DNA from: a virus
Direction: 5' to 3' (one strand)
Virus genome (UHGV): UHGV-1374671
DNA: 64,000 nt
The translations under genes and the position numbers were made by a program. Below are positions 1 to 64,000 of this stretch, in pieces (within the stretch, counting starts at the first letter, position 1; each line of letters starts with the position of its first letter). Under the pieces are notes generated by a model, which worked only from the letters and a program-made list of their open reading frames with translations, searched no databases and was not told where the DNA came from.

Positions 1-230
1 GCGTTGCCCCGGCGGCGGCTGCGGTTCCGGCAGTGCCCGGCAAGTCGGCCTTCGGCAGTGCGAAGAACTGGCTGAAGAATCGGCGTGCCCTCAAGGAACC
101 GGTTGCGGCTCCCAAGATCGTTCCCACCCAGCCGGACACCAACCAGGTGAAGTCGGCGTCTGCAGAGATGCCGCTGGCGCACCGCATTCTGCTCGGGCTT
201 GCCATTAACGGTATGCCGAAGCCGGAATAA
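1..230 (+). CDS. 3' end of an upstream gene entering the window (frame open from nt 3, stop TAA 228-230)
   Basis: ORF track entry 33..230 is open back to position 3 in the same frame; a terminator hairpin follows. Confidence 0.4.
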   Translation, partial: VAPAAAAVPAVPGKSAFGSAKNWLKNRRALKEPVAAPKIVPTQPDTNQVKSASAEMPLAHRILLGLAINGMPKPE

Positions 231-250
231 ATTATACTCCAAGTATAAAA
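231..250 (+). promoter_or_regulatory. dyad motif copy 0 (ATTATACTCC AAGTATAAAA), near-perfect 9-bp inverted repeat
   Basis: AGTATAAAA is the reverse complement of TTTTATACT; same motif family as copies at 16073, 31275, 44574, 46083 and 61077. Confidence 0.5.
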
Positions 251-253
251 TCG

Positions 254-279
254 AAAGGAGCTCTTCGGGGCTCCTTTTT
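254..279 (+). terminator. rho-independent terminator-like hairpin
   Basis: aaaggagc / tcttcggg / gctccttt gives an 8-bp stem, followed by tt. Confidence 0.6.
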
Positions 280-324
280 GTTTCCACGCTGCGCCTATTT
301 TAAAAAGAAACGACAGGGCTGACT

Positions 325-3300
325 ATGGAATCCGTAATCCCCGTTCATTATCATCAATTACCGCTCATCACCGGGACGGATATTGTCTACGAAGAGGCAC
401 TCCCGCTCTGGGACATGAATGCCAAGCGTATCATAGTCGGAGACGGTGTAACGCCAGGAGGCGTACGCATCCCGAACTTCAATGACGACCTGTCCTATGT
501 GCGCAAGTTCGTACTGGCCGATACTACGGCAGTGACCAAGGACTGGCTGATCTGCACCACTCAGCTTACCGTGAATCTTCCGGAGGATGCCACCGCCATG
601 TCAGTGGTGCGTATCTCCACGCTGGCGGATGTGGAACCGGTTACGGTCAAGACAGGTGATACGGTGGTGCTGACACTTGGTTCCAGCACCACCGTGGAGC
701 TGGTGTACGGAGACACCGGATGGGTTGTCACTGAGAACACCAGTGCGGCGGCGGACATGGGAGAATATCTTAAGCGCGAAGCTCTGATGCTGAACGGAGC
801 AGCGGCCCAGCTGGTGTCCTTCAAGTCCATGACACAGTCCGCATATGACCTCATTACTCCTGTCATCGACGCAGTATATTTCATCAGAGACACCGGTAAA
901 CTGATCTTCAACGGCGTCGTCTACGGCTCAGGAGGTGGTGGCGGTGGAGAGAGTGGCGTTTCCACGTATCTGTATGTGGCGTATGCGGCAGATGATACCG
1001 GAGCCGGGTTCTCGTTGATACCCACGGACGACCTTCCTTATCGTGCCGAGATTCATGTGCATGTCGAAATTCAGAACCCAACGCTGTCCGATTTCGCCGA
1101 TGCCGTGTGGATCAAGTACATCGCCACCGGTGGAGGCGGTGGAGAGGGAGGCGCGCCGCGCCAGGCCTTCACCAAGGACGACGTCACAGTGGAAGCCACC
1201 GGCGACGACCAGAACGCCGCTTATCTGACACTGTCTTCGATGTTCACGGTTGTCGGCATTCTGGACAACGAGGGAGTACAATGGAATCTGCCATCCCAGT
1301 CGGTCAAAAAGTTGGACAACTCCACTCGCGTGGACATATCTAGTGTGTTGGCTGACAAGGGGATAACTGCTGACAAAATTGTGGACATCTGGTATGTCCT
1401 TTTTGCTGCGTCAGAGAGTGGTGGGGGTACCGGAGGATCTGTTGCCTGGAGCGACGTTACAGGGAAGCCTTCCACATATCCTCCTGCTGCGCACACCCAC
1501 ACCATTTCCCAGGTGGATGGTTTGCAGACCGCGCTGGACAACGCCGGCAAGGTGAAGACAGTCAATGGCATTTCTCCGGATGACACCGGTAACATTACCA
1601 TTGAGACTGGCGGCACGGTGAAGACGGTCAACGGAATCTCTCCTGACGAGTCCGGCAATGTCATTATCGACACCGGATCCGATGTGGATGAGAATCGGCT
1701 GCTGCCCACTTCCGCCAATCACGAGGACATGCTGATTTTCGACGCCACCAGTACGGTCGGCGGAGGCAATGACGAAAGCACCAAGTTTCTGATTCAGATA
1801 CCGGCGGGTGGCAGTCTCATCACGGATACGGCAGCAGGCAATCAGGCTGCCGTGCCCATAGAGGACAACGGCGTTCAGGTCAACGCAGAAGGCGAGATGG
1901 TATTCAGCGGTTCCAATTACTTGAAGATCGCGGCTAATACGCTGCCTGCTGATCTGATGGGAACCGACATGGAGTTCACCATTGACATCCTGTACACTGC
2001 CGAGAGCAAGAGTATACAGTGCCTGTTTGGACGCGGGGACAGCCCCCGTATGGATTTCCTGTTGCGCAGCAGCGGTGTCATGGAGATCGGCGGCGGCCCC
2101 AATCTTGGAAGCGGCTGGCCTTTCAATACCCAGACGCTGCTTACCTTTGATTTGTGGAAGCTGGACAATACCTGGAATTATGCTGTGTACCGCAACGGTT
2201 CTGTTGTTACGACAGGCACCTGGGGGACGGCCAATTTCCGTGGATCTGACCTGTGGATCGGATGGGAAGGCAATACCAGTGGCCGAGAGATGACCGGTAA
2301 GATCAAGGCTTTCAGGCTTACCAACAAGGCGCTGTACAAAGGTGTATCGTTCTCTCCGAATTATCCGTGGAGTGTTCCTGTAAATGTCGGAGAATGGGGT
2401 ACTGTCAACAAGTCCGAGTTTGTGACCAAGGACAGCAACCGCCTGTTACCGGCAACAGATACGGTTCCGTCCGCCAACGTGAACAATCCAGTGATCTTCA
2501 AAGCAATCAGTCGGATTGACAAAACGTACTGGCTGTGTCTGCCTCTCAATGAGGATACGCTGGACAGGTCGAACTACGAGGTGCTTACGACTGTGGAGGG
2601 CACTGCTCCCATTGTAAGCAACGCACCCAGCACTCCCGGTGGTTCGATATACTTCAACGGAAGCTCCTGTTTGCATGGAGAGCTGCCGGCTGCGTTTGGT
2701 GTAGGCGATTTCACAGTCCGCATGTGGATGATGGCTCCTTCCATGACCAGTAGCACGTACCCCCGAACGCTTTTCTCCACGCGCAATGGCAATGCTACCA
2801 GCGGCTCCACCTTCGCGCTGCACTGTCAGCCGGACGGGAACCTGTTCATCTACTCCAACACTGACATCACTCCTCGGGACACTGCTCCGCTCAAGTTGCA
2901 AGCCGGTGTCTGGTACCACCTGGCTGTGGTACGTAAGAACGGTGTCATAACGATCTACGTCGACGGCCAGACATATGCGTCCGGCAATATGACCAACGGC
3001 CTGACCCGCCAGGTGTTCAGCATTGGCGCTTCCTGGGGTTACAGCAGTTACAACGAGGCAGGCACTGTGTACATCTCGTCGCTGGACGTGCTGAACTACG
3101 CAGCGTATGACGGTGAGTTTACAACTCCGACTTACCAGCCCGGAATTCTGGCCGGTGCTGGTTACGAAGTAGCGACGGACGACGAAGTCAAAAGCATGCT
3201 CAGCGTGGCAGGAATTGACGAATCGCGACTGCTGCCCGACCCGGCGGCGGTTTCGGCCAGTCTTGCCGGACACCCGGTGGTGTTCGACGTTCAGGAACTG

Positions 3301-5721
3301 GGAGGAACGGGGGATGCGAATACTCTCCTGCTGATGCATTTTGACGATGACACTGTTGATTATTCTCCGAATGCGCACAGCGCAACGAAAACCGGTGATG
3401 TGTCATTCCAGACCGGTAAGTTCGGAAAATGCTTGAAGTTTGCCTCCGCCTCCGGCGGTTCGTATTTGCAGATTCCAAGCTCAACAGCGTTCAATCTGGC
3501 CAACCGGTCTGCTTGGACATTTGATGTTTGGGTATACATCTCGCAGACGCCGGGGTACACTGCAATACTTGCACAACGACAGGCCAGCAGTCCGTGTTCC
3601 TATCAATTCTGTTTCAGCAGCGGTACTCGGAAACCGCAGTTGTACACGGGAAGTGCGTATGTAGCGACAGGAGAAGTGCCGTTGAATACATGGACGCATG
3701 TTGCCTTCACCTATCTGAACGGAACGTTGAAAATCTGGATCGGCGGTCAGCTGGATTCCACCTTTACAAATGTGTCGCTCACTGATTACGACCTGCCGAT
3801 TGAGATCGGATATCACTATTCCAGCACTGACGAGCAGTTCATCGGACTTCTGGACGAACTTCGTCTGAGTTCCTGCGACCGCACCGCCGACCCGACTGAT
3901 CCGATGTACTCCGCGGACGGAACCTCGTTCACGCCGCCCGCCAAGCCGTATGGGGTCACCTCAAACCGGTTCAAAGTTTCAGACGATGTATTGGTGAGCA
4001 GCGTCAATGACGTGAAGCCTGATGCAAAAGGAAACATCACGTTAGATGCGACAGACATTGTGGAAGAATCCAGACTGCTGCCCACATTGGATTCCGTGCC
4101 GGTCGACCGAAGTGGTAATCCGGTCGTGTTTGATTATCAGTCCGGCATTGACGCGGACACGCTTTGTCTGCTGCACCTGGACGACGCCTCCTGGACGGAC
4201 GCCACGGGAAAGAACACGGTGACGCAGAACGGAAGCGTTGCCAAGGTGTCCGCTAATGGGTACTTTGACAATGCCCTTGATCTCAGTGCCAACCTTAACT
4301 CCGGCAGCCTGAGCTGGTTGACGATCCCGTGGCTGGCAGAGTATGAGAACAGCACCTGGACAATGGAGTTTTTCGCCAAGCCCACCAAGGCTGTGGTGAA
4401 CTTCATGTTTTTCAGTTTCGGCAATTCTCAAGGTTCGTACTTGTCGCTGGGATCTCAGAGTCTTACGAACCTTTGGCTCGGCAACGGGTCTGGTACTTAT
4501 ACCGGTTCGATCAATATGCAGCTCAATACCTGGTACTGGTTTGTTGTGCAGTACGACGGCGCTGCTGTTAAGGTCTATGTGGATGGTACTCTGATTGTGC
4601 AGGGTAACTTCGAGCCGAATTACATTGGCCAGGATCTGCAGTTCGGTAATCTGAATCTGGTCAACAACCAAGACAATACCTTCATCGGGTACCTGGATGA
4701 GTTCCGCTGGTCGAAGGGGCTGCGATACCCCACTGGTGTGATGACCAGACCTGAGGAACCGTTTGGCACCCCTACTAAGAGCTACAAGGTGTCGGAAGCG
4801 GATCTGGTGTTTTCAGACAGCACCCGCCTACTGCCGGAGACTCCCGATAATGGTGCAATTCCGTGCTTCAACAGCACTCCGCCAGAGGGTGTCAATTATA
4901 ATGACTCTCATACTGTGATGCTTGTTCAGGGATCCACTACCAATATGGCACTGGGTACGAAGCTGCCGTTTATGGTGACTGGCACAGTCTCTGCGCAAGA
5001 GGACGGTTCTTTGCTATTTCCGTCAGGCAGTGATAAGCTGGTTACTACGAGTGCAGCGGAAGTAAAGAGGGTGTTCGGAGGCGAGTTCACAGTAGACGTC
5101 TATATGAAACCGACACAGTTTAATAACACAAGTAGACAGGACACTAACTTTTTCTACTTAACCGGGCCGTCTACGTATTACATCTATGGCAGTAACTATA
5201 ACGACTCCGGGAGCGCTGTACAGGATAGGTGGGGTGTTTGGGCCTACGCTGGGCAACGGGTTATTACGTTGCCCAATGCCGAGTATCATCATGCAGCGCT
5301 TGATGTGTACCTAGTGAGCGGTAGCAGGAAATACACCATCTACTATGACGGTGTTCCTGTGCTGACCGGTGACTGGTACACAGATGGGTTGGCAACGGCA
5401 GAAGAAACTACAGATGCGGTGATCACGTTCTTCGGGACTTCAGGTGAGGCCAGCCTTACCAATGCCTACGTGAAAGCGCTGCGTGTTTCAGATATCGCCA
5501 GGTACAAGGGAGTACAGTTTACACCGCCTGCTCATGGTACGTATGGCAACCCTCCTGCAGGCTATTGGGATACGATCAACAAATCCGAGTTTAAGGCGAC
5601 AAGGGTGCGCATTCTTTCTCGTGATCCCAGTACCAGACTGGCCGTAGTTCAGCCGCTGAGACTCCGCAATGGTGTATGGGAAACAGATCCGGATGCCCCT
5701 GAGAAAACTGTGAAATATTGA
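325..5721 (+). CDS. tail fibre / receptor-binding protein with five tandem ~260-aa LamG-type (Laminin_G_3 / ConA-like) modules
   Basis: 1798-aa ORF. Five module starts marked by [DE][ES]xRLLP...P[VI][VI]F[DK]. Each module ends with a LamG_3-like motif (LDE[LF]R[LW]S, FRLTNKALYKGV, ALRVSDIARYKG). Gly-run linkers and a tandem 20-aa repeat VKTVNGISPD[DE][TS]GN[IV] lie between nt 1555 and 1680. Confidence 0.7.
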   Translation: MESVIPVHYHQLPLITGTDIVYEEALPLWDMNAKRIIVGDGVTPGGVRIPNFNDDLSYVRKFVLADTTAVTKDWLICTTQLTVNLPEDATAMSVVRISTLADVEPVTVKTGDTVVLTLGSSTTVELVYGDTGWVVTENTSAAADMGEYLKREALMLNGAAAQLVSFKSMTQSAYDLITPVIDAVYFIRDTGKLIFNGVVYGSGGGGGGESGVSTYLYVAYAADDTGAGFSLIPTDDLPYRAEIHVHVEIQNPTLSDFADAVWIKYIATGGGGGEGGAPRQAFTKDDVTVEATGDDQNAAYLTLSSMFTVVGILDNEGVQWNLPSQSVKKLDNSTRVDISSVLADKGITADKIVDIWYVLFAASESGGGTGGSVAWSDVTGKPSTYPPAAHTHTISQVDGLQTALDNAGKVKTVNGISPDDTGNITIETGGTVKTVNGISPDESGNVIIDTGSDVDENRLLPTSANHEDMLIFDATSTVGGGNDESTKFLIQIPAGGSLITDTAAGNQAAVPIEDNGVQVNAEGEMVFSGSNYLKIAANTLPADLMGTDMEFTIDILYTAESKSIQCLFGRGDSPRMDFLLRSSGVMEIGGGPNLGSGWPFNTQTLLTFDLWKLDNTWNYAVYRNGSVVTTGTWGTANFRGSDLWIGWEGNTSGREMTGKIKAFRLTNKALYKGVSFSPNYPWSVPVNVGEWGTVNKSEFVTKDSNRLLPATDTVPSANVNNPVIFKAISRIDKTYWLCLPLNEDTLDRSNYEVLTTVEGTAPIVSNAPSTPGGSIYFNGSSCLHGELPAAFGVGDFTVRMWMMAPSMTSSTYPRTLFSTRNGNATSGSTFALHCQPDGNLFIYSNTDITPRDTAPLKLQAGVWYHLAVVRKNGVITIYVDGQTYASGNMTNGLTRQVFSIGASWGYSSYNEAGTVYISSLDVLNYAAYDGEFTTPTYQPGILAGAGYEVATDDEVKSMLSVAGIDESRLLPDPAAVSASLAGHPVVFDVQELGGTGDANTLLLMHFDDDTVDYSPNAHSATKTGDVSFQTGKFGKCLKFASASGGSYLQIPSSTAFNLANRSAWTFDVWVYISQTPGYTAILAQRQASSPCSYQFCFSSGTRKPQLYTGSAYVATGEVPLNTWTHVAFTYLNGTLKIWIGGQLDSTFTNVSLTDYDLPIEIGYHYSSTDEQFIGLLDELRLSSCDRTADPTDPMYSADGTSFTPPAKPYGVTSNRFKVSDDVLVSSVNDVKPDAKGNITLDATDIVEESRLLPTLDSVPVDRSGNPVVFDYQSGIDADTLCLLHLDDASWTDATGKNTVTQNGSVAKVSANGYFDNALDLSANLNSGSLSWLTIPWLAEYENSTWTMEFFAKPTKAVVNFMFFSFGNSQGSYLSLGSQSLTNLWLGNGSGTYTGSINMQLNTWYWFVVQYDGAAVKVYVDGTLIVQGNFEPNYIGQDLQFGNLNLVNNQDNTFIGYLDEFRWSKGLRYPTGVMTRPEEPFGTPTKSYKVSEADLVFSDSTRLLPETPDNGAIPCFNSTPPEGVNYNDSHTVMLVQGSTTNMALGTKLPFMVTGTVSAQEDGSLLFPSGSDKLVTTSAAEVKRVFGGEFTVDVYMKPTQFNNTSRQDTNFFYLTGPSTYYIYGSNYNDSGSAVQDRWGVWAYAGQRVITLPNAEYHHAALDVYLVSGSRKYTIYYDGVPVLTGDWYTDGLATAEETTDAVITFFGTSGEASLTNAYVKALRVSDIARYKGVQFTPPAHGTYGNPPAGYWDTINKSEFKATRVRILSRDPSTRLAVVQPLRLRNGVWETDPDAPEKTVKY

Positions 5722-5731
5722 GGTACATACA

Positions 5732-7078
5732 ATGAGTTTGATAGGAAGAACGAGTACAGACGGTACCTCCAGTGCGGTTGTTCTGGATGACGGTACGCTT
5801 TGGGTTGTCGGTAATAATGGCTACGGACAGCTCGGCCTTGGCGACAAGACAACCCGCTCTGATTGGACCCAGGTAGGTACCGACACTGACTGGGCCAAGG
5901 TATACATGGGCGGAAGTAACCTCTTTGCGATTAAAACCGACGGTACCTTGTACGGGGCCGGGCGCAATGCGGCCGGTACACTTGGACTTGGAAGCGCGGA
6001 TGTAGAAGTCCTTACGTTAACCAAGATCACCAGTGCACCGAAGACACTGGATATCGCTGCATCCACTTTTCAGACTTTATTGTGCGGAATGGGTGGAGGG
6101 TCTGTACATGCTGCCGGAGACGCGAGTATGTATCTTGGATACAGCGATGTTACGGAAGGCAATGTTACCACTTTTGCGAAGACCCTGAGTGGCGCGTATA
6201 AGAACGTATTCATAGTCTTAAACAACAAGTTTGGATTGGAGTACCCGGGATCGCTGGAGGTTTGGGGTAACGGCAACAACGGGCAGCTCGGGAACGGTAG
6301 TACAACACCCATAGCGACACCGACAGCTTTCTTCAGTGACCTTACGTTTTCTGATATCAGTGCACAGACCGCCAGTATCAGTACGTTTTTGATCTTTGGT
6401 GTTACCACTGGTGGTGATCTGTATTACTGGGGTAAACAGAACACAGGTACCATTGCGTCTCCTACTTTCCTGATGAGCGGGGTGAAGGCTGCTGCCAATA
6501 GACATATCATCAAGACAGATGGCTCTTTGTGGGCTCAGGATGGCTCCGATAGCACAACGTTCAAACAAGTAGACCCGGGTCCCTGGACTGCCGTGCATGA
6601 CGGAGGTACCGCTGTCATACTGGAGAAAGAAGACGGCACTTTATGGGGGTACGGCTCCTCCAATACGGCATTAGGCCTCACAGAAGAAACTACGGTGCCG
6701 ACCCTGCTGCCTATCTCAACAGTACCTTCCGAGTATGGGATCATTGTCGGGGATTTGTTGGTATACACTGAAGGGGAAGATGACACAGAAAACAAGGACA
6801 ATGCTGTTTGGCATGTACTGAGCGATAGTCCGGCGATCGCATTGGACCGTGCCAACGGGGAGCTTCAGAAGGTCATACTGACGCAGGATTGCACTTTGAC
6901 TGCGCCAATCTTGACTAAAGACAGGTCCACGCTGCTGTTACAGGTAACCACATCATCGAACAGTACGCAAGTCATTGTCGGAGGCACCATTGTTGTGCAG
7001 GAGCTCGGTATTCACCAAATCGGCTGGTTCTTTGATGGTTCTACTACCCGTAGATATCCAACTGTGAAGGTGGTGTAA
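5732..7078 (+). CDS. RCC1-repeat (beta-propeller) protein
   Basis: Repeated GxNxxGQLGxG blades (GNNGYGQLGLGD, GRNAAGTLGLGS, GNGNNGQLGNGS); RBS gagg upstream. Confidence 0.7.
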   Translation: MSLIGRTSTDGTSSAVVLDDGTLWVVGNNGYGQLGLGDKTTRSDWTQVGTDTDWAKVYMGGSNLFAIKTDGTLYGAGRNAAGTLGLGSADVEVLTLTKITSAPKTLDIAASTFQTLLCGMGGGSVHAAGDASMYLGYSDVTEGNVTTFAKTLSGAYKNVFIVLNNKFGLEYPGSLEVWGNGNNGQLGNGSTTPIATPTAFFSDLTFSDISAQTASISTFLIFGVTTGGDLYYWGKQNTGTIASPTFLMSGVKAAANRHIIKTDGSLWAQDGSDSTTFKQVDPGPWTAVHDGGTAVILEKEDGTLWGYGSSNTALGLTEETTVPTLLPISTVPSEYGIIVGDLLVYTEGEDDTENKDNAVWHVLSDSPAIALDRANGELQKVILTQDCTLTAPILTKDRSTLLLQVTTSSNSTQVIVGGTIVVQELGIHQIGWFFDGSTTRRYPTVKVV

Positions 7079-7515
7079 TGGTCAGTAAGGTGTTTGAGCT
7101 GTATAGACGCGCTGCAATGGGGGATGGGAATTTAGGTACTCCTGTACCCCGTCCTGCTATCCAGATACTGTCTGTTACGGCGGCAGACAGCATGCACGGA
7201 GAGGTGATCATTACAATCACAGCCAAAAACACAGGTATGGCTAACGGTCAGTTTTTTGTGACCGCACATGGTACATATCAAGTAGGAGATGACTCCACCT
7301 ACACAGGAGACATTGTATTCAAAAGCAGTGGTAGTACATTGCGCTTGACTCCGCAAGAGGAGCAGACAATATCCTTGCAATCTGACAGGTTCGCAAGCGC
7401 TGGACTAAAAGGAACAGGCAACGTAACTGTTGTTTTTGTGGGGGATATTGTTGGGCCTGTTGAGAGGTCTCTTGCTTTCAGTTGGAATTATCCGGGTATG
7501 GGAACTGGAGATTGA
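7078..7515 (+). CDS. hypothetical protein
   Basis: ATG overlaps the TAA of the upstream gene; 145 aa. Confidence 0.55.
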   Translation: MVSKVFELYRRAAMGDGNLGTPVPRPAIQILSVTAADSMHGEVIITITAKNTGMANGQFFVTAHGTYQVGDDSTYTGDIVFKSSGSTLRLTPQEEQTISLQSDRFASAGLKGTGNVTVVFVGDIVGPVERSLAFSWNYPGMGTGD

Positions 7516-7596
7516 GTGTATGCACCGCTGCGCAATAGTAGAGAGTCCCGGCACTGCTTTGGGTATTTATATGTCATATCATGACTGGAGGACATA

Positions 7597-8157
7597 ATGA
7601 TTTGGTCTCAACTTAAGACAGCGGCCCAGATGGCTTCTGCACTTGTCCGCAAAGGATATCTGGCCACCTGGTATGAAAAGGACACAAACGGCAGCATCCT
7701 GCACAAGTACAAGGATGAGACTGGGGCAATCGGACTTATCTCCGGAGGTGGAAGCAGCCCAGCTCCAGCTGCATCTGCAGGTCGTTTCTACGTCCCGATA
7801 CCGACCGGCGATGGTAGCACCATCACTGAGCTCTATGTGGAGATGCTGTTCTCGGAGTCAGGAAATTTTGCCACGGACGGCATCAGTGTCAACATGCAGA
7901 ACGCTGCGTCTGCTATGAAGGGCGTGACTACGGTTATCGAAGATGACGGCTCCAGCAAGCCGGAACTGGTGTCCATGACGTCAGCTGGTGTACCCGTCGA
8001 GTTCTTCAGTACATCGCTGATTGTGGACATGGAAGATCTCGGCTCCGGAGGTTTGAACCTGCTGGATACCAGCAAGACCTACTACGGAGCTTACCGATGG
8101 AGGTCCACAATGGAGAACGACACCACCAACACCCCGTGGCGGGCTATCACATTCTAA
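7597..8157 (+). CDS. hypothetical protein
   Basis: RBS ggagga 7 nt upstream; 186 aa. Confidence 0.6.
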   Translation: MIWSQLKTAAQMASALVRKGYLATWYEKDTNGSILHKYKDETGAIGLISGGGSSPAPAASAGRFYVPIPTGDGSTITELYVEMLFSESGNFATDGISVNMQNAASAMKGVTTVIEDDGSSKPELVSMTSAGVPVEFFSTSLIVDMEDLGSGGLNLLDTSKTYYGAYRWRSTMENDTTNTPWRAITF

Positions 8158-8170
8158 ACAGGAGGCCAAT

Positions 8171-8776
8171 ATGAAAAGATTTCTGATCAGTGCCTTGCTG
8201 CTGGCAAATACGGCGTTGTTCGCTTGCTGGGGCACGGCCGAGGACTACGACAAGGCGTTTATCTACGCGGTCAACAACTTTGTCCGCACCCAGCTGGTGA
8301 GCCTCACGTATCCGCCCACGTTTCAGAACGGAGGTAACGTATCCTTCCCGGCGACGATCAACGTGCGCATCAGCCCCAACGAAACCGGCAACCCTGTTAC
8401 GAAAGCCGTGCTTCAGTACCGCGTCGGAGAATCCGGGGAATGGACCACGGCTGTTACACTGGACAATCCGAAGTGGGAACTTGACATCATGACTCCCAGG
8501 CCGGTGTTCGGTATTGACGTGATCAAGATCAACCCGATCCCAGCACAGGGGACCAGGGTGTACATCCGTATGTATCTCACAGACGGTGTGTACGAGACCT
8601 TTGATCTGGAGAGCAACGAGACACCGCTGGGTGCCTTCTCCTGCTACGTGACCAGCACAGGCCGTGCGGTTCCGCAACTGGCCCCTGTGAACGCCTTGAT
8701 CGAGAACGCTGACGGGCAGATACAGCCTGTTCAGCTCGCCTCATTGATGTTTACGAACGAACAGGAGTCGAAATGA
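8171..8776 (+). CDS. secreted hypothetical protein (N-terminal signal peptide)
   Basis: N-terminus MKRFLISALLLANTALFACWG is signal-peptide-like; RBS caggagg. Confidence 0.6.
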   Translation: MKRFLISALLLANTALFACWGTAEDYDKAFIYAVNNFVRTQLVSLTYPPTFQNGGNVSFPATINVRISPNETGNPVTKAVLQYRVGESGEWTTAVTLDNPKWELDIMTPRPVFGIDVIKINPIPAQGTRVYIRMYLTDGVYETFDLESNETPLGAFSCYVTSTGRAVPQLAPVNALIENADGQIQPVQLASLMFTNEQESK

Positions 8777-10122
8777 ACGCAATCGGTAAAATCTCAGCGG
8801 CAGTGACTGCCGCTGCAGCCGCCACGGTAGGTACTGTCCTGTATGTCAACGACGATACCACCAACACGGCAGTCGACCAAGAAGTCAACACCAGGAACGC
8901 CATTGTTGAGGTTTGGGAGCCGCAGCTGGTTGATCTCGGCATCGTTGATATTGAAGCCAGTCTGGTGGATGTGACGGAAGGGCAGATCACGACGTACCAG
9001 CCTCCGGCGCTTACGGATCTCAATAGCTACACGCCAACTGTGCTGAAAAGCGGTGAAGGAGACGTGCTGGACATTGCAGTTGTGAGAGTGTCCGGCGACG
9101 TACTGGACCTGTCCAGAAATGCGGAAGCCGTGCGCAAGGTGGCCAATATGTTCATGGATACGCGCAACGCCACGTTTGATCCCACCATGATGAACGACGC
9201 ACACATTCTTGAAGCCTGGTACGAGGTCTACCATCAGGAAGCGCAGCCAATCAACAAGATCGCGCTTCCCAATGATATCCGGATGGTGGCGGAAGTGAGG
9301 GTACCCGACAATGGGGAACAGTATGCGACGCTGGTGGAGAACCTGGAGCACTACAAGGATCTCGGATACAACTCGGTGCTGCTGGTGTTCCATACCCAGG
9401 AATCCCTGGACTCGTTGAAGAGTACCATCAAGCTGATCAGAGATCATGACATGGGTGTCTGGTTCGCATTTGCAGGGGCCACTTCCAAAGTGGATGGCAT
9501 GACGTACCTGGAAGATACCAAGTCCGTGTTCCCGCATCCGGAGCTGCTGAAGAAGTACCTGGTGGATCTGGCGCCGCTGTGCGACGGTTTCATCGGCATG
9601 TGGAAGCGCACCAGCGCTCACTTCTTCGTACAGGATCAGCCTTATATGGACTACCTGGCACGGTGTGTCAGGGAAGGGAACCCGAACATCCCGGTGCTGG
9701 GTGAGATCTACTTCGGCCCCACTGCGGACGTCCCGGAAGTGGACGGCATCAAGAAGCTGAACTCCGGCACCAACCAGTTCAATTATCTGATTCCCCGCAA
9801 GGCCAACAATGCGTCAGGATACCTGGTCGTGAATCTCGGGTATTCCAACGTGAATGTGAAGGGTGTGTTGAATGGCCTTCTGTCAGGACAGAAAGAGGAT
9901 GATAAGTTGGTGCTGATCTCAGGACCGAACCCGGTGTTCATTTCCACCGGCAGGCCCGTGCTTACTTACAAGCAGCTCCGCAGCGTATACACAGGGCTTG
10001 AGCAGCGTTGGCTGACCGCTGGAGCCAGAGGAGTTGTCCTGTTGCACGGTGAGATGTCGGATGGCAGTGCTACGGATAAGATCAGCAACAATTTGTCTGT
10101 TTCCAAATATTTTAACAAGTAA
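8773..10122 (+). CDS. hypothetical protein
   Basis: ATGA start/stop overlap with the upstream gene; 449 aa. Confidence 0.65.
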   Translation: MNAIGKISAAVTAAAAATVGTVLYVNDDTTNTAVDQEVNTRNAIVEVWEPQLVDLGIVDIEASLVDVTEGQITTYQPPALTDLNSYTPTVLKSGEGDVLDIAVVRVSGDVLDLSRNAEAVRKVANMFMDTRNATFDPTMMNDAHILEAWYEVYHQEAQPINKIALPNDIRMVAEVRVPDNGEQYATLVENLEHYKDLGYNSVLLVFHTQESLDSLKSTIKLIRDHDMGVWFAFAGATSKVDGMTYLEDTKSVFPHPELLKKYLVDLAPLCDGFIGMWKRTSAHFFVQDQPYMDYLARCVREGNPNIPVLGEIYFGPTADVPEVDGIKKLNSGTNQFNYLIPRKANNASGYLVVNLGYSNVNVKGVLNGLLSGQKEDDKLVLISGPNPVFISTGRPVLTYKQLRSVYTGLEQRWLTAGARGVVLLHGEMSDGSATDKISNNLSVSKYFNK

Positions 10123-10142
10123 CCCAATAAAGGAGATCTACA

Positions 10143-10922
10143 ATGAAGAAATTGTTGATTGGGCTGTGTGCCCTGTGTGCTCTGGCAGTGAGTGCAGCTG
10201 AGAATCCGATGAACACCGTACGGACGACCAAGAACGTGGAAGAGCTTCCTGCCGTTCTGCAGGCTGCCTCTGCTGAGATTACGCTTCAGTCGCCTGAGAA
10301 CCGTCGCGTTGATCTGTGTGTTGCCTACGGGCTCGCTTACCTGCGCAGCACAGATGTCCCGACCTTCGACGCCTACATCAAGGTCGTACAGGACAAGGCG
10401 ATCGAGCTGAAGTGCTGGGATGCCTGCAAGATCACGGGTAACGTGTTTGAAGTGCTGCGCCCTTGGTGGATCGGCGAAAAGTTTACCAAAGCGCTTACGG
10501 ATCCGGCCATTGAATGGATTGCCGCCAACCCGCACGTGAATCTGTACAGCAAAGCTGCTATCCTGAGTTACGATCACGAGGACTATGCACAGGCAGTCAG
10601 CTGGTGGGAGAAACGCAAGGGCGGCTCGGCGTATGCGATTATTGCGTACGCCAAGCTGGGGCAGCTCGATGCCGGCATCGACTATTTCTACTCCAAGCTG
10701 GGTACGAAAGAGTGGTCTCCCGAGTCCGGTGTAAACGCCTTTAAGAAGGCCTGGGAACTGGTGCTGGAAAAGAGCAAGTCGGACCCGGCGGTGCTGGACA
10801 AATACAAGAAGCTCAACGCCACGTACGCCAGCATGTACACCAACTACCTGTATGACGCATCAGATCCTGCGAAGTCCCCGTGGCGGCCGCTGGTTACCCT
10901 GCTGACCGCCCAGTCCAAGTAA
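10143..10922 (+). CDS. secreted helical-repeat (TPR/Sel1-like) protein, paralog A
   Basis: Signal peptide MKKLLIGLCALCALAVSAAE. C-terminus SPWRPLVTLLTAQSK matches that of the next gene. Confidence 0.7.
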   Translation: MKKLLIGLCALCALAVSAAENPMNTVRTTKNVEELPAVLQAASAEITLQSPENRRVDLCVAYGLAYLRSTDVPTFDAYIKVVQDKAIELKCWDACKITGNVFEVLRPWWIGEKFTKALTDPAIEWIAANPHVNLYSKAAILSYDHEDYAQAVSWWEKRKGGSAYAIIAYAKLGQLDAGIDYFYSKLGTKEWSPESGVNAFKKAWELVLEKSKSDPAVLDKYKKLNATYASMYTNYLYDASDPAKSPWRPLVTLLTAQSK

Positions 10923-10938
10923 CAGAAGGAACCCTATA

Positions 10939-11730
10939 ATGAAAACTCTTAAGCTGATCACTTGTCTCCTGTTCACGTTTATCGGATGTGTGGGCTTTGC
11001 GGGCTACACTGAAGATTTCCGGATGGCAGACAGCCCGGAAAATATGCAGGCCGTGCTTACCAGATGGGAAGCAGAGTTGCCGAACATGACGAAGGAGGAA
11101 AAGGTCAAGTTCTCCGGTATGAAGATGCTGTACTACTTCCGCACCACTGAGAACCCGACCTATGCTGCCGGACGCCAGATCTACATGGAGCAGATCAAGA
11201 AGCTCGGTGTGGAAAAAGAGGGCATGGAGAGCTCTTTCCTGCTCGGTCCGGTGCATCCGTGGTGGTGCGCCAAGAAGAACGTTGCGCTGATGGAGGAGGC
11301 TCTTGCGTATGTTGAGACGTTGGACAAGGTCACCGCAACGCAGTGGGCGGAGGCCGGACGCATCCTGGCCTTTGCGCTGGACCGCAGGACGGAGGCCATC
11401 GAATATTTCGAGAGCGCCGGACCGAATGGGTATAAGGAGCTGATCCGCGTGTACAAGGAACTCGGCAATGCGGACAAGGCTGTTGAGACTTATTACAAGG
11501 CCGTTGAATCCGAAGGAATGTCCGCGAAGGATGCCGCAGCACAGTTCCAGGTTATCTGGCCGTTGCAGGTTAAGAGCTTCAAGAACGCGGAAGATCGAGC
11601 TGCTGCCAAGTTCCGGCTGCAGACGCTGGTCGACCAGTACACCAACAAGCTGTACACTGATACCAGTGTGAAACCGGAGAACTCTCCGTGGCGCGCGGCG
11701 CTTACGCTGTGGACGGCCAACGCGAAGTAA
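10939..11730 (+). CDS. secreted or lipoprotein-like helical-repeat protein, paralog B
   Basis: Signal with possible lipobox LFTFIGC. Shared internal motifs and C-terminus SPWRAALTLWTANAK. Confidence 0.7.
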   Translation: MKTLKLITCLLFTFIGCVGFAGYTEDFRMADSPENMQAVLTRWEAELPNMTKEEKVKFSGMKMLYYFRTTENPTYAAGRQIYMEQIKKLGVEKEGMESSFLLGPVHPWWCAKKNVALMEEALAYVETLDKVTATQWAEAGRILAFALDRRTEAIEYFESAGPNGYKELIRVYKELGNADKAVETYYKAVESEGMSAKDAAAQFQVIWPLQVKSFKNAEDRAAAKFRLQTLVDQYTNKLYTDTSVKPENSPWRAALTLWTANAK

Positions 11731-11750
11731 ATCGGTACACAGCTTCTCAT

Positions 11751-11797
11751 AACGGGCTTATTGGTCGGATCACGGTCAGTAAGCCCGTTGTATTGTT
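11751..11797 (+). terminator. terminator-like hairpin
   Basis: aacgggctta and taagcccgtt form a 10-bp stem around a 19-nt loop, followed by gtattgttgtg. Confidence 0.5.
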
Positions 11798-11856
11798 GTG
11801 GTAAGCACTTCAAATTGATGTAACGCGGAGCCTGAAATAAAGAGGACACACACAAC

Positions 11857-12486
11857 ATGACATACGCGGAATTCGAGAAACAGGCTGCCTTGTTGGACGT
11901 CGGGATCGATACGGATCCGGATAAGCCGATGAAAGTTGAGGTTGACAAAGAGATCCCGGTAGGTATCGAAAAGGAAATCAATGTCAGGCTACGGCAGCCT
12001 ATCGACATCAATCTGATACCCTCACAGATTACCCCGGAGAACGCCGCTCTTATTGGCGCACTTGGCGGTGGTACTCTTGGATACCTGTTCGGACCTGAAA
12101 AGAAACTGCCCAAGCTGATTGCCACATTGGCGACCGCAGGAGCCGGCGGACTTGGTGGTTACTACGGTGCGAAGCTGCTGCGGAAAAGCGCTTCTATTGG
12201 ATTCCTGAACAAGCTGGCCGCCGTCAGACCGTTCCAGGTGGACAAGGTGCTGGACCGGCAGGAGAAGAAGGAACGTAAGCGCACTGTAAAAGCCAGCCCC
12301 ACGTTGATTCAAATGATCCGCCAATTCAGTGCCCCGGATGTCAACCCTGGTATTCGATATACGAGATCCGGCCTTGAGGGACTGACCCAGGAAGAGCTGG
12401 AAGACCTCTATATGCGGGACATGGCTGTAGCCGCACTTCAGGAGCGGGCTGTCAGCGCAGGTACCAACGATAGCACATCGAACTAA
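11857..12486 (+). CDS. membrane protein with glycine-zipper segment
   Basis: ALIGALGGGTLGYLFG and ATLATAGAGGLGGYYGA hydrophobic Gly-rich stretches. RBS aaagagga. Conserved leader AGGACACACACAACATG. Confidence 0.6.
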   Translation: MTYAEFEKQAALLDVGIDTDPDKPMKVEVDKEIPVGIEKEINVRLRQPIDINLIPSQITPENAALIGALGGGTLGYLFGPEKKLPKLIATLATAGAGGLGGYYGAKLLRKSASIGFLNKLAAVRPFQVDKVLDRQEKKERKRTVKASPTLIQMIRQFSAPDVNPGIRYTRSGLEGLTQEELEDLYMRDMAVAALQERAVSAGTNDSTSN

Positions 12487-12504
12487 TGATAGGAAGTGTT
12501 GATT

Positions 12505-13122
12505 ATGTTGTTCAACGATTTTGTCAAGATGGCGGAAGAAGAAAACACCGACAATAAGAAGCCCGATATCGAGGGCGCGGTTCCAGTTTCTCAGAAAGAT
12601 CTTAACGTCACCTCTCCCAGTAACGTGGAGAAGGGACGCCACGGAATGGAACACGGGAAAGAGGACAACCCCGACAACGACCATGCCCTCGTCATGAACC
12701 TGCTGTACAAGGCGCTGGCTGATGAGCTGCTCGCCTGGTATCAATACTGGGTGTGCCGTAACCTGTCCCGTGGTCCTGGCAAGTTCGACGTGGATCCCGA
12801 GTTCGAGGAGCACATGAAAGAGGAATGGGAACATGTCGACTGGGTGATGGAGCGCATCAAGGAGCTCGGCGGCGCTCCCTACACCAATCCGAACCAGTGG
12901 TTGCCGAATGCGAACCCGTGGCCGGAAGTCACTGAAACCTCCGTACCCGCTCAGCTGGACAAGACCATCGAAGCCGAGAATACCGCGATCAAGTTCTACA
13001 AAGAAGCCTGCGAGGCGGTCCGGCATGTCGATCTCACCACGTACACGCTGTTCAAAAAGATTCTTGGTGAGGAAGAAAAGCATGCCTACGATCTGCACAT
13101 GCTGAAGGAAGCCGTGCAGTAA
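12505..13122 (+). CDS. ferritin-like superfamily di-iron protein (Dps / bacterioferritin / rubrerythrin-like)
   Basis: Two ExxH motifs (EEWEH and EEEKH) in a ~140-aa helical region, after a ~60-aa charged N-terminal tail. RBS aggaag. Confidence 0.55.
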   Translation: MLFNDFVKMAEEENTDNKKPDIEGAVPVSQKDLNVTSPSNVEKGRHGMEHGKEDNPDNDHALVMNLLYKALADELLAWYQYWVCRNLSRGPGKFDVDPEFEEHMKEEWEHVDWVMERIKELGGAPYTNPNQWLPNANPWPEVTETSVPAQLDKTIEAENTAIKFYKEACEAVRHVDLTTYTLFKKILGEEEKHAYDLHMLKEAVQ

Positions 13123-13168
13123 GCTACGGCAATACAGTAGACTCGAACGATATAGGAAGCAAGCCCTT

Positions 13169-16100
13169 ATGGATGATATCAACGTGACGCCTGTTTTGGC
13201 GGACAGCTCCACAGTGGAGAACATTCAGGTTCGCCCGCAGCGTCCTCCCAAAACGGCAGCTGACTGGGTGCGCGACATGCGCATGTCTCCTGAAGTGAAC
13301 AAGACCACTGTCGGTGTGGAGACGGACCGGATAACTCCTGAGTTGCTGATGGCCACGTCGTCCAAGCTGCTTGGTATCTCCAGACGGGAGCAGGATCCGG
13401 ATCCCAAGGATTCCCTGCTCTTCCAGCGCTTCTACGGGCCGGCCGAATACTTTGCAGAACACATTCTGCGGGACGGCAACAAGGTGGCCCGTAACCTGCT
13501 GTGGAAAGCAACCAACAAGGGCAAGATTGACTTCGTACCGTCAGGAGCATTGGATCAGCACGTCAGCGATGTGTTCTACAGCAGCAAGCTGGCCCAGATG
13601 ATCGACGGGTCGTCTCCTTTGGAAACGGTGGACGCTTCCTTCAAGACCACCCGTATCGGCGAGGGCGGCGTCGCAGATGTGCAGTCGGCTCCTGATGAGA
13701 TGCGTACAGTGCAGCCTTCCTACTTCGGATACCTAGACTCCGTGCGCTGCTATTCGGACGATACCGAACTCATGACCAAAAATGGCTGGAAATTCGTTAC
13801 CGATATTACGGAAGACGATGAGCTTGCATGTTATATGGACGGCAGGTTGGAGTACCACAAACCAACCGCATTGAATGTATACGACTACAAGGGCAAGATG
13901 TACGGATACAAAGGTACGCATATCTCGTACCTGGTGACACCGAATCACCGGATGCATTCCAGATGTTATGGAGAACTCAGAGATGGGCGTCCTTGTGGTT
14001 ATAACATTCGTACAGCTGAGAGCATTCACGGTAAGAACAGGGTTGTAGATTCTGCCTGCCATTTGCCGTTACTGTGCAATGAGGATCAGAAATACTTTGA
14101 GCTCCCTGTGGTAGGTCCTAATCTGAAGAAAGAGCAGGTTCATGGCAATCCGCCAATGGGCGCCAGCTTGAAGAACGTGGACAAAGTGGACATCGTGAAG
14201 TTTGCCGAGTTCCTCGGATGGTACCTGGCTGAGGGTTCCTATGTGATCAATGAAACCAAAGGATACTACCGCGTTGATATTGCACAGTCCCCGGAAGTCA
14301 GTGCGGAAAACTACGAGCATATCAGACAGCTGATAGAATCTCTTCCCTTCAACGCAACCAATCCAGGTGCCGAGGAAAAAGCAAAAAGGGGCGGGCATGC
14401 CTTGTCCATCGCCAGAAAACAGCTGACCATATACGTCAGTCAGTTTGGAAAGTGCGAAGACAAGTACATACCTGAGTGGATTTTCTCAGCTCCGTTACAG
14501 GCCCGCAAAGCGTTTTGTTGGGCCCTTCTGCAAGGAGATGGACGGGAACAGAGACATCTCTGCACAAAGTCAAAGCGACTGGCTACTGACTTTGCCCGCC
14601 TGCTTTTTGAATTGGGTGAATCTGCCAAAGTATACCACGAAAAAGAAACCAGATATGAAAACCATCCTGGTATCTGGAATGTTTACTGGCACACCCGCAA
14701 AGAACGTCTTTTGGCTGGAAAAACACATAAGCACAAGGAAGGTGAATATTTCACTGAAGACTATACCGGCAAAGTGTACTGCCCGACCATACCTGGCGGT
14801 CTGGTGTACTGCCGCAGAGGCGAAAAGAGCGTTGGTTTCTGGTGCGGTAATAGTCCGGAGAGGTTACGCGTCGGATTGGATATGTATATGACCAAGAATG
14901 TGGTCAAGGGATCCGATGGAAAGCTGTACCAGAGATTCATCAACGCGCGTACCGGCAAGGAGGAGCTGGTTGACTCCGTAACAGCTTCCAGATCCATTGT
15001 GGCAGCGCCTGAGATGATGGACGCCGATACCAAGTCCATCTTCGCTCTTGGTGGTCGTACTGGCGTACGTATCGTACCCAAGGATAAGGTTGATTATTAT
15101 TTACCCAGAGCCGACGATGCGTACAGCATGTCGTCCAATATGGTGCCCATGTTCAATGGTGTGAAGGAAATGCGCCTGCTGATGGGATGCCTGCATCCGG
15201 GTACTCCGTTGATCACCATATCGGCGAAGAACGAGATCAACATCAAGCCGGCGAAATCCATTGGCAAGAATGCTTATGGAGTGCCTGGCTGCGATGCCAA
15301 AGGCAAGTCGCTGGGGTATCTGATCCGTAACAGCATTGCCAAGTTTCCCCAGAAGCGCAAGTGGTTCAAGAAGGTCGTGCTGATGTCGGGGCGGTCCCTG
15401 ATCACCAGCTACGATCACAGATGGCCAGTGCTGCGGGACGACAAGCTGGAGCTGGTGAACGCATCCGATCTTCAGCCCGGGGACAAGGTGCTCAGATCCA
15501 CGTTCAAGGATCTGCCCAATCGACGCACCTTTTTGCGCGGCGTACTGGTGAACAAGGATGTTGCCACGCTGCTGGGCTGCATCGTAAGGTCGGTCACCAA
15601 ACCTGACCCGGACAAGCTCCGGGTGGTGTACCAGCCTTCTCAGAAGAAGTTCATCGAGGCAGCCATCGAACGGCTCAAACTGGAGAACTCCCGCTTCTAC
15701 GCCAATGCCGGCGAGAAGTGCCTTGCCATTCATGACAGCAACTTCATCCAGTGGGTGGAGAAGGAGATCTGTCTGGAGCCGGAAGAGCGCAAGGTCCCCA
15801 CTGTGATTCTCAGTGCGTGCCTGGACATTGCGTCTCACTTCATCGACGCTTACACGGCCGACACCACCAAGGTCGGCATCGACAGCAACGAGGACATGTG
15901 GATCCTGGATATCCCCAGCATGATCTGCCGTGACGGTCTTGCGTTGCTGCTTGCCAGAATGCAGACGGATACCCTGTACCGGGATGCTGTGCGGGCAGAC
16001 GGAGTCAATCTGGCGTTGAAGCTGGTGGAACAGACCCCCACCTTCGGGGATTCCATTGTGGACGAGGTGAAAATTATACTCGAAGTAGAAAAGGTCCCGC

Positions 16101-19100
16101 TCATGATTGACATCGATATCGATGACAACATGTATGCGACCGCCAATGGAATCATCACACACAACTCCAAGTACCCGTTGCAGGCCATCTCCCTGCTGGA
16201 GCGGGAAGCTCCTTTGGTGAGAGGGCTGGATGAGGCGTCCGGCAGGGACATCCCGTCGTTGGCAGGCAAGTATCTCGGCGCCAGATTCGCCAACCAGGGC
16301 GGCACCGTCACCGCTGTGCGCAAGGACCGCATCGACGTCGTCTACGACGACGGCACCAAGGGCAGCGTTTCCCTGTACCAGAATTTCCCGATGAACGCCA
16401 AGGGGTACATCACCAACACGCCTGTGGTGAAAGCGGGACAGTCCTTCAAGAAGGGAGATGTATTAGCGGCGTCGAACTATACAGACGACAAAGGCGTGGC
16501 GGCCATCGGCAAGAATCTGAGATCCGGCTGGCTGTCCTGGAAGGGCGGCACCTATGAAGACGCTGTTGTAATCTCCGAATCAGCCGCCAAGAAGTTGACC
16601 AGCCGTACCATGTACAAATCGGCAGTCGACCTCGACAAGACAGTCAGTTTGGGAAAGAAGAACTACGTCTCCTGGAAGCCGTCCGAGTACACCAAGGACC
16701 AGCTGTCGGCGCTGGATGACAACGGAATCATTAAGCCGGGTTCCGTGCTTCGCAAAGGAGACCCGATGATTCTGGCGGTGCAGACATCCGAACCCTCTCC
16801 CGGGACGCTTGGCAAGCGCGTGCTGACGGATATCTCCGAGACCTGGGAACACGACCATCCGGGTGTGGTCACTGACGTGGTCAAGACCAGGAAGGGTGTG
16901 AAGGTGTTTGCCATTGTGGAAGCACCTGCGGAAGTGGGGGACAAGGTAAGCGGGAACTTCGGCAACAAGGGAGTAGTCTCGCAGCTTGGTAGAGAGTCCC
17001 AGGAAGAACAGGACGACGAGAACCAGGACTTCCAGATCCAGAAGATCGTACCGGACGCCATGATGCCCATTGGAGAGGACGGCAAGCCTCTGGATCTGCT
17101 GTTCAGTCCTCTTGGGCTTATCTCCCGTACGAACGCTTCCCAGATCCACGAGGCTCTTCTGGGCAAGATCGCCCGTAAGACTGGAAAACCGTTCGTCATG
17201 CCGGCCTTCTACAAGGGCGACCTTACGGAGTTCGTGGAGAACCAGCTGAAACAGAACAAGGTCAGCGACACGGAAGACCTGACGGATCCTTATACCGGCA
17301 GGAAGATCCCCAAAGTGCTGACCGGTGTGTCGTACATCTACAAGCTCAAGCACCAGGCCGAGTCCAAGCTGTCCGCACGCGGTACTGCCGAGTACACTGC
17401 CGAGGGCACGCCGGGTGGTTCTGGACTCACTGGGAGCAAAAGGTACGGAACTTTGGAGCAGTCCGCGATGGTCGGCCACGGTGCGTTTGACAACCTGCTT
17501 GATGCGAAACTCCTGCGTGGCCAGTCGAACTCGGATTTCTGGCGCAGCATCCGTACTGGAGAGATCCCGACGATTCCTGGAGAGCCCCTGGTGCACAAGA
17601 AGTTCTTCGCCCACCTTACAGGCTCCGGTGTGAACGTGCGCAAAACCCCGAAGGGCATCAGCGTGTTCTCGTTGTCCAACGACGATGTGAAAGAACTTGC
17701 CGGCCCCCGTGAGCTGAAATCCAAGGACACCTACGAAGCCAAGACATTCCGTCCCATCGATGGAGGACTCTTTGGTCAGGACCTGTTCGGCCCCAATGGA
17801 GACCGCTGGGCATACATCCAGCTGGACGAACCTCTGCCGAACCCTGTAATGGAGGAGCCTCTGGCGCGTCTTCTCAGAATGTCCACCAAGGACTTCATGG
17901 CAGTGGCCGCCGGCAAGGCTGAAGTGAATGGAATGAAATCCTCCGCCGACATCAAGGAACGCCTGTCCAGGATCAACTTGAAGGCCGAGGAACAGCAGGC
18001 CAAGCAGGAGTTCAAGGACGCCCCGATGTCTAAGAAGGACGCGGCGCTGAAGCGTTATCGGGACATCGCCCGCATGGCTGCGAATGAAGTGTCCCCTGAC
18101 CAGTACATGCTGGATAGGATTCCGGTGCTGCCTCCTGTCTTCCGTCCTGTCAGTACGCACAACGGACTGACCATGGTGGCCGACAGCAACTACCTGTATG
18201 CGCAGATGCTGGACGCCAGAGACGACGCCCGGGAAGCCCGCAACCTGCCCAAGGAATACCAGCAGCAGGCCAGGGAAAACCTGTACCGAAGCTGGAAGGA
18301 GCTGACCGGCATGTACGAGCCCGAGAACGTGAAGCTGAAGAACAAGCACGTGCGGGGGCTTCTGAAGTGGGCGCTTGGTGACAGTCCAAAATGGTCCGCG
18401 TTTCAGAGAAAGGTATTGGGCTCCACGGTGGACACGGTAGGCCGTGGTGTTATCACTCCGGATCCGCGCCTGAAGCTGAACCAGCTCGGCGTTCCTCTGC
18501 CGATGGCGTTGGGCATCTATGAGCCGTTCGTTGCTCGATCCATGGTCAAGCAGGGGTACTCTCCTGTGGAAGCCATGAAGATGATCAAGGTCCAGGACAA
18601 GCGCGTGATACCAGTGCTGCTTAACGTGATGAAGAACAGCCCTGTGCAGCTGAATCGGGCACCTTCGCTCCACAAGCTGAACATCATGGGATTCGAGCCT
18701 GTGCTCACTGCCGGGCACGCTGTCCGGGTAAACCCGTCCATTGTGGTGCCCTTTGCGGCGGACTTCGACGGCAACTGCTGCGATTTTGATAGTGTAATTT
18801 TCCTAAAATTATCAAAATCTGCGCTTGAAAAAACTGCTTTTATGTGCTATGTTGATCATAGTAACAAACCCGAACAAAACAAGGAGGTTTCTATGATCAC
18901 GGAAGACACAAGAGTCGTGGTGTTCAACCCGGATGAGACTGACCCGGATACTGTGTACTGCTCTATGAAGATCGGGGAGTTCCCGCGTAAGGGGGTGCCG
19001 GTGAAAGACCGGAACGGTGCTTTGGTGTACCCGGTTCCAGAAGGGGTAAGCGTACTGTCCTGCGACCCAGTTACAGGTGCTCCGAAGTTCTGCCCTGTGT

Positions 19101-20542
19101 CGGCTGTAACAGTGGAGGAGAACTGCCATACGGTAGAGTTGACTCTCGGCAGCAGAAAGATCATCGTGTCGGATAACGAATCCCTGGCCGCGTTCGACAG
19201 CAAGGCAGGTACGTTGATCAAAGTGTCCCCGGCAGAGATCGGAGATCGGATGATTCCTGTTCTGAAAAAGCAGCAGCTGCCATATGGCCCGTTCGGCACC
19301 AGGGACCTCGGCTGGATGTTCGGTGCGTTCATCTCCGATGGCTGGGTCACGCACAATATGGTGGGATACGCCAAAGTGGAAGCCAACAAGCGTGCTGAGT
19401 TCGTCAGGATCATGCGTGCGTATCACGAGAACTTTACTTGCAACGAATACACTGATCGTCCGCAGGCTGGAAAGAACAAGTTGGGCGCCTCCGTTAAGTT
19501 GCACCTGTGCAGCAAATCCCTGGCAGACTGGATGCGCAACTGGCAGCTCATAAACGAGGACTGTCCTGCGGCAGAGCGTGCTGCGCTGCGGAAGCAGATA
19601 AACAGCAAGATGATTCAGTACGGCTCCGAGGACTTCCTGTGGGGGCTGTTCTCCGGTCTCCTGGACGGTGACGGGTCCATCAGCAAAAACACGACGATGG
19701 AGAAGCCGCGCTTTACAGCCAGATTCAGCACCTCCAGCAAACAGCTGGCGGACGACATCTGCGCACTGTGTTATCGACTGGGTCTGCGTTACTCCATGAC
19801 CGTGGTACCTCCCAGAGGATTCTCCAATACGGCATACATCATCATCCCGTCCACTATTGACTTGCATGCCAAGCTGGACAAGCTCACCTGTATTGGTGAG
19901 CGGGAGATTCAGCTTATCTCGGAATGGAAGCAGCAGCCGTCGTACAAAGACACCAAAGACATGATCCCGCTGTCTGTTAAAGAAGCGGAAGTGCTGATTA
20001 AGCTGGCGAACGCCAGGAAAGACGTAGGAGTGTCCTCCGGGATCTACAAGACTAGAAAGAAGTCCTGTATCTACGGTGGTCGTGTTGGGCTGATGCGTTA
20101 CTGCGAGGAAATCAAGGAGATGTTCCCTGAGTTATACGCCCGTATTAAAAACGAGGACACCATTTGGCAGACTGTCACTTCCGTGGAGGACGCCGGCAAT
20201 CGCCAGGTGTTCGACTTGATGGTTGAGGGTACGAAAGTGTTTGCCATCAACAACGGCGTGATTATCTGGGACACCGCCAACGTGCACGTACCGGTATCCG
20301 ACAACGCCAGACGGGAGACCTATGAGAAGATGTTCCCGGAACGCAATCTGATCTCCATGCGTGAGCGCAAGGTGCTGTACAAGCCCGAAAAGGAGTACAT
20401 GCAGGGGATCTACGTGGCGACCCGCATGAAGAAGGGCAAGGATGTCCGACCGAAGATCTTCGGATCTGTGGAAGAAGCGCGTCAAGCGTTACGCAAGGGC
20501 ATTATTGATATTGATGATCCTATTGAAATACGCAAGCAATAA
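13169..20542 (+). CDS. RNA polymerase beta (C-terminal half) fused to beta-prime N-terminal half; precursor carrying two inteins
   Basis: GDKVSGNFGNKGVVSQ...PLDLLFSPLG matches beta GDKMAGRHGNKGVIS...NPLGVPSRMN. NRAPSLHKLNIMGFEPVL...AADFDG...NVHVP matches beta-prime NRAPTLHRLGIQAFEPVL...NADFDGDQMAVHVP. Ends after an IYVATRM segment that aligns with E. coli LYYMTR. Confidence 0.8.
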   Translation: MDDINVTPVLADSSTVENIQVRPQRPPKTAADWVRDMRMSPEVNKTTVGVETDRITPELLMATSSKLLGISRREQDPDPKDSLLFQRFYGPAEYFAEHILRDGNKVARNLLWKATNKGKIDFVPSGALDQHVSDVFYSSKLAQMIDGSSPLETVDASFKTTRIGEGGVADVQSAPDEMRTVQPSYFGYLDSVRCYSDDTELMTKNGWKFVTDITEDDELACYMDGRLEYHKPTALNVYDYKGKMYGYKGTHISYLVTPNHRMHSRCYGELRDGRPCGYNIRTAESIHGKNRVVDSACHLPLLCNEDQKYFELPVVGPNLKKEQVHGNPPMGASLKNVDKVDIVKFAEFLGWYLAEGSYVINETKGYYRVDIAQSPEVSAENYEHIRQLIESLPFNATNPGAEEKAKRGGHALSIARKQLTIYVSQFGKCEDKYIPEWIFSAPLQARKAFCWALLQGDGREQRHLCTKSKRLATDFARLLFELGESAKVYHEKETRYENHPGIWNVYWHTRKERLLAGKTHKHKEGEYFTEDYTGKVYCPTIPGGLVYCRRGEKSVGFWCGNSPERLRVGLDMYMTKNVVKGSDGKLYQRFINARTGKEELVDSVTASRSIVAAPEMMDADTKSIFALGGRTGVRIVPKDKVDYYLPRADDAYSMSSNMVPMFNGVKEMRLLMGCLHPGTPLITISAKNEINIKPAKSIGKNAYGVPGCDAKGKSLGYLIRNSIAKFPQKRKWFKKVVLMSGRSLITSYDHRWPVLRDDKLELVNASDLQPGDKVLRSTFKDLPNRRTFLRGVLVNKDVATLLGCIVRSVTKPDPDKLRVVYQPSQKKFIEAAIERLKLENSRFYANAGEKCLAIHDSNFIQWVEKEICLEPEERKVPTVILSACLDIASHFIDAYTADTTKVGIDSNEDMWILDIPSMICRDGLALLLARMQTDTLYRDAVRADGVNLALKLVEQTPTFGDSIVDEVKIILEVEKVPLMIDIDIDDNMYATANGIITHNSKYPLQAISLLEREAPLVRGLDEASGRDIPSLAGKYLGARFANQGGTVTAVRKDRIDVVYDDGTKGSVSLYQNFPMNAKGYITNTPVVKAGQSFKKGDVLAASNYTDDKGVAAIGKNLRSGWLSWKGGTYEDAVVISESAAKKLTSRTMYKSAVDLDKTVSLGKKNYVSWKPSEYTKDQLSALDDNGIIKPGSVLRKGDPMILAVQTSEPSPGTLGKRVLTDISETWEHDHPGVVTDVVKTRKGVKVFAIVEAPAEVGDKVSGNFGNKGVVSQLGRESQEEQDDENQDFQIQKIVPDAMMPIGEDGKPLDLLFSPLGLISRTNASQIHEALLGKIARKTGKPFVMPAFYKGDLTEFVENQLKQNKVSDTEDLTDPYTGRKIPKVLTGVSYIYKLKHQAESKLSARGTAEYTAEGTPGGSGLTGSKRYGTLEQSAMVGHGAFDNLLDAKLLRGQSNSDFWRSIRTGEIPTIPGEPLVHKKFFAHLTGSGVNVRKTPKGISVFSLSNDDVKELAGPRELKSKDTYEAKTFRPIDGGLFGQDLFGPNGDRWAYIQLDEPLPNPVMEEPLARLLRMSTKDFMAVAAGKAEVNGMKSSADIKERLSRINLKAEEQQAKQEFKDAPMSKKDAALKRYRDIARMAANEVSPDQYMLDRIPVLPPVFRPVSTHNGLTMVADSNYLYAQMLDARDDAREARNLPKEYQQQARENLYRSWKELTGMYEPENVKLKNKHVRGLLKWALGDSPKWSAFQRKVLGSTVDTVGRGVITPDPRLKLNQLGVPLPMALGIYEPFVARSMVKQGYSPVEAMKMIKVQDKRVIPVLLNVMKNSPVQLNRAPSLHKLNIMGFEPVLTAGHAVRVNPSIVVPFAADFDGNCCDFDSVIFLKLSKSALEKTAFMCYVDHSNKPEQNKEVSMITEDTRVVVFNPDETDPDTVYCSMKIGEFPRKGVPVKDRNGALVYPVPEGVSVLSCDPVTGAPKFCPVSAVTVEENCHTVELTLGSRKIIVSDNESLAAFDSKAGTLIKVSPAEIGDRMIPVLKKQQLPYGPFGTRDLGWMFGAFISDGWVTHNMVGYAKVEANKRAEFVRIMRAYHENFTCNEYTDRPQAGKNKLGASVKLHLCSKSLADWMRNWQLINEDCPAAERAALRKQINSKMIQYGSEDFLWGLFSGLLDGDGSISKNTTMEKPRFTARFSTSSKQLADDICALCYRLGLRYSMTVVPPRGFSNTAYIIIPSTIDLHAKLDKLTCIGEREIQLISEWKQQPSYKDTKDMIPLSVKEAEVLIKLANARKDVGVSSGIYKTRKKSCIYGGRVGLMRYCEEIKEMFPELYARIKNEDTIWQTVTSVEDAGNRQVFDLMVEGTKVFAINNGVIIWDTANVHVPVSDNARRETYEKMFPERNLISMRERKVLYKPEKEYMQGIYVATRMKKGKDVRPKIFGSVEEARQALRKGIIDIDDPIEIRKQ
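13748..16165 (+). mobile_element. intein 1 (806 aa) with LAGLIDADG homing endonuclease, inserted in the beta subunit
   Basis: Starts CYSDDTELM (block A) with TPNH (block B). LAGLIDADG blocks LGWYLAEGS and WALLQGDGRE. Ends NGIITHN before +1 Ser. Confidence 0.8.
16073..16092 (+). promoter_or_regulatory. dyad motif copy 1 (AATTATACTCGAAGTAGAAAA), followed by palindrome CATCGATATCGATG
   Basis: Sequence match to the motif family; sits in frame inside intein 1 (KIILEVEK). Confidence 0.45.
18784..18817 (+). repeat. AT-rich interrupted palindrome (ttttgata-gtg-taatttt-cct-aaaatta-tcaaaa)
   Basis: 8-bp and 7-bp paired arms; local GC about 30% versus about 58% genome-wide. Confidence 0.6.
18825..18853 (+). 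promoter_or_regulatory. sigma70-like promoter TTGAAA-N17-TATGTT embedded in frame in the intein 2 coding sequence
   Basis: Exact -35 TTGAAA (18825-18830), 17-nt spacer, -10 TATGTT (18848-18853). Followed by SD AAGGAGG (18881-18887) and in-frame ATG 18893. Confidence 0.5.
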
Positions 20543-20562
20543 CCCGAAGTGAGGCACAGCAT

Positions 20563-20751
20563 ATGCAGAGTATGAGACATCTCTACGGACTCGACAAACA
20601 GGCGGCTCAGAAGAAACAGGCCTTCGCCAAGAAGCTCGCCGACTTCATGCGTCACCAGCGCATGGAGGCGCAGCAGAAAGCCGCTGCTGCCGTCGAACGC
20701 GGTAAGAACAACGTCCTGGCCATGATCCGTCAGGCCTGCAACAGCAAATAA
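20563..20751 (+). CDS. small basic protein (62 aa) sharing N-terminal RHLYGL motif with the next gene
   Basis: MQSMRHLYGLDKQAAQ compared with MSEKYRHLYGLGKAAV; RBS gaggca. Confidence 0.5.
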   Translation: MQSMRHLYGLDKQAAQKKQAFAKKLADFMRHQRMEAQQKAAAAVERGKNNVLAMIRQACNSK

Positions 20752-20762
20752 GGAGCGCGGCA

Positions 20763-21746
20763 ATGAGTGAGAAATACAGACATCTCTACGGACTGGGTAA
20801 AGCGGCTGTGGCTGTACTTACTCCGGAAGCAGAGCAAGCGGCTGTTCAGCCTCCGATGGACCCTGCCATGGCTGGCGGCGCTCCTCCGATGGATCCGATG
20901 GCGGCCGGAGGAATGCCTCCGCAGGGCGGCGCTGGAGCTCCTCCGATGGGTGGCGCTCCGATGCCGCCGCCGGCAGGCGGACAGATCCCGCCGGAAATCC
21001 TCCAGGACCAGATGTTCATCCAGTTTCTGCAGGAGGCGCTGGGGGTGTCCCTTGATCCGGCGTCGGGCATGTTCATGGGCCCGAATGGCGAACAGATCCC
21101 GCCCCAGCTTATCATTGAGGCCTACCAGGAGTTCCAGACGATGCAGGCCCAGGGCGGCATGCCGCCTGCAGGAGCTGGGGCTCCGCCTGCGGCAGGCATG
21201 GATCCGGCTATGGCAGCAGGTGGTGCTCCGATGCCGGCAGGAGCCCCGCCGATGGATCCCATGGCTGCGGGAATGCCTCCGGAAGCGGCTGGTGGAGTTC
21301 CTCCGGAAATGGGAGGAACCCCTGAAGAAGTGCCTCCGGAAATGGGCGCTGCACCTGAAGCAGGTGCTCCTGCGCCGGCTGCTGGACCGGAAGCGATGAT
21401 GCAGGAACTGCTGTCTGGAGTAGAGGCCGTGCTGCAGTCCTTCTCCGGAAAGCTGGACAAGCAGCTCAGTGCCATCCAGGACAAGATCGAGGCTCTGAAG
21501 ATGGATGTCGAATCACTGCGGGACACCACGGACCAGCGCACCAAGATGGAAGAGGACGAGGCTGCCCGTATCCGGGAAGAGCTGGAAGCAGAGCTTGTGC
21601 CCACCGCCGTTGCCCAGAAGGAGGCCAGCATTTCCATTCCGGCTCCGCAGCCGATCAAGATGCCGACCGTTGAGAACAAGCCGAGCACCAGGAAGCGTAC
21701 CGGCACTCCGAACCTGTTCTCCGTGATCCAGGGAGGAAAACGATGA
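20763..21746 (+). CDS. Pro/Ala/Gly/Met-rich repeat protein with C-terminal coiled coil
   Basis: Two copies of the module [PAGM-rich]-(Q)IPP(E/Q)(I)L...QEF; RBS aaggag. Confidence 0.65.
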   Translation: MSEKYRHLYGLGKAAVAVLTPEAEQAAVQPPMDPAMAGGAPPMDPMAAGGMPPQGGAGAPPMGGAPMPPPAGGQIPPEILQDQMFIQFLQEALGVSLDPASGMFMGPNGEQIPPQLIIEAYQEFQTMQAQGGMPPAGAGAPPAAGMDPAMAAGGAPMPAGAPPMDPMAAGMPPEAAGGVPPEMGGTPEEVPPEMGAAPEAGAPAPAAGPEAMMQELLSGVEAVLQSFSGKLDKQLSAIQDKIEALKMDVESLRDTTDQRTKMEEDEAARIREELEAELVPTAVAQKEASISIPAPQPIKMPTVENKPSTRKRTGTPNLFSVIQGGKR

Positions 21747-22585
21747 ACTATATCGAAGTACAGAAGATGCGGAAAGAAGCCGCATCGGAATCCAGTCTTG
21801 ACAAGTTCTTGATGAATCACGAGACTCTCGGCAAGCCCTACATGGAAAAAATGTCACCGCAGGAAATGCTGTATCACGGCGTAGGGGCCGTGGGCGGTGG
21901 AGCCCTCGGTTACATGCTGTCTCGTATGATCCATCGTAAGCCCAGCGGCATGCTGCGCGCCCTGTATACGCTGGGAGGCGCGGCTGCCGGTGGTGTTGCC
22001 CCGTACTATCTGCTGCGGGCCAAGAAGGATGAACAGGGGCTGACGGAAGCGGATCGCATGCGCCTCCAGGACGCTTGGGCGCATGCGCCCAAGGCACTGC
22101 AGGAAGCGCGCAATCAGGCAGAGGGACTGAAGCCCAATGGTGAGGAGCTGCCCAACGAGAAACCTATTCAGACCCGTATCGCGGATGCTATTCCCGGCAA
22201 TATATGGTGGTACGGCGGTGCTGGTGCGGCCATCGATGCCGGCAGATTCGCAAAAGAGCGTCTTAACATTTTTGAGCAGAACCGGAAGCTCCAGCCGAAC
22301 GAAGTGAAAGTAACGGTTAAGCCTCCCAAAGGCAAACCTACGACCACCACTACAACCGAGACTGCTGCCGAGAAACCGTATCCGCGTTTCTTCCCCACAA
22401 AGGAAGAGTTCAAGAAGACACCTGTGGCCGCTACCAACTACACGTTGTTTAAGCGCCTCAGAGGTACACTTGGCGGCGTCACGTTAGGTACGGTACTGGC
22501 GCTTCTCCGCAGCAAGGCAGGAGACAATCAAGTTCTTGACCCGCTGTCCAAGGAGAACTTGGACCAAGCGCTGCAGAACAAGTAA
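21743..22585 (+). CDS. hypothetical protein with Gly-rich hydrophobic segments
   Basis: ATGA overlap with upstream gene; GVGAVGGGALGYMLS and GGAAAGGVAPYYLL. Confidence 0.6.
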   Translation: MNYIEVQKMRKEAASESSLDKFLMNHETLGKPYMEKMSPQEMLYHGVGAVGGGALGYMLSRMIHRKPSGMLRALYTLGGAAAGGVAPYYLLRAKKDEQGLTEADRMRLQDAWAHAPKALQEARNQAEGLKPNGEELPNEKPIQTRIADAIPGNIWWYGGAGAAIDAGRFAKERLNIFEQNRKLQPNEVKVTVKPPKGKPTTTTTTETAAEKPYPRFFPTKEEFKKTPVAATNYTLFKRLRGTLGGVTLGTVLALLRSKAGDNQVLDPLSKENLDQALQNK

Positions 22586-22600
22586 GCAGAAACAGGGATT

Positions 22601-24907
22601 GTGACCATGTTGACGACACTGGGCAGAGAACTGATTCGGGCAAAGCTCCCCGAGAAGTACAAGGGGTACGCGGATCAGGTTCTGGACAAGAAAACACTGA
22701 CCAATCTGATGACCGAGATCGCCAGAGAGGATCCGGAAGGGTACATCGACGTTCTGCAGGATCTCAACAACATTGGACAGGAAGTCGTGTCCACATACGG
22801 ACGGGACACCTCGCTCTCGTATGCAGACCTGAAAGTCGACAATGAGATCAAAGCCCTGAACAAGCGCCTGCGGCAGGTCATCAAGGGAGTCCTCAATGAC
22901 GATTCCCTTACCAGCGAGCAGAAGGAAGAGAAGATCAAGGAACTGGGATACAAGTACACGCAGAAGGTGCAGGACGCGGTATTCCAGGACAACGACAAGC
23001 GAGGAACGTCGCTGGCCTCCCAGATCAACTCAGGCTCTCGTGGAAATAAAACCCAGTTGATGCAGCTCCAGTTCGGCAACATGCTGATGAAAGATGCACT
23101 CAACCGGGACATTCCTTATCTGATGATAGACCCGTTCGTCCATGGTGCGTCACCGATGTCGTACTGGGTGTCCGCGTCCAGTGGGCGCAAGGGGTTCTTC
23201 GATGTGCAGGCCGCCACCGGACAGGCCGGATATCTGGGCAAGCAGGTGACAGCCGCCACACACAGAACCACCATTGAGAAAGAGGACTGCGGCACCACCG
23301 ACACCGGAGTGCCGTTTCCTGCCAACAGCACGAAGAACGTGGGCGCGGTTCTGCTGCGCCCCTTCCACAAATACCCGGCAGGCACGGTTGTCACTGAGAA
23401 GATGGTTGCCGAGGCCGATGACGACGAGGAGATGATTCTGCGCAGTCCAACCACCTGCAAGTGCAAGGACGGCATCTGCGCCAAGTGCAATGGGCTGGGA
23501 GAGAATGGGAAGTTTCCGGCAGTGGGCGAGTATGTGCCGCTGAATGCTGCGCGTTCTTTTGTTGAGCCGGTTACGCAAGGAGGGATCTCGTGTCTGCATC
23601 CTGGAACACAGGTACGTATGGCAGACTGGTCTATCAAAGCACTGCGTGATATCAGGGTAGGCGATCGCGTTATGGGCGTTCACACCGATGGTTCTTATGA
23701 ACCCGCCCTCGTCACCCGGACGTTCGATAATGGCATTGTTCCGATGTACTTGACAAAGTTCCGTAAGGGCACTGATAAGATTGCCGTGCTGATGTCCACC
23801 ACATGTCACAAAATGCTCTTATCTGTCGACGGGGATGCTCCTGCCATTCTTCCTGTAGGTACAGATGGCCAGCTCAGCGCGTGTCAGACTATCGGACCTG
23901 CAGGGTATACTGATAAGCAGATTAAGATGTCACACTTCAAACGCATCTCTCAGGAATATATCGGAGACATGCAATCGCTGGATATTGAGATCGACAACGA
24001 CTCCCATCTGTTTCTGTTGGCCAATGGCCTGGTGGTTTCCAATTCCAAACATGGCGCGGGTATTGGAGGCAAGCGATGGGTCGATCCCGAGGGGCCTGAC
24101 CAGCCGCACGGGTTCCGTGCCCTTGAGCGTCTGTTCATGGCTCCCAGCAACTTCCCGGGCGGAGCCGTACTTGCCCCGCAGGACGGCACGGTAAGCAACA
24201 TTCAGAAGGCCTCCCAGGGCGGCCATTACATCACGGTGGGCAACAAGACGCTGTACTGCTCTCCAGATCGCACTATGAAAGTCAAAGTCGGGGACAAGGT
24301 GTCCGCCGGCGACGTACTTACCAATGGTGTGCCCAATCCTGCCGAGGTGATGGATCTCAAAGGACTGGGAGAGGGCCGGCATTACTTCGTCAACAAATTG
24401 AACGAAACCTTGAAGGCACAGGGCTGGGCAACAGACCGCAGAAATATCGAGGCGTTTACACGCAGCATGATTAGTAAGGTCAAAATCACCGACCCTGACG
24501 GATACAAGTCGTATCTGCCTGGTGATATTGCCGATTACAACGAGATCATGGCTGACTGGGAGCCCAGGGAAGGATCCGTCACAGTGAAAGCGGATCAGGC
24601 GCTGAACAAGTACCTGGAGAAACCGACCCTGTACTTCAGCGTCGGCACCAGGATCACCCCGTCAGTTGTGCAGCAGTTGAAGAAATACAAGTTTGATACT
24701 GTGACGGTGTCGGATAAGGAGCCTCCTTTCAAAGCTCAGTTCCTGCGTCCTGCTGTTGTGCTGCAGAACGACAAGAACTGGTTGCCCAGGCTGGCGGGAG
24801 AGCGGCTGCAGCCAGCACTGTTTGATGCAGCGCAGAAGGGCATCACCGACGAGTACGACTCGCCGAGTTACGTTGACAAAATCGTGGCGGCGCCATTTAA
24901 ACCATAA
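22601..24907 (+). CDS. RNA polymerase beta-prime C-terminal half; precursor carrying a mini-intein
   Basis: N-terminus continues the beta-prime alignment (GRELIRAKLPEKY...YADQVL compared with E. coli GRAILWMIVPKGLPY...FADQIM). AARSFVEPVTQGGIS|intein|SKHGAGIGG compared with [23 protein letters not shown]. Confidence 0.8.
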   Translation: MTMLTTLGRELIRAKLPEKYKGYADQVLDKKTLTNLMTEIAREDPEGYIDVLQDLNNIGQEVVSTYGRDTSLSYADLKVDNEIKALNKRLRQVIKGVLNDDSLTSEQKEEKIKELGYKYTQKVQDAVFQDNDKRGTSLASQINSGSRGNKTQLMQLQFGNMLMKDALNRDIPYLMIDPFVHGASPMSYWVSASSGRKGFFDVQAATGQAGYLGKQVTAATHRTTIEKEDCGTTDTGVPFPANSTKNVGAVLLRPFHKYPAGTVVTEKMVAEADDDEEMILRSPTTCKCKDGICAKCNGLGENGKFPAVGEYVPLNAARSFVEPVTQGGISCLHPGTQVRMADWSIKALRDIRVGDRVMGVHTDGSYEPALVTRTFDNGIVPMYLTKFRKGTDKIAVLMSTTCHKMLLSVDGDAPAILPVGTDGQLSACQTIGPAGYTDKQIKMSHFKRISQEYIGDMQSLDIEIDNDSHLFLLANGLVVSNSKHGAGIGGKRWVDPEGPDQPHGFRALERLFMAPSNFPGGAVLAPQDGTVSNIQKASQGGHYITVGNKTLYCSPDRTMKVKVGDKVSAGDVLTNGVPNPAEVMDLKGLGEGRHYFVNKLNETLKAQGWATDRRNIEAFTRSMISKVKITDPDGYKSYLPGDIADYNEIMADWEPREGSVTVKADQALNKYLEKPTLYFSVGTRITPSVVQQLKKYKFDTVTVSDKEPPFKAQFLRPAVVLQNDKNWLPRLAGERLQPALFDAAQKGITDEYDSPSYVDKIVAAPFKP
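23591..24043 (+). mobile_element. intein 3 (151-aa mini-intein) in the beta-prime trigger-loop region
   Basis: CLHPGTQVRMADWSIKALRDIRVGDRVMG (block A), TTCH (block B), ends NGLVVSN before +1 Ser. Confidence 0.8.
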
Positions 24908-24921
24908 GAGGTAGACAAGTT

Positions 24922-27120
24922 ATGCACAAATTGATCGTAAGACAAGGTATCATGAAACACGCTGCCGAGGAGGATGGTCCGTCTTTCGAGCAGCAGTTCG
25001 GCATTCTGGCCAATGCTATGGTGACTGACAAGTTCCCGCAGCTGGACAACATGAAACTCGCATTTCAGTTGATCGAGAAGTCCGACGACAATCAGGATGC
25101 CTGTGGTGCTTCTGTCTATCTGGTCGGCCGCACTGTCATTTTCATTCCGGCGTTCTTCCGCAACAACAAGCTGAAGACCGGTGATATGATGTTCTCCGCG
25201 CAGTCCCAGTCTTTCCTCCCTCTGTCCGATCCGTGGCTGGCATGGATCAAGAACAAGGACCTGGACGATGGCGGCAAGGAAGTTCCGTCCTCGGTTGCGG
25301 ACAACCGCAGCAACCCGAAGGGCGTCACCATTCGCGAGATCTCGGATCCGATCATGAAGACCGCGTCCGTGTTCCTCAAGGGACTGCTGCATGTGGAACC
25401 GTCACTGGAGGCCAAGCTCAATGACGTCAGCATCCTGGACACCGCGATCCGCATGGGCAAGCAGGCCTCCGAGAACCTGCTCGACAAGCTGCTCCAGGAT
25501 CAGGACTATCTCAATGCGACGCTGACCTTTTATACCGGCAATGACCTGGACAAATTCGCCAAGCAGGCAGCCGCACTGGCCGAGCCTGTGGTGAAGGCTG
25601 AGCTGATTCTGCCGCTGGACAAGAAGGCGCATACGCTGAACGAGGTCGAACTCAAGGCGCTGTACAAGGACGGGTTCTTCATCCGCAAGACTGCCGCCTC
25701 CAAGAACAATCCCAATGTGATCCGCTACAAGCAGATCTCCGGCATGTTCAGTGCGCTGTCCGACATCGGGCGGGTTCAGCTGCTGGTTGCCGGCGGTGAT
25801 TTGAAGGACTGTCTGGTTCTCCGCAAAGCCAACTGGAAGGACATCGGCACCGACACCTACGACGATTGCTGTTGTTCCCCATACGACAATCGCGGTACGA
25901 AAACCGACCCTGCCATGACTGCATCCGGATATATGGGCGGTGCAAAAGACGCCGGGTTTGTTGTTTTGGACGAGAAAGGCAAGCCGCTTAATCTGCCGGC
26001 TGGAGTGATGGTGCTGGCCAACAGCAAGGAGAAGTTCGACAAGGACATGATCAAGGACATCGGACATGCCCTTACGCCTGACAGCATCAAGAGCATTCCG
26101 TGGGGTGCGTCCATCATTCTGCCCACCGGAGAAGTCCGCAGAGCGCTTGGACACATGCAGAAGGCCGTCAACGGCAAGGGCTGGGTCAACGAGGACAGGT
26201 CCATCAGCATCTCCGACAATCCGGATCTGAAACGTCCCATCGGCAGCGGCAACGCAGTCATCCTTCCGCAGGGCTGTCGCATCGTGTTCTGTCCTGTTGA
26301 GTACAACGAGGACGGTACGGAGCGCAGCTACGAGGAGCGGGACAAGATGCACAGTGAGGCCCAGAAGGCTCCCAGTGCTTCCCCGGCGTTTGTCACCATG
26401 GGAACGCTGGATGCGTTCATCACCGACTTCTGCAACAAGCGGTACGACGTTACCAAGATTTACAGCAACGGGCAGGAGTTCGTCATCAGCGACAAGCTGG
26501 ATATGAGCAACCCGCCCATGAGCATCAAGGAAGCCGCGTTCACACTGGTTGACCGCTATGAGATCGATCCGGCCATCGCCAAGGTCATGCTCAAGGAAGC
26601 CAACAACGGCGCCACTTACGACCACCCGCGCTCGACCCAGTATTTCCTGGAGAAGCGGGCCGACGAGATGTGGGACGACGCCAACATCCCGATGACCAAG
26701 ATGCCGAACAAGCCGCCGCGCACCGAGTTCCAGGATATGCCGACCACGTTGGAAGATCCGGCTCAGCTGCAGAAGGCCATCACCACGGCCGCGCAGAACG
26801 GCATCAAGGAAGTGTTCGACGTCACCACGCTCAAGCTGCTGGTGCGCCAGAACCGTTTCTTCGACGAGATCAGTGACGACATCCCGCTGTTCATGCGCAC
26901 GCTGGACAGCCTGTGTCGCAAACTGTTCCAGTTCTACTGGCATACGGACAAAATGGAAGAAAAGTACGGTATGGTGAAAATGAAAGCGCTGGAAGAGAGC
27001 CTCAAGTGCACGATTGACAGTCTTTCAGAACTCACCGTGTTCTTCAAGCTGCGTACTGTCGATGGCTCCGGTACTGTTGGAGACAGTAACGGTGACCTGA
27101 TGACAGGCAATATGCTGTAA
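24922..27120 (+). CDS. hypothetical virion protein (portal candidate by position and size only)
   Basis: 732-aa ORF at the head of a protease / scaffold / capsid-like gene run; no recognisable motif. Confidence 0.6.
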   Translation: MHKLIVRQGIMKHAAEEDGPSFEQQFGILANAMVTDKFPQLDNMKLAFQLIEKSDDNQDACGASVYLVGRTVIFIPAFFRNNKLKTGDMMFSAQSQSFLPLSDPWLAWIKNKDLDDGGKEVPSSVADNRSNPKGVTIREISDPIMKTASVFLKGLLHVEPSLEAKLNDVSILDTAIRMGKQASENLLDKLLQDQDYLNATLTFYTGNDLDKFAKQAAALAEPVVKAELILPLDKKAHTLNEVELKALYKDGFFIRKTAASKNNPNVIRYKQISGMFSALSDIGRVQLLVAGGDLKDCLVLRKANWKDIGTDTYDDCCCSPYDNRGTKTDPAMTASGYMGGAKDAGFVVLDEKGKPLNLPAGVMVLANSKEKFDKDMIKDIGHALTPDSIKSIPWGASIILPTGEVRRALGHMQKAVNGKGWVNEDRSISISDNPDLKRPIGSGNAVILPQGCRIVFCPVEYNEDGTERSYEERDKMHSEAQKAPSASPAFVTMGTLDAFITDFCNKRYDVTKIYSNGQEFVISDKLDMSNPPMSIKEAAFTLVDRYEIDPAIAKVMLKEANNGATYDHPRSTQYFLEKRADEMWDDANIPMTKMPNKPPRTEFQDMPTTLEDPAQLQKAITTAAQNGIKEVFDVTTLKLLVRQNRFFDEISDDIPLFMRTLDSLCRKLFQFYWHTDKMEEKYGMVKMKALEESLKCTIDSLSELTVFFKLRTVDGSGTVGDSNGDLMTGNML

Positions 27121-27128
27121 GGAACCGT

Positions 27129-28043
27129 ATGGACGAAACTGCCACCATAGTGGACGCGGAGCTGCTCGATGTTCAGGCACCTCCGCCGTCCGAAAAAACT
27201 CCCTCCAACACAAGGGAGTTTTTTCTTAGACCGCCGGACTGGCGTTACCAGGAAGCCAGCAAGTATTTGAACGAGGAGCGGGACGGTTTTGTCCCGTCCA
27301 TCCCCTCTGATGTGTTTGTCCAGTTTGCCGTGCGCGGCATTCGGGCTATGAGAAGTCCGCGAACCAGGGACGTGCTGCTCGCCAAGAACTACAACCTGGC
27401 GGCGGCTCTGTACTGCGGGGTGACCGCCAGACACAGCTCCCTGGTGGCCGAAATGGAAGCACTCATCATAGGTGGCTACACCAGGGACACGCTGTCGAAG
27501 GCAACCACCAGAATCAACAAGGACATATTCGAGCTGTACAGGAGAATCTTCTTCGACCTGACAGGCATCACTGCGATGCACTCCTGGATTAACCATTTTC
27601 TATTTGAGCCTGAGAGATATGCAGAGAGTCCGATTCTGTTGCGTTCCAGACTCCTGGCTTATTACAGCTCGGTGCAGGACGGTGTGGATGCCGCGAACAT
27701 GCAGCCATTGAGCAAGGAAGCGCGTGACTGCATGCAGTCCATCATGGAGAATGAGCGGCATAAGAAGATCTTTGATTATGTCGTAAAGGTTGCGCACCTG
27801 GAGCCTGAGAAGTATGCCGAAATCATGGAGGCGGCCATCAAGTCCGCTTCCGACCGCGCGTTTGTGGAACGCATGAAGGAACGGGAAGAGAGCGGGTCGG
27901 CTTCCTTGGAAGAACTGGCCACCGGACTGGAAGAAGGCATCCGGGCATTCAGCCTCGACGAGCTGGAAGCCTCGAAGCAGGATAAAATTGGTCTTGATTT
28001 CGACAACAAGTATATAAGTGCAATCCTGAGAAAGGATCAATAA
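27129..28043 (+). CDS. hypothetical protein
   Basis: 304-aa ORF, tightly packed. Confidence 0.6.
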   Translation: MDETATIVDAELLDVQAPPPSEKTPSNTREFFLRPPDWRYQEASKYLNEERDGFVPSIPSDVFVQFAVRGIRAMRSPRTRDVLLAKNYNLAAALYCGVTARHSSLVAEMEALIIGGYTRDTLSKATTRINKDIFELYRRIFFDLTGITAMHSWINHFLFEPERYAESPILLRSRLLAYYSSVQDGVDAANMQPLSKEARDCMQSIMENERHKKIFDYVVKVAHLEPEKYAEIMEAAIKSASDRAFVERMKEREESGSASLEELATGLEEGIRAFSLDELEASKQDKIGLDFDNKYISAILRKDQ

Positions 28044-28044
28044 G

Positions 28045-29898
28045 ATGGAACAGGTTATCTCCGCAATCGAATCCGCCCGGCTTACCGGAGCGATCGAAAA
28101 AGCCGCTACGCTGGCTACGCTGCACGAAGAGCAGGACCGCAGCGAGCTGCTGGCCAATCAGCTGAAGGAGGCGAACGTCGACGCCAAGTTTGCCAAAGTC
28201 GCGTCGCAGGCCTTCAACAAGCGACTCACCGTGCTGACCTTCCGCAAGACGGCGGACGAACACAGAGCCGAGCCTTTTCCGCTCTCCGACTCCGATCGTG
28301 TGCATGCTCTGATGACCGGCGAAGCGGAGGCCCAGGAAAAGAAAGCCTCGCTGAGTGACGCGAATTTTAAATTCAACTTTGAAATTGCGCGGCCCCCGAT
28401 GCAGAAAGCCGCTTCCGTGTCCGGTTATCAGCGCCCGCTGTACGAGGACACTGTGGACTACAAGACATTCAGTCAGCACATCGACAGCATGCTGGAGAAG
28501 CATGCCGCTCGTGTCAGTGTGCTGTCCGGGATGATCGAGTCGCTGGATTCCAAGGTCCAGGACGAGACCAGGGAGCTGGCCGACTACTTCAGCAAGTCCG
28601 CGTATTCCTCCTACGAGTTCACCACGCTGAACAACTACTATGGAGAGCTGTTCCGGGATGCGCTCAAGGATTCAATGCCGTCCCATGTGGAATTCAAGAA
28701 AACCGCGTCGGCGGCCATTCTCCCGGACAAGGAAGTGTACCGCAAAACCGCTGCCCTTATCCGGGACCGCCAGGCGCTGCAGGACATGAAGGACTTCATG
28801 GCTGACTATGGCAAAGGACTCAACGAATTTGCCAAGACTGCGGCCGCGTTCGGGGATTTCGTTCAGCAGTGCGAATACGACGGCATCCACAAGAAAGCAG
28901 CCCAGAGCTACGTCGGGCAGACAATGCGCGGACTGGGACTGGCTGGGCTTACCACAGTTCAGGCATTGGAAGCTGTACGGCGTTCCGGTCAGGAAGCCAC
29001 GAACACCGGCTTCGGCAATGCTCGCAGACTGTATAACGCCGGCACTGACAACTCCGCTTCGCCGTCTTCGGCGCTGGATGCTGACTTCCTGGTGAAGGAC
29101 CGGTTCCGCGACCGCATGATGGGATGGTCGGACATGTCCGCCGATCCGCAGTTCTCCATGTATCCGGCTGAGCAGGTGTTCCAGGCCACCAACAAGGCCA
29201 TGGATCTTGACACTTCGCTGGAGCGGCCTGATCGTCGTGAACTTCTCCGCGCTCAGGTGGGTCAGTTGCTCGCGCAGAACAACCGTGCAAGCACTGCTGA
29301 CCTCGCCGCGCTGGCCACCACGTTGAAAGGACTGTCCAGTGCGGGCGGTTCGGCTGCCTCCATTGCAGCCGCCCCGGTCGCCGCCATGGACAAGGTCGTC
29401 GCTCCGGAACCGGCGCAGCTCGATCACATCACTGATGCGATTCCGGCCAATAGCCCGTTCCTTGCCAAGGACTTCATTACGCAGTATAGCAACCAGATGG
29501 AAGCTGCGCGACTGCAGGATCAGAAAGAGGACGAGGCCGAGCTGGCGGAACTCAAGAAGCAGCGTGACGCTGCGATCGACCGCAAACTCAAGGAACAGGA
29601 CAAGGAAGAAGAGCGCAAGTACAGAGAGCTGCAGGCCGCCAGTGCCGAACAGCGGAACAAGGCTATACAGAACAGGTCACAGTACGAGAGGGCTCGACAA
29701 GCCGCAATCGGGCATGTGCTTAAGGCTTATGACCTGCATTACAACACGTCTGACAAGGTCTTTGAAGACAGACACGGGGCCCGGTACACACCGGATACCG
29801 TGGCCCAGATGGCTACTGCATACATGACTGGTATGGATGATCTCAATACCCAGATCGACAGCAAGCTGCCGTCTCCTCCGCCGGCGCCTGTGAACTGA
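28045..29898 (+). CDS. hypothetical protein (coiled-coil rich)
   Basis: 617-aa ORF; start is 1 nt after the upstream stop. Confidence 0.6.
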   Translation: MEQVISAIESARLTGAIEKAATLATLHEEQDRSELLANQLKEANVDAKFAKVASQAFNKRLTVLTFRKTADEHRAEPFPLSDSDRVHALMTGEAEAQEKKASLSDANFKFNFEIARPPMQKAASVSGYQRPLYEDTVDYKTFSQHIDSMLEKHAARVSVLSGMIESLDSKVQDETRELADYFSKSAYSSYEFTTLNNYYGELFRDALKDSMPSHVEFKKTASAAILPDKEVYRKTAALIRDRQALQDMKDFMADYGKGLNEFAKTAAAFGDFVQQCEYDGIHKKAAQSYVGQTMRGLGLAGLTTVQALEAVRRSGQEATNTGFGNARRLYNAGTDNSASPSSALDADFLVKDRFRDRMMGWSDMSADPQFSMYPAEQVFQATNKAMDLDTSLERPDRRELLRAQVGQLLAQNNRASTADLAALATTLKGLSSAGGSAASIAAAPVAAMDKVVAPEPAQLDHITDAIPANSPFLAKDFITQYSNQMEAARLQDQKEDEAELAELKKQRDAAIDRKLKEQDKEEERKYRELQAASAEQRNKAIQNRSQYERARQAAIGHVLKAYDLHYNTSDKVFEDRHGARYTPDTVAQMATAYMTGMDDLNTQIDSKLPSPPPAPVN

Positions 29899-29916
29899 TG
29901 AAACGGGGAATGCAAG

Positions 29917-31797
29917 ATGAAGAAACACTTTCTTCCTGAGAGCTTCGATTTTGGGATGCCGTCCGTTGAGCTGATCGGAGTCGGTACCAAAGGACTGGAC
30001 AAGACTGCCATGGTGAAGCGGGCCAGCGCGTTCGACGATGTGATCGGGGATCTGAAAAAGAAACCCAATCGCGAGTACCTGCATGTGATCACCACCGGCG
30101 CGTTTGAGAAGTACGGCGCCAACGCCAACTGTTTCATTGGTGAAACCCCTGTCCTGACCACACTGACTGGGAAACGCAAAAAGATCAAGGACATCAAAGA
30201 GGGCGATCTGGTGCTGACCGGCAAAGGTCGTTTGCGTCCTGTTACCAAGGTCTATGTCAGGAAGTATGCCGGAGAGATCATTGAGGTATGGGGTACGGAA
30301 TGGAAAAGCAAAGTATCCATGACAGCAGAGCACCCGGTGCAGGTGGTCAACCCCGGTAACCGGGAAACGCTGGACGGCAAGTTCGTGAAAGCGTGTACGC
30401 TTACGATCAATGACGAACTGGTGGTGCCGGCCATGGACCATGTTAAGAGCGGTAATAAGGAGTTTCACGACAAAGTCGCTCTTGTCAGATCTCGAAATGC
30501 CAAATGTTCCACGGTGTTCAATCTTGAGGTGGAGGAAGACCACACGTACTGCATTCCGTTCGTGGTGCACAACTGCGACGGCTGGAATGGTGAGTCGTTT
30601 GATCTGGAATTCCCGCATCCAGAAGACCAGAAAAAGAAAAAGATCACGTTGGACGGCGGGTTGTCCAAGTACCATGACGATACCTACATGAAGAACGGTG
30701 CCGTGTACCAGGAACACAAGACCAAGCGTGCCGGCGTCGATCCCAGCGGGGAAGTCGTAGCTGCACGGTACAACCCGATCATGAAGCGCGGTGAGTTAAT
30801 TATCAGCGTGGACACTGGCAAATGGGCTTCCCGCCTGCAGAAGAAAGCGCAGGGCAAGGATATCTATCTCAGCATCGGGGCCGACGTGCCGCATGACATT
30901 TGTAACATCTGTGGACGCATCGCCAAGACCGCAAGCCAGCACTGCGATCACTTCAAGAAGCACCGTGGCCAGGTGTACGACTCCGGTGTGCGTGCCTGTG
31001 TGATGAACGACTCCCCGAGTTTCTACGACATCAGCGGAGTCGACGTTCCGGCTGATCAAATCGCTTTTGTTCTCAGCAAGGTGGCCAGCGGCTCTACGGC
31101 CAAGGAGGCCGCGCTGGAAGTGCTGAGCGTCTGCACTCCCCGTCGCCCGATGCTGTACACCAAAGCGGCTGCCATTTTGGACAAGCTCTCCAAGATGGAG
31201 AAACAGCTGGTCGGCATGGTGGAGGGAGACAAACAGGAGCCCGCTTTCCATGACGATGACGAAGTCGCCAAAGATTTTATACTCAAAGTAGAAAACTTCC
31301 CCAGCGACGAAATCATCGACAGCTGTAATCGGAAAGGCATCCTGTTGTCCCCCGGCATGCTGTTCAAGATCATGGGCAAGGACTGCACGGAGGACTCCGA
31401 CAAGGAGATGCTGTGCGGACTGGATGACGACTGCTGCGGGGATTGCTCCACGATGTTCGAGGACATGGAAGAGGATGAGTGCTGCAACGAGGAACTGCTG
31501 GACGGCAGCTTTGACGAGCACCTCCCGGCTGACCTGTCGTTGGACGCCATCCTTGAGAAGTTCGTACCGGAGTTCGGTGTCACCCAGCCGGCTATGCAAG
31601 GCAAGATCATCACCGTCACCATCACCGGGCGCAAGGGGAAAGAGCCCAAGCAGGAGTCCAAAGAGGCTTCTCTTAATAAGCAGGCACAGGAAGCTCTCCG
31701 GCGCACGTATGCCAGGTACGTCATCAGTTTCGCCGAACGAAATGACGACGCAACCTGTTACAATGCGCTGAGAAAAATAGCAGTTTACGGCAAATAA
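29917..31797 (+). CDS. intein-containing protein of unknown function (a prohead-protease role is only a guess from gene order); acidic Cys-rich C-terminus
   Basis: 626-aa ORF; extein junction FEKYGANAN|...|CDGWNGESF; C-terminal DDDCCGDCSTMFEDMEEDECCNEE. Confidence 0.65.
   Translation: MKKHFLPESFDFGMPSVELIGVGTKGLDKTAMVKRASAFDDVIGDLKKKPNREYLHVITTGAFEKYGANANCFIGETPVLTTLTGKRKKIKDIKEGDLVLTGKGRLRPVTKVYVRKYAGEIIEVWGTEWKSKVSMTAEHPVQVVNPGNRETLDGKFVKACTLTINDELVVPAMDHVKSGNKEFHDKVALVRSRNAKCSTVFNLEVEEDHTYCIPFVVHNCDGWNGESFDLEFPHPEDQKKKKITLDGGLSKYHDDTYMKNGAVYQEHKTKRAGVDPSGEVVAARYNPIMKRGELIISVDTGKWASRLQKKAQGKDIYLSIGADVPHDICNICGRIAKTASQHCDHFKKHRGQVYDSGVRACVMNDSPSFYDISGVDVPADQIAFVLSKVASGSTAKEAALEVLSVCTPRRPMLYTKAAAILDKLSKMEKQLVGMVEGDKQEPAFHDDDEVAKDFILKVENFPSDEIIDSCNRKGILLSPGMLFKIMGKDCTEDSDKEMLCGLDDDCCGDCSTMFEDMEEDECCNEELLDGSFDEHLPADLSLDAILEKFVPEFGVTQPAMQGKIITVTITGRKGKEPKQESKEASLNKQAQEALRRTYARYVISFAERNDDATCYNALRKIAVYGK
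30130..30573 (+). mobile_element. intein 4 (148-aa mini-intein, no endonuclease)
   Basis: CFIGETPVLT...GDLVLT (A), TAEHP (B), FNLEVEEDHTY (F), FVVHN|C (G). Confidence 0.75.
31275..31295 (+). promoter_or_regulatory. dyad motif copy 2 (TTTTATACTCAAAGTAGAAAA)
   Basis: Sequence match; sits in frame in the coding sequence (DFILKVEN). Confidence 0.45.
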
Positions 31798-31815
31798 GCC
31801 GTTTTCTTGAACGTG

Positions 31816-31836
31816 GCGGCCTCTGTGTAAGGCCGC
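31816..31836 (+). terminator. hairpin gcggcct-ctgtgta-aggccgc (no U-tract)
   Basis: 7-bp stem immediately after the stop of the upstream gene. Confidence 0.3.
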
Positions 31837-31873
31837 AAAACAGTGAATCCACAAAGATAAGGACACGCACAAC

Positions 31874-33088
31874 ATGAGCAACCAACTTCAGACGAAGGCC
31901 GCGTCTCTGGCGCAGATTCTGGCAGCCAACAAGCTGACCAAGTCCGCTGAACAGGAAATTACGCATACCGAGCCGACTGCCCAGACCGATCTCGGCAAGG
32001 AGCAGACGCAGGAGATCAAGAAGTACGTCGAAGGGGATCTGGCGTTCACCGACGCTGCGAAGAACACCCCGAAGGATCAGGTCCAGGAAATCCCGGGCGC
32101 CCAGTCGCTGAATGCGACCCCGGAAAGCGCTCTGGCCGCCACCGGCACCAAGGTTGAGAACATCACCGCCGACGGCTGCCCGACCGGCACCCCGCAGGAA
32201 CAGGCGAAAAAGGCGTCCGATTATCGTGCGCAGCTCGCCGGTATTCTGAAGCAGACCCAGCAGAAGAAGGCCGCCCAGGTTCAGAAGCAGGCTTCTTTTA
32301 CCGAAGCCGACTTCCGCACCGGCACTGAGGTCATGGAAAAGTTCGCGTCGCTGACCCCGAATTCCACCCAGGAGGACATCCTCGCTGCGCAGGAAGATCT
32401 GATCAAGCTGGCGAACACCAACCCGATCTTCGGCATCATTCGCGATCGCATCATCCAGACCAAGATGGCTGCGGACATTGATGCGCTGGCGGAAGCCGAG
32501 GGAATCTCTCCGGAAGAAGCCGCTGCGGAGATGCAGGCCGCTGCGGACGCTGACCCGTCCATGATGGCGGCGCTGGAAGACGAGGCGAACGGTGAAGCCG
32601 TGGCCGAGCTGGCAGAAGCCGAGGAAGCGACCGACGGACTGATGACCGAGATCCAGGGCATGGCCGACGCCGCGTCCCAGACCCTTGGCGAGGAAGTCAC
32701 CCCGGACGACATCGTCGCCGCTGCTGAAGAGACCGACCGCATGGCTGCTGAACTCGGCGTTCCGCCGGAAGTGCTGATTCAGGCCGCGCTTGACGAGATG
32801 ACCGGCGAAGCGGCCGCTGCGGAAGTTACCCCGGAAGACGAAGCCAACGCCCAGCAGATTCTCGATGCTGCCGCCGCCGAAGGCATCTCTCCGGAAGAAG
32901 TGATCCAGATGGCCACCAACGAGCTGGAAGGCGGCTCGGCGGTGGAGGAAGACGCTGCTGCGGCCCCGGCTGCGGAAGAGCCCAAAGAAGAACCCACCGA
33001 GAAGGCAGCCAGTCTGCAGAAACGTGCGGGGACCTTGCGTGCGGAGTTCGTCCGTCAGATGCGCGCTCAGCGGCGGAGTCAGAAGTAA
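31874..33088 (+). CDS. acidic Ala/Glu-rich scaffold-like protein
   Basis: Low-complexity AAAE/EEA repeats. Position precedes the capsid candidates. Conserved leader AGGACACGCACAACATG. Confidence 0.6.
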   Translation: MSNQLQTKAASLAQILAANKLTKSAEQEITHTEPTAQTDLGKEQTQEIKKYVEGDLAFTDAAKNTPKDQVQEIPGAQSLNATPESALAATGTKVENITADGCPTGTPQEQAKKASDYRAQLAGILKQTQQKKAAQVQKQASFTEADFRTGTEVMEKFASLTPNSTQEDILAAQEDLIKLANTNPIFGIIRDRIIQTKMAADIDALAEAEGISPEEAAAEMQAAADADPSMMAALEDEANGEAVAELAEAEEATDGLMTEIQGMADAASQTLGEEVTPDDIVAAAEETDRMAAELGVPPEVLIQAALDEMTGEAAAAEVTPEDEANAQQILDAAAAEGISPEEVIQMATNELEGGSAVEEDAAAAPAAEEPKEEPTEKAASLQKRAGTLRAEFVRQMRAQRRSQK

Positions 33089-33104
33089 GGGAAGGAGGTC
33101 TGTA

Positions 33105-33557
33105 ATGGACTCGAATATGGATGCCCTTACAAAGCTGGCATCTGAGCTTACCGACCGCGTCGAAGCTCTTGAGAAGCAGAACGCACAGCTCTGCTCCGAG
33201 AACAAGGCGCTGAAGGAAAGCCAGGTGAAGCAGGCGGCTGCCACCGTGGTCTCGGAAGAGGTTGCGGCGAAAACCTGCGAACTGCTGGTGAAAGCCGGCA
33301 GCATCCAGCAGGATCAGGTGGAAGCGACCAAGCAGGCGTTTCTGCACGATCCGGAAGCAGCGCACCGCACAATTGAGGGTTTTGTTGACGCTCTCACTCA
33401 GGAGAAGGCAGCATCGAGCTCGGAAGAGCAGGAAGCTGACGACGTGAGTGGAGGTCGTCTGGCGGCTCCGTTGAGCGGTCAGGAAAAGACCGCCGAGGAT
33501 TCATGCCTCGACCGGATGTCCCAGATCCTCAACATGGGACACAGCAATCGCTGGTAA
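33105..33557 (+). CDS. coiled-coil protein
   Basis: RBS ggaaggagg; ATG 33105 is in frame with track ORF 33024. Confidence 0.55.
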   Translation: MDSNMDALTKLASELTDRVEALEKQNAQLCSENKALKESQVKQAAATVVSEEVAAKTCELLVKAGSIQQDQVEATKQAFLHDPEAAHRTIEGFVDALTQEKAASSSEEQEADDVSGGRLAAPLSGQEKTAEDSCLDRMSQILNMGHSNRW

Positions 33558-33586
33558 CAGCAGAAACAATAAGGAAGGGTAATCAA

Positions 33587-34171
33587 ATGTCTGCGATTAC
33601 GAGAACCGACTTTACTCGGCAGTATGAGCACGTGGCGGCCATCGCGCACGGCGCCCACCCTGAGTATCGCCTTGAGTTCGATGCCTTCGTGAAGAACGAA
33701 GCGGCCTCGAAGGGCATCTATCAGGGTTCCGTTGTCAGCCTCAACGCTGACGGCGAGTACGTCATCGGCTGCGGAGCCGGTACCGGAATGAACTTCCCGG
33801 TCCCCTGCATCTCGATGAAGAACATCTTTGATCCGGATGTGACGGCCGGCGTTAAGGGCAAGACCTATCAGTCTTCGACCTACAGCGCCATTGGCGGCAA
33901 GATCACCGCGATCCCGTGCACCGGTGGATATGAGATCGAGACCACGGAGTTCAAGACCGACTCGACCTATCACCCGAACGACGCGCTCACCGCGCTGACC
34001 GGGGCTGATATCGGCAAGATCGGACTGGCTACCAAGCAGCCGGGTGACACCGAGCCGTATGTCGGTTTCGTGTCCCAGGTGCCGTACACGGACCGCAACA
34101 CCAACGGTTCGCGTCTGTCGTTCTGGACGAATTTCATCCCGGCCCGGTTCGCAACTGCTGCTGGCGCGTAA
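33587..34171 (+). CDS. hypothetical structural protein (head decoration candidate)
   Basis: RBS aaggaaggg; ATG 33587 is in frame with track ORF 33503. Confidence 0.55.
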   Translation: MSAITRTDFTRQYEHVAAIAHGAHPEYRLEFDAFVKNEAASKGIYQGSVVSLNADGEYVIGCGAGTGMNFPVPCISMKNIFDPDVTAGVKGKTYQSSTYSAIGGKITAIPCTGGYEIETTEFKTDSTYHPNDALTALTGADIGKIGLATKQPGDTEPYVGFVSQVPYTDRNTNGSRLSFWTNFIPARFATAAGA

Positions 34172-34187
34172 GGAAGGAGCATAAGAA

Positions 34188-35150
34188 ATGTATAACCAGG
34201 AAAAACTCGCTTCCATTTCGGAAGACATCAAGGCGAAGCTGCTCTCCGGCGATAAAGAGCTGCAGAAGACCGCCGGCCTTGCCGCCAGCGAATACTTCCG
34301 CACGGAAATCCGTGAAAACGGTATCCGCCGCCAGATCACCCCGCCGACCACTGTGACCCGTGAGAACTTCGACACCGTCGAAGACACGGACTTCCCGGTC
34401 ATGTTCGTTGAAATTGCGCCGAAATCGGCGGGCGCTCGCAAGGTGTCCTTCGAGACCGGTCCGCGCGGCAATGTCATTCACGGGAAGAAAGCCCGTGTCG
34501 AGTTTGCGCGTATCATGACGGAGAAGTACTCCATCGACAAGATCCGCCTCGAGACCTACAAGATGCCGATCCTCGACATCTTCTACGACCTGATGCTCAA
34601 AGACATCATGGACGTGGAAGACGAGGTCACCCTTGCGGTCGACAACGACATCGTCGGTACCGTCGACACCGTGAACGACGAGATGGGCTGCTGCCGTTTC
34701 GTCCATGCCGGCCCGCTCAGCCGCGATGCGATGGTCCACCTCAAGAAAGGCATGAAGGTCGCCCCGGGCAACCTGCAGCCGGCCAAGTTCCTGATGAACG
34801 ACCTGACCCACTGCGACTTCGGCGTCTTCGGACGTGACGTCGTCGGCGGTGACATGGCCCAGGAAATGTTCATCAACGGCGTCACCCTGACCAAGGTCCA
34901 GGGCGTCGACACCGTCGTCACGACCAAGAAGAACCTGGTCAAGGCCGACGAAGTGTTCATCTACACCGATCCGCGCTACTACGGTGGGTTCTACACCTAC
35001 AAAGACGTGGCGATGGTCGTGGACGAGAAGGACGACATCTGGTTGACCTTCTTCGCGCACGAAACGGTCGGTGCGTCGGTCATCAACGCCGCTGGCGTCG
35101 CCAAGGCGCTGCTCAACGGCACGCTGAAGGACTGGTACACCGGTCAGTAA
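34188..35150 (+). CDS. major capsid protein candidate (by position and strong terminator only)
   Basis: Strong RBS aaggaagga. Followed by the best terminator in the window. Sits after the scaffold-like gene. Confidence 0.35.
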   Translation: MYNQEKLASISEDIKAKLLSGDKELQKTAGLAASEYFRTEIRENGIRRQITPPTTVTRENFDTVEDTDFPVMFVEIAPKSAGARKVSFETGPRGNVIHGKKARVEFARIMTEKYSIDKIRLETYKMPILDIFYDLMLKDIMDVEDEVTLAVDNDIVGTVDTVNDEMGCCRFVHAGPLSRDAMVHLKKGMKVAPGNLQPAKFLMNDLTHCDFGVFGRDVVGGDMAQEMFINGVTLTKVQGVDTVVTTKKNLVKADEVFIYTDPRYYGGFYTYKDVAMVVDEKDDIWLTFFAHETVGASVINAAGVAKALLNGTLKDWYTGQ

Positions 35151-35180
35151 GCGCACATTGATCTGACAAGATCGCAAATG

Positions 35181-35222
35181 AGGGGCTCTCGCTGCTGTAA
35201 ACAGTAAGAGCCCCTTATTTTG
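35181..35222 (+). terminator. rho-independent terminator
   Basis: aggggctct and agagcccct form a 9-bp stem with a nested ctgt/acag stem, followed by tattttg. Confidence 0.7.
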
Positions 35223-35269
35223 TCCGTTATAGTAGGACTGCAATTCCCTATCACAGAAAGGATGTTACA

Positions 35270-36115
35270 ATGAATCAGTCTCCGATTTACACCGTGGTCA
35301 AAAACAACTCCAACGTCGACCGTACGATCCGCTGGACCGGTGAGGCGCCCATCTGGATCGGGGCCGGTGCAACCGTTGAAATTCCCTATGAGGCTTGGTC
35401 CAAAGCCGACCGCAACAAGCGCACTTCCATGATCGCCGACCTTCAGTCCGGAGCCACTTCCGTGTCTCTGAAAGTCCTGCAGGCGGATGGCTCCTATCTG
35501 GCTGTTCCGTATTCCGTGCCCACCATCATGACCAGCAAGTGCAGAGGCACTGCGACTGTCACGGTGAAGGACAAAGCTCTTGCCTTCAACGAGGACGACT
35601 CCCGTCACAATATCAAAGTCAAGTCCGGAGATGCTGAGAAGGCCGCTGAACATTACGGAGCCACCAAAGCCGCTGAAGAGCCCGTTACCGGAACTCGCAT
35701 CGAAGGTGCCAGCACCGATGGCTTCCAGAAGGACACTGATACGCTGGTGAAAAGCACCCGGGAAACGATTGCCGAAAGCGAGGCCCGTATGAAGGCCGAA
35801 GAAGAAGAGACCGCCGAGAAAGAGTCCCAGGCTGTTGAATCTGACACCGGAAAGCCTGTTGACGACGACAAGGATGACGAAAAGAACGATACCCAGGACA
35901 GCGCTTCCGATGGCGATGATGATGACAAGGAGGCCGAGCTGCCCGAGGATGCCGCCCGTAAGATCTTCGCTGAAAGCATCGCTGCGAAGAACTGGGAAGG
36001 AGCTCGTGGCGTCATGTGCACGTACTTTGGAGAGGACAAGGTCACCTTCAGCGCCAAGACCGTGTCTGCGATGAAGGACTGGGACGCCATTGTCGCCAAG
36101 TACAAGCTGGCGTAA
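35270..36115 (+). CDS. hypothetical protein with acidic C-terminal half
   Basis: RBS aaagga; 281 aa. Confidence 0.6.
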   Translation: MNQSPIYTVVKNNSNVDRTIRWTGEAPIWIGAGATVEIPYEAWSKADRNKRTSMIADLQSGATSVSLKVLQADGSYLAVPYSVPTIMTSKCRGTATVTVKDKALAFNEDDSRHNIKVKSGDAEKAAEHYGATKAAEEPVTGTRIEGASTDGFQKDTDTLVKSTRETIAESEARMKAEEEETAEKESQAVESDTGKPVDDDKDDEKNDTQDSASDGDDDDKEAELPEDAARKIFAESIAAKNWEGARGVMCTYFGEDKVTFSAKTVSAMKDWDAIVAKYKLA

Positions 36116-36132
36116 CCTGATCAGGTAACCAG

Positions 36133-36183
36133 GTGTGCCCGGGTATCTGTTCCAGTGCGGAGCTGCCCGGGCACGTTTGTTTC
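36133..36183 (+). terminator. rho-independent terminator
   Basis: gtgcccggg and cccgggcac form a 9-bp stem, followed by gtttgtttcc. Confidence 0.6.
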
Positions 36184-36246
36184 CTGACCCGTAAGCACTG
36201 GTAAAGTGCATTTTATTTTAAAGCTAAATACCTCAAGGAGGATAAC

Positions 36247-36525
36247 ATGGCGAGAGACATTTTTGGGCGTAAGCGCGGGGCTTCCGACCGTCAGGATCAC
36301 CCGGTTCCGTACGAGATCGACTCCAGTACCGGAGAGGGTGGCACCGTCAGATACACGCGGTTCTTCGACATGGGAGATGAGCCTTGCGGAATCATGAAGG
36401 AAGAATATACGGGTGAAATGCCCAATCCCACCTTCTATCGCTGCACTTGGGCCTTTGATAAATGGGACAACCGCACTAAAGCCACGTACATTCCGATTAA
36501 CCAGTGCTGGGACTACGAGAACTAA
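36247..36525 (+). CDS. small hypothetical protein
   Basis: RBS caaggagga; 92 aa. Confidence 0.55.
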   Translation: MARDIFGRKRGASDRQDHPVPYEIDSSTGEGGTVRYTRFFDMGDEPCGIMKEEYTGEMPNPTFYRCTWAFDKWDNRTKATYIPINQCWDYEN

Positions 36526-36537
36526 CGGGGGTTCCGT

Positions 36538-39500
36538 ATGGCGGAACAGGCCAAATACATAACTCTGAAGGACAACAAGCTCTCGTTAAAAGACTTGTTG
36601 ACTCAGATCAGTGCAGTGCTGGAAGATGGTGTTCCCGTACTGAAGATCACCAGCTCCATTCAGTTCTCCGATCAGGTGTCTGGTGTGGTTGGCGGTCTTC
36701 GGTACAACATGGAGACCTCCTCCGTCGAATACTCCAACGACGGAGGCGCCACATGGAATGCGCTGTCTTCGGAGTCGTTCTGGTGGGAGGCTGGAAAGTC
36801 TTACACAGTGGGCACTGTCGTACTGCACGCCACTGGCTGGTATGTATGCCGGATTGCAACGAACAACGCAATCCCAGGAACGTCCGCCGAATGGAACCTG
36901 CTCACTCCTGGCACGATTTTCCAATATGTCACCAGCTCTGCGCAACTGAAAGCGGCGCTGGAAACGGCGACCTCCAAAGTGACCATTATCATGAAGGGGG
37001 ACATCACCACTGCCGTCAGCGCCACTGTGACAGCCGGTACCGTTACGATTTATTCTGACGAGGCCACCACGATACGCAGCACGCTGACCATCGCGGCTCC
37101 GTCCAACGGTAACATTTACTGGCACTCTCAAGGAACCGAATTCAGTGGCGGTTCCATCACGATCACCAGCGGCACGCTGTGGATCGACAGGCTCAAGTGC
37201 ACGGTTGGCACCCAGGCAACGCTTACCGGCGACATCAAATATCAGCGCATCGACGGAACCTTCACCGGCGGCACAATCAACCGCTGGGTGGACATGGGAG
37301 TCGACGACCTGGTTCCTAAAGACCTGTCGACGCTGGAAGAGGTCGCTTACGCGGACGCGCTGAAGTTGTACGTGGACGCCGGCAACCAGTACGGGTATCT
37401 CACAATGGCCAGCTTTGCCACCAGAGTGGCCGAGCTGGCTGCGGCGTACTTCAACATTGATCTTACCGGCCCCCTCAGCTTGAAACCCAGTACGGCTCCC
37501 CGTGGCTATATCTTCTATGCCACGGACACTGGAGATTTGTACATCATGGGCGAGAACAACGTATGGGGGCCGCCCATTCATATCCAGGGGCCTGCTGGCG
37601 CTCAGGGGCAGATCGGCTACACCGTCATGCCAGCTGTCGACGCGGACGGCAATCTGTCCTGGAAGGCGATGCTCATCAACCAGACGGAAACTGGCCCTGA
37701 AGTGCCTCAGCCCGTCAACATCAAAGGCGCTGACGGCAAATCGGCTTTTGTGATCTGGAAAGAGGAGATGGGCAACCCAGGCAGCACCGTGGACGACTTC
37801 CTTGAAGCGCTGGGCATCGGTAATCGCCGCATGATCTTCACATATCTGGATGTGGTGGAACCCGACAAGAACGTCACCTTTCTTACCAAGTACCCGTTTA
37901 TCGCGGTGCTCGACAATATTGGTCTCCAATGGGAGCTGGCAAACGGTCGCGTTCATTACAACGACGATTCCGTCACCATCAACCTGACCGATGTGTACCA
38001 GGCCAAGGGGTTGGTGGATTCTCCTGCCAGCATCGACACAGGACTGGGAACATACGCACGGGACGTCACCAAGGATGCGGAAGGGGCTTTCGCCTGGTAT
38101 AATGCCCAGGTCGAGACTTCCACGCTGTTCACGGCCCTGCAAGAGCCTGCTGTGGCCTCGTATGCGTACACCAACCCTGAGCTTACTGAAAACCCTGTTG
38201 TCGTCAACGCGTACACACCGGAAGTCAAGTCTCCGACCATCGAAGGCAACTGGTACGGGTTGTTTGGCGGGGGTGGCGGCAATGATGGTGGTACCGGTGA
38301 TGTTGAGATCGTTGGAGTGGAAACCCTGCCCACCGGGTCCGACGCCACGTTGAAAGACACCCAGGAGAGCACCTCTCTTCATCGGAAGTACATCCTGGGC
38401 ATACCGGCGGGACCTACCGGATATTCATACAGCACTCCCAAGCCGTTCGATCTGACGGAAACGTATTATCCTCCCAGTGACGACCGCAGGTACTACACCA
38501 CGGTGCTGCACCAGGGAGGCACCTGGGTCTACATCGCCACCGAGGCATCCAGCGGACACACGCCTCCGGAGCTGCCTGCCACCAGCAATGAATGGTGGCA
38601 GCTGATAGCCAAACCTGGAGAAGACGGAGAGGATATCGGCAACGGGATCTCGGTTCATAAGTTCCAGACCAAGAAGCCGTCCTCCCAGTTGCAGCTTCAT
38701 CTCCAGATGATGCGGTCCCCGACTGGTGTGATCTCAGAGGCTGTGCTGTTCCTGGATACGCTGAACACGGCGGAAGACCGTGCAAAGGTACGGTGCTGGA
38801 ATCCGGAAACCACAGACTGGGAACTGATCACGGCAAACGGGTTCGGTCCGGTGTACAACAACAATCCGGTTAATGTGGACATGTCAGATACGAAACAGGA
38901 GCGATACCTGTTCTATCGCTGGGTAACAGCATCCAACACGTCGGCCACCTGGCAGTCCGCGATTTTCCCGAACTCAGGCACAATCGATTACCTGAACTCG
39001 CTTACGCCTGATGGGCATATCGACTTCACAGCGGCCAACCTGACGGACGGCAGGTATCTGCATCTGACTCCTGCCAGATTTGTACTGGCAGTCATCGACA
39101 ACAATGGAAAACAGTGGCCGTTGGCTTCCGATGAGGTCTCTTATGATTTCGTTACAGACGAGGTCATCGTTGATCTCCAGGGCGTGATGACCAGGTCTGG
39201 TGTGGAATCCATTGTCGGCACCTGGAAGCTGATCACCAACGTAGGTATCATGGAACAGCCTATTGTCGGGGATCACACGCACGACAACAAGCCGGCGCTT
39301 GATCTGATCGGGATCGACCTGCATGGGAACATCACCATCGACGGCGCCATCGTGGTTCCAGCCAACGAGCGCGGAGGCGGTCTGTATCTGATCGACCCGG
39401 AAAACTATGCCGACACCACTACGCTTGTGGATCCCGGCGAGTTTGCGGTGTCCATCGAGCTGGTGCGGCCAGGGGACTACAATGCCATCCGTATGTACCA

Positions 39501-39609
39501 GCAGCTGCACAGCGAAACCTACAACATCAGAATGGACATTCTGAATCCGTTTTCATACAACACTACGATCCCGCGTGTGAATCCCGGGGTCTTGCCTGAA
39601 GGAGAATAA
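36538..39609 (+). CDS. tail fibre / spike protein with collagen-like segment
   Basis: GPPIHIQGPAGAQGQIGYT and KGADGKSAF collagen-like bits; 1023 aa. Confidence 0.6.
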   Translation: MAEQAKYITLKDNKLSLKDLLTQISAVLEDGVPVLKITSSIQFSDQVSGVVGGLRYNMETSSVEYSNDGGATWNALSSESFWWEAGKSYTVGTVVLHATGWYVCRIATNNAIPGTSAEWNLLTPGTIFQYVTSSAQLKAALETATSKVTIIMKGDITTAVSATVTAGTVTIYSDEATTIRSTLTIAAPSNGNIYWHSQGTEFSGGSITITSGTLWIDRLKCTVGTQATLTGDIKYQRIDGTFTGGTINRWVDMGVDDLVPKDLSTLEEVAYADALKLYVDAGNQYGYLTMASFATRVAELAAAYFNIDLTGPLSLKPSTAPRGYIFYATDTGDLYIMGENNVWGPPIHIQGPAGAQGQIGYTVMPAVDADGNLSWKAMLINQTETGPEVPQPVNIKGADGKSAFVIWKEEMGNPGSTVDDFLEALGIGNRRMIFTYLDVVEPDKNVTFLTKYPFIAVLDNIGLQWELANGRVHYNDDSVTINLTDVYQAKGLVDSPASIDTGLGTYARDVTKDAEGAFAWYNAQVETSTLFTALQEPAVASYAYTNPELTENPVVVNAYTPEVKSPTIEGNWYGLFGGGGGNDGGTGDVEIVGVETLPTGSDATLKDTQESTSLHRKYILGIPAGPTGYSYSTPKPFDLTETYYPPSDDRRYYTTVLHQGGTWVYIATEASSGHTPPELPATSNEWWQLIAKPGEDGEDIGNGISVHKFQTKKPSSQLQLHLQMMRSPTGVISEAVLFLDTLNTAEDRAKVRCWNPETTDWELITANGFGPVYNNNPVNVDMSDTKQERYLFYRWVTASNTSATWQSAIFPNSGTIDYLNSLTPDGHIDFTAANLTDGRYLHLTPARFVLAVIDNNGKQWPLASDEVSYDFVTDEVIVDLQGVMTRSGVESIVGTWKLITNVGIMEQPIVGDHTHDNKPALDLIGIDLHGNITIDGAIVVPANERGGGLYLIDPENYADTTTLVDPGEFAVSIELVRPGDYNAIRMYQQLHSETYNIRMDILNPFSYNTTIPRVNPGVLPEGE

Positions 39610-39610
39610 A

Positions 39611-40027
39611 ATGGCAATCGAGACTCACATTCACGCCTTCCCTTTGCTGGCTCCGGTGGATACCATCTACCCGGACGCGGTTGCCGTATGGGATCATGAC
39701 AGGAAGCGCGTGATCATCGGGGACGGCGTTACGATCAACGGCGTCAGGGTCGCCATGATGGAAGACCTGGTGGCGGCTACATCCGTTTTTCTTGAACAGG
39801 AGTTCGCGTCGTTGACCGCCACAGGGGACGCAGGATTCAACGGCGAGCTGTATGTACACCATCTGGTGGCGCCGTCCGGGACAATCTACACTGTGGCTTC
39901 CGGGGACTGTTACTGGAAGGAGGGATACACCTACGTGAAGATGGCTTCGTACATGCAGGCAGAGAATATGCCTACGTTTACCGGAACCTGGATCGCGGTC
40001 TACAACCCGCGTCCTACTGCGTCTTGA
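39611..40027 (+). CDS. fibre N-terminal-domain paralog (138 aa)
   Basis: MAIETHIHAFPLLAPVDTIYPDAVAVWDHDRKRVIIGDGVTINGVRV aligns with the N-terminus of the 1798-aa fibre (MESVIPVHYHQLPLITGTDIVYEEALPLWDMNAKRIIVGDGVTPGGVRI). Confidence 0.65.
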   Translation: MAIETHIHAFPLLAPVDTIYPDAVAVWDHDRKRVIIGDGVTINGVRVAMMEDLVAATSVFLEQEFASLTATGDAGFNGELYVHHLVAPSGTIYTVASGDCYWKEGYTYVKMASYMQAENMPTFTGTWIAVYNPRPTAS

Positions 40028-40037
40028 AAAAGGAGAG

Positions 40038-40065
40038 CCTGCCGGCGCTTCGGAACCGGCAGGCC
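40038..40065 (-). terminator. hairpin gcctgccgg / cgcttcggaa / ccggcaggc whose T-tract lies on the minus-strand side
   Basis: 9-bp stem; preceded on + by gaaaaaggagag, so the U-run follows the stem only on the minus strand. Confidence 0.35.
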
Positions 40066-40178
40066 TGGAGGATAATGGATGCTTCGACCATCTCTGTTAT
40101 TACATATACGTCAAGTCCTGCTTAACCCGGCGTGTTTGGTAGGATAAAGAAAATAAACACGTCAGTTGGAGATATAAC

Positions 40179-40493
40179 ATGAGCTTATCCCCAGAGCAAT
40201 TCGAGGCACTTCTTCGAGCACTACGGTCACCGGAGGGATCCAATATTTCTATGTTGGTGTTTACAGGCATTATCGCGACAGTTGCTTTGCTCGGTGTCGT
40301 ATGGTTTATTATCAACCTCAGAATGAAACCGGTGGAACGTTTGGAAAAGCAGCTCGAAAGCATCCAGAAATTGCTGACGGAACTGACGTCCAAGATGTGG
40401 ACCACGGAGAACTTGGAAAACAAGGTGCGCGTCATTGTGCAGGAACATATTGGAAAGCACGAGAACTCCTGTCCTTATCGGAAAACCCGGTGA
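40179..40493 (+). CDS. small single-pass membrane protein with coiled coil (holin/spanin-like, speculative)
   Basis: TM segment MLVFTGIIATVALLGVVWFIINL, then a coiled coil. Confidence 0.5.
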   Translation: MSLSPEQFEALLRALRSPEGSNISMLVFTGIIATVALLGVVWFIINLRMKPVERLEKQLESIQKLLTELTSKMWTTENLENKVRVIVQEHIGKHENSCPYRKTR

Positions 40494-40511
40494 CAATTCC
40501 CTGTTCAGTAT

Positions 40512-40554
40512 AGGACCGCTTGCCGCAATATCGTAGGTAGGCGGTCTTTTTATT
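40512..40554 (+). terminator. rho-independent terminator
   Basis: aggaccgc and gcggtctt pair around a 21-nt loop, followed by tttatt. Confidence 0.5.
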
Positions 40555-40559
40555 GGAGA

Positions 40560-42188
40560 ATGCAAATGGCGGAAGACGATTCTTATCTCGATATACCAGA
40601 AGGTTACAAACCCTGGGTACTCGAAGAGGAGACAAAGGACGAGGACGGCAAGCCCATCACAATCCAGAAGCTCATCCTGGACGAGAACGGCAAGGTCATT
40701 CTCTGTGATGAGTGTCCGTGCCTGAAAAAGTGCTGGTGGCTGTACGAATCCACCTGCGAGATCGAGCAGGACCATGAGACAGGGGAGAAGACCGTCATAT
40801 GGGCGGAGCCTGAGTTGATCGCCGTGAACTGTATGCCGTCCCCTGAGATCGCCAACAAATGGTACTGGGTCAGCTACGGAACTGTATGGCAGTACGTTAC
40901 CAACGACCAGCAGTGCAAGGAATCCCTGAATCTTTGTGAGGAATTCACACCGCCCACGGTAGAGAAGCCGGATTTTGAGGATTGCTGCGAGTTCAACTAT
41001 GTCGGGGGTGGACCTACTGAGCTGCCGTTCGAGTGGGACCAGATCTTCGACAGGTTTGAAGAGGATGAGGAAGGATCCCTGTACCCAGTCTTCCGCCCCA
41101 TTAAAAAGTACAGGGACCTGACCAACGACGACAACGTCGTAATCGGCAGCGCAACGTCAGGGGACTGCGAGTGGTCGGAATGGACTGTGGAGTTCGAGAA
41201 CTTCCAAGGAACTCTCAATGCCAGGATCATTTTTCCGTGCGAGAATGCCGAGCCCAGGATCATGCAGCTTGGATCGGCCGAAGGAGGTCCATTATCAGCC
41301 AAGATCAATCTGTGTCCCACCTGGAAAGCGGAACTGTTCGTCACCACTGACTATGCTTGGAAATATAACACTGACTGGGAAGACCCGGAAGGCGTGCATG
41401 AGGACGCCAGATGGTGGGCGCTTGGCCTGCTCAAGTCACAGCGCTGCGCCAAGTACTGCTTTCTTGAATTCTTCGCACAGTGTCTCAGTCCACAAGGATT
41501 GGAGTTGTCCTGGTGCAAGGAGAACACCGCTCCTATCGTGCTTGGCCCCTTCAGTTCGGAATTCAATCCCCCGTTTCCATATAATCGTGGAGGATGGCTG
41601 GTACCGGATCCGGATAACCCGGACGGGCCATGGATACCGCCCATCACAGATGGCGACGAACCGAGCCAGGTAGCAACACTGGTTCAACTTATGTGCGCAT
41701 CCACGCACTTTCCGAACTGGCTGAAGAACAACTGCACTATTGAAATCACCTGCGAAGATTGGGAAACCCCGAAGCAGTGCGAAGAGCCGGAACCGGATAA
41801 CCAGTGCCCTGGATGGGCGAATCTGGCGTGTACCTGCTGCCACAATCCGTATTTCATGGGATTCAAGACCAATATGCGCTACCGCACTTGCGTCGGTTTC
41901 GACCATGACACCTGCACGTCGGTGTACGGGGGGTATACTGCGGTAGTGGATGAGAACGATCCGTGTTACTGCACAATCACAGCGTCTGATTCTGACTACG
42001 CCGATCGTTGGCCAGTGGGGAGCAGACATTCGTGCGACGCCGTAAGAACGGCCATGGGTGGAGAGCCCATTACCGACACGCTGTATGCCTGGGATGGGTG
42101 CGGCCCTGAGAACTCGATTGGCACCAGACTCAGTGGTGCCGTAACAGACATAAATTGGGATGAGTGGGATGCCGAACACAATAACTAA
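40560..42188 (+). CDS. Cys/Trp-rich protein (542 aa)
   Basis: Dozens of Cys including CDECPCLKKCWW, DCCEF and CTCCHNPYF; no signal peptide. Confidence 0.65.
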   Translation: MQMAEDDSYLDIPEGYKPWVLEEETKDEDGKPITIQKLILDENGKVILCDECPCLKKCWWLYESTCEIEQDHETGEKTVIWAEPELIAVNCMPSPEIANKWYWVSYGTVWQYVTNDQQCKESLNLCEEFTPPTVEKPDFEDCCEFNYVGGGPTELPFEWDQIFDRFEEDEEGSLYPVFRPIKKYRDLTNDDNVVIGSATSGDCEWSEWTVEFENFQGTLNARIIFPCENAEPRIMQLGSAEGGPLSAKINLCPTWKAELFVTTDYAWKYNTDWEDPEGVHEDARWWALGLLKSQRCAKYCFLEFFAQCLSPQGLELSWCKENTAPIVLGPFSSEFNPPFPYNRGGWLVPDPDNPDGPWIPPITDGDEPSQVATLVQLMCASTHFPNWLKNNCTIEITCEDWETPKQCEEPEPDNQCPGWANLACTCCHNPYFMGFKTNMRYRTCVGFDHDTCTSVYGGYTAVVDENDPCYCTITASDSDYADRWPVGSRHSCDAVRTAMGGEPITDTLYAWDGCGPENSIGTRLSGAVTDINWDEWDAEHNN

Positions 42189-42816
42189 AGATGTATGGAT
42201 GGGACACATCAAGGACCTGACCGGATGGGATGATTTTTCGATCAAGGTTCCTGTGATAGGTTTCCCGGACTGCAAGCAGCTGCCGCTGGGTTGGTTGGTG
42301 TCGTACACGACCACTGGCAAACACGGGTTTCAGTTCGACGTATGCACGGTCACCAAAACAGGCCAGTTGTACATGGTGCCCAGCAACGCCCCTGGAGTAT
42401 GCTTTTCGGATACCATGTACTGCCTGTCAGATCATTCTTCCAACAATCCCTGCAATTCTTATTTCTGGCATAACGAGGACAAGCAGTGGAAGTTCAAGAT
42501 AGAGGACGCTGTATTGGTGCAGAGCGTGTCGTTCGTGGACAAGGACACGCTGCTGGTGGTGTATCTGAGTTACAGCAATCAGATCGAGTCGTGCGTGGTC
42601 ACAGAACACGACGCCTGGTTTGTGGAATCCGTACATGGCGACTACATCTGGGCCCTGTGGAAAGACGGTGTGGACTGGATGGGCATAGATCATCTTGGAA
42701 ACACTGTGCGTTGCGAGCCCATATCCATTAACGGCAAGTTCAGCATAGGACCCTGGAAAAGCGGGTTCCTTCTCAATACCAATCCACTGGCGGCGTTGCC
42801 GCCCGATCTTCAATAG
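42160..42816 (+). CDS. hypothetical protein (start uncertain)
   Basis: ORF overlaps the upstream gene by 29 nt; alternative ATG at 42169. Confidence 0.5.
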   Translation: MSGMPNTITKDVWMGHIKDLTGWDDFSIKVPVIGFPDCKQLPLGWLVSYTTTGKHGFQFDVCTVTKTGQLYMVPSNAPGVCFSDTMYCLSDHSSNNPCNSYFWHNEDKQWKFKIEDAVLVQSVSFVDKDTLLVVYLSYSNQIESCVVTEHDAWFVESVHGDYIWALWKDGVDWMGIDHLGNTVRCEPISINGKFSIGPWKSGFLLNTNPLAALPPDLQ

Positions 42817-42825
42817 GAGGACGCA

Positions 42826-43539
42826 ATGGCGTGTTCTTGCAGAAAGCATACAAAAGAAGAGATAACCAGACCCAGGACTGTGAACATCCCGCATGTCGTG
42901 AAACCTGGAGAGTCCTGCATGTTCTGTGCGGAGAAGCATGTGGCCGTAGCCTGTGCAACGTTGCTGGCCGAGCAGCTGAGACCCTACACCAGGCAGGTCG
43001 TCATCGGGGAGCTGGAATGTGCCCGTAGGCACACCTTTCTGGAATACGGATCAGAGTGTGCCGTCATAACGGCCGCATTGAGGGCGTTTCTGTTGCGCAA
43101 TCCAGAAGCTACCGACATACTGACCGAAGCGCAGAAGGTGCTGAACAAGACGGTGTCCCGTATTGAGGCCGGAGAGGATACTGCCGGCAACCGCATGTAT
43201 GTGCCGAAGGACGGTCTGGACAGGGCAGCGCATCCTCTCATCGGGGAGCTTTACTTCTGCGCGGCATTTCGACTTGCCTTTGAGTGCGGGTACGAGTCCG
43301 TGAACCGGTCCATGATTGTCGGAGACCTGTCACTGGCCCAGGTTCACCTGTTTCGGTACAACTACAACTTTGCGGAACGTATCAGGGACATCCGGCACCG
43401 TATCCAACGCTCCGAGTTCAACAGCGTGACCAAGGATTGGATTATCCTGGCGCAGAACATGGACGTCACGCTCACTCCGAACATCGAGAAAATAACGGAA
43501 ACGTACGGGAAGGATCTGTCCTGGTATTTGGGGAATTGA
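42826..43539 (+). CDS. hypothetical protein
   Basis: RBS aggagga; 237 aa. Confidence 0.6.
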   Translation: MACSCRKHTKEEITRPRTVNIPHVVKPGESCMFCAEKHVAVACATLLAEQLRPYTRQVVIGELECARRHTFLEYGSECAVITAALRAFLLRNPEATDILTEAQKVLNKTVSRIEAGEDTAGNRMYVPKDGLDRAAHPLIGELYFCAAFRLAFECGYESVNRSMIVGDLSLAQVHLFRYNYNFAERIRDIRHRIQRSEFNSVTKDWIILAQNMDVTLTPNIEKITETYGKDLSWYLGN

Positions 43540-43554
43540 CCTTAATGCTTCTAT

Positions 43555-44472
43555 ATGGAGGCCAACATGATTTGTATTGCAGAAAACAGCGGTGGAAAAG
43601 GTGGCGTGGCAGGCGGTGGCGGTTCCGCAGGGCAGAGTTCCGGAGTGGCATCCGGTGCGGCTGCGCACGGCTATGGATGGCCCGTGCTGGAAGTTGTGAC
43701 CGGTATGACCACCGATCTCACTGTTCAGCTTACCAAGGACTACAGCGGGGAGGTTGCCTCTGATCTGTCAGGCATAAAGCATGTCATTTTCCGCTGCCGT
43801 CCGTCCATGTGGTCCTTCAACAAGAAGATCCAGGTGGAGTGCGTGTATACTGAGGACGGTGTTGTCACAGTGCATCTCACTCCGAAAGAGCTGAACTACA
43901 ACAACGGCGTCTGGTACGCGGAGTTCCTCTGCTATGCGGACGATGAGATGAAAGTTCTGGTTCAGGACTATCGTGCGTATTTGTGCATCCGCAAGGGCAT
44001 GGACGGAAGTACCGAAGGGCCGAACACAATCACGGTCATGGACGTCAGGCTGGCGGTTATGGATACGTCTCCTGAAGCGAATTCGTTGCTCGACGACCTG
44101 GAGTTCTCCGATATGATGATCCTGCATGCAGTGGAGCGCTGTGTGAACGAATGGAACGAAACCCCGCCAGGGCTGTCCAAGACGTTCGACATGACCACGT
44201 TCCCGTACAAGGAGCATCTGATCAAGGGTGCGGTTGGCTTCCTGATGCAGGAAGTCGCCTATCGCTACACCCGGAACAGGATGCAGTATTCCGCTTCCGG
44301 GCTGCAGTTGGACACCAACGACAAGGGCCCGATGTACGTCCAGCTGGCGCAGGTCGCCAGACAGGAATGGAAGAACTTCGTCGCCCAGAAGAAGACGGAG
44401 CTCAACATGCACGAATGCTTCGGCACGTTCTCGCTGCCGTACTTCGGCAACAAATGGTACCTGGGTTGGTAA
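43555..44472 (+). CDS. hypothetical protein with Gly-rich N-terminus
   Basis: RBS ggagg; 305 aa. Confidence 0.6.
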   Translation: MEANMICIAENSGGKGGVAGGGGSAGQSSGVASGAAAHGYGWPVLEVVTGMTTDLTVQLTKDYSGEVASDLSGIKHVIFRCRPSMWSFNKKIQVECVYTEDGVVTVHLTPKELNYNNGVWYAEFLCYADDEMKVLVQDYRAYLCIRKGMDGSTEGPNTITVMDVRLAVMDTSPEANSLLDDLEFSDMMILHAVERCVNEWNETPPGLSKTFDMTTFPYKEHLIKGAVGFLMQEVAYRYTRNRMQYSASGLQLDTNDKGPMYVQLAQVARQEWKNFVAQKKTELNMHECFGTFSLPYFGNKWYLGW

Positions 44473-44475
44473 CAG

Positions 44476-45405
44476 ATGGCAAATCCGTTTACATCATTGG
44501 AGTGCGCGATCCGGTATGACAATGCCAGGGTGCTGACCTGGGAAATGCTGCCGGGCGCCAACTATCCTCCTGATTTTATACTTCAAGTAGAAAATTCCAG
44601 GGCCGGCGGCCCATGGGAAGTACTGGCCACCGGATTGCGGGATGTATGCGCATTTGTGGATACGAGGCGCAGAAACTACAACAAGCAGATGAACGAGTAT
44701 TACCGGGTGCGTTTACTGTCCAAATGTACCGGTGACAACTGGGTGTCTGAAGTTGTGGAGTCCGGTAATTCCAAAGTGTACCCTTTCAGCACCGAAGCTC
44801 AGAATGTACTGAAACAGGTAGAGAAGGCTATCGAGTTGTCAGGATGCACCGGGGTCCTTCTGAAAAAGAAGACCTGGGGCTGCCGTTGCCCTATGTGCAC
44901 GGACTTTGACAATCAGTCCACTGTGAATGAGCACTGCCCGAACTGTTTCGGAACCGGCATCGACGGCGGTTTCTACAATGGAATAACCATGAACGTCATA
45001 AAGGATTCCATTAACTCCAGTGACGGGCCTACCGCGCATGGATACGGACAGTCCGAGATTGTTAAGGCCAGGTGCATTGCGTATCCCTGGATTCACTTTG
45101 GGGACATCTGGTGCGAGGACATCACCAACAACCGGTTCTACATCCTGGATGCCACGCCGACGTCGTCCTACAAACACATTCCGCTGATCTACTCGATCAC
45201 GATGTCCAGACTGGAGATGACGGATGCGCTCTACACTCCTCCGGCGGATGACAAGGTTCTTTTGAAGGATGTGTGGGAATCCTCGCAGGTGGAGTACACA
45301 CCGGAAACTTTGAAGAAGGAAGAAACACAGTCTGCGATCATGGCCGGCAATCCGGTGCCTCCGCCTCCGAGCGACTGGGATAAAGGACTGGGTGAATGTC
45401 TATAG
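44476..45405 (+). CDS. hypothetical protein with zinc-ribbon-like Cys cluster
   Basis: CRCPMCTDFDNQSTVNEHCPNCFG; also contains dyad motif copy 3. Confidence 0.6.
   Translation: MANPFTSLECAIRYDNARVLTWEMLPGANYPPDFILQVENSRAGGPWEVLATGLRDVCAFVDTRRRNYNKQMNEYYRVRLLSKCTGDNWVSEVVESGNSKVYPFSTEAQNVLKQVEKAIELSGCTGVLLKKKTWGCRCPMCTDFDNQSTVNEHCPNCFGTGIDGGFYNGITMNVIKDSINSSDGPTAHGYGQSEIVKARCIAYPWIHFGDIWCEDITNNRFYILDATPTSSYKHIPLIYSITMSRLEMTDALYTPPADDKVLLKDVWESSQVEYTPETLKKEETQSAIMAGNPVPPPPSDWDKGLGECL
44574..44594 (+). promoter_or_regulatory. dyad motif copy 3 (TTTTATACTTCAAGTAGAAAA), followed by palindrome GGGCCGGCGGCCC
   Basis: Sequence match; sits in frame (DFILQVEN). Confidence 0.45.
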
Positions 45406-46067
45406 TCACAGATTACACGAAAGAGGCAACCACAAACACGATGGCTCCAGGCACCCTGCAGCAGTACCGGGCCATCCACTGGCTTCGCGGTGTGTTGCAG
45501 AACTTCATGACGGATCCGATCAACATCAAGGACGAGCGCCTCTGCGGGCTGCTCAAGATGCAGGACGGCATGAGCGATACGCAGTTGAGCGCCCTGTTCT
45601 CCGTTGGAGGTCCTTATTCTCAGAACTCGAAGAAGGCCGGTATCACTCCACAGATCCTGGTAGGCCTGGGTGCCACGTCGTACCCGATGCGCCCGATCAA
45701 TGACTTTGTAGGGGATGCTCAGGTGTCCCAGTTCGTGTACAACCCGCAGGGCGCTTCCTATCGAACCATCGAGATGACCGTGACAGTGGTCACTGAATCC
45801 TACGACGGTACGATCCTTCTTTGCGGCTTCATCGAGGACTTCCTGCTTATCAATGCCCAGGTGCTGGCTGCGGACAGCAGGATTCTGTCAACCATCAATG
45901 TGGCTGGAACCAGTGCACCGCAGGAGATCACGGCAGAACAGATCAAGAACGCAAAACCCATTTACCAGCAGGTGATCGGATTGCGTGCCACCGGAGGACT
46001 CAGCTGGACCACTGATACGCAGGGTCCGGTGTTCAGGGGCATTCATTTGTCGCAAAAACTCATTTAA
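45396..46067 (+). CDS. hypothetical protein
   Basis: Overlaps upstream stop; 223 aa. Confidence 0.6.
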   Translation: MSIVTDYTKEATTNTMAPGTLQQYRAIHWLRGVLQNFMTDPINIKDERLCGLLKMQDGMSDTQLSALFSVGGPYSQNSKKAGITPQILVGLGATSYPMRPINDFVGDAQVSQFVYNPQGASYRTIEMTVTVVTESYDGTILLCGFIEDFLLINAQVLAADSRILSTINVAGTSAPQEITAEQIKNAKPIYQQVIGLRATGGLSWTTDTQGPVFRGIHLSQKLI

Positions 46068-46082
46068 GTTTTACCGTGCAGC

Positions 46083-46101
46083 TTTATTGAAAAGTAGAAA
46101 A
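46083..46101 (+). promoter_or_regulatory. dyad motif copy 4 (CTTTATTGAAAAAGTAGAAAA, left half degenerate), intergenic upstream of the sheath candidate
   Basis: AAGTAGAAAAC as in copy 2; followed by hairpin gcgcgagcag...ctgctcaagcgc spanning the ATG. Confidence 0.4.
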
Positions 46102-46126
46102 CGGATATCAAAGGCGCGAGCAGTGC

Positions 46127-48133
46127 ATGCTGACACCTGCTCAAGCGCAAATCGTCAGCAGAACGGGTACAATCATGGCACTTCAAAACTTTGACTTCCC
46201 CGGCGTGACTCTGAGACAGGAGTTTGCCGAGGCGTCCACTGGTACTACCAGTACGCTGGCTGTTGCCTGCGTAGGTCCGCAGTACAATCTGCACCGTGCT
46301 GACGTGGCCACTGAGGCTGCGAAGATCCCTCAGGAGAGCACTCAGTACGACCCTGACTCCGGTCTTACGGTAGCATCGCTTCCAGGCCGGGTAACGGATG
46401 CAACGCTCGACACCACTCCCAGCACCCAGCGGCTGGTGGTGAAGAACGGTGTGTTCACCTATACGGATTCACTCACTCCCACGCTCCAGGCTAACGGCAC
46501 GATCAAGTTCCCGCAGCCGGTTGCGGATGGCGGCGGTTTCACGGCCGCTGCCGCGTTCGGTACCCGGGGGGTCAAGGTGGGCGACCCGGTCATTCTGGAC
46601 TGGGGAACCACCAAGGTCAATACCGAGATCATTGGACTGGTTTCGGAAACCGGCAAGGGGTACAACACCATCGTGGTCAAGGAGCTCGACCAGCCGGATA
46701 GCGCCACACTGAGCAAAGTCAACTTCGGCGTCTATCAGGACGCTACCTTCCAGGCCGGTTCCGATACGTTCTCCATTGCGGCGAACGGAGCAATGACGAT
46801 TCAGGGCGGACTCACCGCTCCGATCAACGAGCTGTCCGGTATGGAGGGGACTCTGCAAGCCGGTGACTTCTATGTGGAGTACCGGGAGCTGACGCAGAAA
46901 TATGTCGGAAAACTGGGATCGGTTTCCAGCGCCGCCGACGTCGAGGCTGTTCTTGGCGGCGTCACTGCGGAGAACCCGCTGGCGCTGGCCACCTACTTTG
47001 CGGCGATGGCGTCCAAAGGCGTGACGGTGTACTTCTCCGCTACCCGGGACGATTCCTCGCAGTCATACCTGGACGCCATGGACTTCCTGGAAAAGTACAC
47101 TGCGGTGTACAGTGTGGTTCCGACCACGGAGGATAAGGACGTCATTCTGGCCGCCGCCGGTTCGGTGGTTGCGGTGTCCGAAGACGAGGAAAGCAAGATC
47201 CGTCGCACACTGTGGTTCGGAAACACCATCCCGGATCAGGTTCAGATCTGGGAGGGCAAGGGCACCCCGGCTGCGGTTGTCGAGGAAAATCCTCAGGTCG
47301 TCACCATGGAAGAGAACGTGTTCTACGAGCATCCGTTCCGCAAGGGCGATTACCTGATCAACAATGCCGACGGCAAGGCCTATGAAATCGCATCCACGGA
47401 CGGGATGTCCAAGGCCACGCTGGTAGCCGGTGCAGAAATTGCCGGTACGTCTCCGCTGAGTTTCCGCCTGGTGCGCGGCAACCCGCTGAACGAAGACCTG
47501 ATTGATGTGATTATCAGTCAGCGTTACGTGTCCAGCTACCGCGTTCAGTGCGTATGGGCAGACAACATCCTGTTCAACGGGGAGGTTGTCCCGAACTTCG
47601 CCGGAGCGGCAGCTGCAGCTGGTATGCGCGCTTACGAGGCTCCGCATCGTCCGCTGTCGAACCTGGGATACGTGTTCTTCTCCATCGAGGAGCCGCACGG
47701 ATTTACCCGGTCGCAGCTGAAGACCATCGGTTCCAACGGTATCTGGATCATCGCCAACAATGAAGACGGCACCCCGATCAATATGAAGCAGATCACCACC
47801 GCGATGCAGAACAACGTCAACGTCGACGAGGAAAGCATCGTGGCTAACGCAGACGAAATTGCGCTCGATCTGGTTCATGCCGGTGAGACCAGAGTCGGCA
47901 ACAGCAACATCAGCCCGGCGCTGATTGCTGCGCTCGATATGGAGATCACCACCCGCATGGAATCTCGCCTGCGGAACACCAGCGGAAGTGCTTATGTCGG
48001 TCCGCAGCTGCTCAGCTGGGAACTGCTCAACATCTATCAGGATACTGTCAATCTCGATTGGGTGTGGGCTGAGATCGAGTGCGAGCCGCCGAAACCGTTT
48101 AACAAGTTCAAAATGGTCATGCGGATCATCTAA
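46127..48133 (+). CDS. tail sheath protein candidate (start may be 46176)
   Basis: 668 aa, immediately upstream of a 176-aa tube-sized gene; myovirus gene order. Confidence 0.45.
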   Translation: MLTPAQAQIVSRTGTIMALQNFDFPGVTLRQEFAEASTGTTSTLAVACVGPQYNLHRADVATEAAKIPQESTQYDPDSGLTVASLPGRVTDATLDTTPSTQRLVVKNGVFTYTDSLTPTLQANGTIKFPQPVADGGGFTAAAAFGTRGVKVGDPVILDWGTTKVNTEIIGLVSETGKGYNTIVVKELDQPDSATLSKVNFGVYQDATFQAGSDTFSIAANGAMTIQGGLTAPINELSGMEGTLQAGDFYVEYRELTQKYVGKLGSVSSAADVEAVLGGVTAENPLALATYFAAMASKGVTVYFSATRDDSSQSYLDAMDFLEKYTAVYSVVPTTEDKDVILAAAGSVVAVSEDEESKIRRTLWFGNTIPDQVQIWEGKGTPAAVVEENPQVVTMEENVFYEHPFRKGDYLINNADGKAYEIASTDGMSKATLVAGAEIAGTSPLSFRLVRGNPLNEDLIDVIISQRYVSSYRVQCVWADNILFNGEVVPNFAGAAAAAGMRAYEAPHRPLSNLGYVFFSIEEPHGFTRSQLKTIGSNGIWIIANNEDGTPINMKQITTAMQNNVNVDEESIVANADEIALDLVHAGETRVGNSNISPALIAALDMEITTRMESRLRNTSGSAYVGPQLLSWELLNIYQDTVNLDWVWAEIECEPPKPFNKFKMVMRII

Positions 48134-48147
48134 AGGAGGCTCTCACA

Positions 48148-48678
48148 ATGAACGTCTTTACCAATCCTTACAACTCCACCCAAACCTGGTCCGCTCAGGG
48201 GGCCATTGTTACGTGGGGCGTTGGAAGCGGAGATGCCAACAGTCTCGGAGGATCTCAGATTCCGCTTATGATGCTGAATCTGAACATGTCGTATCAGCGT
48301 CAGGTTGCCAAGTTCTACCCGGTCAACGGGGATGCACAAGGCAACATGACAAAGTACAACATCAGCGGTGCCCCACAGGGCATGCTGCAGGTCGGAAGTA
48401 TTTACGGCCCGTCCAACTCCGGTCTGAGTGCATTTATTGAAGCTGTTGCCAAGGACTGCAAGCAGGACTCTGACACGGTACTGATCAAGATTCAGCCGTT
48501 TGGCAATCTGAACTGTTCCAGCTCCGGAGGTGGAAACACCTTTAACAATAGCAAGAACAGTTTCCTGCTGCGAGGTCTGGAACTGGAATCTCTCGGTATG
48601 CAGATCCAGGGCGGCGAAGTCGCTGTGGTGAACATGCCGCTGACTTTCAGCTTCACGTCTTTGGTCTGGGATATCTGA
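48148..48678 (+). CDS. tail tube protein candidate
   Basis: 176 aa directly after the sheath candidate; RBS aaaggagg. Confidence 0.45.
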   Translation: MNVFTNPYNSTQTWSAQGAIVTWGVGSGDANSLGGSQIPLMMLNLNMSYQRQVAKFYPVNGDAQGNMTKYNISGAPQGMLQVGSIYGPSNSGLSAFIEAVAKDCKQDSDTVLIKIQPFGNLNCSSSGGGNTFNNSKNSFLLRGLELESLGMQIQGGEVAVVNMPLTFSFTSLVWDI

Positions 48679-48770
48679 GCTGATTAACAGTGACCTGCAC
48701 CTGGTCCCCCTTACTGCGGCCAACGCTAACGTAAGGGGGATCATTTATTTTGAACTGAAAGGGATACATT

Positions 48771-51281
48771 ATGGCGGATTCCTTGTTTGTCGGCACCATT
48801 GCTGCCAGCGCTCCTGACTACGGTGTCGTTCTGGTGTCCAGAGGACATACCACAATTGGCCTGGGCGATCTCGTAATCGCTCATCTGCCATACAGTGACG
48901 GGCAGTTCGGGGCCGTTCCCAAGATCGCGTTCCCAACAGGAACCGATGTGCTGTGCTGGCAGAACGAAAGCTCCTCTCATCTGGCTTACGTGCTGGGAGC
49001 CGCCAACAAGATGATCAGCGACAATGAGGAGTACACAGGCGGCAATCTGCTGTACCATATCGACAAGTTCCTGACCGGTGACGCCCGTGCGTTTGAGGAC
49101 ATGCTGAACGGTCTCATCAGCCAGTACAGAACCTATTTCAGGAATCACTCCCAGGGGGCCGACAGGGACATCCTTCCAGGGGACTTCGACGCACTGGATA
49201 GGGAAGGCCTGGCCGGACTGCACGTGGGTCGTCTGCTTGCCACACTGCGGGGCTCATCGGTGTCCTGCATTGACGTGTCGTCACTGACCAACGCGATACG
49301 CTCCATCGGCGTCACAATAGAGGAGCACACACTCAGGACAGAACGCGTGGTGGATAATGGCATAACGGCCAACAACAGGGCGCTGTCCACCAGTGAGGCA
49401 TTCGGCCTGAGAACCGGTGCCATTATGGAACAGTCCCCTGATGGAACCTCCTTGAGCCCAGTCAATCCCAGCGCCATACCGCTATACCGGTTCCAGTCAG
49501 TGGAAGGAGAAGCGCTACATGGGTCAGAAGATCTGGTTGTCAGTTTCCCGCAGGATACCGAGGTGCATGATTCCGGTACGGAGCCTCCTATTCTGGCCAG
49601 GGAAAGGACGGATCTTGGAGGGGCTATATCCAAAGCCAGTTCGCAAGGCATCCTAATGGCGAAGACTCCGCTCATTCCCGGCATTCATCAACTCGGATAT
49701 GGTGAGCAATCCGCGAAGTCTCCTGACAGCGGCACGTTCTACGATCTCAGGGAACCCTATGAAGCAGGAGACGAGGGCGAGGAAACCACGGAAGAAAAAG
49801 ACGCTTCACCGGAAGAGAAGGTGGACGACGCAGCACTCAACAAGCTGATTGAAACCCTGCTGTCAGAGGACTACAAGGCGCTGCTCAAGGAGAAGCTGGC
49901 TGCCAAAGGCCTGAAGCTGTCCACCATTGACAGCTCCATCTACGGCAAGATGGAGGAGCCGGATGAGATTAGCGGGATCACTACTGAAGCGGCGTATCCG
50001 TTGCCGAAGACGCTGACCCTGGTGGATCCTGCCACTGGAAACGAGCAGCTGTACTATGCGTCAGCGTCGTTCATCTCCCAGGAGTCCGACGGCAGCATCC
50101 TGATCTGTGACGGGTACGGCAGCGAGATCCGCATGTCCCGTGGTAACATCTACATCGCATCCGCACTGGATACCTTTATTCGGCCTGGCCGCGACCTAAG
50201 TGCCATGGTGCCGAGACATCAGTCGTTCAATTCGCAGGGTTCCTGTACGATCAACAGTTCGGACGCCATGTTTGTCAGAGCCGTCAACAGTCTGAAGATT
50301 GCAGGAGCCACTGGAGGTACCGGAGTGGTGACTCTGGAAAGCAAATCCACCCAGGCCGTGGACGTTCCAGGTGGTCTGGTGATCAAATCGAACTCGAATC
50401 TGTCCGTGACCGGCAAGGATCTCTATATCGGCAGAAACGCGCATGAAGGCAAAGCTCAGAACAGGGTAACCGAGCCGGAAGAACAGGGCATGATCATCCT
50501 GGACGCCGGCAGCAACGGCACCATCCTGGAGCGCAGTTTGGCACACACCATGGACTCCATGGAAGTAACGGTGGGCTCGCTGCAGGGATACAGCAACGCG
50601 GCGCTGGTGGTGAGACAGGGCAACATCGGACTCCTGGCAAGGTATGTGCAGATACCTGCGAATGTCGCTATTCAGGGCCTGAACGGACTCGCCACTGTTT
50701 CCGTCTATCGGGACGGGGACATGGTAGATCTTGCGCTGACCACATCCTCTGTATGCGGGGTCACCGTAAACGGCAGCATGATTGTGGACAAGGATTTCCA
50801 GGTCAACGACAGTATGAAGGTTGTCAACACATTGCTGGCCAAAAAGATAGGTTCTACATCCGAACTAAACGGATTGATAGAGTCCAAGGAAGCCGACAAG
50901 GTGTTCCGCAAAGAAGGGCTCGGCTCATCCGTTGCACCGTCCAGTGTCGGCCGTACCGTGTCCGGTATGCTGAAGCAGAGATCGAATACCCTGTATCAGG
51001 ATTACTTCGTGACCGGCAACCAGTTCTCGTTCCCGAAGGACTACGGGATCAGCTCCACCTTGCGTTTCCCAGGCATGGTATGGCAGGCCAGGGACTTCAG
51101 GTACAGCACATCTGAAGTGGTGTGGACAGAACAGTACATTAAGGACGCCAACAACGAGGAAACTGCTTGCTACCCAGGATATAATGTCTGGGAAGAAGCC
51201 ACGCTGTCCGTGACCGGCTATGAAACCAAAAAGCTGAAGGACAGCTACGTCATCAATGCTGAAAGGACTCCTGTAAGATGA
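48771..51281 (+). CDS. hypothetical tail protein (836 aa)
   Basis: Long ORF; RBS gaaaggga. Confidence 0.6.
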   Translation: MADSLFVGTIAASAPDYGVVLVSRGHTTIGLGDLVIAHLPYSDGQFGAVPKIAFPTGTDVLCWQNESSSHLAYVLGAANKMISDNEEYTGGNLLYHIDKFLTGDARAFEDMLNGLISQYRTYFRNHSQGADRDILPGDFDALDREGLAGLHVGRLLATLRGSSVSCIDVSSLTNAIRSIGVTIEEHTLRTERVVDNGITANNRALSTSEAFGLRTGAIMEQSPDGTSLSPVNPSAIPLYRFQSVEGEALHGSEDLVVSFPQDTEVHDSGTEPPILARERTDLGGAISKASSQGILMAKTPLIPGIHQLGYGEQSAKSPDSGTFYDLREPYEAGDEGEETTEEKDASPEEKVDDAALNKLIETLLSEDYKALLKEKLAAKGLKLSTIDSSIYGKMEEPDEISGITTEAAYPLPKTLTLVDPATGNEQLYYASASFISQESDGSILICDGYGSEIRMSRGNIYIASALDTFIRPGRDLSAMVPRHQSFNSQGSCTINSSDAMFVRAVNSLKIAGATGGTGVVTLESKSTQAVDVPGGLVIKSNSNLSVTGKDLYIGRNAHEGKAQNRVTEPEEQGMIILDAGSNGTILERSLAHTMDSMEVTVGSLQGYSNAALVVRQGNIGLLARYVQIPANVAIQGLNGLATVSVYRDGDMVDLALTTSSVCGVTVNGSMIVDKDFQVNDSMKVVNTLLAKKIGSTSELNGLIESKEADKVFRKEGLGSSVAPSSVGRTVSGMLKQRSNTLYQDYFVTGNQFSFPKDYGISSTLRFPGMVWQARDFRYSTSEVVWTEQYIKDANNEETACYPGYNVWEEATLSVTGYETKKLKDSYVINAERTPVR

Positions 51282-52018
51282 TCGAGCAAGATATGTATGA
51301 GAAGGGACTGGAAATGATGGCAGCCGCTCATGAACAGGCAGCTGCCAGCCAGGCCAGGGAAGCCAATGCCGAACCCAAGTCGGACGACAAGGAGCAGCCC
51401 AAAAAGGACGAACCTGAACTGATGCTGTGTCCGTGCTGCAATAAGAGAACCCTGGTACGTCCTATCGAGGTGAAAGGGGAGCTGCTGGATCACTACATGG
51501 CCTGCATCCTGTCCGGAGAGCCTTTCTGGCGTGAGTACCCGATTTACAGGGGCCATATGCTGGTTACGGTGTCTCAGATCAACTCAGAGGATCAGGAGCT
51601 GATGGAAGCCGGGATCTCCTCGCTTGATTCTCTGTCCGCACTGTTGAACAAGGCCGCGAAGGTGGAACTCAACAAGCTGCAGTACCTGCAGAACCTGATC
51701 AAGCTCTACGGCAGTATCCAGACTATCAAAGTCAAGAGCAAGGACGGGTTTAAGGCGTTCCTTCCCAAATCGCATGTGCTGTCCGTCTGCGAAGGATTAA
51801 AAGACCTGGCGCTAAAACTGGTGACAGAGGAGGTCACCCCAGAGGACGCGATGCTGGAGGTGGACAAGGCGCACAAGGTGCTCACCAACCAGCAGCTGCT
51901 GTCGGCTGCCCCGCATCCGTTGCTGATGTCGGTTGTCGAGAGCCACAACTATCTGTACAATCTTCTGCTGGCGTCAGGATTCGACACAAATTTTTGGGAA
52001 GGTATCGAGTTAGCCTGA
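51278..52018 (+). CDS. tail assembly chaperone (G-like) with -1 frameshift site near its 3' end
   Basis: ATGA overlap with upstream gene. Slippery A_AAT_TTT at 51988-51994 lies 22 nt before the stop. The next ORF is in the -1 frame. Confidence 0.55.
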   Translation: MIEQDMYEKGLEMMAAAHEQAAASQAREANAEPKSDDKEQPKKDEPELMLCPCCNKRTLVRPIEVKGELLDHYMACILSGEPFWREYPIYRGHMLVTVSQINSEDQELMEAGISSLDSLSALLNKAAKVELNKLQYLQNLIKLYGSIQTIKVKSKDGFKAFLPKSHVLSVCEGLKDLALKLVTEEVTPEDAMLEVDKAHKVLTNQQLLSAAPHPLLMSVVESHNYLYNLLLASGFDTNFWEGIELA

Positions 52019-52044
52019 TCCTGGCCATGCCTGAATTCGATACC
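51988..52044 (+). promoter_or_regulatory. programmed -1 ribosomal frameshift signal: heptamer AAATTTT, 6-nt spacer, stem GGTATCGA...TCGATACC
   Basis: X_XXY_YYZ fits the 0 frame of ORF 51278. The 8-bp stem starts at 52001. The -1 frame is open for 130 codons. Confidence 0.55.
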
Positions 52045-52386
52045 GCCGGTACGATTCGCAGATTCGCCAAAGACCCGAAGAATCTGGGAAACAAACAGGC
52101 ATGGAGATTTCTGCAGCGCAGAGCAAGGCTTTCTGTGAGCTGGGACGGTTTCCGCGCCGGCGGCGTGGATAATATGGAGCTGCTGTCCCAGATGCGACTG
52201 GGGGCGTATACTTCAGTCAACGACACCATATCCTCCGGGCCTTCCGGCAACGACATCACCACGGACAAAATTCTGGAAATGGATCCGAAGGAACGGGATG
52301 ACTGGTTCATCAGAATCTGCGACTCGGTGGGTGTCAAAGTTGACCCGGAAGCATTGATAAATGCACGTAAGGGTACGCAACAGTGA
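51994..52386 (+). CDS. frameshift extension (GT-like C-terminal part), not independently initiated
   Basis: No ATG or RBS; in -1 frame relative to 51278..52018; ends 4 nt into the tape-measure candidate. Confidence 0.45.
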   Translation: MGRYRVSLILAMPEFDTAGTIRRFAKDPKNLGNKQAWRFLQRRARLSVSWDGFRAGGVDNMELLSQMRLGAYTSVNDTISSGPSGNDITTDKILEMDPKERDDWFIRICDSVGVKVDPEALINARKGTQQ

Positions 52387-55304
52387 GCTATCAATTTACC
52401 AATTTCAATCCGAGCGCTGCGTCCGTAACGACAGGCTCTGATTTGTTCAACCAAGGACTGGCTAAGGTTCTTGGTTCCATTATTCCCGGTGGGGAAGCTA
52501 TGGCGGGATTGGCGTCTCCTTTCCTGCAGCGCATGCTGGGCATACAGAACGACGTCCTGATGAACTCCGTCATCATGTCCAACATGACCACTTACGGAAC
52601 GTACCAGCAGAACATGAGCCGCATGGCCTCCATGATCGGACAGCAGAGCGCTGCTCCGTTCATGAACGCAGCTCAGAATCAGTTCCTGCAGGGCATCGCC
52701 CGTACCATGACGTCCGAGGAGGCCTACCGGCAGAAGTTTATTGAGGGCAAGACGAACGCCCCCACCTACCAGGCCTACATCAATAGCGAAGTGCAGGGAC
52801 TGAAGAACAACCCAATCACCAGCACCCTGTATAGCATGTTGGATCCGATGAGTATGAACGACGCCGGCAGGTATATGGGATACACTGCCACCAACATGAT
52901 CCAGGCTGGACTGGCCGCTGGCAACCGCAATGCGTTCGCCAATGTCAAGACGGTCATGCGCGGTCTGTTCCAGGACGAGAATGGGAATTACAATTTCAGC
53001 TCCAGTGATTACGGTGGCATGGGACAGACCGAAGTGACGGCTCTGATGGCGGCTCTCACCAAGAACACGGATTTCCTGAAAGACGCTGATCTGACCAAGG
53101 CCGGATCTCTTGGTGACGCAGCCAAGAGATTGAAGGACACTGTGCAGGAGTATGCCAAAGCGCTGGCCCCTCTGAAGGACGTGTTTGGAAAAGACATCCC
53201 AGGCATGCTCCAGTCCATTGAGGAGCTCACCGGACAGAGCATAGCCACCATGGATCCGGAAAGAGCCCGTTCCGTGGCCATCAGGGCCATCGACAGCACC
53301 AGCACGGGTAGATACTCGCTGCAGCACCTGACAGCGATCTCCGGAGTTATGAATCAGCAAATGAGAGGCATGAATGTTCCTACCCTGAACCGGCTGAACG
53401 CCACGCTGTATGCCAGCCGTGCATTGGACTACATGAAAGGAGGTGTCATGCCGAATTTCATGACTGCAGACGACTTCAACAACGCTGCGGCGAACCTCGC
53501 GCTGTCCACTGCCAGCTCCAATGGCGCGGACATGTTCGATCAGGCGTACTCACTGTGGGCTCACAACCAGGAAATGGCCGGCAAGGATTCCAGCATAGAC
53601 ACCTTCAAAGACATGGTGCAGAAAACGGCTGGTCCCAATGGAAATATGCTGAAGGCCGCCATGGCTGTCGCTGGTGCGAACAGTTCCATGGACCTGGAAC
53701 GCGGCATGAACTATTCAGGGTACAGGAACGCAAAAGAAACCGGACTGGGACAGGGCATGGCCTTCGATTCATACCTGAAGCAGGAGGGCAGAGTCGCCAC
53801 GGACTACGTGGCAGGCAACAAAGGGCTGCGTCAGTCCCTGGGAGCCATTGCCGGCAGGGAGATCGGATACGAAGAAACGTACCAAATGTTCCAGAAGACA
53901 CTGGATCTGGTTGACAAGGATGTCAGTCTTCTCAACATGAACGACACACAGCGCAGAGCCGCGTTGAAGCAACAGGGACTGACCGACGCCGAGATCAACA
54001 TGCAGAACGTCCTCATGACCCGTATCACCCAGGACTCCTGGTTCACGCCGTTTGTAGGACAGCTGTTCATGGTGGACGGCTTCCGCAAGCAGGAGCAGGC
54101 TCGCAACAAGGCGGCCGAGCGCAGAAGTCTGATAGAGTCCCTGGACGTCAGCATTGCACAGGACGAGAAAGGATTGTTCCGCAAGCTGTTCGTAGACGGC
54201 GGAAAAGGGTTGCGCGACGGCGCTGTCACTGATATGCTGGCCAATGTGCAGCGGCTCGGTCTGGCAGGCTCGAAAGAAGCCGTGCAGGAAATGGAAGCGC
54301 TTCTGGTGATTGGTGCCAGGGAGGCTAACAGAACCATCGGAACCATAGACGGGCGGGCCAAGACACTTGCTGATTACGGGAAAGAAGTCAGAGAACTGTA
54401 CAGCGAGGATTCTGACACATACAAGACCTGGGTCAGGATGCAGGAAGCGAAACAGAGAATGGGTGGTTCAAGGACTCCCATCACGTATGAGCGTTTCGTT
54501 TCCATCCGTGCCCAGGCCATGAAGGCACGTGACGAGAAGGCGAGACAGAATGCAGCCAGAGATCTGGGCGTGTACGGCAGCGATGTTGCCGGTTTGAGCA
54601 ATGCCGGGTTCCGCACCAATCTGGAAAGGTGGATGCAGCTGTCCCAGAAAGAGAATCTGACGGACGCCGAGAAAGAGGAAATGAACACCGCCGAGAGCAT
54701 GGTTGTTCTGTACAGGGATCTTGGCGAGGACGCTCTCACCAGGCATATAGAGTCGTACACGGATGAGGTGACCTCGGATGACGAGCGCAAGAGGATGCAG
54801 TTGTCCGCTGAGAAGGAACTGGCCACCGTCTACCGGAAGCACGGTCGACAGGCCACTCTGAACTTTGTACAGCGCCGCGCCATTGAGAACAAACTGTCGG
54901 ACATGAAGGACTCCTCGCAGCTACTTGAGATGTGGGCTAAGGCGCAGGATTATGCCGGGATTACGGAACAGACCTCCAGCATCGACGCGGACAAGATGAA
55001 CGAAGCCTATAAGCGCATGGAAGCGGATTACAAGGCTGGGCGCAATCTTGGAGGCAGGACCAAGGAGCAGGCGCTGGCTGACCTTGAACAGCTGCGTCAG
55101 GGTGTGAACGAGGCGTCCACGGCGGTGGGACTGGGCGCCGGCCAGCAGGGAGATCAATTCAATGTGCTGGCAACGGCCATTCAGGACCTTGTCGAGTGGC
55201 TGAAAACCAACAAGACAGTCAACACCAACAGCGCCACCAACACAAGCAATACGAGTAAGGAAGTGAAGCCAAACGCCGGCAGCGGCGCGTCCGGTACATG
55301 GTAA
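52383..55304 (+). CDS. tape measure protein candidate
   Basis: 973-aa helical Q/N/M-rich protein directly after the chaperone frameshift pair. Confidence 0.5.
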   Translation: MSYQFTNFNPSAASVTTGSDLFNQGLAKVLGSIIPGGEAMAGLASPFLQRMLGIQNDVLMNSVIMSNMTTYGTYQQNMSRMASMIGQQSAAPFMNAAQNQFLQGIARTMTSEEAYRQKFIEGKTNAPTYQAYINSEVQGLKNNPITSTLYSMLDPMSMNDAGRYMGYTATNMIQAGLAAGNRNAFANVKTVMRGLFQDENGNYNFSSSDYGGMGQTEVTALMAALTKNTDFLKDADLTKAGSLGDAAKRLKDTVQEYAKALAPLKDVFGKDIPGMLQSIEELTGQSIATMDPERARSVAIRAIDSTSTGRYSLQHLTAISGVMNQQMRGMNVPTLNRLNATLYASRALDYMKGGVMPNFMTADDFNNAAANLALSTASSNGADMFDQAYSLWAHNQEMAGKDSSIDTFKDMVQKTAGPNGNMLKAAMAVAGANSSMDLERGMNYSGYRNAKETGLGQGMAFDSYLKQEGRVATDYVAGNKGLRQSLGAIAGREIGYEETYQMFQKTLDLVDKDVSLLNMNDTQRRAALKQQGLTDAEINMQNVLMTRITQDSWFTPFVGQLFMVDGFRKQEQARNKAAERRSLIESLDVSIAQDEKGLFRKLFVDGGKGLRDGAVTDMLANVQRLGLAGSKEAVQEMEALLVIGAREANRTIGTIDGRAKTLADYGKEVRELYSEDSDTYKTWVRMQEAKQRMGGSRTPITYERFVSIRAQAMKARDEKARQNAARDLGVYGSDVAGLSNAGFRTNLERWMQLSQKENLTDAEKEEMNTAESMVVLYRDLGEDALTRHIESYTDEVTSDDERKRMQLSAEKELATVYRKHGRQATLNFVQRRAIENKLSDMKDSSQLLEMWAKAQDYAGITEQTSSIDADKMNEAYKRMEADYKAGRNLGGRTKEQALADLEQLRQGVNEASTAVGLGAGQQGDQFNVLATAIQDLVEWLKTNKTVNTNSATNTSNTSKEVKPNAGSGASGTW

Positions 55305-55323
55305 ACAAGGGGCGGTAACAGTA

Positions 55324-55803
55324 ATGGCACTACAGCTTTTCAATTCAGGTATGGGAACAGTAAGCAAGACCGTGCTGGGTCAGCGTACTGCGTTCATCAC
55401 CTTTACAGATACGTTGAGAAAGGTTATCACAGCCACTGCTCCGGTTACCGGGGTGCGTGTTATGCAGCGGGTGGATTTTTCGGTTACGAAGTCGCTCAGC
55501 AAAGATTTCTTGATCTCGGCGTTCGGTGACCAGCCTGTGCAGATCGTGATTTCTGGAATGAGCATCTTCGCTGCCGGCTGTTCGGATGACGGCGACTCCT
55601 CAAACGCAATCCCGAAGTTCTACAGACAGAATCGAATCAGTACAGACCTGGATAAGCGTGTACAGGTCGGTATAGCCGGGCTGGGAAGCTCCAGTCAGGC
55701 GTTCAATTGCGCAGTGGTCGGGCTTGATTTGGAGGCGAACTCTGAGAACGCACAGGCCGGTACCAATACATACACGCTGACACTGGTTGGAGTTGAACTA
55801 TGA
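55324..55803 (+). CDS. hypothetical protein
   Basis: 159-aa ORF. Confidence 0.55.
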   Translation: MALQLFNSGMGTVSKTVLGQRTAFITFTDTLRKVITATAPVTGVRVMQRVDFSVTKSLSKDFLISAFGDQPVQIVISGMSIFAAGCSDDGDSSNAIPKFYRQNRISTDLDKRVQVGIAGLGSSSQAFNCAVVGLDLEANSENAQAGTNTYTLTLVGVEL

Positions 55804-56234
55804 CGAATCGCTTATACGGACTGCTGACCTACGGGCACAACCTGGAAGGTTCCTATTACAAAAAGCTGCATACTCCCGTTTTTCCTACGAATAATGGGAT
55901 TGAAATCCAGAAAATCATACTTTCCGGTGTACCTGAGGAAAGAATTCCAATGCTGGCCTGCTTTCTCTGCTACGAGGTGATGTTCACCGAATTCGGAGCT
56001 GAGATCAGGGAGCTGGACGGAAACAACACATACAACCCGGTGTCGAAGAACCCGAGTCTTGGTGTTCTTGACCAGAACAACCTGCTGCATGACCTGACAG
56101 GTCCAGTGTCCGACTACAAGTTCATGTATCGATATCTTGCGGATGATATTGTTTCCAGACTGTCCGTTCCTACCTGGCTGGACCTGATGGCGGCTGGTTG
56201 CCTGCAAATGCTGAGGGAAACGGAGAACAGCTGA
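55800..56234 (+). CDS. hypothetical protein
   Basis: ATGA overlap; 144 aa. Confidence 0.55.
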   Translation: MTNRLYGLLTYGHNLEGSYYKKLHTPVFPTNNGIEIQKIILSGVPEERIPMLACFLCYEVMFTEFGAEIRELDGNNTYNPVSKNPSLGVLDQNNLLHDLTGPVSDYKFMYRYLADDIVSRLSVPTWLDLMAAGCLQMLRETENS

Positions 56235-56235
56235 T

Positions 56236-57924
56236 ATGCCTGTTGTGAAGTCAAATCTGTCCAGTGATGCTGTTGGCATAATCCGACTTACCGCCGGTGG
56301 TTCCTCTTTTGTATGTACTGCCTTGCAGTATACGATGCGGATGAACAACATCCCGGTCGCAACTGTCACCATTGGAAGCGGAGCGTCTCTGCGGTCACCA
56401 GGAGGTCGTTATCAGACTCCGGAGGAATTGTTGTCCGCAGTGCTGGACAAGCGCAAGGCTGCGTACTCCGACATGGTTGAATGCGCTATGGAAGAGGTCA
56501 TCAACATTGGTGGAGTAAGGCGTACCACTACGATATTCAAAGGCGTGATCGTAACTGGGTCCCCTGTTTACAGGGCCGGCACCCCTACCACCAGAATGAT
56601 CCGGTTCATGTGCATGAACAAGGTCTGCAAGCTCTACACCAAGCCGTTGACCGAGTATGTCAACATGGCAGGCACAGAAGTGATCCAGAAATGGCAGAAG
56701 CGTGACCCGTTCGCAGTGGCCGGAGCTATGGAGCATAACAACCTGTACAGCACAGGAAAACTCAGCGTACCGCAGCTGCTGGAACGTTATGCGTCCAAGC
56801 TGAAGGATGCTACTGTTGTGGAGCGCGTTTCCACCATCACCGGAGCCGTGTTGAATGCAGCTTCCTATCAGGAGAGGGGTGAGACCACTGATTTCAACAT
56901 CGGCGAATACTTCTGCGGAAAGGCCAGGCCGAACACTGATGATTACGGAGATCAGTGTGGAGATGAGTTCAACTCCACATTCTGTCAATACTTGATCCAG
57001 GCCATGCAGAATTCCTCCATTTACGACGCCCTGCAGAGTGTGCTGACATCCGAGTCCTATATGTTGGATCTGCTTCCCAGATGGGACGGCGAGTCGAAAG
57101 AGGACTTCCGTATGGAGATCAGACCTTCCGAGGCCTGGAATCCTAGCGAACCGATCACCATCAAGGAATCTTCCGTCATCGGTATAGACTCCAATTACAA
57201 TCCGATTGCGTGTGTGAACACGCCTGAGGTGTTCATTGTGAACTTCAGTGACGCTGTCGAGTTTGCCATGGACAACATGCCGAACGGCCGTATTGGCCTG
57301 AACGGGGTGTACGCGATGAATGAGACCCTGTGCAACGCGCTCAAGCAGCGCTATCGGAGCGGGAACTCCTGGCTGTCGGCCGAAGATGGAAAACGCATGT
57401 ACAGGGCAAAGTTGTACACGGCCCCGTTCTGGATGCAGCCTGCCATTATCGACCCCAAAAAGGCGAGGAAAGGCACAGACGGCAAGAACTCGGTCAAGAA
57501 CGAGCTTCCTCCTATGGACCCGAAATCTGACAACGAGCAGCCAGATACTCCGGAACCCGCATCCGAGACCCAGAAAAGACTCAATGACATCGCAGACGAC
57601 ATTGCCGAGTCCCTGTTCGCGTTTATTTACGGGAGACAGGACAGATCCATAGTCAGTCTGTACCCGTCACTGCGTTTCGGATACGGTGACGTGTCCCTGG
57701 AAAACAATCTGGGAAAGGCGGTCGACATCGAGTTCACGCCGGACAGCAGAAACAGCTCTTCCGCTGCGAAATCCGTTATGAATATCAGGGGTATTCTGGA
57801 AGCTGTTCAGTACGATTACACCGCAGGACAGTCCACTTCCGCATCGTACACCATAGAACTGAAGTGCGTCCGTCCGCTGGACAAAAACGAGCCGGCTGTA
57901 CCTTGCAAGTTATACAAAGAATAA
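56236..57924 (+). CDS. hypothetical protein (562 aa)
   Basis: Tightly packed ORF. Confidence 0.6.
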   Translation: MPVVKSNLSSDAVGIIRLTAGGSSFVCTALQYTMRMNNIPVATVTIGSGASLRSPGGRYQTPEELLSAVLDKRKAAYSDMVECAMEEVINIGGVRRTTTIFKGVIVTGSPVYRAGTPTTRMIRFMCMNKVCKLYTKPLTEYVNMAGTEVIQKWQKRDPFAVAGAMEHNNLYSTGKLSVPQLLERYASKLKDATVVERVSTITGAVLNAASYQERGETTDFNIGEYFCGKARPNTDDYGDQCGDEFNSTFCQYLIQAMQNSSIYDALQSVLTSESYMLDLLPRWDGESKEDFRMEIRPSEAWNPSEPITIKESSVIGIDSNYNPIACVNTPEVFIVNFSDAVEFAMDNMPNGRIGLNGVYAMNETLCNALKQRYRSGNSWLSAEDGKRMYRAKLYTAPFWMQPAIIDPKKARKGTDGKNSVKNELPPMDPKSDNEQPDTPEPASETQKRLNDIADDIAESLFAFIYGRQDRSIVSLYPSLRFGYGDVSLENNLGKAVDIEFTPDSRNSSSAAKSVMNIRGILEAVQYDYTAGQSTSASYTIELKCVRPLDKNEPAVPCKLYKE

Positions 57925-57935
57925 GGAATACCGGC

Positions 57936-58742
57936 ATGGAAAATCTATTTGATCGAATTGTCAAAACCGTACCGCCGCCGAAGCCGGAAGACGTGGCTAA
58001 GCTCAACGAATTGGATGCAGCAAAGCAGCCCGACCCGACAAAACCGCTTCCGTTGAAGGACCTGGTTGCACGGTGGCAGAAAAACCCGACTTCGGAGGAC
58101 ACTTCCGAGATCCTTCATCAGCTGCAGCCTACCATCAAGTCAGCTATGACCAGTTACGCTCCTGGCATGGATAAACAACTGTCCATCAAGGCGGCCACAC
58201 TTGCGCTGGATGCAATGAAGACATACAATCCGGATAAAGGCGCCGATCCTACTACGCATGCGTTTCACAATCTGAAACGACTCAGCCGGCTCAGCGCCGA
58301 CAGGAACAGCATCATTCCGCAACCGGAGGGGGCCAGGTTGGAGACTCAGCGGTTGATGGAACTTGCGGCGCGTTTCGAGGACGAGAGGGGTCGTGAGCCC
58401 TCCTTTGGAGAGCTGGCGGACATGACAGGCCTGAGCACCAAGCGCGTTGCCAAGCTGATGAGCGGCAATACAGTCATCAACGACACCAGCAGTCTGTCGG
58501 AGGAATCCAAGGAGTCCACGTTCACTCAGAAGGATCTCACTGACGAGGACTATTTCGAGTATGTGTACTCCTCTGTCGGACCTGTTGATCAGAAGATCAT
58601 GGAATGGACGTCAGGAATGCATGGCAGACCGCAGCTGAGCAACGGGGAAATCGCCACTAAGCTGGGGATCAGCGCCGCAGCGGTGAGCCAGCGCAAAAAC
58701 AAGATCATGCAGATGATATCGGATGTGAGGGCCGTGCTATGA
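57936..58742 (+). CDS. sigma-70 family sigma factor
   Basis: Region 2-like IKSAMTSYAPGMDKQLSIKAATLALDAMKTYNPDKGADPTTHAFHNLKR and region 4.2-like HTH IATKLGISAAAVSQRKNKIMQMI; RBS aagga. Confidence 0.65.
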   Translation: MENLFDRIVKTVPPPKPEDVAKLNELDAAKQPDPTKPLPLKDLVARWQKNPTSEDTSEILHQLQPTIKSAMTSYAPGMDKQLSIKAATLALDAMKTYNPDKGADPTTHAFHNLKRLSRLSADRNSIIPQPEGARLETQRLMELAARFEDERGREPSFGELADMTGLSTKRVAKLMSGNTVINDTSSLSEESKESTFTQKDLTDEDYFEYVYSSVGPVDQKIMEWTSGMHGRPQLSNGEIATKLGISAAAVSQRKNKIMQMISDVRAVL

Positions 58743-59104
58743 GTCAAGACGCCGCTATTCTGGCCGCTATAACCAGGGAAGAAGTTCAGGAGATCGATCG
58801 TCTGCTGTGGCCCATCATGTTCGGCACCGAGAAAGAGGTCGAAGAACCCAGCGCTCTTGACTCCACCATGCTGAACCGCGAGGAGGCTGACAAGATAGAC
58901 CAAATCACCGTGGCCACTACGTTGGGAGGAGAGGAGCTGCACGCAGCTTCCAGAGCATACTCCATTGTCCAGGAAGGTCAGCGTGTCCGCAGAGACGTCA
59001 ACATTGCCAGGGCGTCCAGAAAGGATCTGTGGTTCTCCCAGTTGGGCATCATGTTCAAACGGAAACGCCAGCTAGAAGCAAAACTGACCAAGGAGAAGAA
59101 ATGA
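58739..59104 (+). CDS. hypothetical protein
   Basis: ATGA overlaps on both sides; 121 aa. Confidence 0.5.
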   Translation: MSQDAAILAAITREEVQEIDRLLWPIMFGTEKEVEEPSALDSTMLNREEADKIDQITVATTLGGEELHAASRAYSIVQEGQRVRRDVNIARASRKDLWFSQLGIMFKRKRQLEAKLTKEKK

Positions 59105-59472
59105 GCAAGGACATTCTGATGATACCAGACCAGTCCGGCGATGTTTCGTTCTCCATATTGGGAGAGCAGAACGATACCGGGTTGTCGCTGCTGCAGCGTC
59201 TGTACGTGATTCTGCTGTCTCCCAGCGGGGATGCTTACAGAGGCGGTTCCGGCATGTCGCTGCTTCAGTTCGCAGAGGGTGCCAACACCCCGCCTGATTC
59301 TGTGTTGAACTCGATGCTTGCTATTGCCTGCGCCAACGCGCTGAACCAGCTGGACGACGAGGACGCCCGTCATGTTTCGTCGTTCTCAGGTACGGCGTTG
59401 GATGCCAATATAACATTCGTGCTGGAGCTGACGGATGGAACCACAGTGAAAGGACTGCTGACAAATGCCTGA
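59101..59472 (+). CDS. baseplate W / gp25-like protein candidate
   Basis: About 124 aa, directly upstream of a J-like gene; position only. Confidence 0.4.
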   Translation: MSKDILMIPDQSGDVSFSILGEQNDTGLSLLQRLYVILLSPSGDAYRGGSGMSLLQFAEGANTPPDSVLNSMLAIACANALNQLDDEDARHVSSFSGTALDANITFVLELTDGTTVKGLLTNA

Positions 59473-61012
59473 TACGTATATAGAACCTACACAGACTGAA
59501 TTCGATACCGCCGAACAGGTGGCCATCGATGTCGTGAACACCAATTCTCCTTCCGTGATGACCAAAACCGGTTCTGTGATCCGTGAGCTGGTGGTCCGGC
59601 CGCTCTCGTACCTGTTTGCCTGGTCGTCGAGCAACATAGCCAATCTGCAGGAAAAGTCCAGTGTCGAATATTTGATGACGTCGCAGGCCACTGACAATCC
59701 GCTGGCTGACCAGGTGGCGTCCAACTACTTCGTAACACGTAACACCGGTACGAGATCGAAAGGAATCATAACGCTGACGCTGAACACCGGGGTCACCAGA
59801 ATCGCCCAGGGATCCACATTCCAGGCCGGTGATCAGAAATTGATCACTGATGATCAGATTATTGTCACGTCCACTGAGATGACCGACGTTATCGAAGGCG
59901 TCACTTATGTGAAGTCCATTCCTCTTGGAGACGCGTACCTGGCGAACATCCCCGTGGTGGCTACCGCCGTCGGGAAGATCGAAGTTCCGGTAGGAACCCC
60001 TGTCGAAGTGGAGTTCATCAACGGCGTCGTCCTGGACGCGGAGCTGACGTCGGCGGTCACTGGCGGTTCCGACACTGAAACGGATGCATCCATGATGAAG
60101 CGAGCCAGGTACAATACGGCGGAGTCCGGCATCGGCTCCTATTTCGGGTTGAAGAAGAAGTTCTCAAAAGCTCCGGTCACTGTACTGGGGCTGTCCGTGG
60201 TAGCAGGCGAGGACACCCCGATGTTCCGCGCCAGATACAACAACGTGAATGTCAACCCTGGAGGGTTCGTGGACACGTACCTGAAGACACAGGTGCAGCC
60301 GTCCACCACCTCTGTGGTCGTCACTGCCACCAAAGGGTCCGACGGTCGCTATTCAGCACTCCTTACCGGAGACACCTGCTCCGGGTTCTACAGAGTCGTA
60401 TCCGTTGTCGCCGGCGGCGAGTATGTGGATTCCTTCTCGGTCGAGTTCGGAACGGCCAACAATATGTCCAACGCCGAGGGCAGCAGACTGTCCGTGGATC
60501 AGACGGCCACTGTCACGTTCACCAGTACAGCGACGGACGCTACGCTTGAGACCAGCATCATGGTCGAATACATGCCAGGCATCAGCCAGCTGCAGGAATA
60601 CATCGACAGCGACAACGAGCGCTTCATCGGACAGGACATCAAGGCCAAAGCCGCCGTACCTGTTGTCGTATCGTTCGACTGCGCGGTGCGCGGACAGGAA
60701 GAACTTTCCGAAGCCGACGTGGCGCTGCTGAAGCAGGCGATTGTGGATTACGTGAACAGCATCGAAGTCGGCACCAAAACCGTAAACTTCTCCGACATCA
60801 GAAAAGCCTGTCAAACCGTGCTGCCGACTGCGGAGCTGCGACTGCCGTGCATCATGTCGGCAGAGATGGTTCTCAAGGACGGTACGCTGGACACCTTCTA
60901 CACCAGAACCGGCATCCTTGACATCGGCAATCAGGCCAACGAAGGCTACTGGGATCCGCTGATGTGCTTCTTCAGCTTAACCTTGGACAAGGTCAGGATT
61001 TCGCAGATATGA
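59465..61012 (+). CDS. baseplate J-like protein candidate
   Basis: 515 aa in a W-J-I-like run before a fibre gene; position and size only. Confidence 0.4.
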   Translation: MPDTYIEPTQTEFDTAEQVAIDVVNTNSPSVMTKTGSVIRELVVRPLSYLFAWSSSNIANLQEKSSVEYLMTSQATDNPLADQVASNYFVTRNTGTRSKGIITLTLNTGVTRIAQGSTFQAGDQKLITDDQIIVTSTEMTDVIEGVTYVKSIPLGDAYLANIPVVATAVGKIEVPVGTPVEVEFINGVVLDAELTSAVTGGSDTETDASMMKRARYNTAESGIGSYFGLKKKFSKAPVTVLGLSVVAGEDTPMFRARYNNVNVNPGGFVDTYLKTQVQPSTTSVVVTATKGSDGRYSALLTGDTCSGFYRVVSVVAGGEYVDSFSVEFGTANNMSNAEGSRLSVDQTATVTFTSTATDATLETSIMVEYMPGISQLQEYIDSDNERFIGQDIKAKAAVPVVVSFDCAVRGQEELSEADVALLKQAIVDYVNSIEVGTKTVNFSDIRKACQTVLPTAELRLPCIMSAEMVLKDGTLDTFYTRTGILDIGNQANEGYWDPLMCFFSLTLDKVRISQI

Positions 61013-62331
61013 ATTGGATCGCCAAAACAAAGTACATACTGGGCAAGTTCTGGGTCACGTTATTTGGTGACTCTGATTTTATACTTGGAGTAGAAAAGCT
61101 CCATGCACTGTTCGGGCGGCTGAAGGAGAACTCGCTGTTTAACTTCAAAGAAGGCAAAATCTCTCGCAGCAAAGCGTTTAAGCAGGATATAGCCCCGGTT
61201 GTCATCTACATAGACTCCCTTCAAGTCAGGGCTCCTTATTCCTCCGTGGATTCCATCTTGAACGGGGGTACGATTGGGGGGTCACAGCAGAACGCCGGCT
61301 GGGTGGCCGAGTGTACTGCGGATATTGCGTACCCTGACTACCTTACCGATCACGCGGTGGACTTCACCAAAACACTGTTTGCCGGTATTGACTACGAAGT
61401 GAAGGGACGACAGTTCCTGTTCTATGTTGATCCGTCCACAATCGGGTTCCCAACTGTCAAGAGATCTGATCCAGACGGGACGCTGCATGTCTACTATGTC
61501 GTTTTCGGATGGCGTCGCCGCACGTATGCACAGAAGGACGCCGTTGCCGGTTTCCTGGACCCTGCGCTGTCTCCTTACGCGGACAAGGCCTGGGACGTGT
61601 ATATGAACGGCGCGACCTATTACAACACGAAGATGCTGCTCGGCGCCATCACCGGCGCCGTGATCTGCGAGAATGACGGTGTTGTAGATCATCTGTGGCA
61701 GGAACAGGATTACTGGTGCATGCTGGTGGGAGACAAGGTGTACAGCGCCAAGAACGGTATTCAGATCAACTTCGATCACGGCGACGACGTGAAACAAGGG
61801 GACATCCTGTTTGGAAGCATGCGTTTCTACAGCGGACGAGATCTTCCTCCCTATTCCGAGGTTCCTGGAATCCGTGTTCGTACTGATGTAGGCGGGATGA
61901 TCGCACCCAACAACGACACGGCAGCGTACCAGGTGGAAGGAGAGAACATTCTTCCGCTTACCGAGAGCGCTTCCAGGGTTCAGCTGTACAAGGACAGGGC
62001 ATATGAACTGTCCCAGGATCAGAAATGCCCGTATACGTCGATTCCAGCCACTGTGAACCCCTTCAAATTCATCATGCAGGATATGAGACGGGGTCGTGGT
62101 TGTTTTGCAATGCTGACCACCGACAGGCTTCAGAGCATTAATCCTGCCTTGCAGGTGATCCGGGAAGGGATCTGCGCGTCCGGCATCCTCAATGTATTTG
62201 TAAAGGCTGAAGGAGACACCGTAGGGGTCACTGTATCCGACTTCACAGCTGAAACTGGGAATGCGGCGGTGTCTGTGGATGCCACAATTACAATTCAGGA
62301 AGCCTCGGTTGAGGCAAGGGTGTTCATATGA
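61009..62331 (+). CDS. baseplate I-like / tail protein candidate
   Basis: ATGA overlap start at 61009; carries dyad motif copy 5 63 nt downstream. Confidence 0.5.
   Translation: MNWIAKTKYILGKFWVTLFGDSDFILGVEKLHALFGRLKENSLFNFKEGKISRSKAFKQDIAPVVIYIDSLQVRAPYSSVDSILNGGTIGGSQQNAGWVAECTADIAYPDYLTDHAVDFTKTLFAGIDYEVKGRQFLFYVDPSTIGFPTVKRSDPDGTLHVYYVVFGWRRRTYAQKDAVAGFLDPALSPYADKAWDVYMNGATYYNTKMLLGAITGAVICENDGVVDHLWQEQDYWCMLVGDKVYSAKNGIQINFDHGDDVKQGDILFGSMRFYSGRDLPPYSEVPGIRVRTDVGGMIAPNNDTAAYQVEGENILPLTESASRVQLYKDRAYELSQDQKCPYTSIPATVNPFKFIMQDMRRGRGCFAMLTTDRLQSINPALQVIREGICASGILNVFVKAEGDTVGVTVSDFTAETGNAAVSVDATITIQEASVEARVFI
61077..61097 (+). promoter_or_regulatory. dyad motif copy 5 (TTTTATACTTGGAGTAGAAAA)
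   Basis: Sequence match; sits in frame (DFILGVEK). Confidence 0.45.
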
Positions 62332-62771
62332 TGTCGCAATGGCTAAAGGACGGCAAACGCTTTATCTCGGAACTCATAGCAGGCTCTCAAAAGAAAATCA
62401 ACGGCATGTATATCGAGTACAGGCCGTTTAAGGAAAACGGCGGACTTAATAAGGACGCGGCATACTATGAGAACCTGTTGAAAAGTCCGGATTCAGGCTT
62501 TGCTCGTATCGCCATCCAGAGTGCGACAGTCGGTACGGACGGCGTCATTCAGTTCACCGCTTTGCTTACAACAGAAGACCTGAAAGGCGGCGCTATCACG
62601 GAGAATACCGTTCTGACCAGCGCCACCCTGGTGCATATGCCGTCAGAGTGCATGGTCGACGATGTGCTGATCTATAATGCCCTGTTCGGCGGTCGGTACG
62701 GCAACCTTCCCATCAAAGTGGTCAAGGGCGCCTATACAACTGTGAATGTACGCCTATCGTTAGGAGATTGA
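62328..62771 (+). CDS. hypothetical protein
   Basis: ATGA overlap; 147 aa. Confidence 0.55.
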   Translation: MMSQWLKDGKRFISELIAGSQKKINGMYIEYRPFKENGGLNKDAAYYENLLKSPDSGFARIAIQSATVGTDGVIQFTALLTTEDLKGGAITENTVLTSATLVHMPSECMVDDVLIYNALFGGRYGNLPIKVVKGAYTTVNVRLSLGD

Positions 62772-62772
62772 C

Positions 62773-64000
62773 ATGGCCGAAAATGACACTTTCACGCTGC
62801 CGAGGATTTCGGCCGGCGTTTCCGGAGAAGCTGCCATCGATGCGCTAAACGCGCCTGTTGAAGCCACCGAGGATGCACTCAACCAGCTGAGCGCCCGTAT
62901 CAGCAATCAGAACAACAAAAGCGCAGTCATCCGCCAGTACGTGCCCATTGCGGAAGGAGTGCTTCCCGGCACGCTGGTGTACTACGACACCGAGACCGCC
63001 AGGTTCGCGCCGGCCATTGCCGAGCTGCTCGGAACGCCCGGTGAGAACGGGGCGTCTGTCGAGTCCCCGAAAGCGCGCTGCGAAGGGTTGATCCTGTCGA
63101 TTGATTCCAGTGGAGTCACCGGTACGATGCTCTGCGGTGGGTACTATGAGTCTGTATCAGTGGCTCAGGCCTGTCTGGGCGTTAACGCGGTTGCCGGCAC
63201 GTATTACCTATCCCCGTTCAACGCAGGCAAGGCCGTGACCGACACCTATGGTCATTTGCGACAGGCCATCCTCTCGTACTACGGAAACGGAAAGTTCAAT
63301 CTGAACGTGTTCTATCTGGCGCACGACAACCACTTTCACGGCAGCTCAGTGCTGTCAGGAATGTGGGTCGCGGCAGATCACTTCGAGGACAAGGGCGTGA
63401 CTCCGCCGGAAGGAGCTGCGTATGTGTACGACGGAGCAGGTGACCTGAGCTTCGACAACCTGGGACAGCTTACGGCTGCCACGACTGCCGTGTTCTACAA
63501 GGGCGTGCTGCAGGTACCTGGAAGCGACTTCCTGGTGGACAAGGGATACCTGTGGTACAAGGGAAGCACACCTCCTGGCACGAACGAGGTCACCATCTTC
63601 AACCACTACCCGTTCGCATACAACAGCCCGATTGTCAGAAGCGTGGAGTCCATGAACGCCGCGCTGTCCGTCACCAACCGCAACGGACTGATCCAGCTTA
63701 CGATGTCGGATTTCGTTGCCGGCACTGTCGCCAAGAACGCCATGGCGATCTCCGCGATTTCCGGCAACCGCATTTTGTACACTCCTGTGGTTACGGAAGC
63801 GAACCAGGGACCCGGCATTCTGGTGACCAGAGCTGCCGACGGCAGCGTAACCATTGCCGCATCCAACCTGGTTGGCAACCCGATCGACGCGTACAGCATC
63901 AATCACAACGGAACCAATATGACCAGTGACGGTACGTTTACTTACGTCACGTTCCCCAGGACCCGCAGCAGCGAGTTCGTAATGTCGCTCCCGGTGAAAG
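62773..64000 (+). CDS. tail fibre / baseplate protein, 5' part (runs off the window)
   Basis: RBS taggaga; frame translated by eye is open to nt 64000. Confidence 0.55.
   Translation, partial: MAENDTFTLPRISAGVSGEAAIDALNAPVEATEDALNQLSARISNQNNKSAVIRQYVPIAEGVLPGTLVYYDTETARFAPAIAELLGTPGENGASVESPKARCEGLILSIDSSGVTGTMLCGGYYESVSVAQACLGVNAVAGTYYLSPFNAGKAVTDTYGHLRQAILSYYGNGKFNLNVFYLAHDNHFHGSSVLSGMWVAADHFEDKGVTPPEGAAYVYDGAGDLSFDNLGQLTAATTAVFYKGVLQVPGSDFLVDKGYLWYKGSTPPGTNEVTIFNHYPFAYNSPIVRSVESMNAALSVTNRNGLIQLTMSDFVAGTVAKNAMAISAISGNRILYTPVVTEANQGPGILVTRAADGSVTIAASNLVGNPIDAYSINHNGTNMTSDGTFTYVTFPRTRSSEFVMSLPVK

What the first reader, a model, noticed from the sequence alone, without database searches (positions are those of the whole stretch)
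18784..18895. Low-GC hairpin-promoter-SD-ATG cassette embedded in frame inside intein 2
Immediately after the intein N-terminal block A, about 110 nt drop to roughly 30% GC. They contain four elements in order: an interrupted palindrome (ttttgata-gtg-taatttt-cct-aaaatta-tcaaaa), an exact TTGAAA-N17-TATGTT promoter, a strong AAGGAGG SD, and an ATG 5 nt later in the main frame (MITEDTRVVVF...). The segment is stop-free, so it is translated as part of the precursor. It also looks like a fully functional transcription and translation start for independently expressing the downstream intein/endonuclease portion. This could represent an internal promoter for the homing endonuclease, a fossil of a free-standing endonuclease gene that invaded the intein, or a regulatory hairpin operator.
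Basis: seen in the sequence. Interest (0 to 1): 0.8.

Follow-up and report, generated by a model that had tools for sequence, protein, structure and literature searches.

The report
Conserved internal start inside phage intein
A self-splicing insert (intein) in a phage RNA-polymerase gene carries, in frame, its own promoter-like site, ribosome-binding site and start codon at the point where two related phages have the gene physically split, so the endonuclease-bearing part of the intein can probably be made on its own.

Summary
Window 18776-18895 is the lowest-GC stretch of the 64-kb window and is stop-free. It holds a hairpin, TTGAAA-17-TATGTT (TG-extended), AAGGAGG and an in-frame ATG (M1909). 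It lies inside a 499-aa LAGLIDADG intein (18776-20272) that interrupts the DFDGD catalytic loop of a fused beta-beta' phage RNA polymerase.

Taken alone, the promoter match (9/12) and the SD+ATG are not beyond chance. About 18 divergent relatives (35-55% aa identity) decide it. All cassette-bearing relatives keep an SD plus an in-frame ATG at the same structural position. Eight or nine keep a -35/-10 pair at a fixed offset with a 17-nt spacer, built from rare synonymous codons. Synonymous sites are AT-biased and unusually conserved. Two relatives (L020, L028) are split into two ORFs exactly here.

The segment encodes the catalytic N-terminal strand (Cys1). A second, Cys-less copy of that strand follows the ATG, and AlphaFold places either one.

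Best reading: a conserved split-site expression module lets the Hint/endonuclease/C-extein piece be made separately. The role of that piece is inferred. This is a new variant of known kinds (atypically split inteins, fractured genes).

Side finding: the residue before the intein is Asn, replacing the third catalytic Asp.

The parts
18776..20272 (+). Intein 3 of ORF 13169-20542 (C1870..D2368, 499 aa): Hint fold with a nested LAGLIDADG endonuclease, inserted in the DFDGD loop of the RNAP beta' part
   Evidence: Pfam Intein_splicing and LAGLIDADG_3. AlphaFold pLDDT 82; Foldseek matches to the TliVMA, PI-PfuI and PI-SceI inteins, E = 1e-19 to 1e-12. The intein-less allele L005 aligns up to 18772 and resumes at 20270.
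18773..18775 (+). Codon AAC (Asn1869) at the intein -1 position, in place of the third catalytic Asp of DFDGD
   Evidence: Intein-less alleles read DFDGD|T (P0012/L005, P0122-P0127) or DYDGD|A (Vibrio phage D181). Every intein-bearing relative examined reads D.DGN|C.
18776..18832 (+). Catalytic N-terminal module (IntN-like): CCDFDSVIFLKLSKSALEK = Cys1, block A strand and a short helix
   Evidence: The family motif C-x-DFD[ST]-x-I-x-L-x-[LI]-SKS-x-L is conserved. AlphaFold of the full piece gives strand 19-25 and helix 26-31 at pLDDT about 76.
18777..18824 (+). Hairpin IR1 (core arms 18782-18791 / 18810-18819), ending 5 nt upstream of the -35
   Evidence: RNA fold -14.9 kcal/mol, z = -4.1. Also significant in L008, L012, L007, L013, L020 and L018. 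Co-occurs with the promoter. Covariation is not beyond shuffles.
18825..18853 (+). Sigma-70-type promoter-like site: TTGAAA, 17 nt, TG-n-TATGTT. The predicted start of transcription is about 18860 (inferred from the usual distance, not measured).
   Evidence: Scan hit. The same offset (49 nt from the Cys1 codon) and the same 17-nt spacer hold in L006 and L012 (TTGACA/TATATT, 11/12), L008, L007, L013, L018, L020 and L027. Rare CTT, GTT and ATT codons build the hexamers.
18853..18899 (+). Second inverted repeat IR2, TGATCATAG (18853-18861) / CTATGATCA (18891-18899). On a read-through RNA it pairs the start codon. Its 5' arm lies at or upstream of the predicted transcription start.
   Evidence: z = -1.8. 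The analogous pairing of SD/AUG is predicted in most relatives, but is above a shuffled-upstream control in only 3 of 13.
18881..18887 (+). Shine-Dalgarno AAGGAGG, 5 nt before the ATG
   Evidence: AAGGAG-like, 5-9 nt before the aligned ATG, in all cassette lineages. The codon pair is AAG-GAG (K-E) against the local AT bias: GAG in 9 of 10.
18893..20542 (+). Internal ORF M1909..stop (549 aa, 62.0 kDa). It comprises a Cys-less second block-A strand (MITEDTRVVVF, 18893-18925), the rest of the Hint fold, LAGLIDADG motifs at 19322-19348 and 19652-19681, the intein end W-D (20267-20272) and an 89-aa C-extein.
   Evidence: Six database proteins (P0001, P0003, P0006, P0007, P0008, P0010) start at this Met. 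AlphaFold of this ORF alone gives pLDDT 86, with the N-terminal strand now ordered at pLDDT 76.

Best explanation
The segment is a translated 'split-site expression module' of an endonuclease-bearing intein.

Its first 19 codons encode the catalytic N-terminal piece (Cys1, first strand, short helix). The next 20 codons are a structurally dispensable linker. The DNA of the helix codons and the linker carries a host-type (sigma-70-like) promoter, an A/C-rich leader, a strong ribosome-binding site and an AUG. The AUG opens a second, Cys-less copy of the first strand, followed by the rest of the Hint fold, the LAGLIDADG endonuclease and the C-extein.

Two products are therefore expected:
(1) The read-through precursor, which uses the first strand and Cys1 and splices in cis.
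(2) A separately initiated 62-kDa polypeptide. It folds as a complete Hint/endonuclease body using its own strand. It cannot perform the N-terminal splicing steps, and it may shed the 89-aa C-extein by C-terminal cleavage.

I favour the view that product 2 uncouples the supply and timing of the homing endonuclease from the 2457-aa polymerase precursor. In the two split relatives the same start is what makes the C-half.

Shown: the anatomy; conservation of SD+ATG in all cassette lineages and of the promoter in a subset; nucleotide-level selection; the existence of both split and contiguous members.

Inferred: that the promoter fires; that the AUG is used in the contiguous gene; what product 2 does.
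For: (a) Conservation across about 18 lineages at 35-55% aa identity. An in-frame ATG preceded by an AAGGAG-like SD at 5-9 nt sits at the same structural position in window, L002-L004, L006-L009, L012-L014, L018, L020-L022, L025, L027, L028, L099 and L103. The residues around the Met are not conserved, and AlphaFold gives this stretch pLDDT below 50.

(b) Promoter. The -35 lies at offset 49 and the -10 at offset 72, with exactly 17 nt between them, while the spacer sequence is free: L006 and L012 11/12; L008 and L027 10/12; window, L007, L013 and L020 9/12; L018 8/12. L099 has an analogous pair, TTGTTA-16-TATATT, at other offsets.

(c) Nucleotide-level selection. Cassette GC3 is 0.26 against 0.73 expected from the gene's own codon usage (P < 0.0002). 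Low total GC is significant at P < 0.05 in all 12 lineages, and low GC3 in 11 of 12. Leu is CTT (7-13% usage in the GC-rich lineages) in 6 of 9 promoter-bearing lineages. Synonymous-codon identity between lineages is 0.50 in the cassette against 0.33 in the rest of the intein (Mann-Whitney p = 5e-4).

(d) The gene is truly broken here in L020 (TGA overlapping ATGA) and in L028 (23-nt overlap). The frames differ, and stops lie just upstream in the ATG frame. The two are 42% identical to each other and both keep LAGLIDADG motifs.

(e) L015/L023 have the same intein with the endonuclease but no cassette. Their Cys1 sits exactly where the window has M1909, so the strand after the ATG is the ancestral first strand.

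(f) AlphaFold orders CCDFDSVIFL and leaves MITEDTRVV disordered in the precursor piece. It orders MITEDTRVVVF when the ORF starts at M1909.

(g) The mini-intein P0013 has lost the endonuclease and also lacks the linker, SD and Met.

(h) The position matches the known natural atypical split sites with IntN of 15-37 aa (PMC13014065).
Against: - No transcript or protein data exist.
- In the window alone, the promoter (9/12) and the SD+ATG are within chance.
- About five lineages (L009, L014, L021, L025, L022) have no convincing promoter, so promoter activity is not universal.
- The -35 and the hairpin overlap conserved peptide motifs (L-E/D; DFDS/LSKS). Part of their conservation could therefore be protein-driven, and hairpin covariation is not above shuffles.
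- L015 shows that an endonuclease-bearing member can do without the cassette.
- Product 2 lacks Cys1, and its benefit is conjecture. The link to endonuclease retention rests on one mini-intein whose DNA could not be read.
- Occlusion of the SD/AUG on long transcripts is only weakly supported.
- AlphaFold used a 14-row alignment, and only confidence and secondary structure were available, not coordinates.
Confidence: 0.6

Rival explanations
1. Evolutionary scar. The family was once split (or 'fractured' by a free-standing endonuclease gene that brought its own promoter, hairpin, SD and ATG). The halves re-fused in frame, and in the window the signals are inert leftovers that are merely translated.
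For: Split members exist. The fractured-gene model predicts control elements (hairpins, promoter elements) left upstream of the C-half even after the endonuclease gene is lost (PMC2677866). The promoter and hairpin have decayed in several lineages.
Against: An inert scar should not stay AT-biased at synonymous sites in 12 of 12 lineages. It should not keep rare codons for the hexamers or show raised synonymous identity. It should not keep the Met and SD in every lineage at divergences where synonymous sites are otherwise scrambled. In a rough NJ tree the split members form one clade beside the contiguous ones rather than being basal.
Confidence: 0.2
2. Protein- or RNA-level constraint only. 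The conserved features serve the precursor: the first strand and helix, a flexible linker, and an mRNA hairpin or internal SD that slows ribosomes so that the N-extein and intein fold in order. The resemblance to a promoter and a start site is then a by-product.
For: The hairpin arms and the -35 coincide with conserved peptide motifs. The region from the -35 to 24 nt past the ATG folds more stably than shuffles in all 13 lineages (mean z = -1.9).
Against: The conserved Tyr (TAT) of the -10 and the invariant Met lie in a stretch with pLDDT below 50 and free neighbours. The fixed 17-nt spacing with free sequence is a promoter signature. K-E is always AAG-GAG against the local AT bias. The same ATG is a real start in the split relatives.
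Confidence: 0.1
3. Trans-splicing partner. The internal start makes an IntC-C-extein piece that is ligated to an N-piece in trans, as in the split relatives, so that the polymerase subunit is assembled from two polypeptides in this phage too.
For: Split relatives must work this way. The split point matches natural atypical split sites.
Against: The window has no stop codon, so no defined N-piece is made. The C-piece carries its own first strand, which would have to be displaced.
Confidence: 0.06
4. Chance: an AT-rich patch that happens to contain consensus-like strings.
For: The single-sequence statistics for the promoter and the SD+ATG are unremarkable.
Against: The same architecture recurs in about 18 divergent lineages with synonymous-site constraint.
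Confidence: 0.02

Closest known systems
Naturally atypically split inteins with a short N-fragment (AceL-TerL, GOS-TerL, VidaL, PolB16)
   Same: The break point is close to the N-terminus, after the first strand(s) and helix. Known IntN length is 15-37 aa (PMC13014065). Here the N-module is 19 aa plus a 20-aa linker, and 35 aa (L028) or 46 aa (L020) in the split relatives. The origin is phage or metagenomic.
   Different: The window gene is not split: the split-site linker is translated. The C-piece keeps a full LAGLIDADG endonuclease and a Cys-less duplicate of the first strand. To my knowledge neither is described for the known atypical split inteins. Trans-splicing is untested.
'Fractured genes' of Dassa et al. 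[quoted passage not shown]
   Same: Phage enzymes broken inside an intein. Control elements (hairpins, promoter elements, SD, ATG) sit at the break, and start/stop overlaps occur. The model explicitly allows re-creation of a contiguous gene (PMC2677866).
   Different: There is no free-standing endonuclease gene here; the endonuclease is an in-frame domain at the usual site. The break is at the N-terminal atypical site. The promoter is sigma-70-like, not a T4/Aeh1 late element. The control elements are read through as protein.
Class 1 endonuclease-containing inteins (PI-SceI, PI-PfuI, TliVMA)
   Same: Hint fold with a nested LAGLIDADG domain; Cys1; Thr+1; precise absence in a near-identical allele.
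   Different: The intein ends in Trp-Asp, not His-Asn. There is no block B His (VSDNES) and F:13 is Lys. The -1 residue is Asn in place of a catalytic Asp. The first strand is duplicated, with an expression cassette between the copies. Inteins ending in Asp, Gln or Glu are known to use the same scheme (PMC4031507).
Phage intron- or free-standing endonuclease genes with their own promoter and a hairpin that sequesters the ribosome-binding site (Aeh1 mobE as cited in PMC2677866; T4 I-TevI from my own knowledge)
   Same: A selfish endonuclease expressed from its own promoter inside or next to an essential gene. In the window, a 9-bp repeat pairs the AUG with sequence at the predicted transcription start.
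   Different: There the reading frame is separate from the host gene; here it is the same frame. Occlusion of the start site is only weakly supported statistically.

Membership tests
Intein (class 1, endonuclease-containing) | Hint fold with a nested homing-endonuclease domain | tested here: met
   Pfam PF14890 and PF14528. AlphaFold pLDDT 82. Foldseek matches to the TliVMA, PI-PfuI and PI-SceI inteins, E = 1.8e-19 to 3e-12. Two LAGLIDADG motifs with acidic residues.
Intein (class 1, endonuclease-containing) | Nucleophile at intein position 1 and at C-extein +1 | tested here: met
   Cys1870 and Thr2369. Cys1 is conserved in all relatives and +1 is Thr (Ser in one relative).
Intein (class 1, endonuclease-containing) | C-terminal Asn with penultimate His; block B Thr-x-x-His | tested here: not met
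   The intein ends W-D (Y-D in some relatives). Block B is V-S-D-N-E-S, without His. A terminal Asp is an accepted variant of the class 1 scheme (PMC4031507), so this lowers but does not exclude membership.
Intein (class 1, endonuclease-containing) | In-frame insert precisely absent from an otherwise near-identical host gene | tested here: met
   L005/P0012 aligns to window 17448-18772 (92.7% nt identity) and 20270-22709 (94.4%) and reads DFDGD|TANVH.
Intein (class 1, endonuclease-containing) | Protein splicing actually occurs and yields an active host protein | not testable with these tools
   Needs expression and mass spectrometry. Canonical splicing would give DFDGN-T, which raises the question of polymerase activity.
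Atypically split intein (short IntN) | N- and C-parts encoded by separate ORFs | tested here: not met
   The window ORF is continuous. The feature is met in relatives L020 and L028. An apparent third case (L102-L104) is a TAG-recoded phage and is contiguous.
Atypically split intein (short IntN) | Break close to the N-terminus, IntN 15-37 aa (S1/S2 sites) | tested here: met
   The cassette follows the first strand and a short helix. There are 39 codons from Cys1 to the Met; IntN is 35 aa in L028 and 46 aa in L020. Definition from PMC13014065. The exact S1 or S2 assignment could not be made without model coordinates.
Atypically split intein (short IntN) | Trans-splicing of the two pieces | not testable with these tools
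   Needs co-expression of the N-piece and the C-piece.
Fractured gene (Dassa et al. 2009) | Free-standing endonuclease gene between the two intein halves | tested here: not met
   Only 20 linker codons lie between the N-module and the Met. The endonuclease is an in-frame domain.
Sigma-70-type promoter | -35 and -10 hexamers with a 16-18 nt spacer | tested here: met
   TTGAAA-17-TATGTT with a TG extension, 9/12. On its own this is not above chance.
Sigma-70-type promoter | Conservation of hexamers and spacing in relatives beyond what coding requires | tested here: met
   Fixed offset and a 17-nt spacer in 8-9 lineages, up to 11/12. Rare codons are used. Synonymous identity is raised. The feature is absent in about 5 lineages.
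Sigma-70-type promoter | Transcription start about 7 nt downstream of the -10 | not testable with these tools
   Needs 5' RACE or dRNA-seq.
Hairpin-occluded translation start with internal promoter (I-TevI / mobE type) | SD/AUG paired on long transcripts and free on the promoter-proximal transcript | tested here: inconclusive
   In the window, unpaired probability of the start region is 0.37 on the long RNA and 0.58 from the predicted start. The region folds with z < 0 in 13 of 13 lineages (Stouffer -7.0). Against a shuffled-upstream control it is significant in only 3 of 13.

The most novel reading that the evidence does not exclude
The family is a natural dual-mode intein. The C-piece, made from its own promoter and start, is kept folded and inert by a built-in decoy copy of the first strand (a natural 'caged' IntC). 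It can either act as a free homing endonuclease or accept the Cys1-bearing N-strand by strand exchange. Lineages then move between cis- and trans-splicing by gain or loss of a single stop or frameshift.

Separately, the invariant Asn(-1) / terminal-Asp pair may mean one of two things. Either the spliced polymerase works with DFDGN, or an unrecognised step restores the catalytic Asp.
Probability: 0.15. Interest if true: 0.9.

Novelty: new variant of a known kind. Interest (0 to 1): 0.68.

Why it matters
Inteins are normally thought to need no expression signals of their own, because the endonuclease is made stoichiometrically with the host protein. A conserved in-frame promoter, ribosome-binding site and start inside an intein would show that a selfish element can set its endonuclease dose and timing independently of an essential gene.

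The family also contains contiguous and split members that differ only at this cassette. That makes it a concrete, testable system for how split inteins arise or re-fuse, an open question raised by the fractured-gene model.

Practically, an atypical split site with a short N-piece and a possibly self-caged C-piece is of interest for protein ligation tools.

The Asn-for-Asp replacement in the polymerase catalytic triad, seen in every intein-bearing allele examined, poses a direct biochemical question about either polymerase catalysis or splicing chemistry.

Tried and rejected
1. Near-identical DNA search in the phage collection: no match. A protein search found only 25-30% identical polymerases of cultured phages of 154-220 kb (Vibrio D181, Salmonella Arash, Rhizobium RHph).

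2. First impression that six relatives are split because their proteins start at the Met: rejected for L002, L003, L004 and L027. These contigs simply begin 39-118 nt upstream and the frame is open to the edge.

3. Apparent split in P0132/P0133 (ORF ends '..LY*'): rejected. L102-L104 belong to a TAG-recoded phage. All in-frame stops are TAG, at positions where homologues have E or D, and the two ORFs are in the same frame.

4. Repeat of the cassette elsewhere in the window: none.

5. The cassette as a mobile module in other genes: a pattern scan of IMG/VR gave 70 hits, of which only one is a family member.

6. Rfam: no family.

7. Hairpin covariation: one pair shows UA8/CG4/UG2 with no mismatch (Fisher p = 0.015). 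This is confounded by GC content, and the whole-structure score is not above shuffles.

8. Start-site occlusion: tested against shuffled upstream sequence and only weakly supported. An earlier version of this script timed out.

9. Programmed frameshifting in L020: no slippery site. The ATGA overlap fits translational coupling (reasoned).

10. DNA of the mini-intein P0013 could not be fetched.

11. Literature search for inteins with internal promoters or starts: nothing relevant.
Full report
**What is there**

ORF 13169-20542 (+, 2457 aa) is a fused beta-beta' RNA polymerase (Pfam Rpb2_6, Rpb1_2). Three inteins interrupt it: 13748-14851, 15188-16165 and 18776-20272. The window belongs to an uncultured phage. 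Its polymerase is only 25-30% identical to those of cultured phages of 154-220 kb.

The finding lies at the start of the third intein (C1870..D2368). This intein carries two LAGLIDADG motifs. Its AlphaFold model (pLDDT 82) matches the TliVMA, PI-PfuI and PI-SceI inteins.

An intein-less allele from a 93-94% identical phage (L005/P0012) reads AADFDGD|TANVH. It aligns to the window up to 18772 and again from 20270. The intein is therefore a recently mobile insert in the catalytic DFDGD loop.

**Check of the observation**

The stretch is the lowest-GC 80 nt of the window, 0.275 against 0.55 overall.

The hairpin is stable beyond shuffles (z = -4.1). The promoter match is 9/12 and is no more frequent than chance in this sequence. 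A strong SD followed by an in-frame internal ATG occurs twice in the window. The single sequence therefore does not prove function.

Two details need correcting. The AT-rich DNA itself encodes block A (CCDFDSVI). The Met opens a second block-A-like strand (MITEDTRVVVF).

**Relatives**

A protein search found 14 family members. Six of them start exactly at the Met. For the four whose DNA I could read and whose contigs are truncated there (L002, L003, L004, L027), the frame is open upstream to the contig edge. The gene caller simply preferred the strong SD+ATG. A fifth, P0010 (L028), proved genuinely split (see below); the contig of P0006 was not fetched.

Further loci came from IMG/VR, JGI metagenomes, a MAG and encoding contigs. 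About 18 distinct lineages carry the cassette, at 35-55% aa identity.

- **SD and ATG.** All have an AAGGAG-like SD 5-9 nt before an in-frame ATG at the same structural position.
- **Promoter.** Window, L006, L012, L008, L007, L013, L018, L020 and L027 have a -35 at 49 nt and a -10 at 72 nt from the Cys1 codon. The spacer is exactly 17 nt and its sequence is free. Matches reach 11/12: TTGACA/TATATT in L006 and L012. L009, L014, L021 and L025 lack a convincing pair, and L022 has only a displaced one.
- **Hairpin.** It is significant in seven of the eight promoter-bearing lineages tested and in none of five others at the same cut-off (Fisher p = 0.005).

**Selection on the DNA itself**

I resampled synonymous codons from each gene's own usage. 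The cassette is far more AT-rich than its peptide requires. In the window, GC3 is 0.26 against 0.73 expected (P < 0.0002). Low total GC is significant in all 12 lineages, and low GC3 in 11 of 12.

The hexamers are built from disfavoured codons: Leu CTT at 7-13% usage, and GTT/ATT. At columns with a shared amino acid, pairwise codon identity is 0.50 in the cassette against 0.33 in the rest of the intein (p = 5e-4). K-E upstream of the Met is AAG-GAG, with GAG in 9 of 10, against the local AT bias.

The conserved Tyr (TAT) of the -10 and the invariant Met lie in a stretch that AlphaFold leaves disordered, at pLDDT below 50. These facts argue that nucleotides, not only residues, are under selection.

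**Split and cassette-less members**

In L020 the upstream ORF (at least 625 aa) ends ...DYDGN|CTDFDSTVRVRIPKSALDEF...KAS with a TGA that overlaps the ATG of MTEDRKIVQV (ATGA). In L028 the upstream ORF ends 20 nt past the ATG.

In both, the two ORFs are in different frames and stops lie directly upstream in the ATG frame. Neither a simple indel nor stop-codon recoding can join them. The two C-ORFs are 42% identical and both keep LAGLIDADG motifs.

An apparent third split (L102-L104) is a TAG-recoded phage and is contiguous.

L015/L023 have the same intein with the endonuclease but no cassette. Their Cys1 is followed directly by VIYTSMVMM..LQIGEFP, which places Cys1 exactly where the window has M1909. 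The strand after the ATG is therefore the ancestral first strand, and the CCDFDS..SKSALE module plus linker is an addition upstream of it.

The mini-intein P0013, which has lost the endonuclease, also lacks the linker, SD and Met.

**Structure**

For the precursor piece, AlphaFold orders CCDFDSVIFLKLSKSALE as a strand plus helix at pLDDT about 76. It leaves the linker and MITEDTRVV below 50. For the ORF starting at M1909, the N-terminus becomes a strand at pLDDT 76, and the whole model scores 86.

The fold thus appears able to use either copy. Only the first copy carries the nucleophile. The alignment had 14 rows and I could not inspect coordinates, so this is supportive rather than decisive.

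**Mechanism proposed**

The cassette sits at the natural 'atypical' split site of inteins; IntN of 15-37 aa is known (PMC13014065). It provides a start for the C-piece.

In the window the linker is read through, so the precursor can splice in cis. In addition, a 62-kDa Cys-less Hint/endonuclease/C-extein protein is expected from the internal promoter and/or the internal ribosome-binding site.

I favour endonuclease supply that is independent of the 2457-aa precursor. This step is inference.

A 9-bp repeat (18853-18861 / 18891-18899) would pair the AUG on read-through RNA but not on RNA started at about 18860. Similar pairings are predicted in most lineages. They are only weakly above a shuffled control.

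**Comparison with what is known**

The closest precedents are the atypically split inteins and the 'fractured genes' of Dassa et al. In the latter, hairpins and promoter elements accompany endonuclease genes at intein breaks, and re-fusion is envisaged (PMC2677866).

Three features differ here: in-frame, conserved, translated control elements; an endonuclease domain retained in the C-piece; and a duplicated first strand. I found no report of an intein with its own internal promoter or start. I rate this a new variant of known kinds.

**Unexplained side finding**

Every intein-bearing allele examined has Asn at -1, where intein-less alleles have the third catalytic Asp. Every one ends the intein in Trp/Tyr-Asp and lacks the block B His. 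Canonical splicing (PMC4031507) would leave DFDGN in the polymerase active site.

Noticed in passing
window 18773-18775 and 20267-20272; all intein-bearing relatives: The residue before the intein is Asn, where intein-less alleles have the third catalytic Asp of DFDGD. The intein ends Trp-Asp instead of His-Asn. Block B (VSDNES, 19166-19195) has no His. Canonical splicing would leave DFDGN-T in the polymerase active site.
   Followed up: partly
window 13748-14851, 15188-16165, 18776-20272: Three inteins lie in one 2457-aa fused beta-beta' polymerase ORF. The first two have ordinary ends (..CGN|S, ..THN|S) and no comparable AT-rich cassette.
   Followed up: partly
L005 (P0012) vs window 17448-18772 and 20270-22709: An intein-less allele exists in a phage 92.7-94.4% identical in the flanks. 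The intein was therefore gained or lost recently and the endonuclease is probably active.
   Followed up: yes
L002 nt 1, L003 nt 1, L004 nt 1, L027 nt 1: Four independent metagenome contigs begin at or inside the cassette, 39-118 nt upstream of the ATG. Possible causes are intein presence/absence polymorphism, low coverage of AT-rich DNA, or mosaic cassettes. The cause is not established.
   Followed up: no
L102-L104 (P0133): This relative uses TAG as a sense codon. All in-frame stops are TAG, at positions where homologues have E or D. One TAG sits inside the cassette, right after the Tyr codon of the -10 region.
   Followed up: partly
P0125, P0128, P0130, P0131, P0137: Close relatives carry a different element at the same site. 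DFDGD is followed by S-[IV]-[WL]-N-[MT]..IVID, and in four of the five the ORF ends 12-30 aa later (in P0131 after about 60 aa). This could be a Ser1 split intein with a short N-piece, or an intron. Here the -1 residue stays Asp.
   Followed up: no
P0131 N-terminal half: P0131 carries yet another intein (LAGLIDADG, ending ..VLVSGN|S) at a site (SPKW|SAFQRK) that is uninterrupted in the window. The polymerase gene of this phage group is a hot spot for inteins.
   Followed up: no
window 53437-53450: A second AAGGAGG-N4-ATG lies in frame inside ORF 52383-55304 (973 aa). GC is normal there and no conservation check was made.
   Followed up: no
L100 1058-1675 (Vibrio phage D181): An annotated free-standing homing endonuclease gene lies immediately upstream of the homologous polymerase gene of this cultured phage.
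   Followed up: no
P0014, L016, L017, L026: More distant members of the same insertion-site family have an ordinary block A (CIIGSS.., CLIGTT.., CVKVGT..) followed by other, unrelated 20-70-aa insertions before the conserved IGEFP helix. P0014 even contains a DFDSV segment plus an M-KITKNTRV strand.
   Followed up: no
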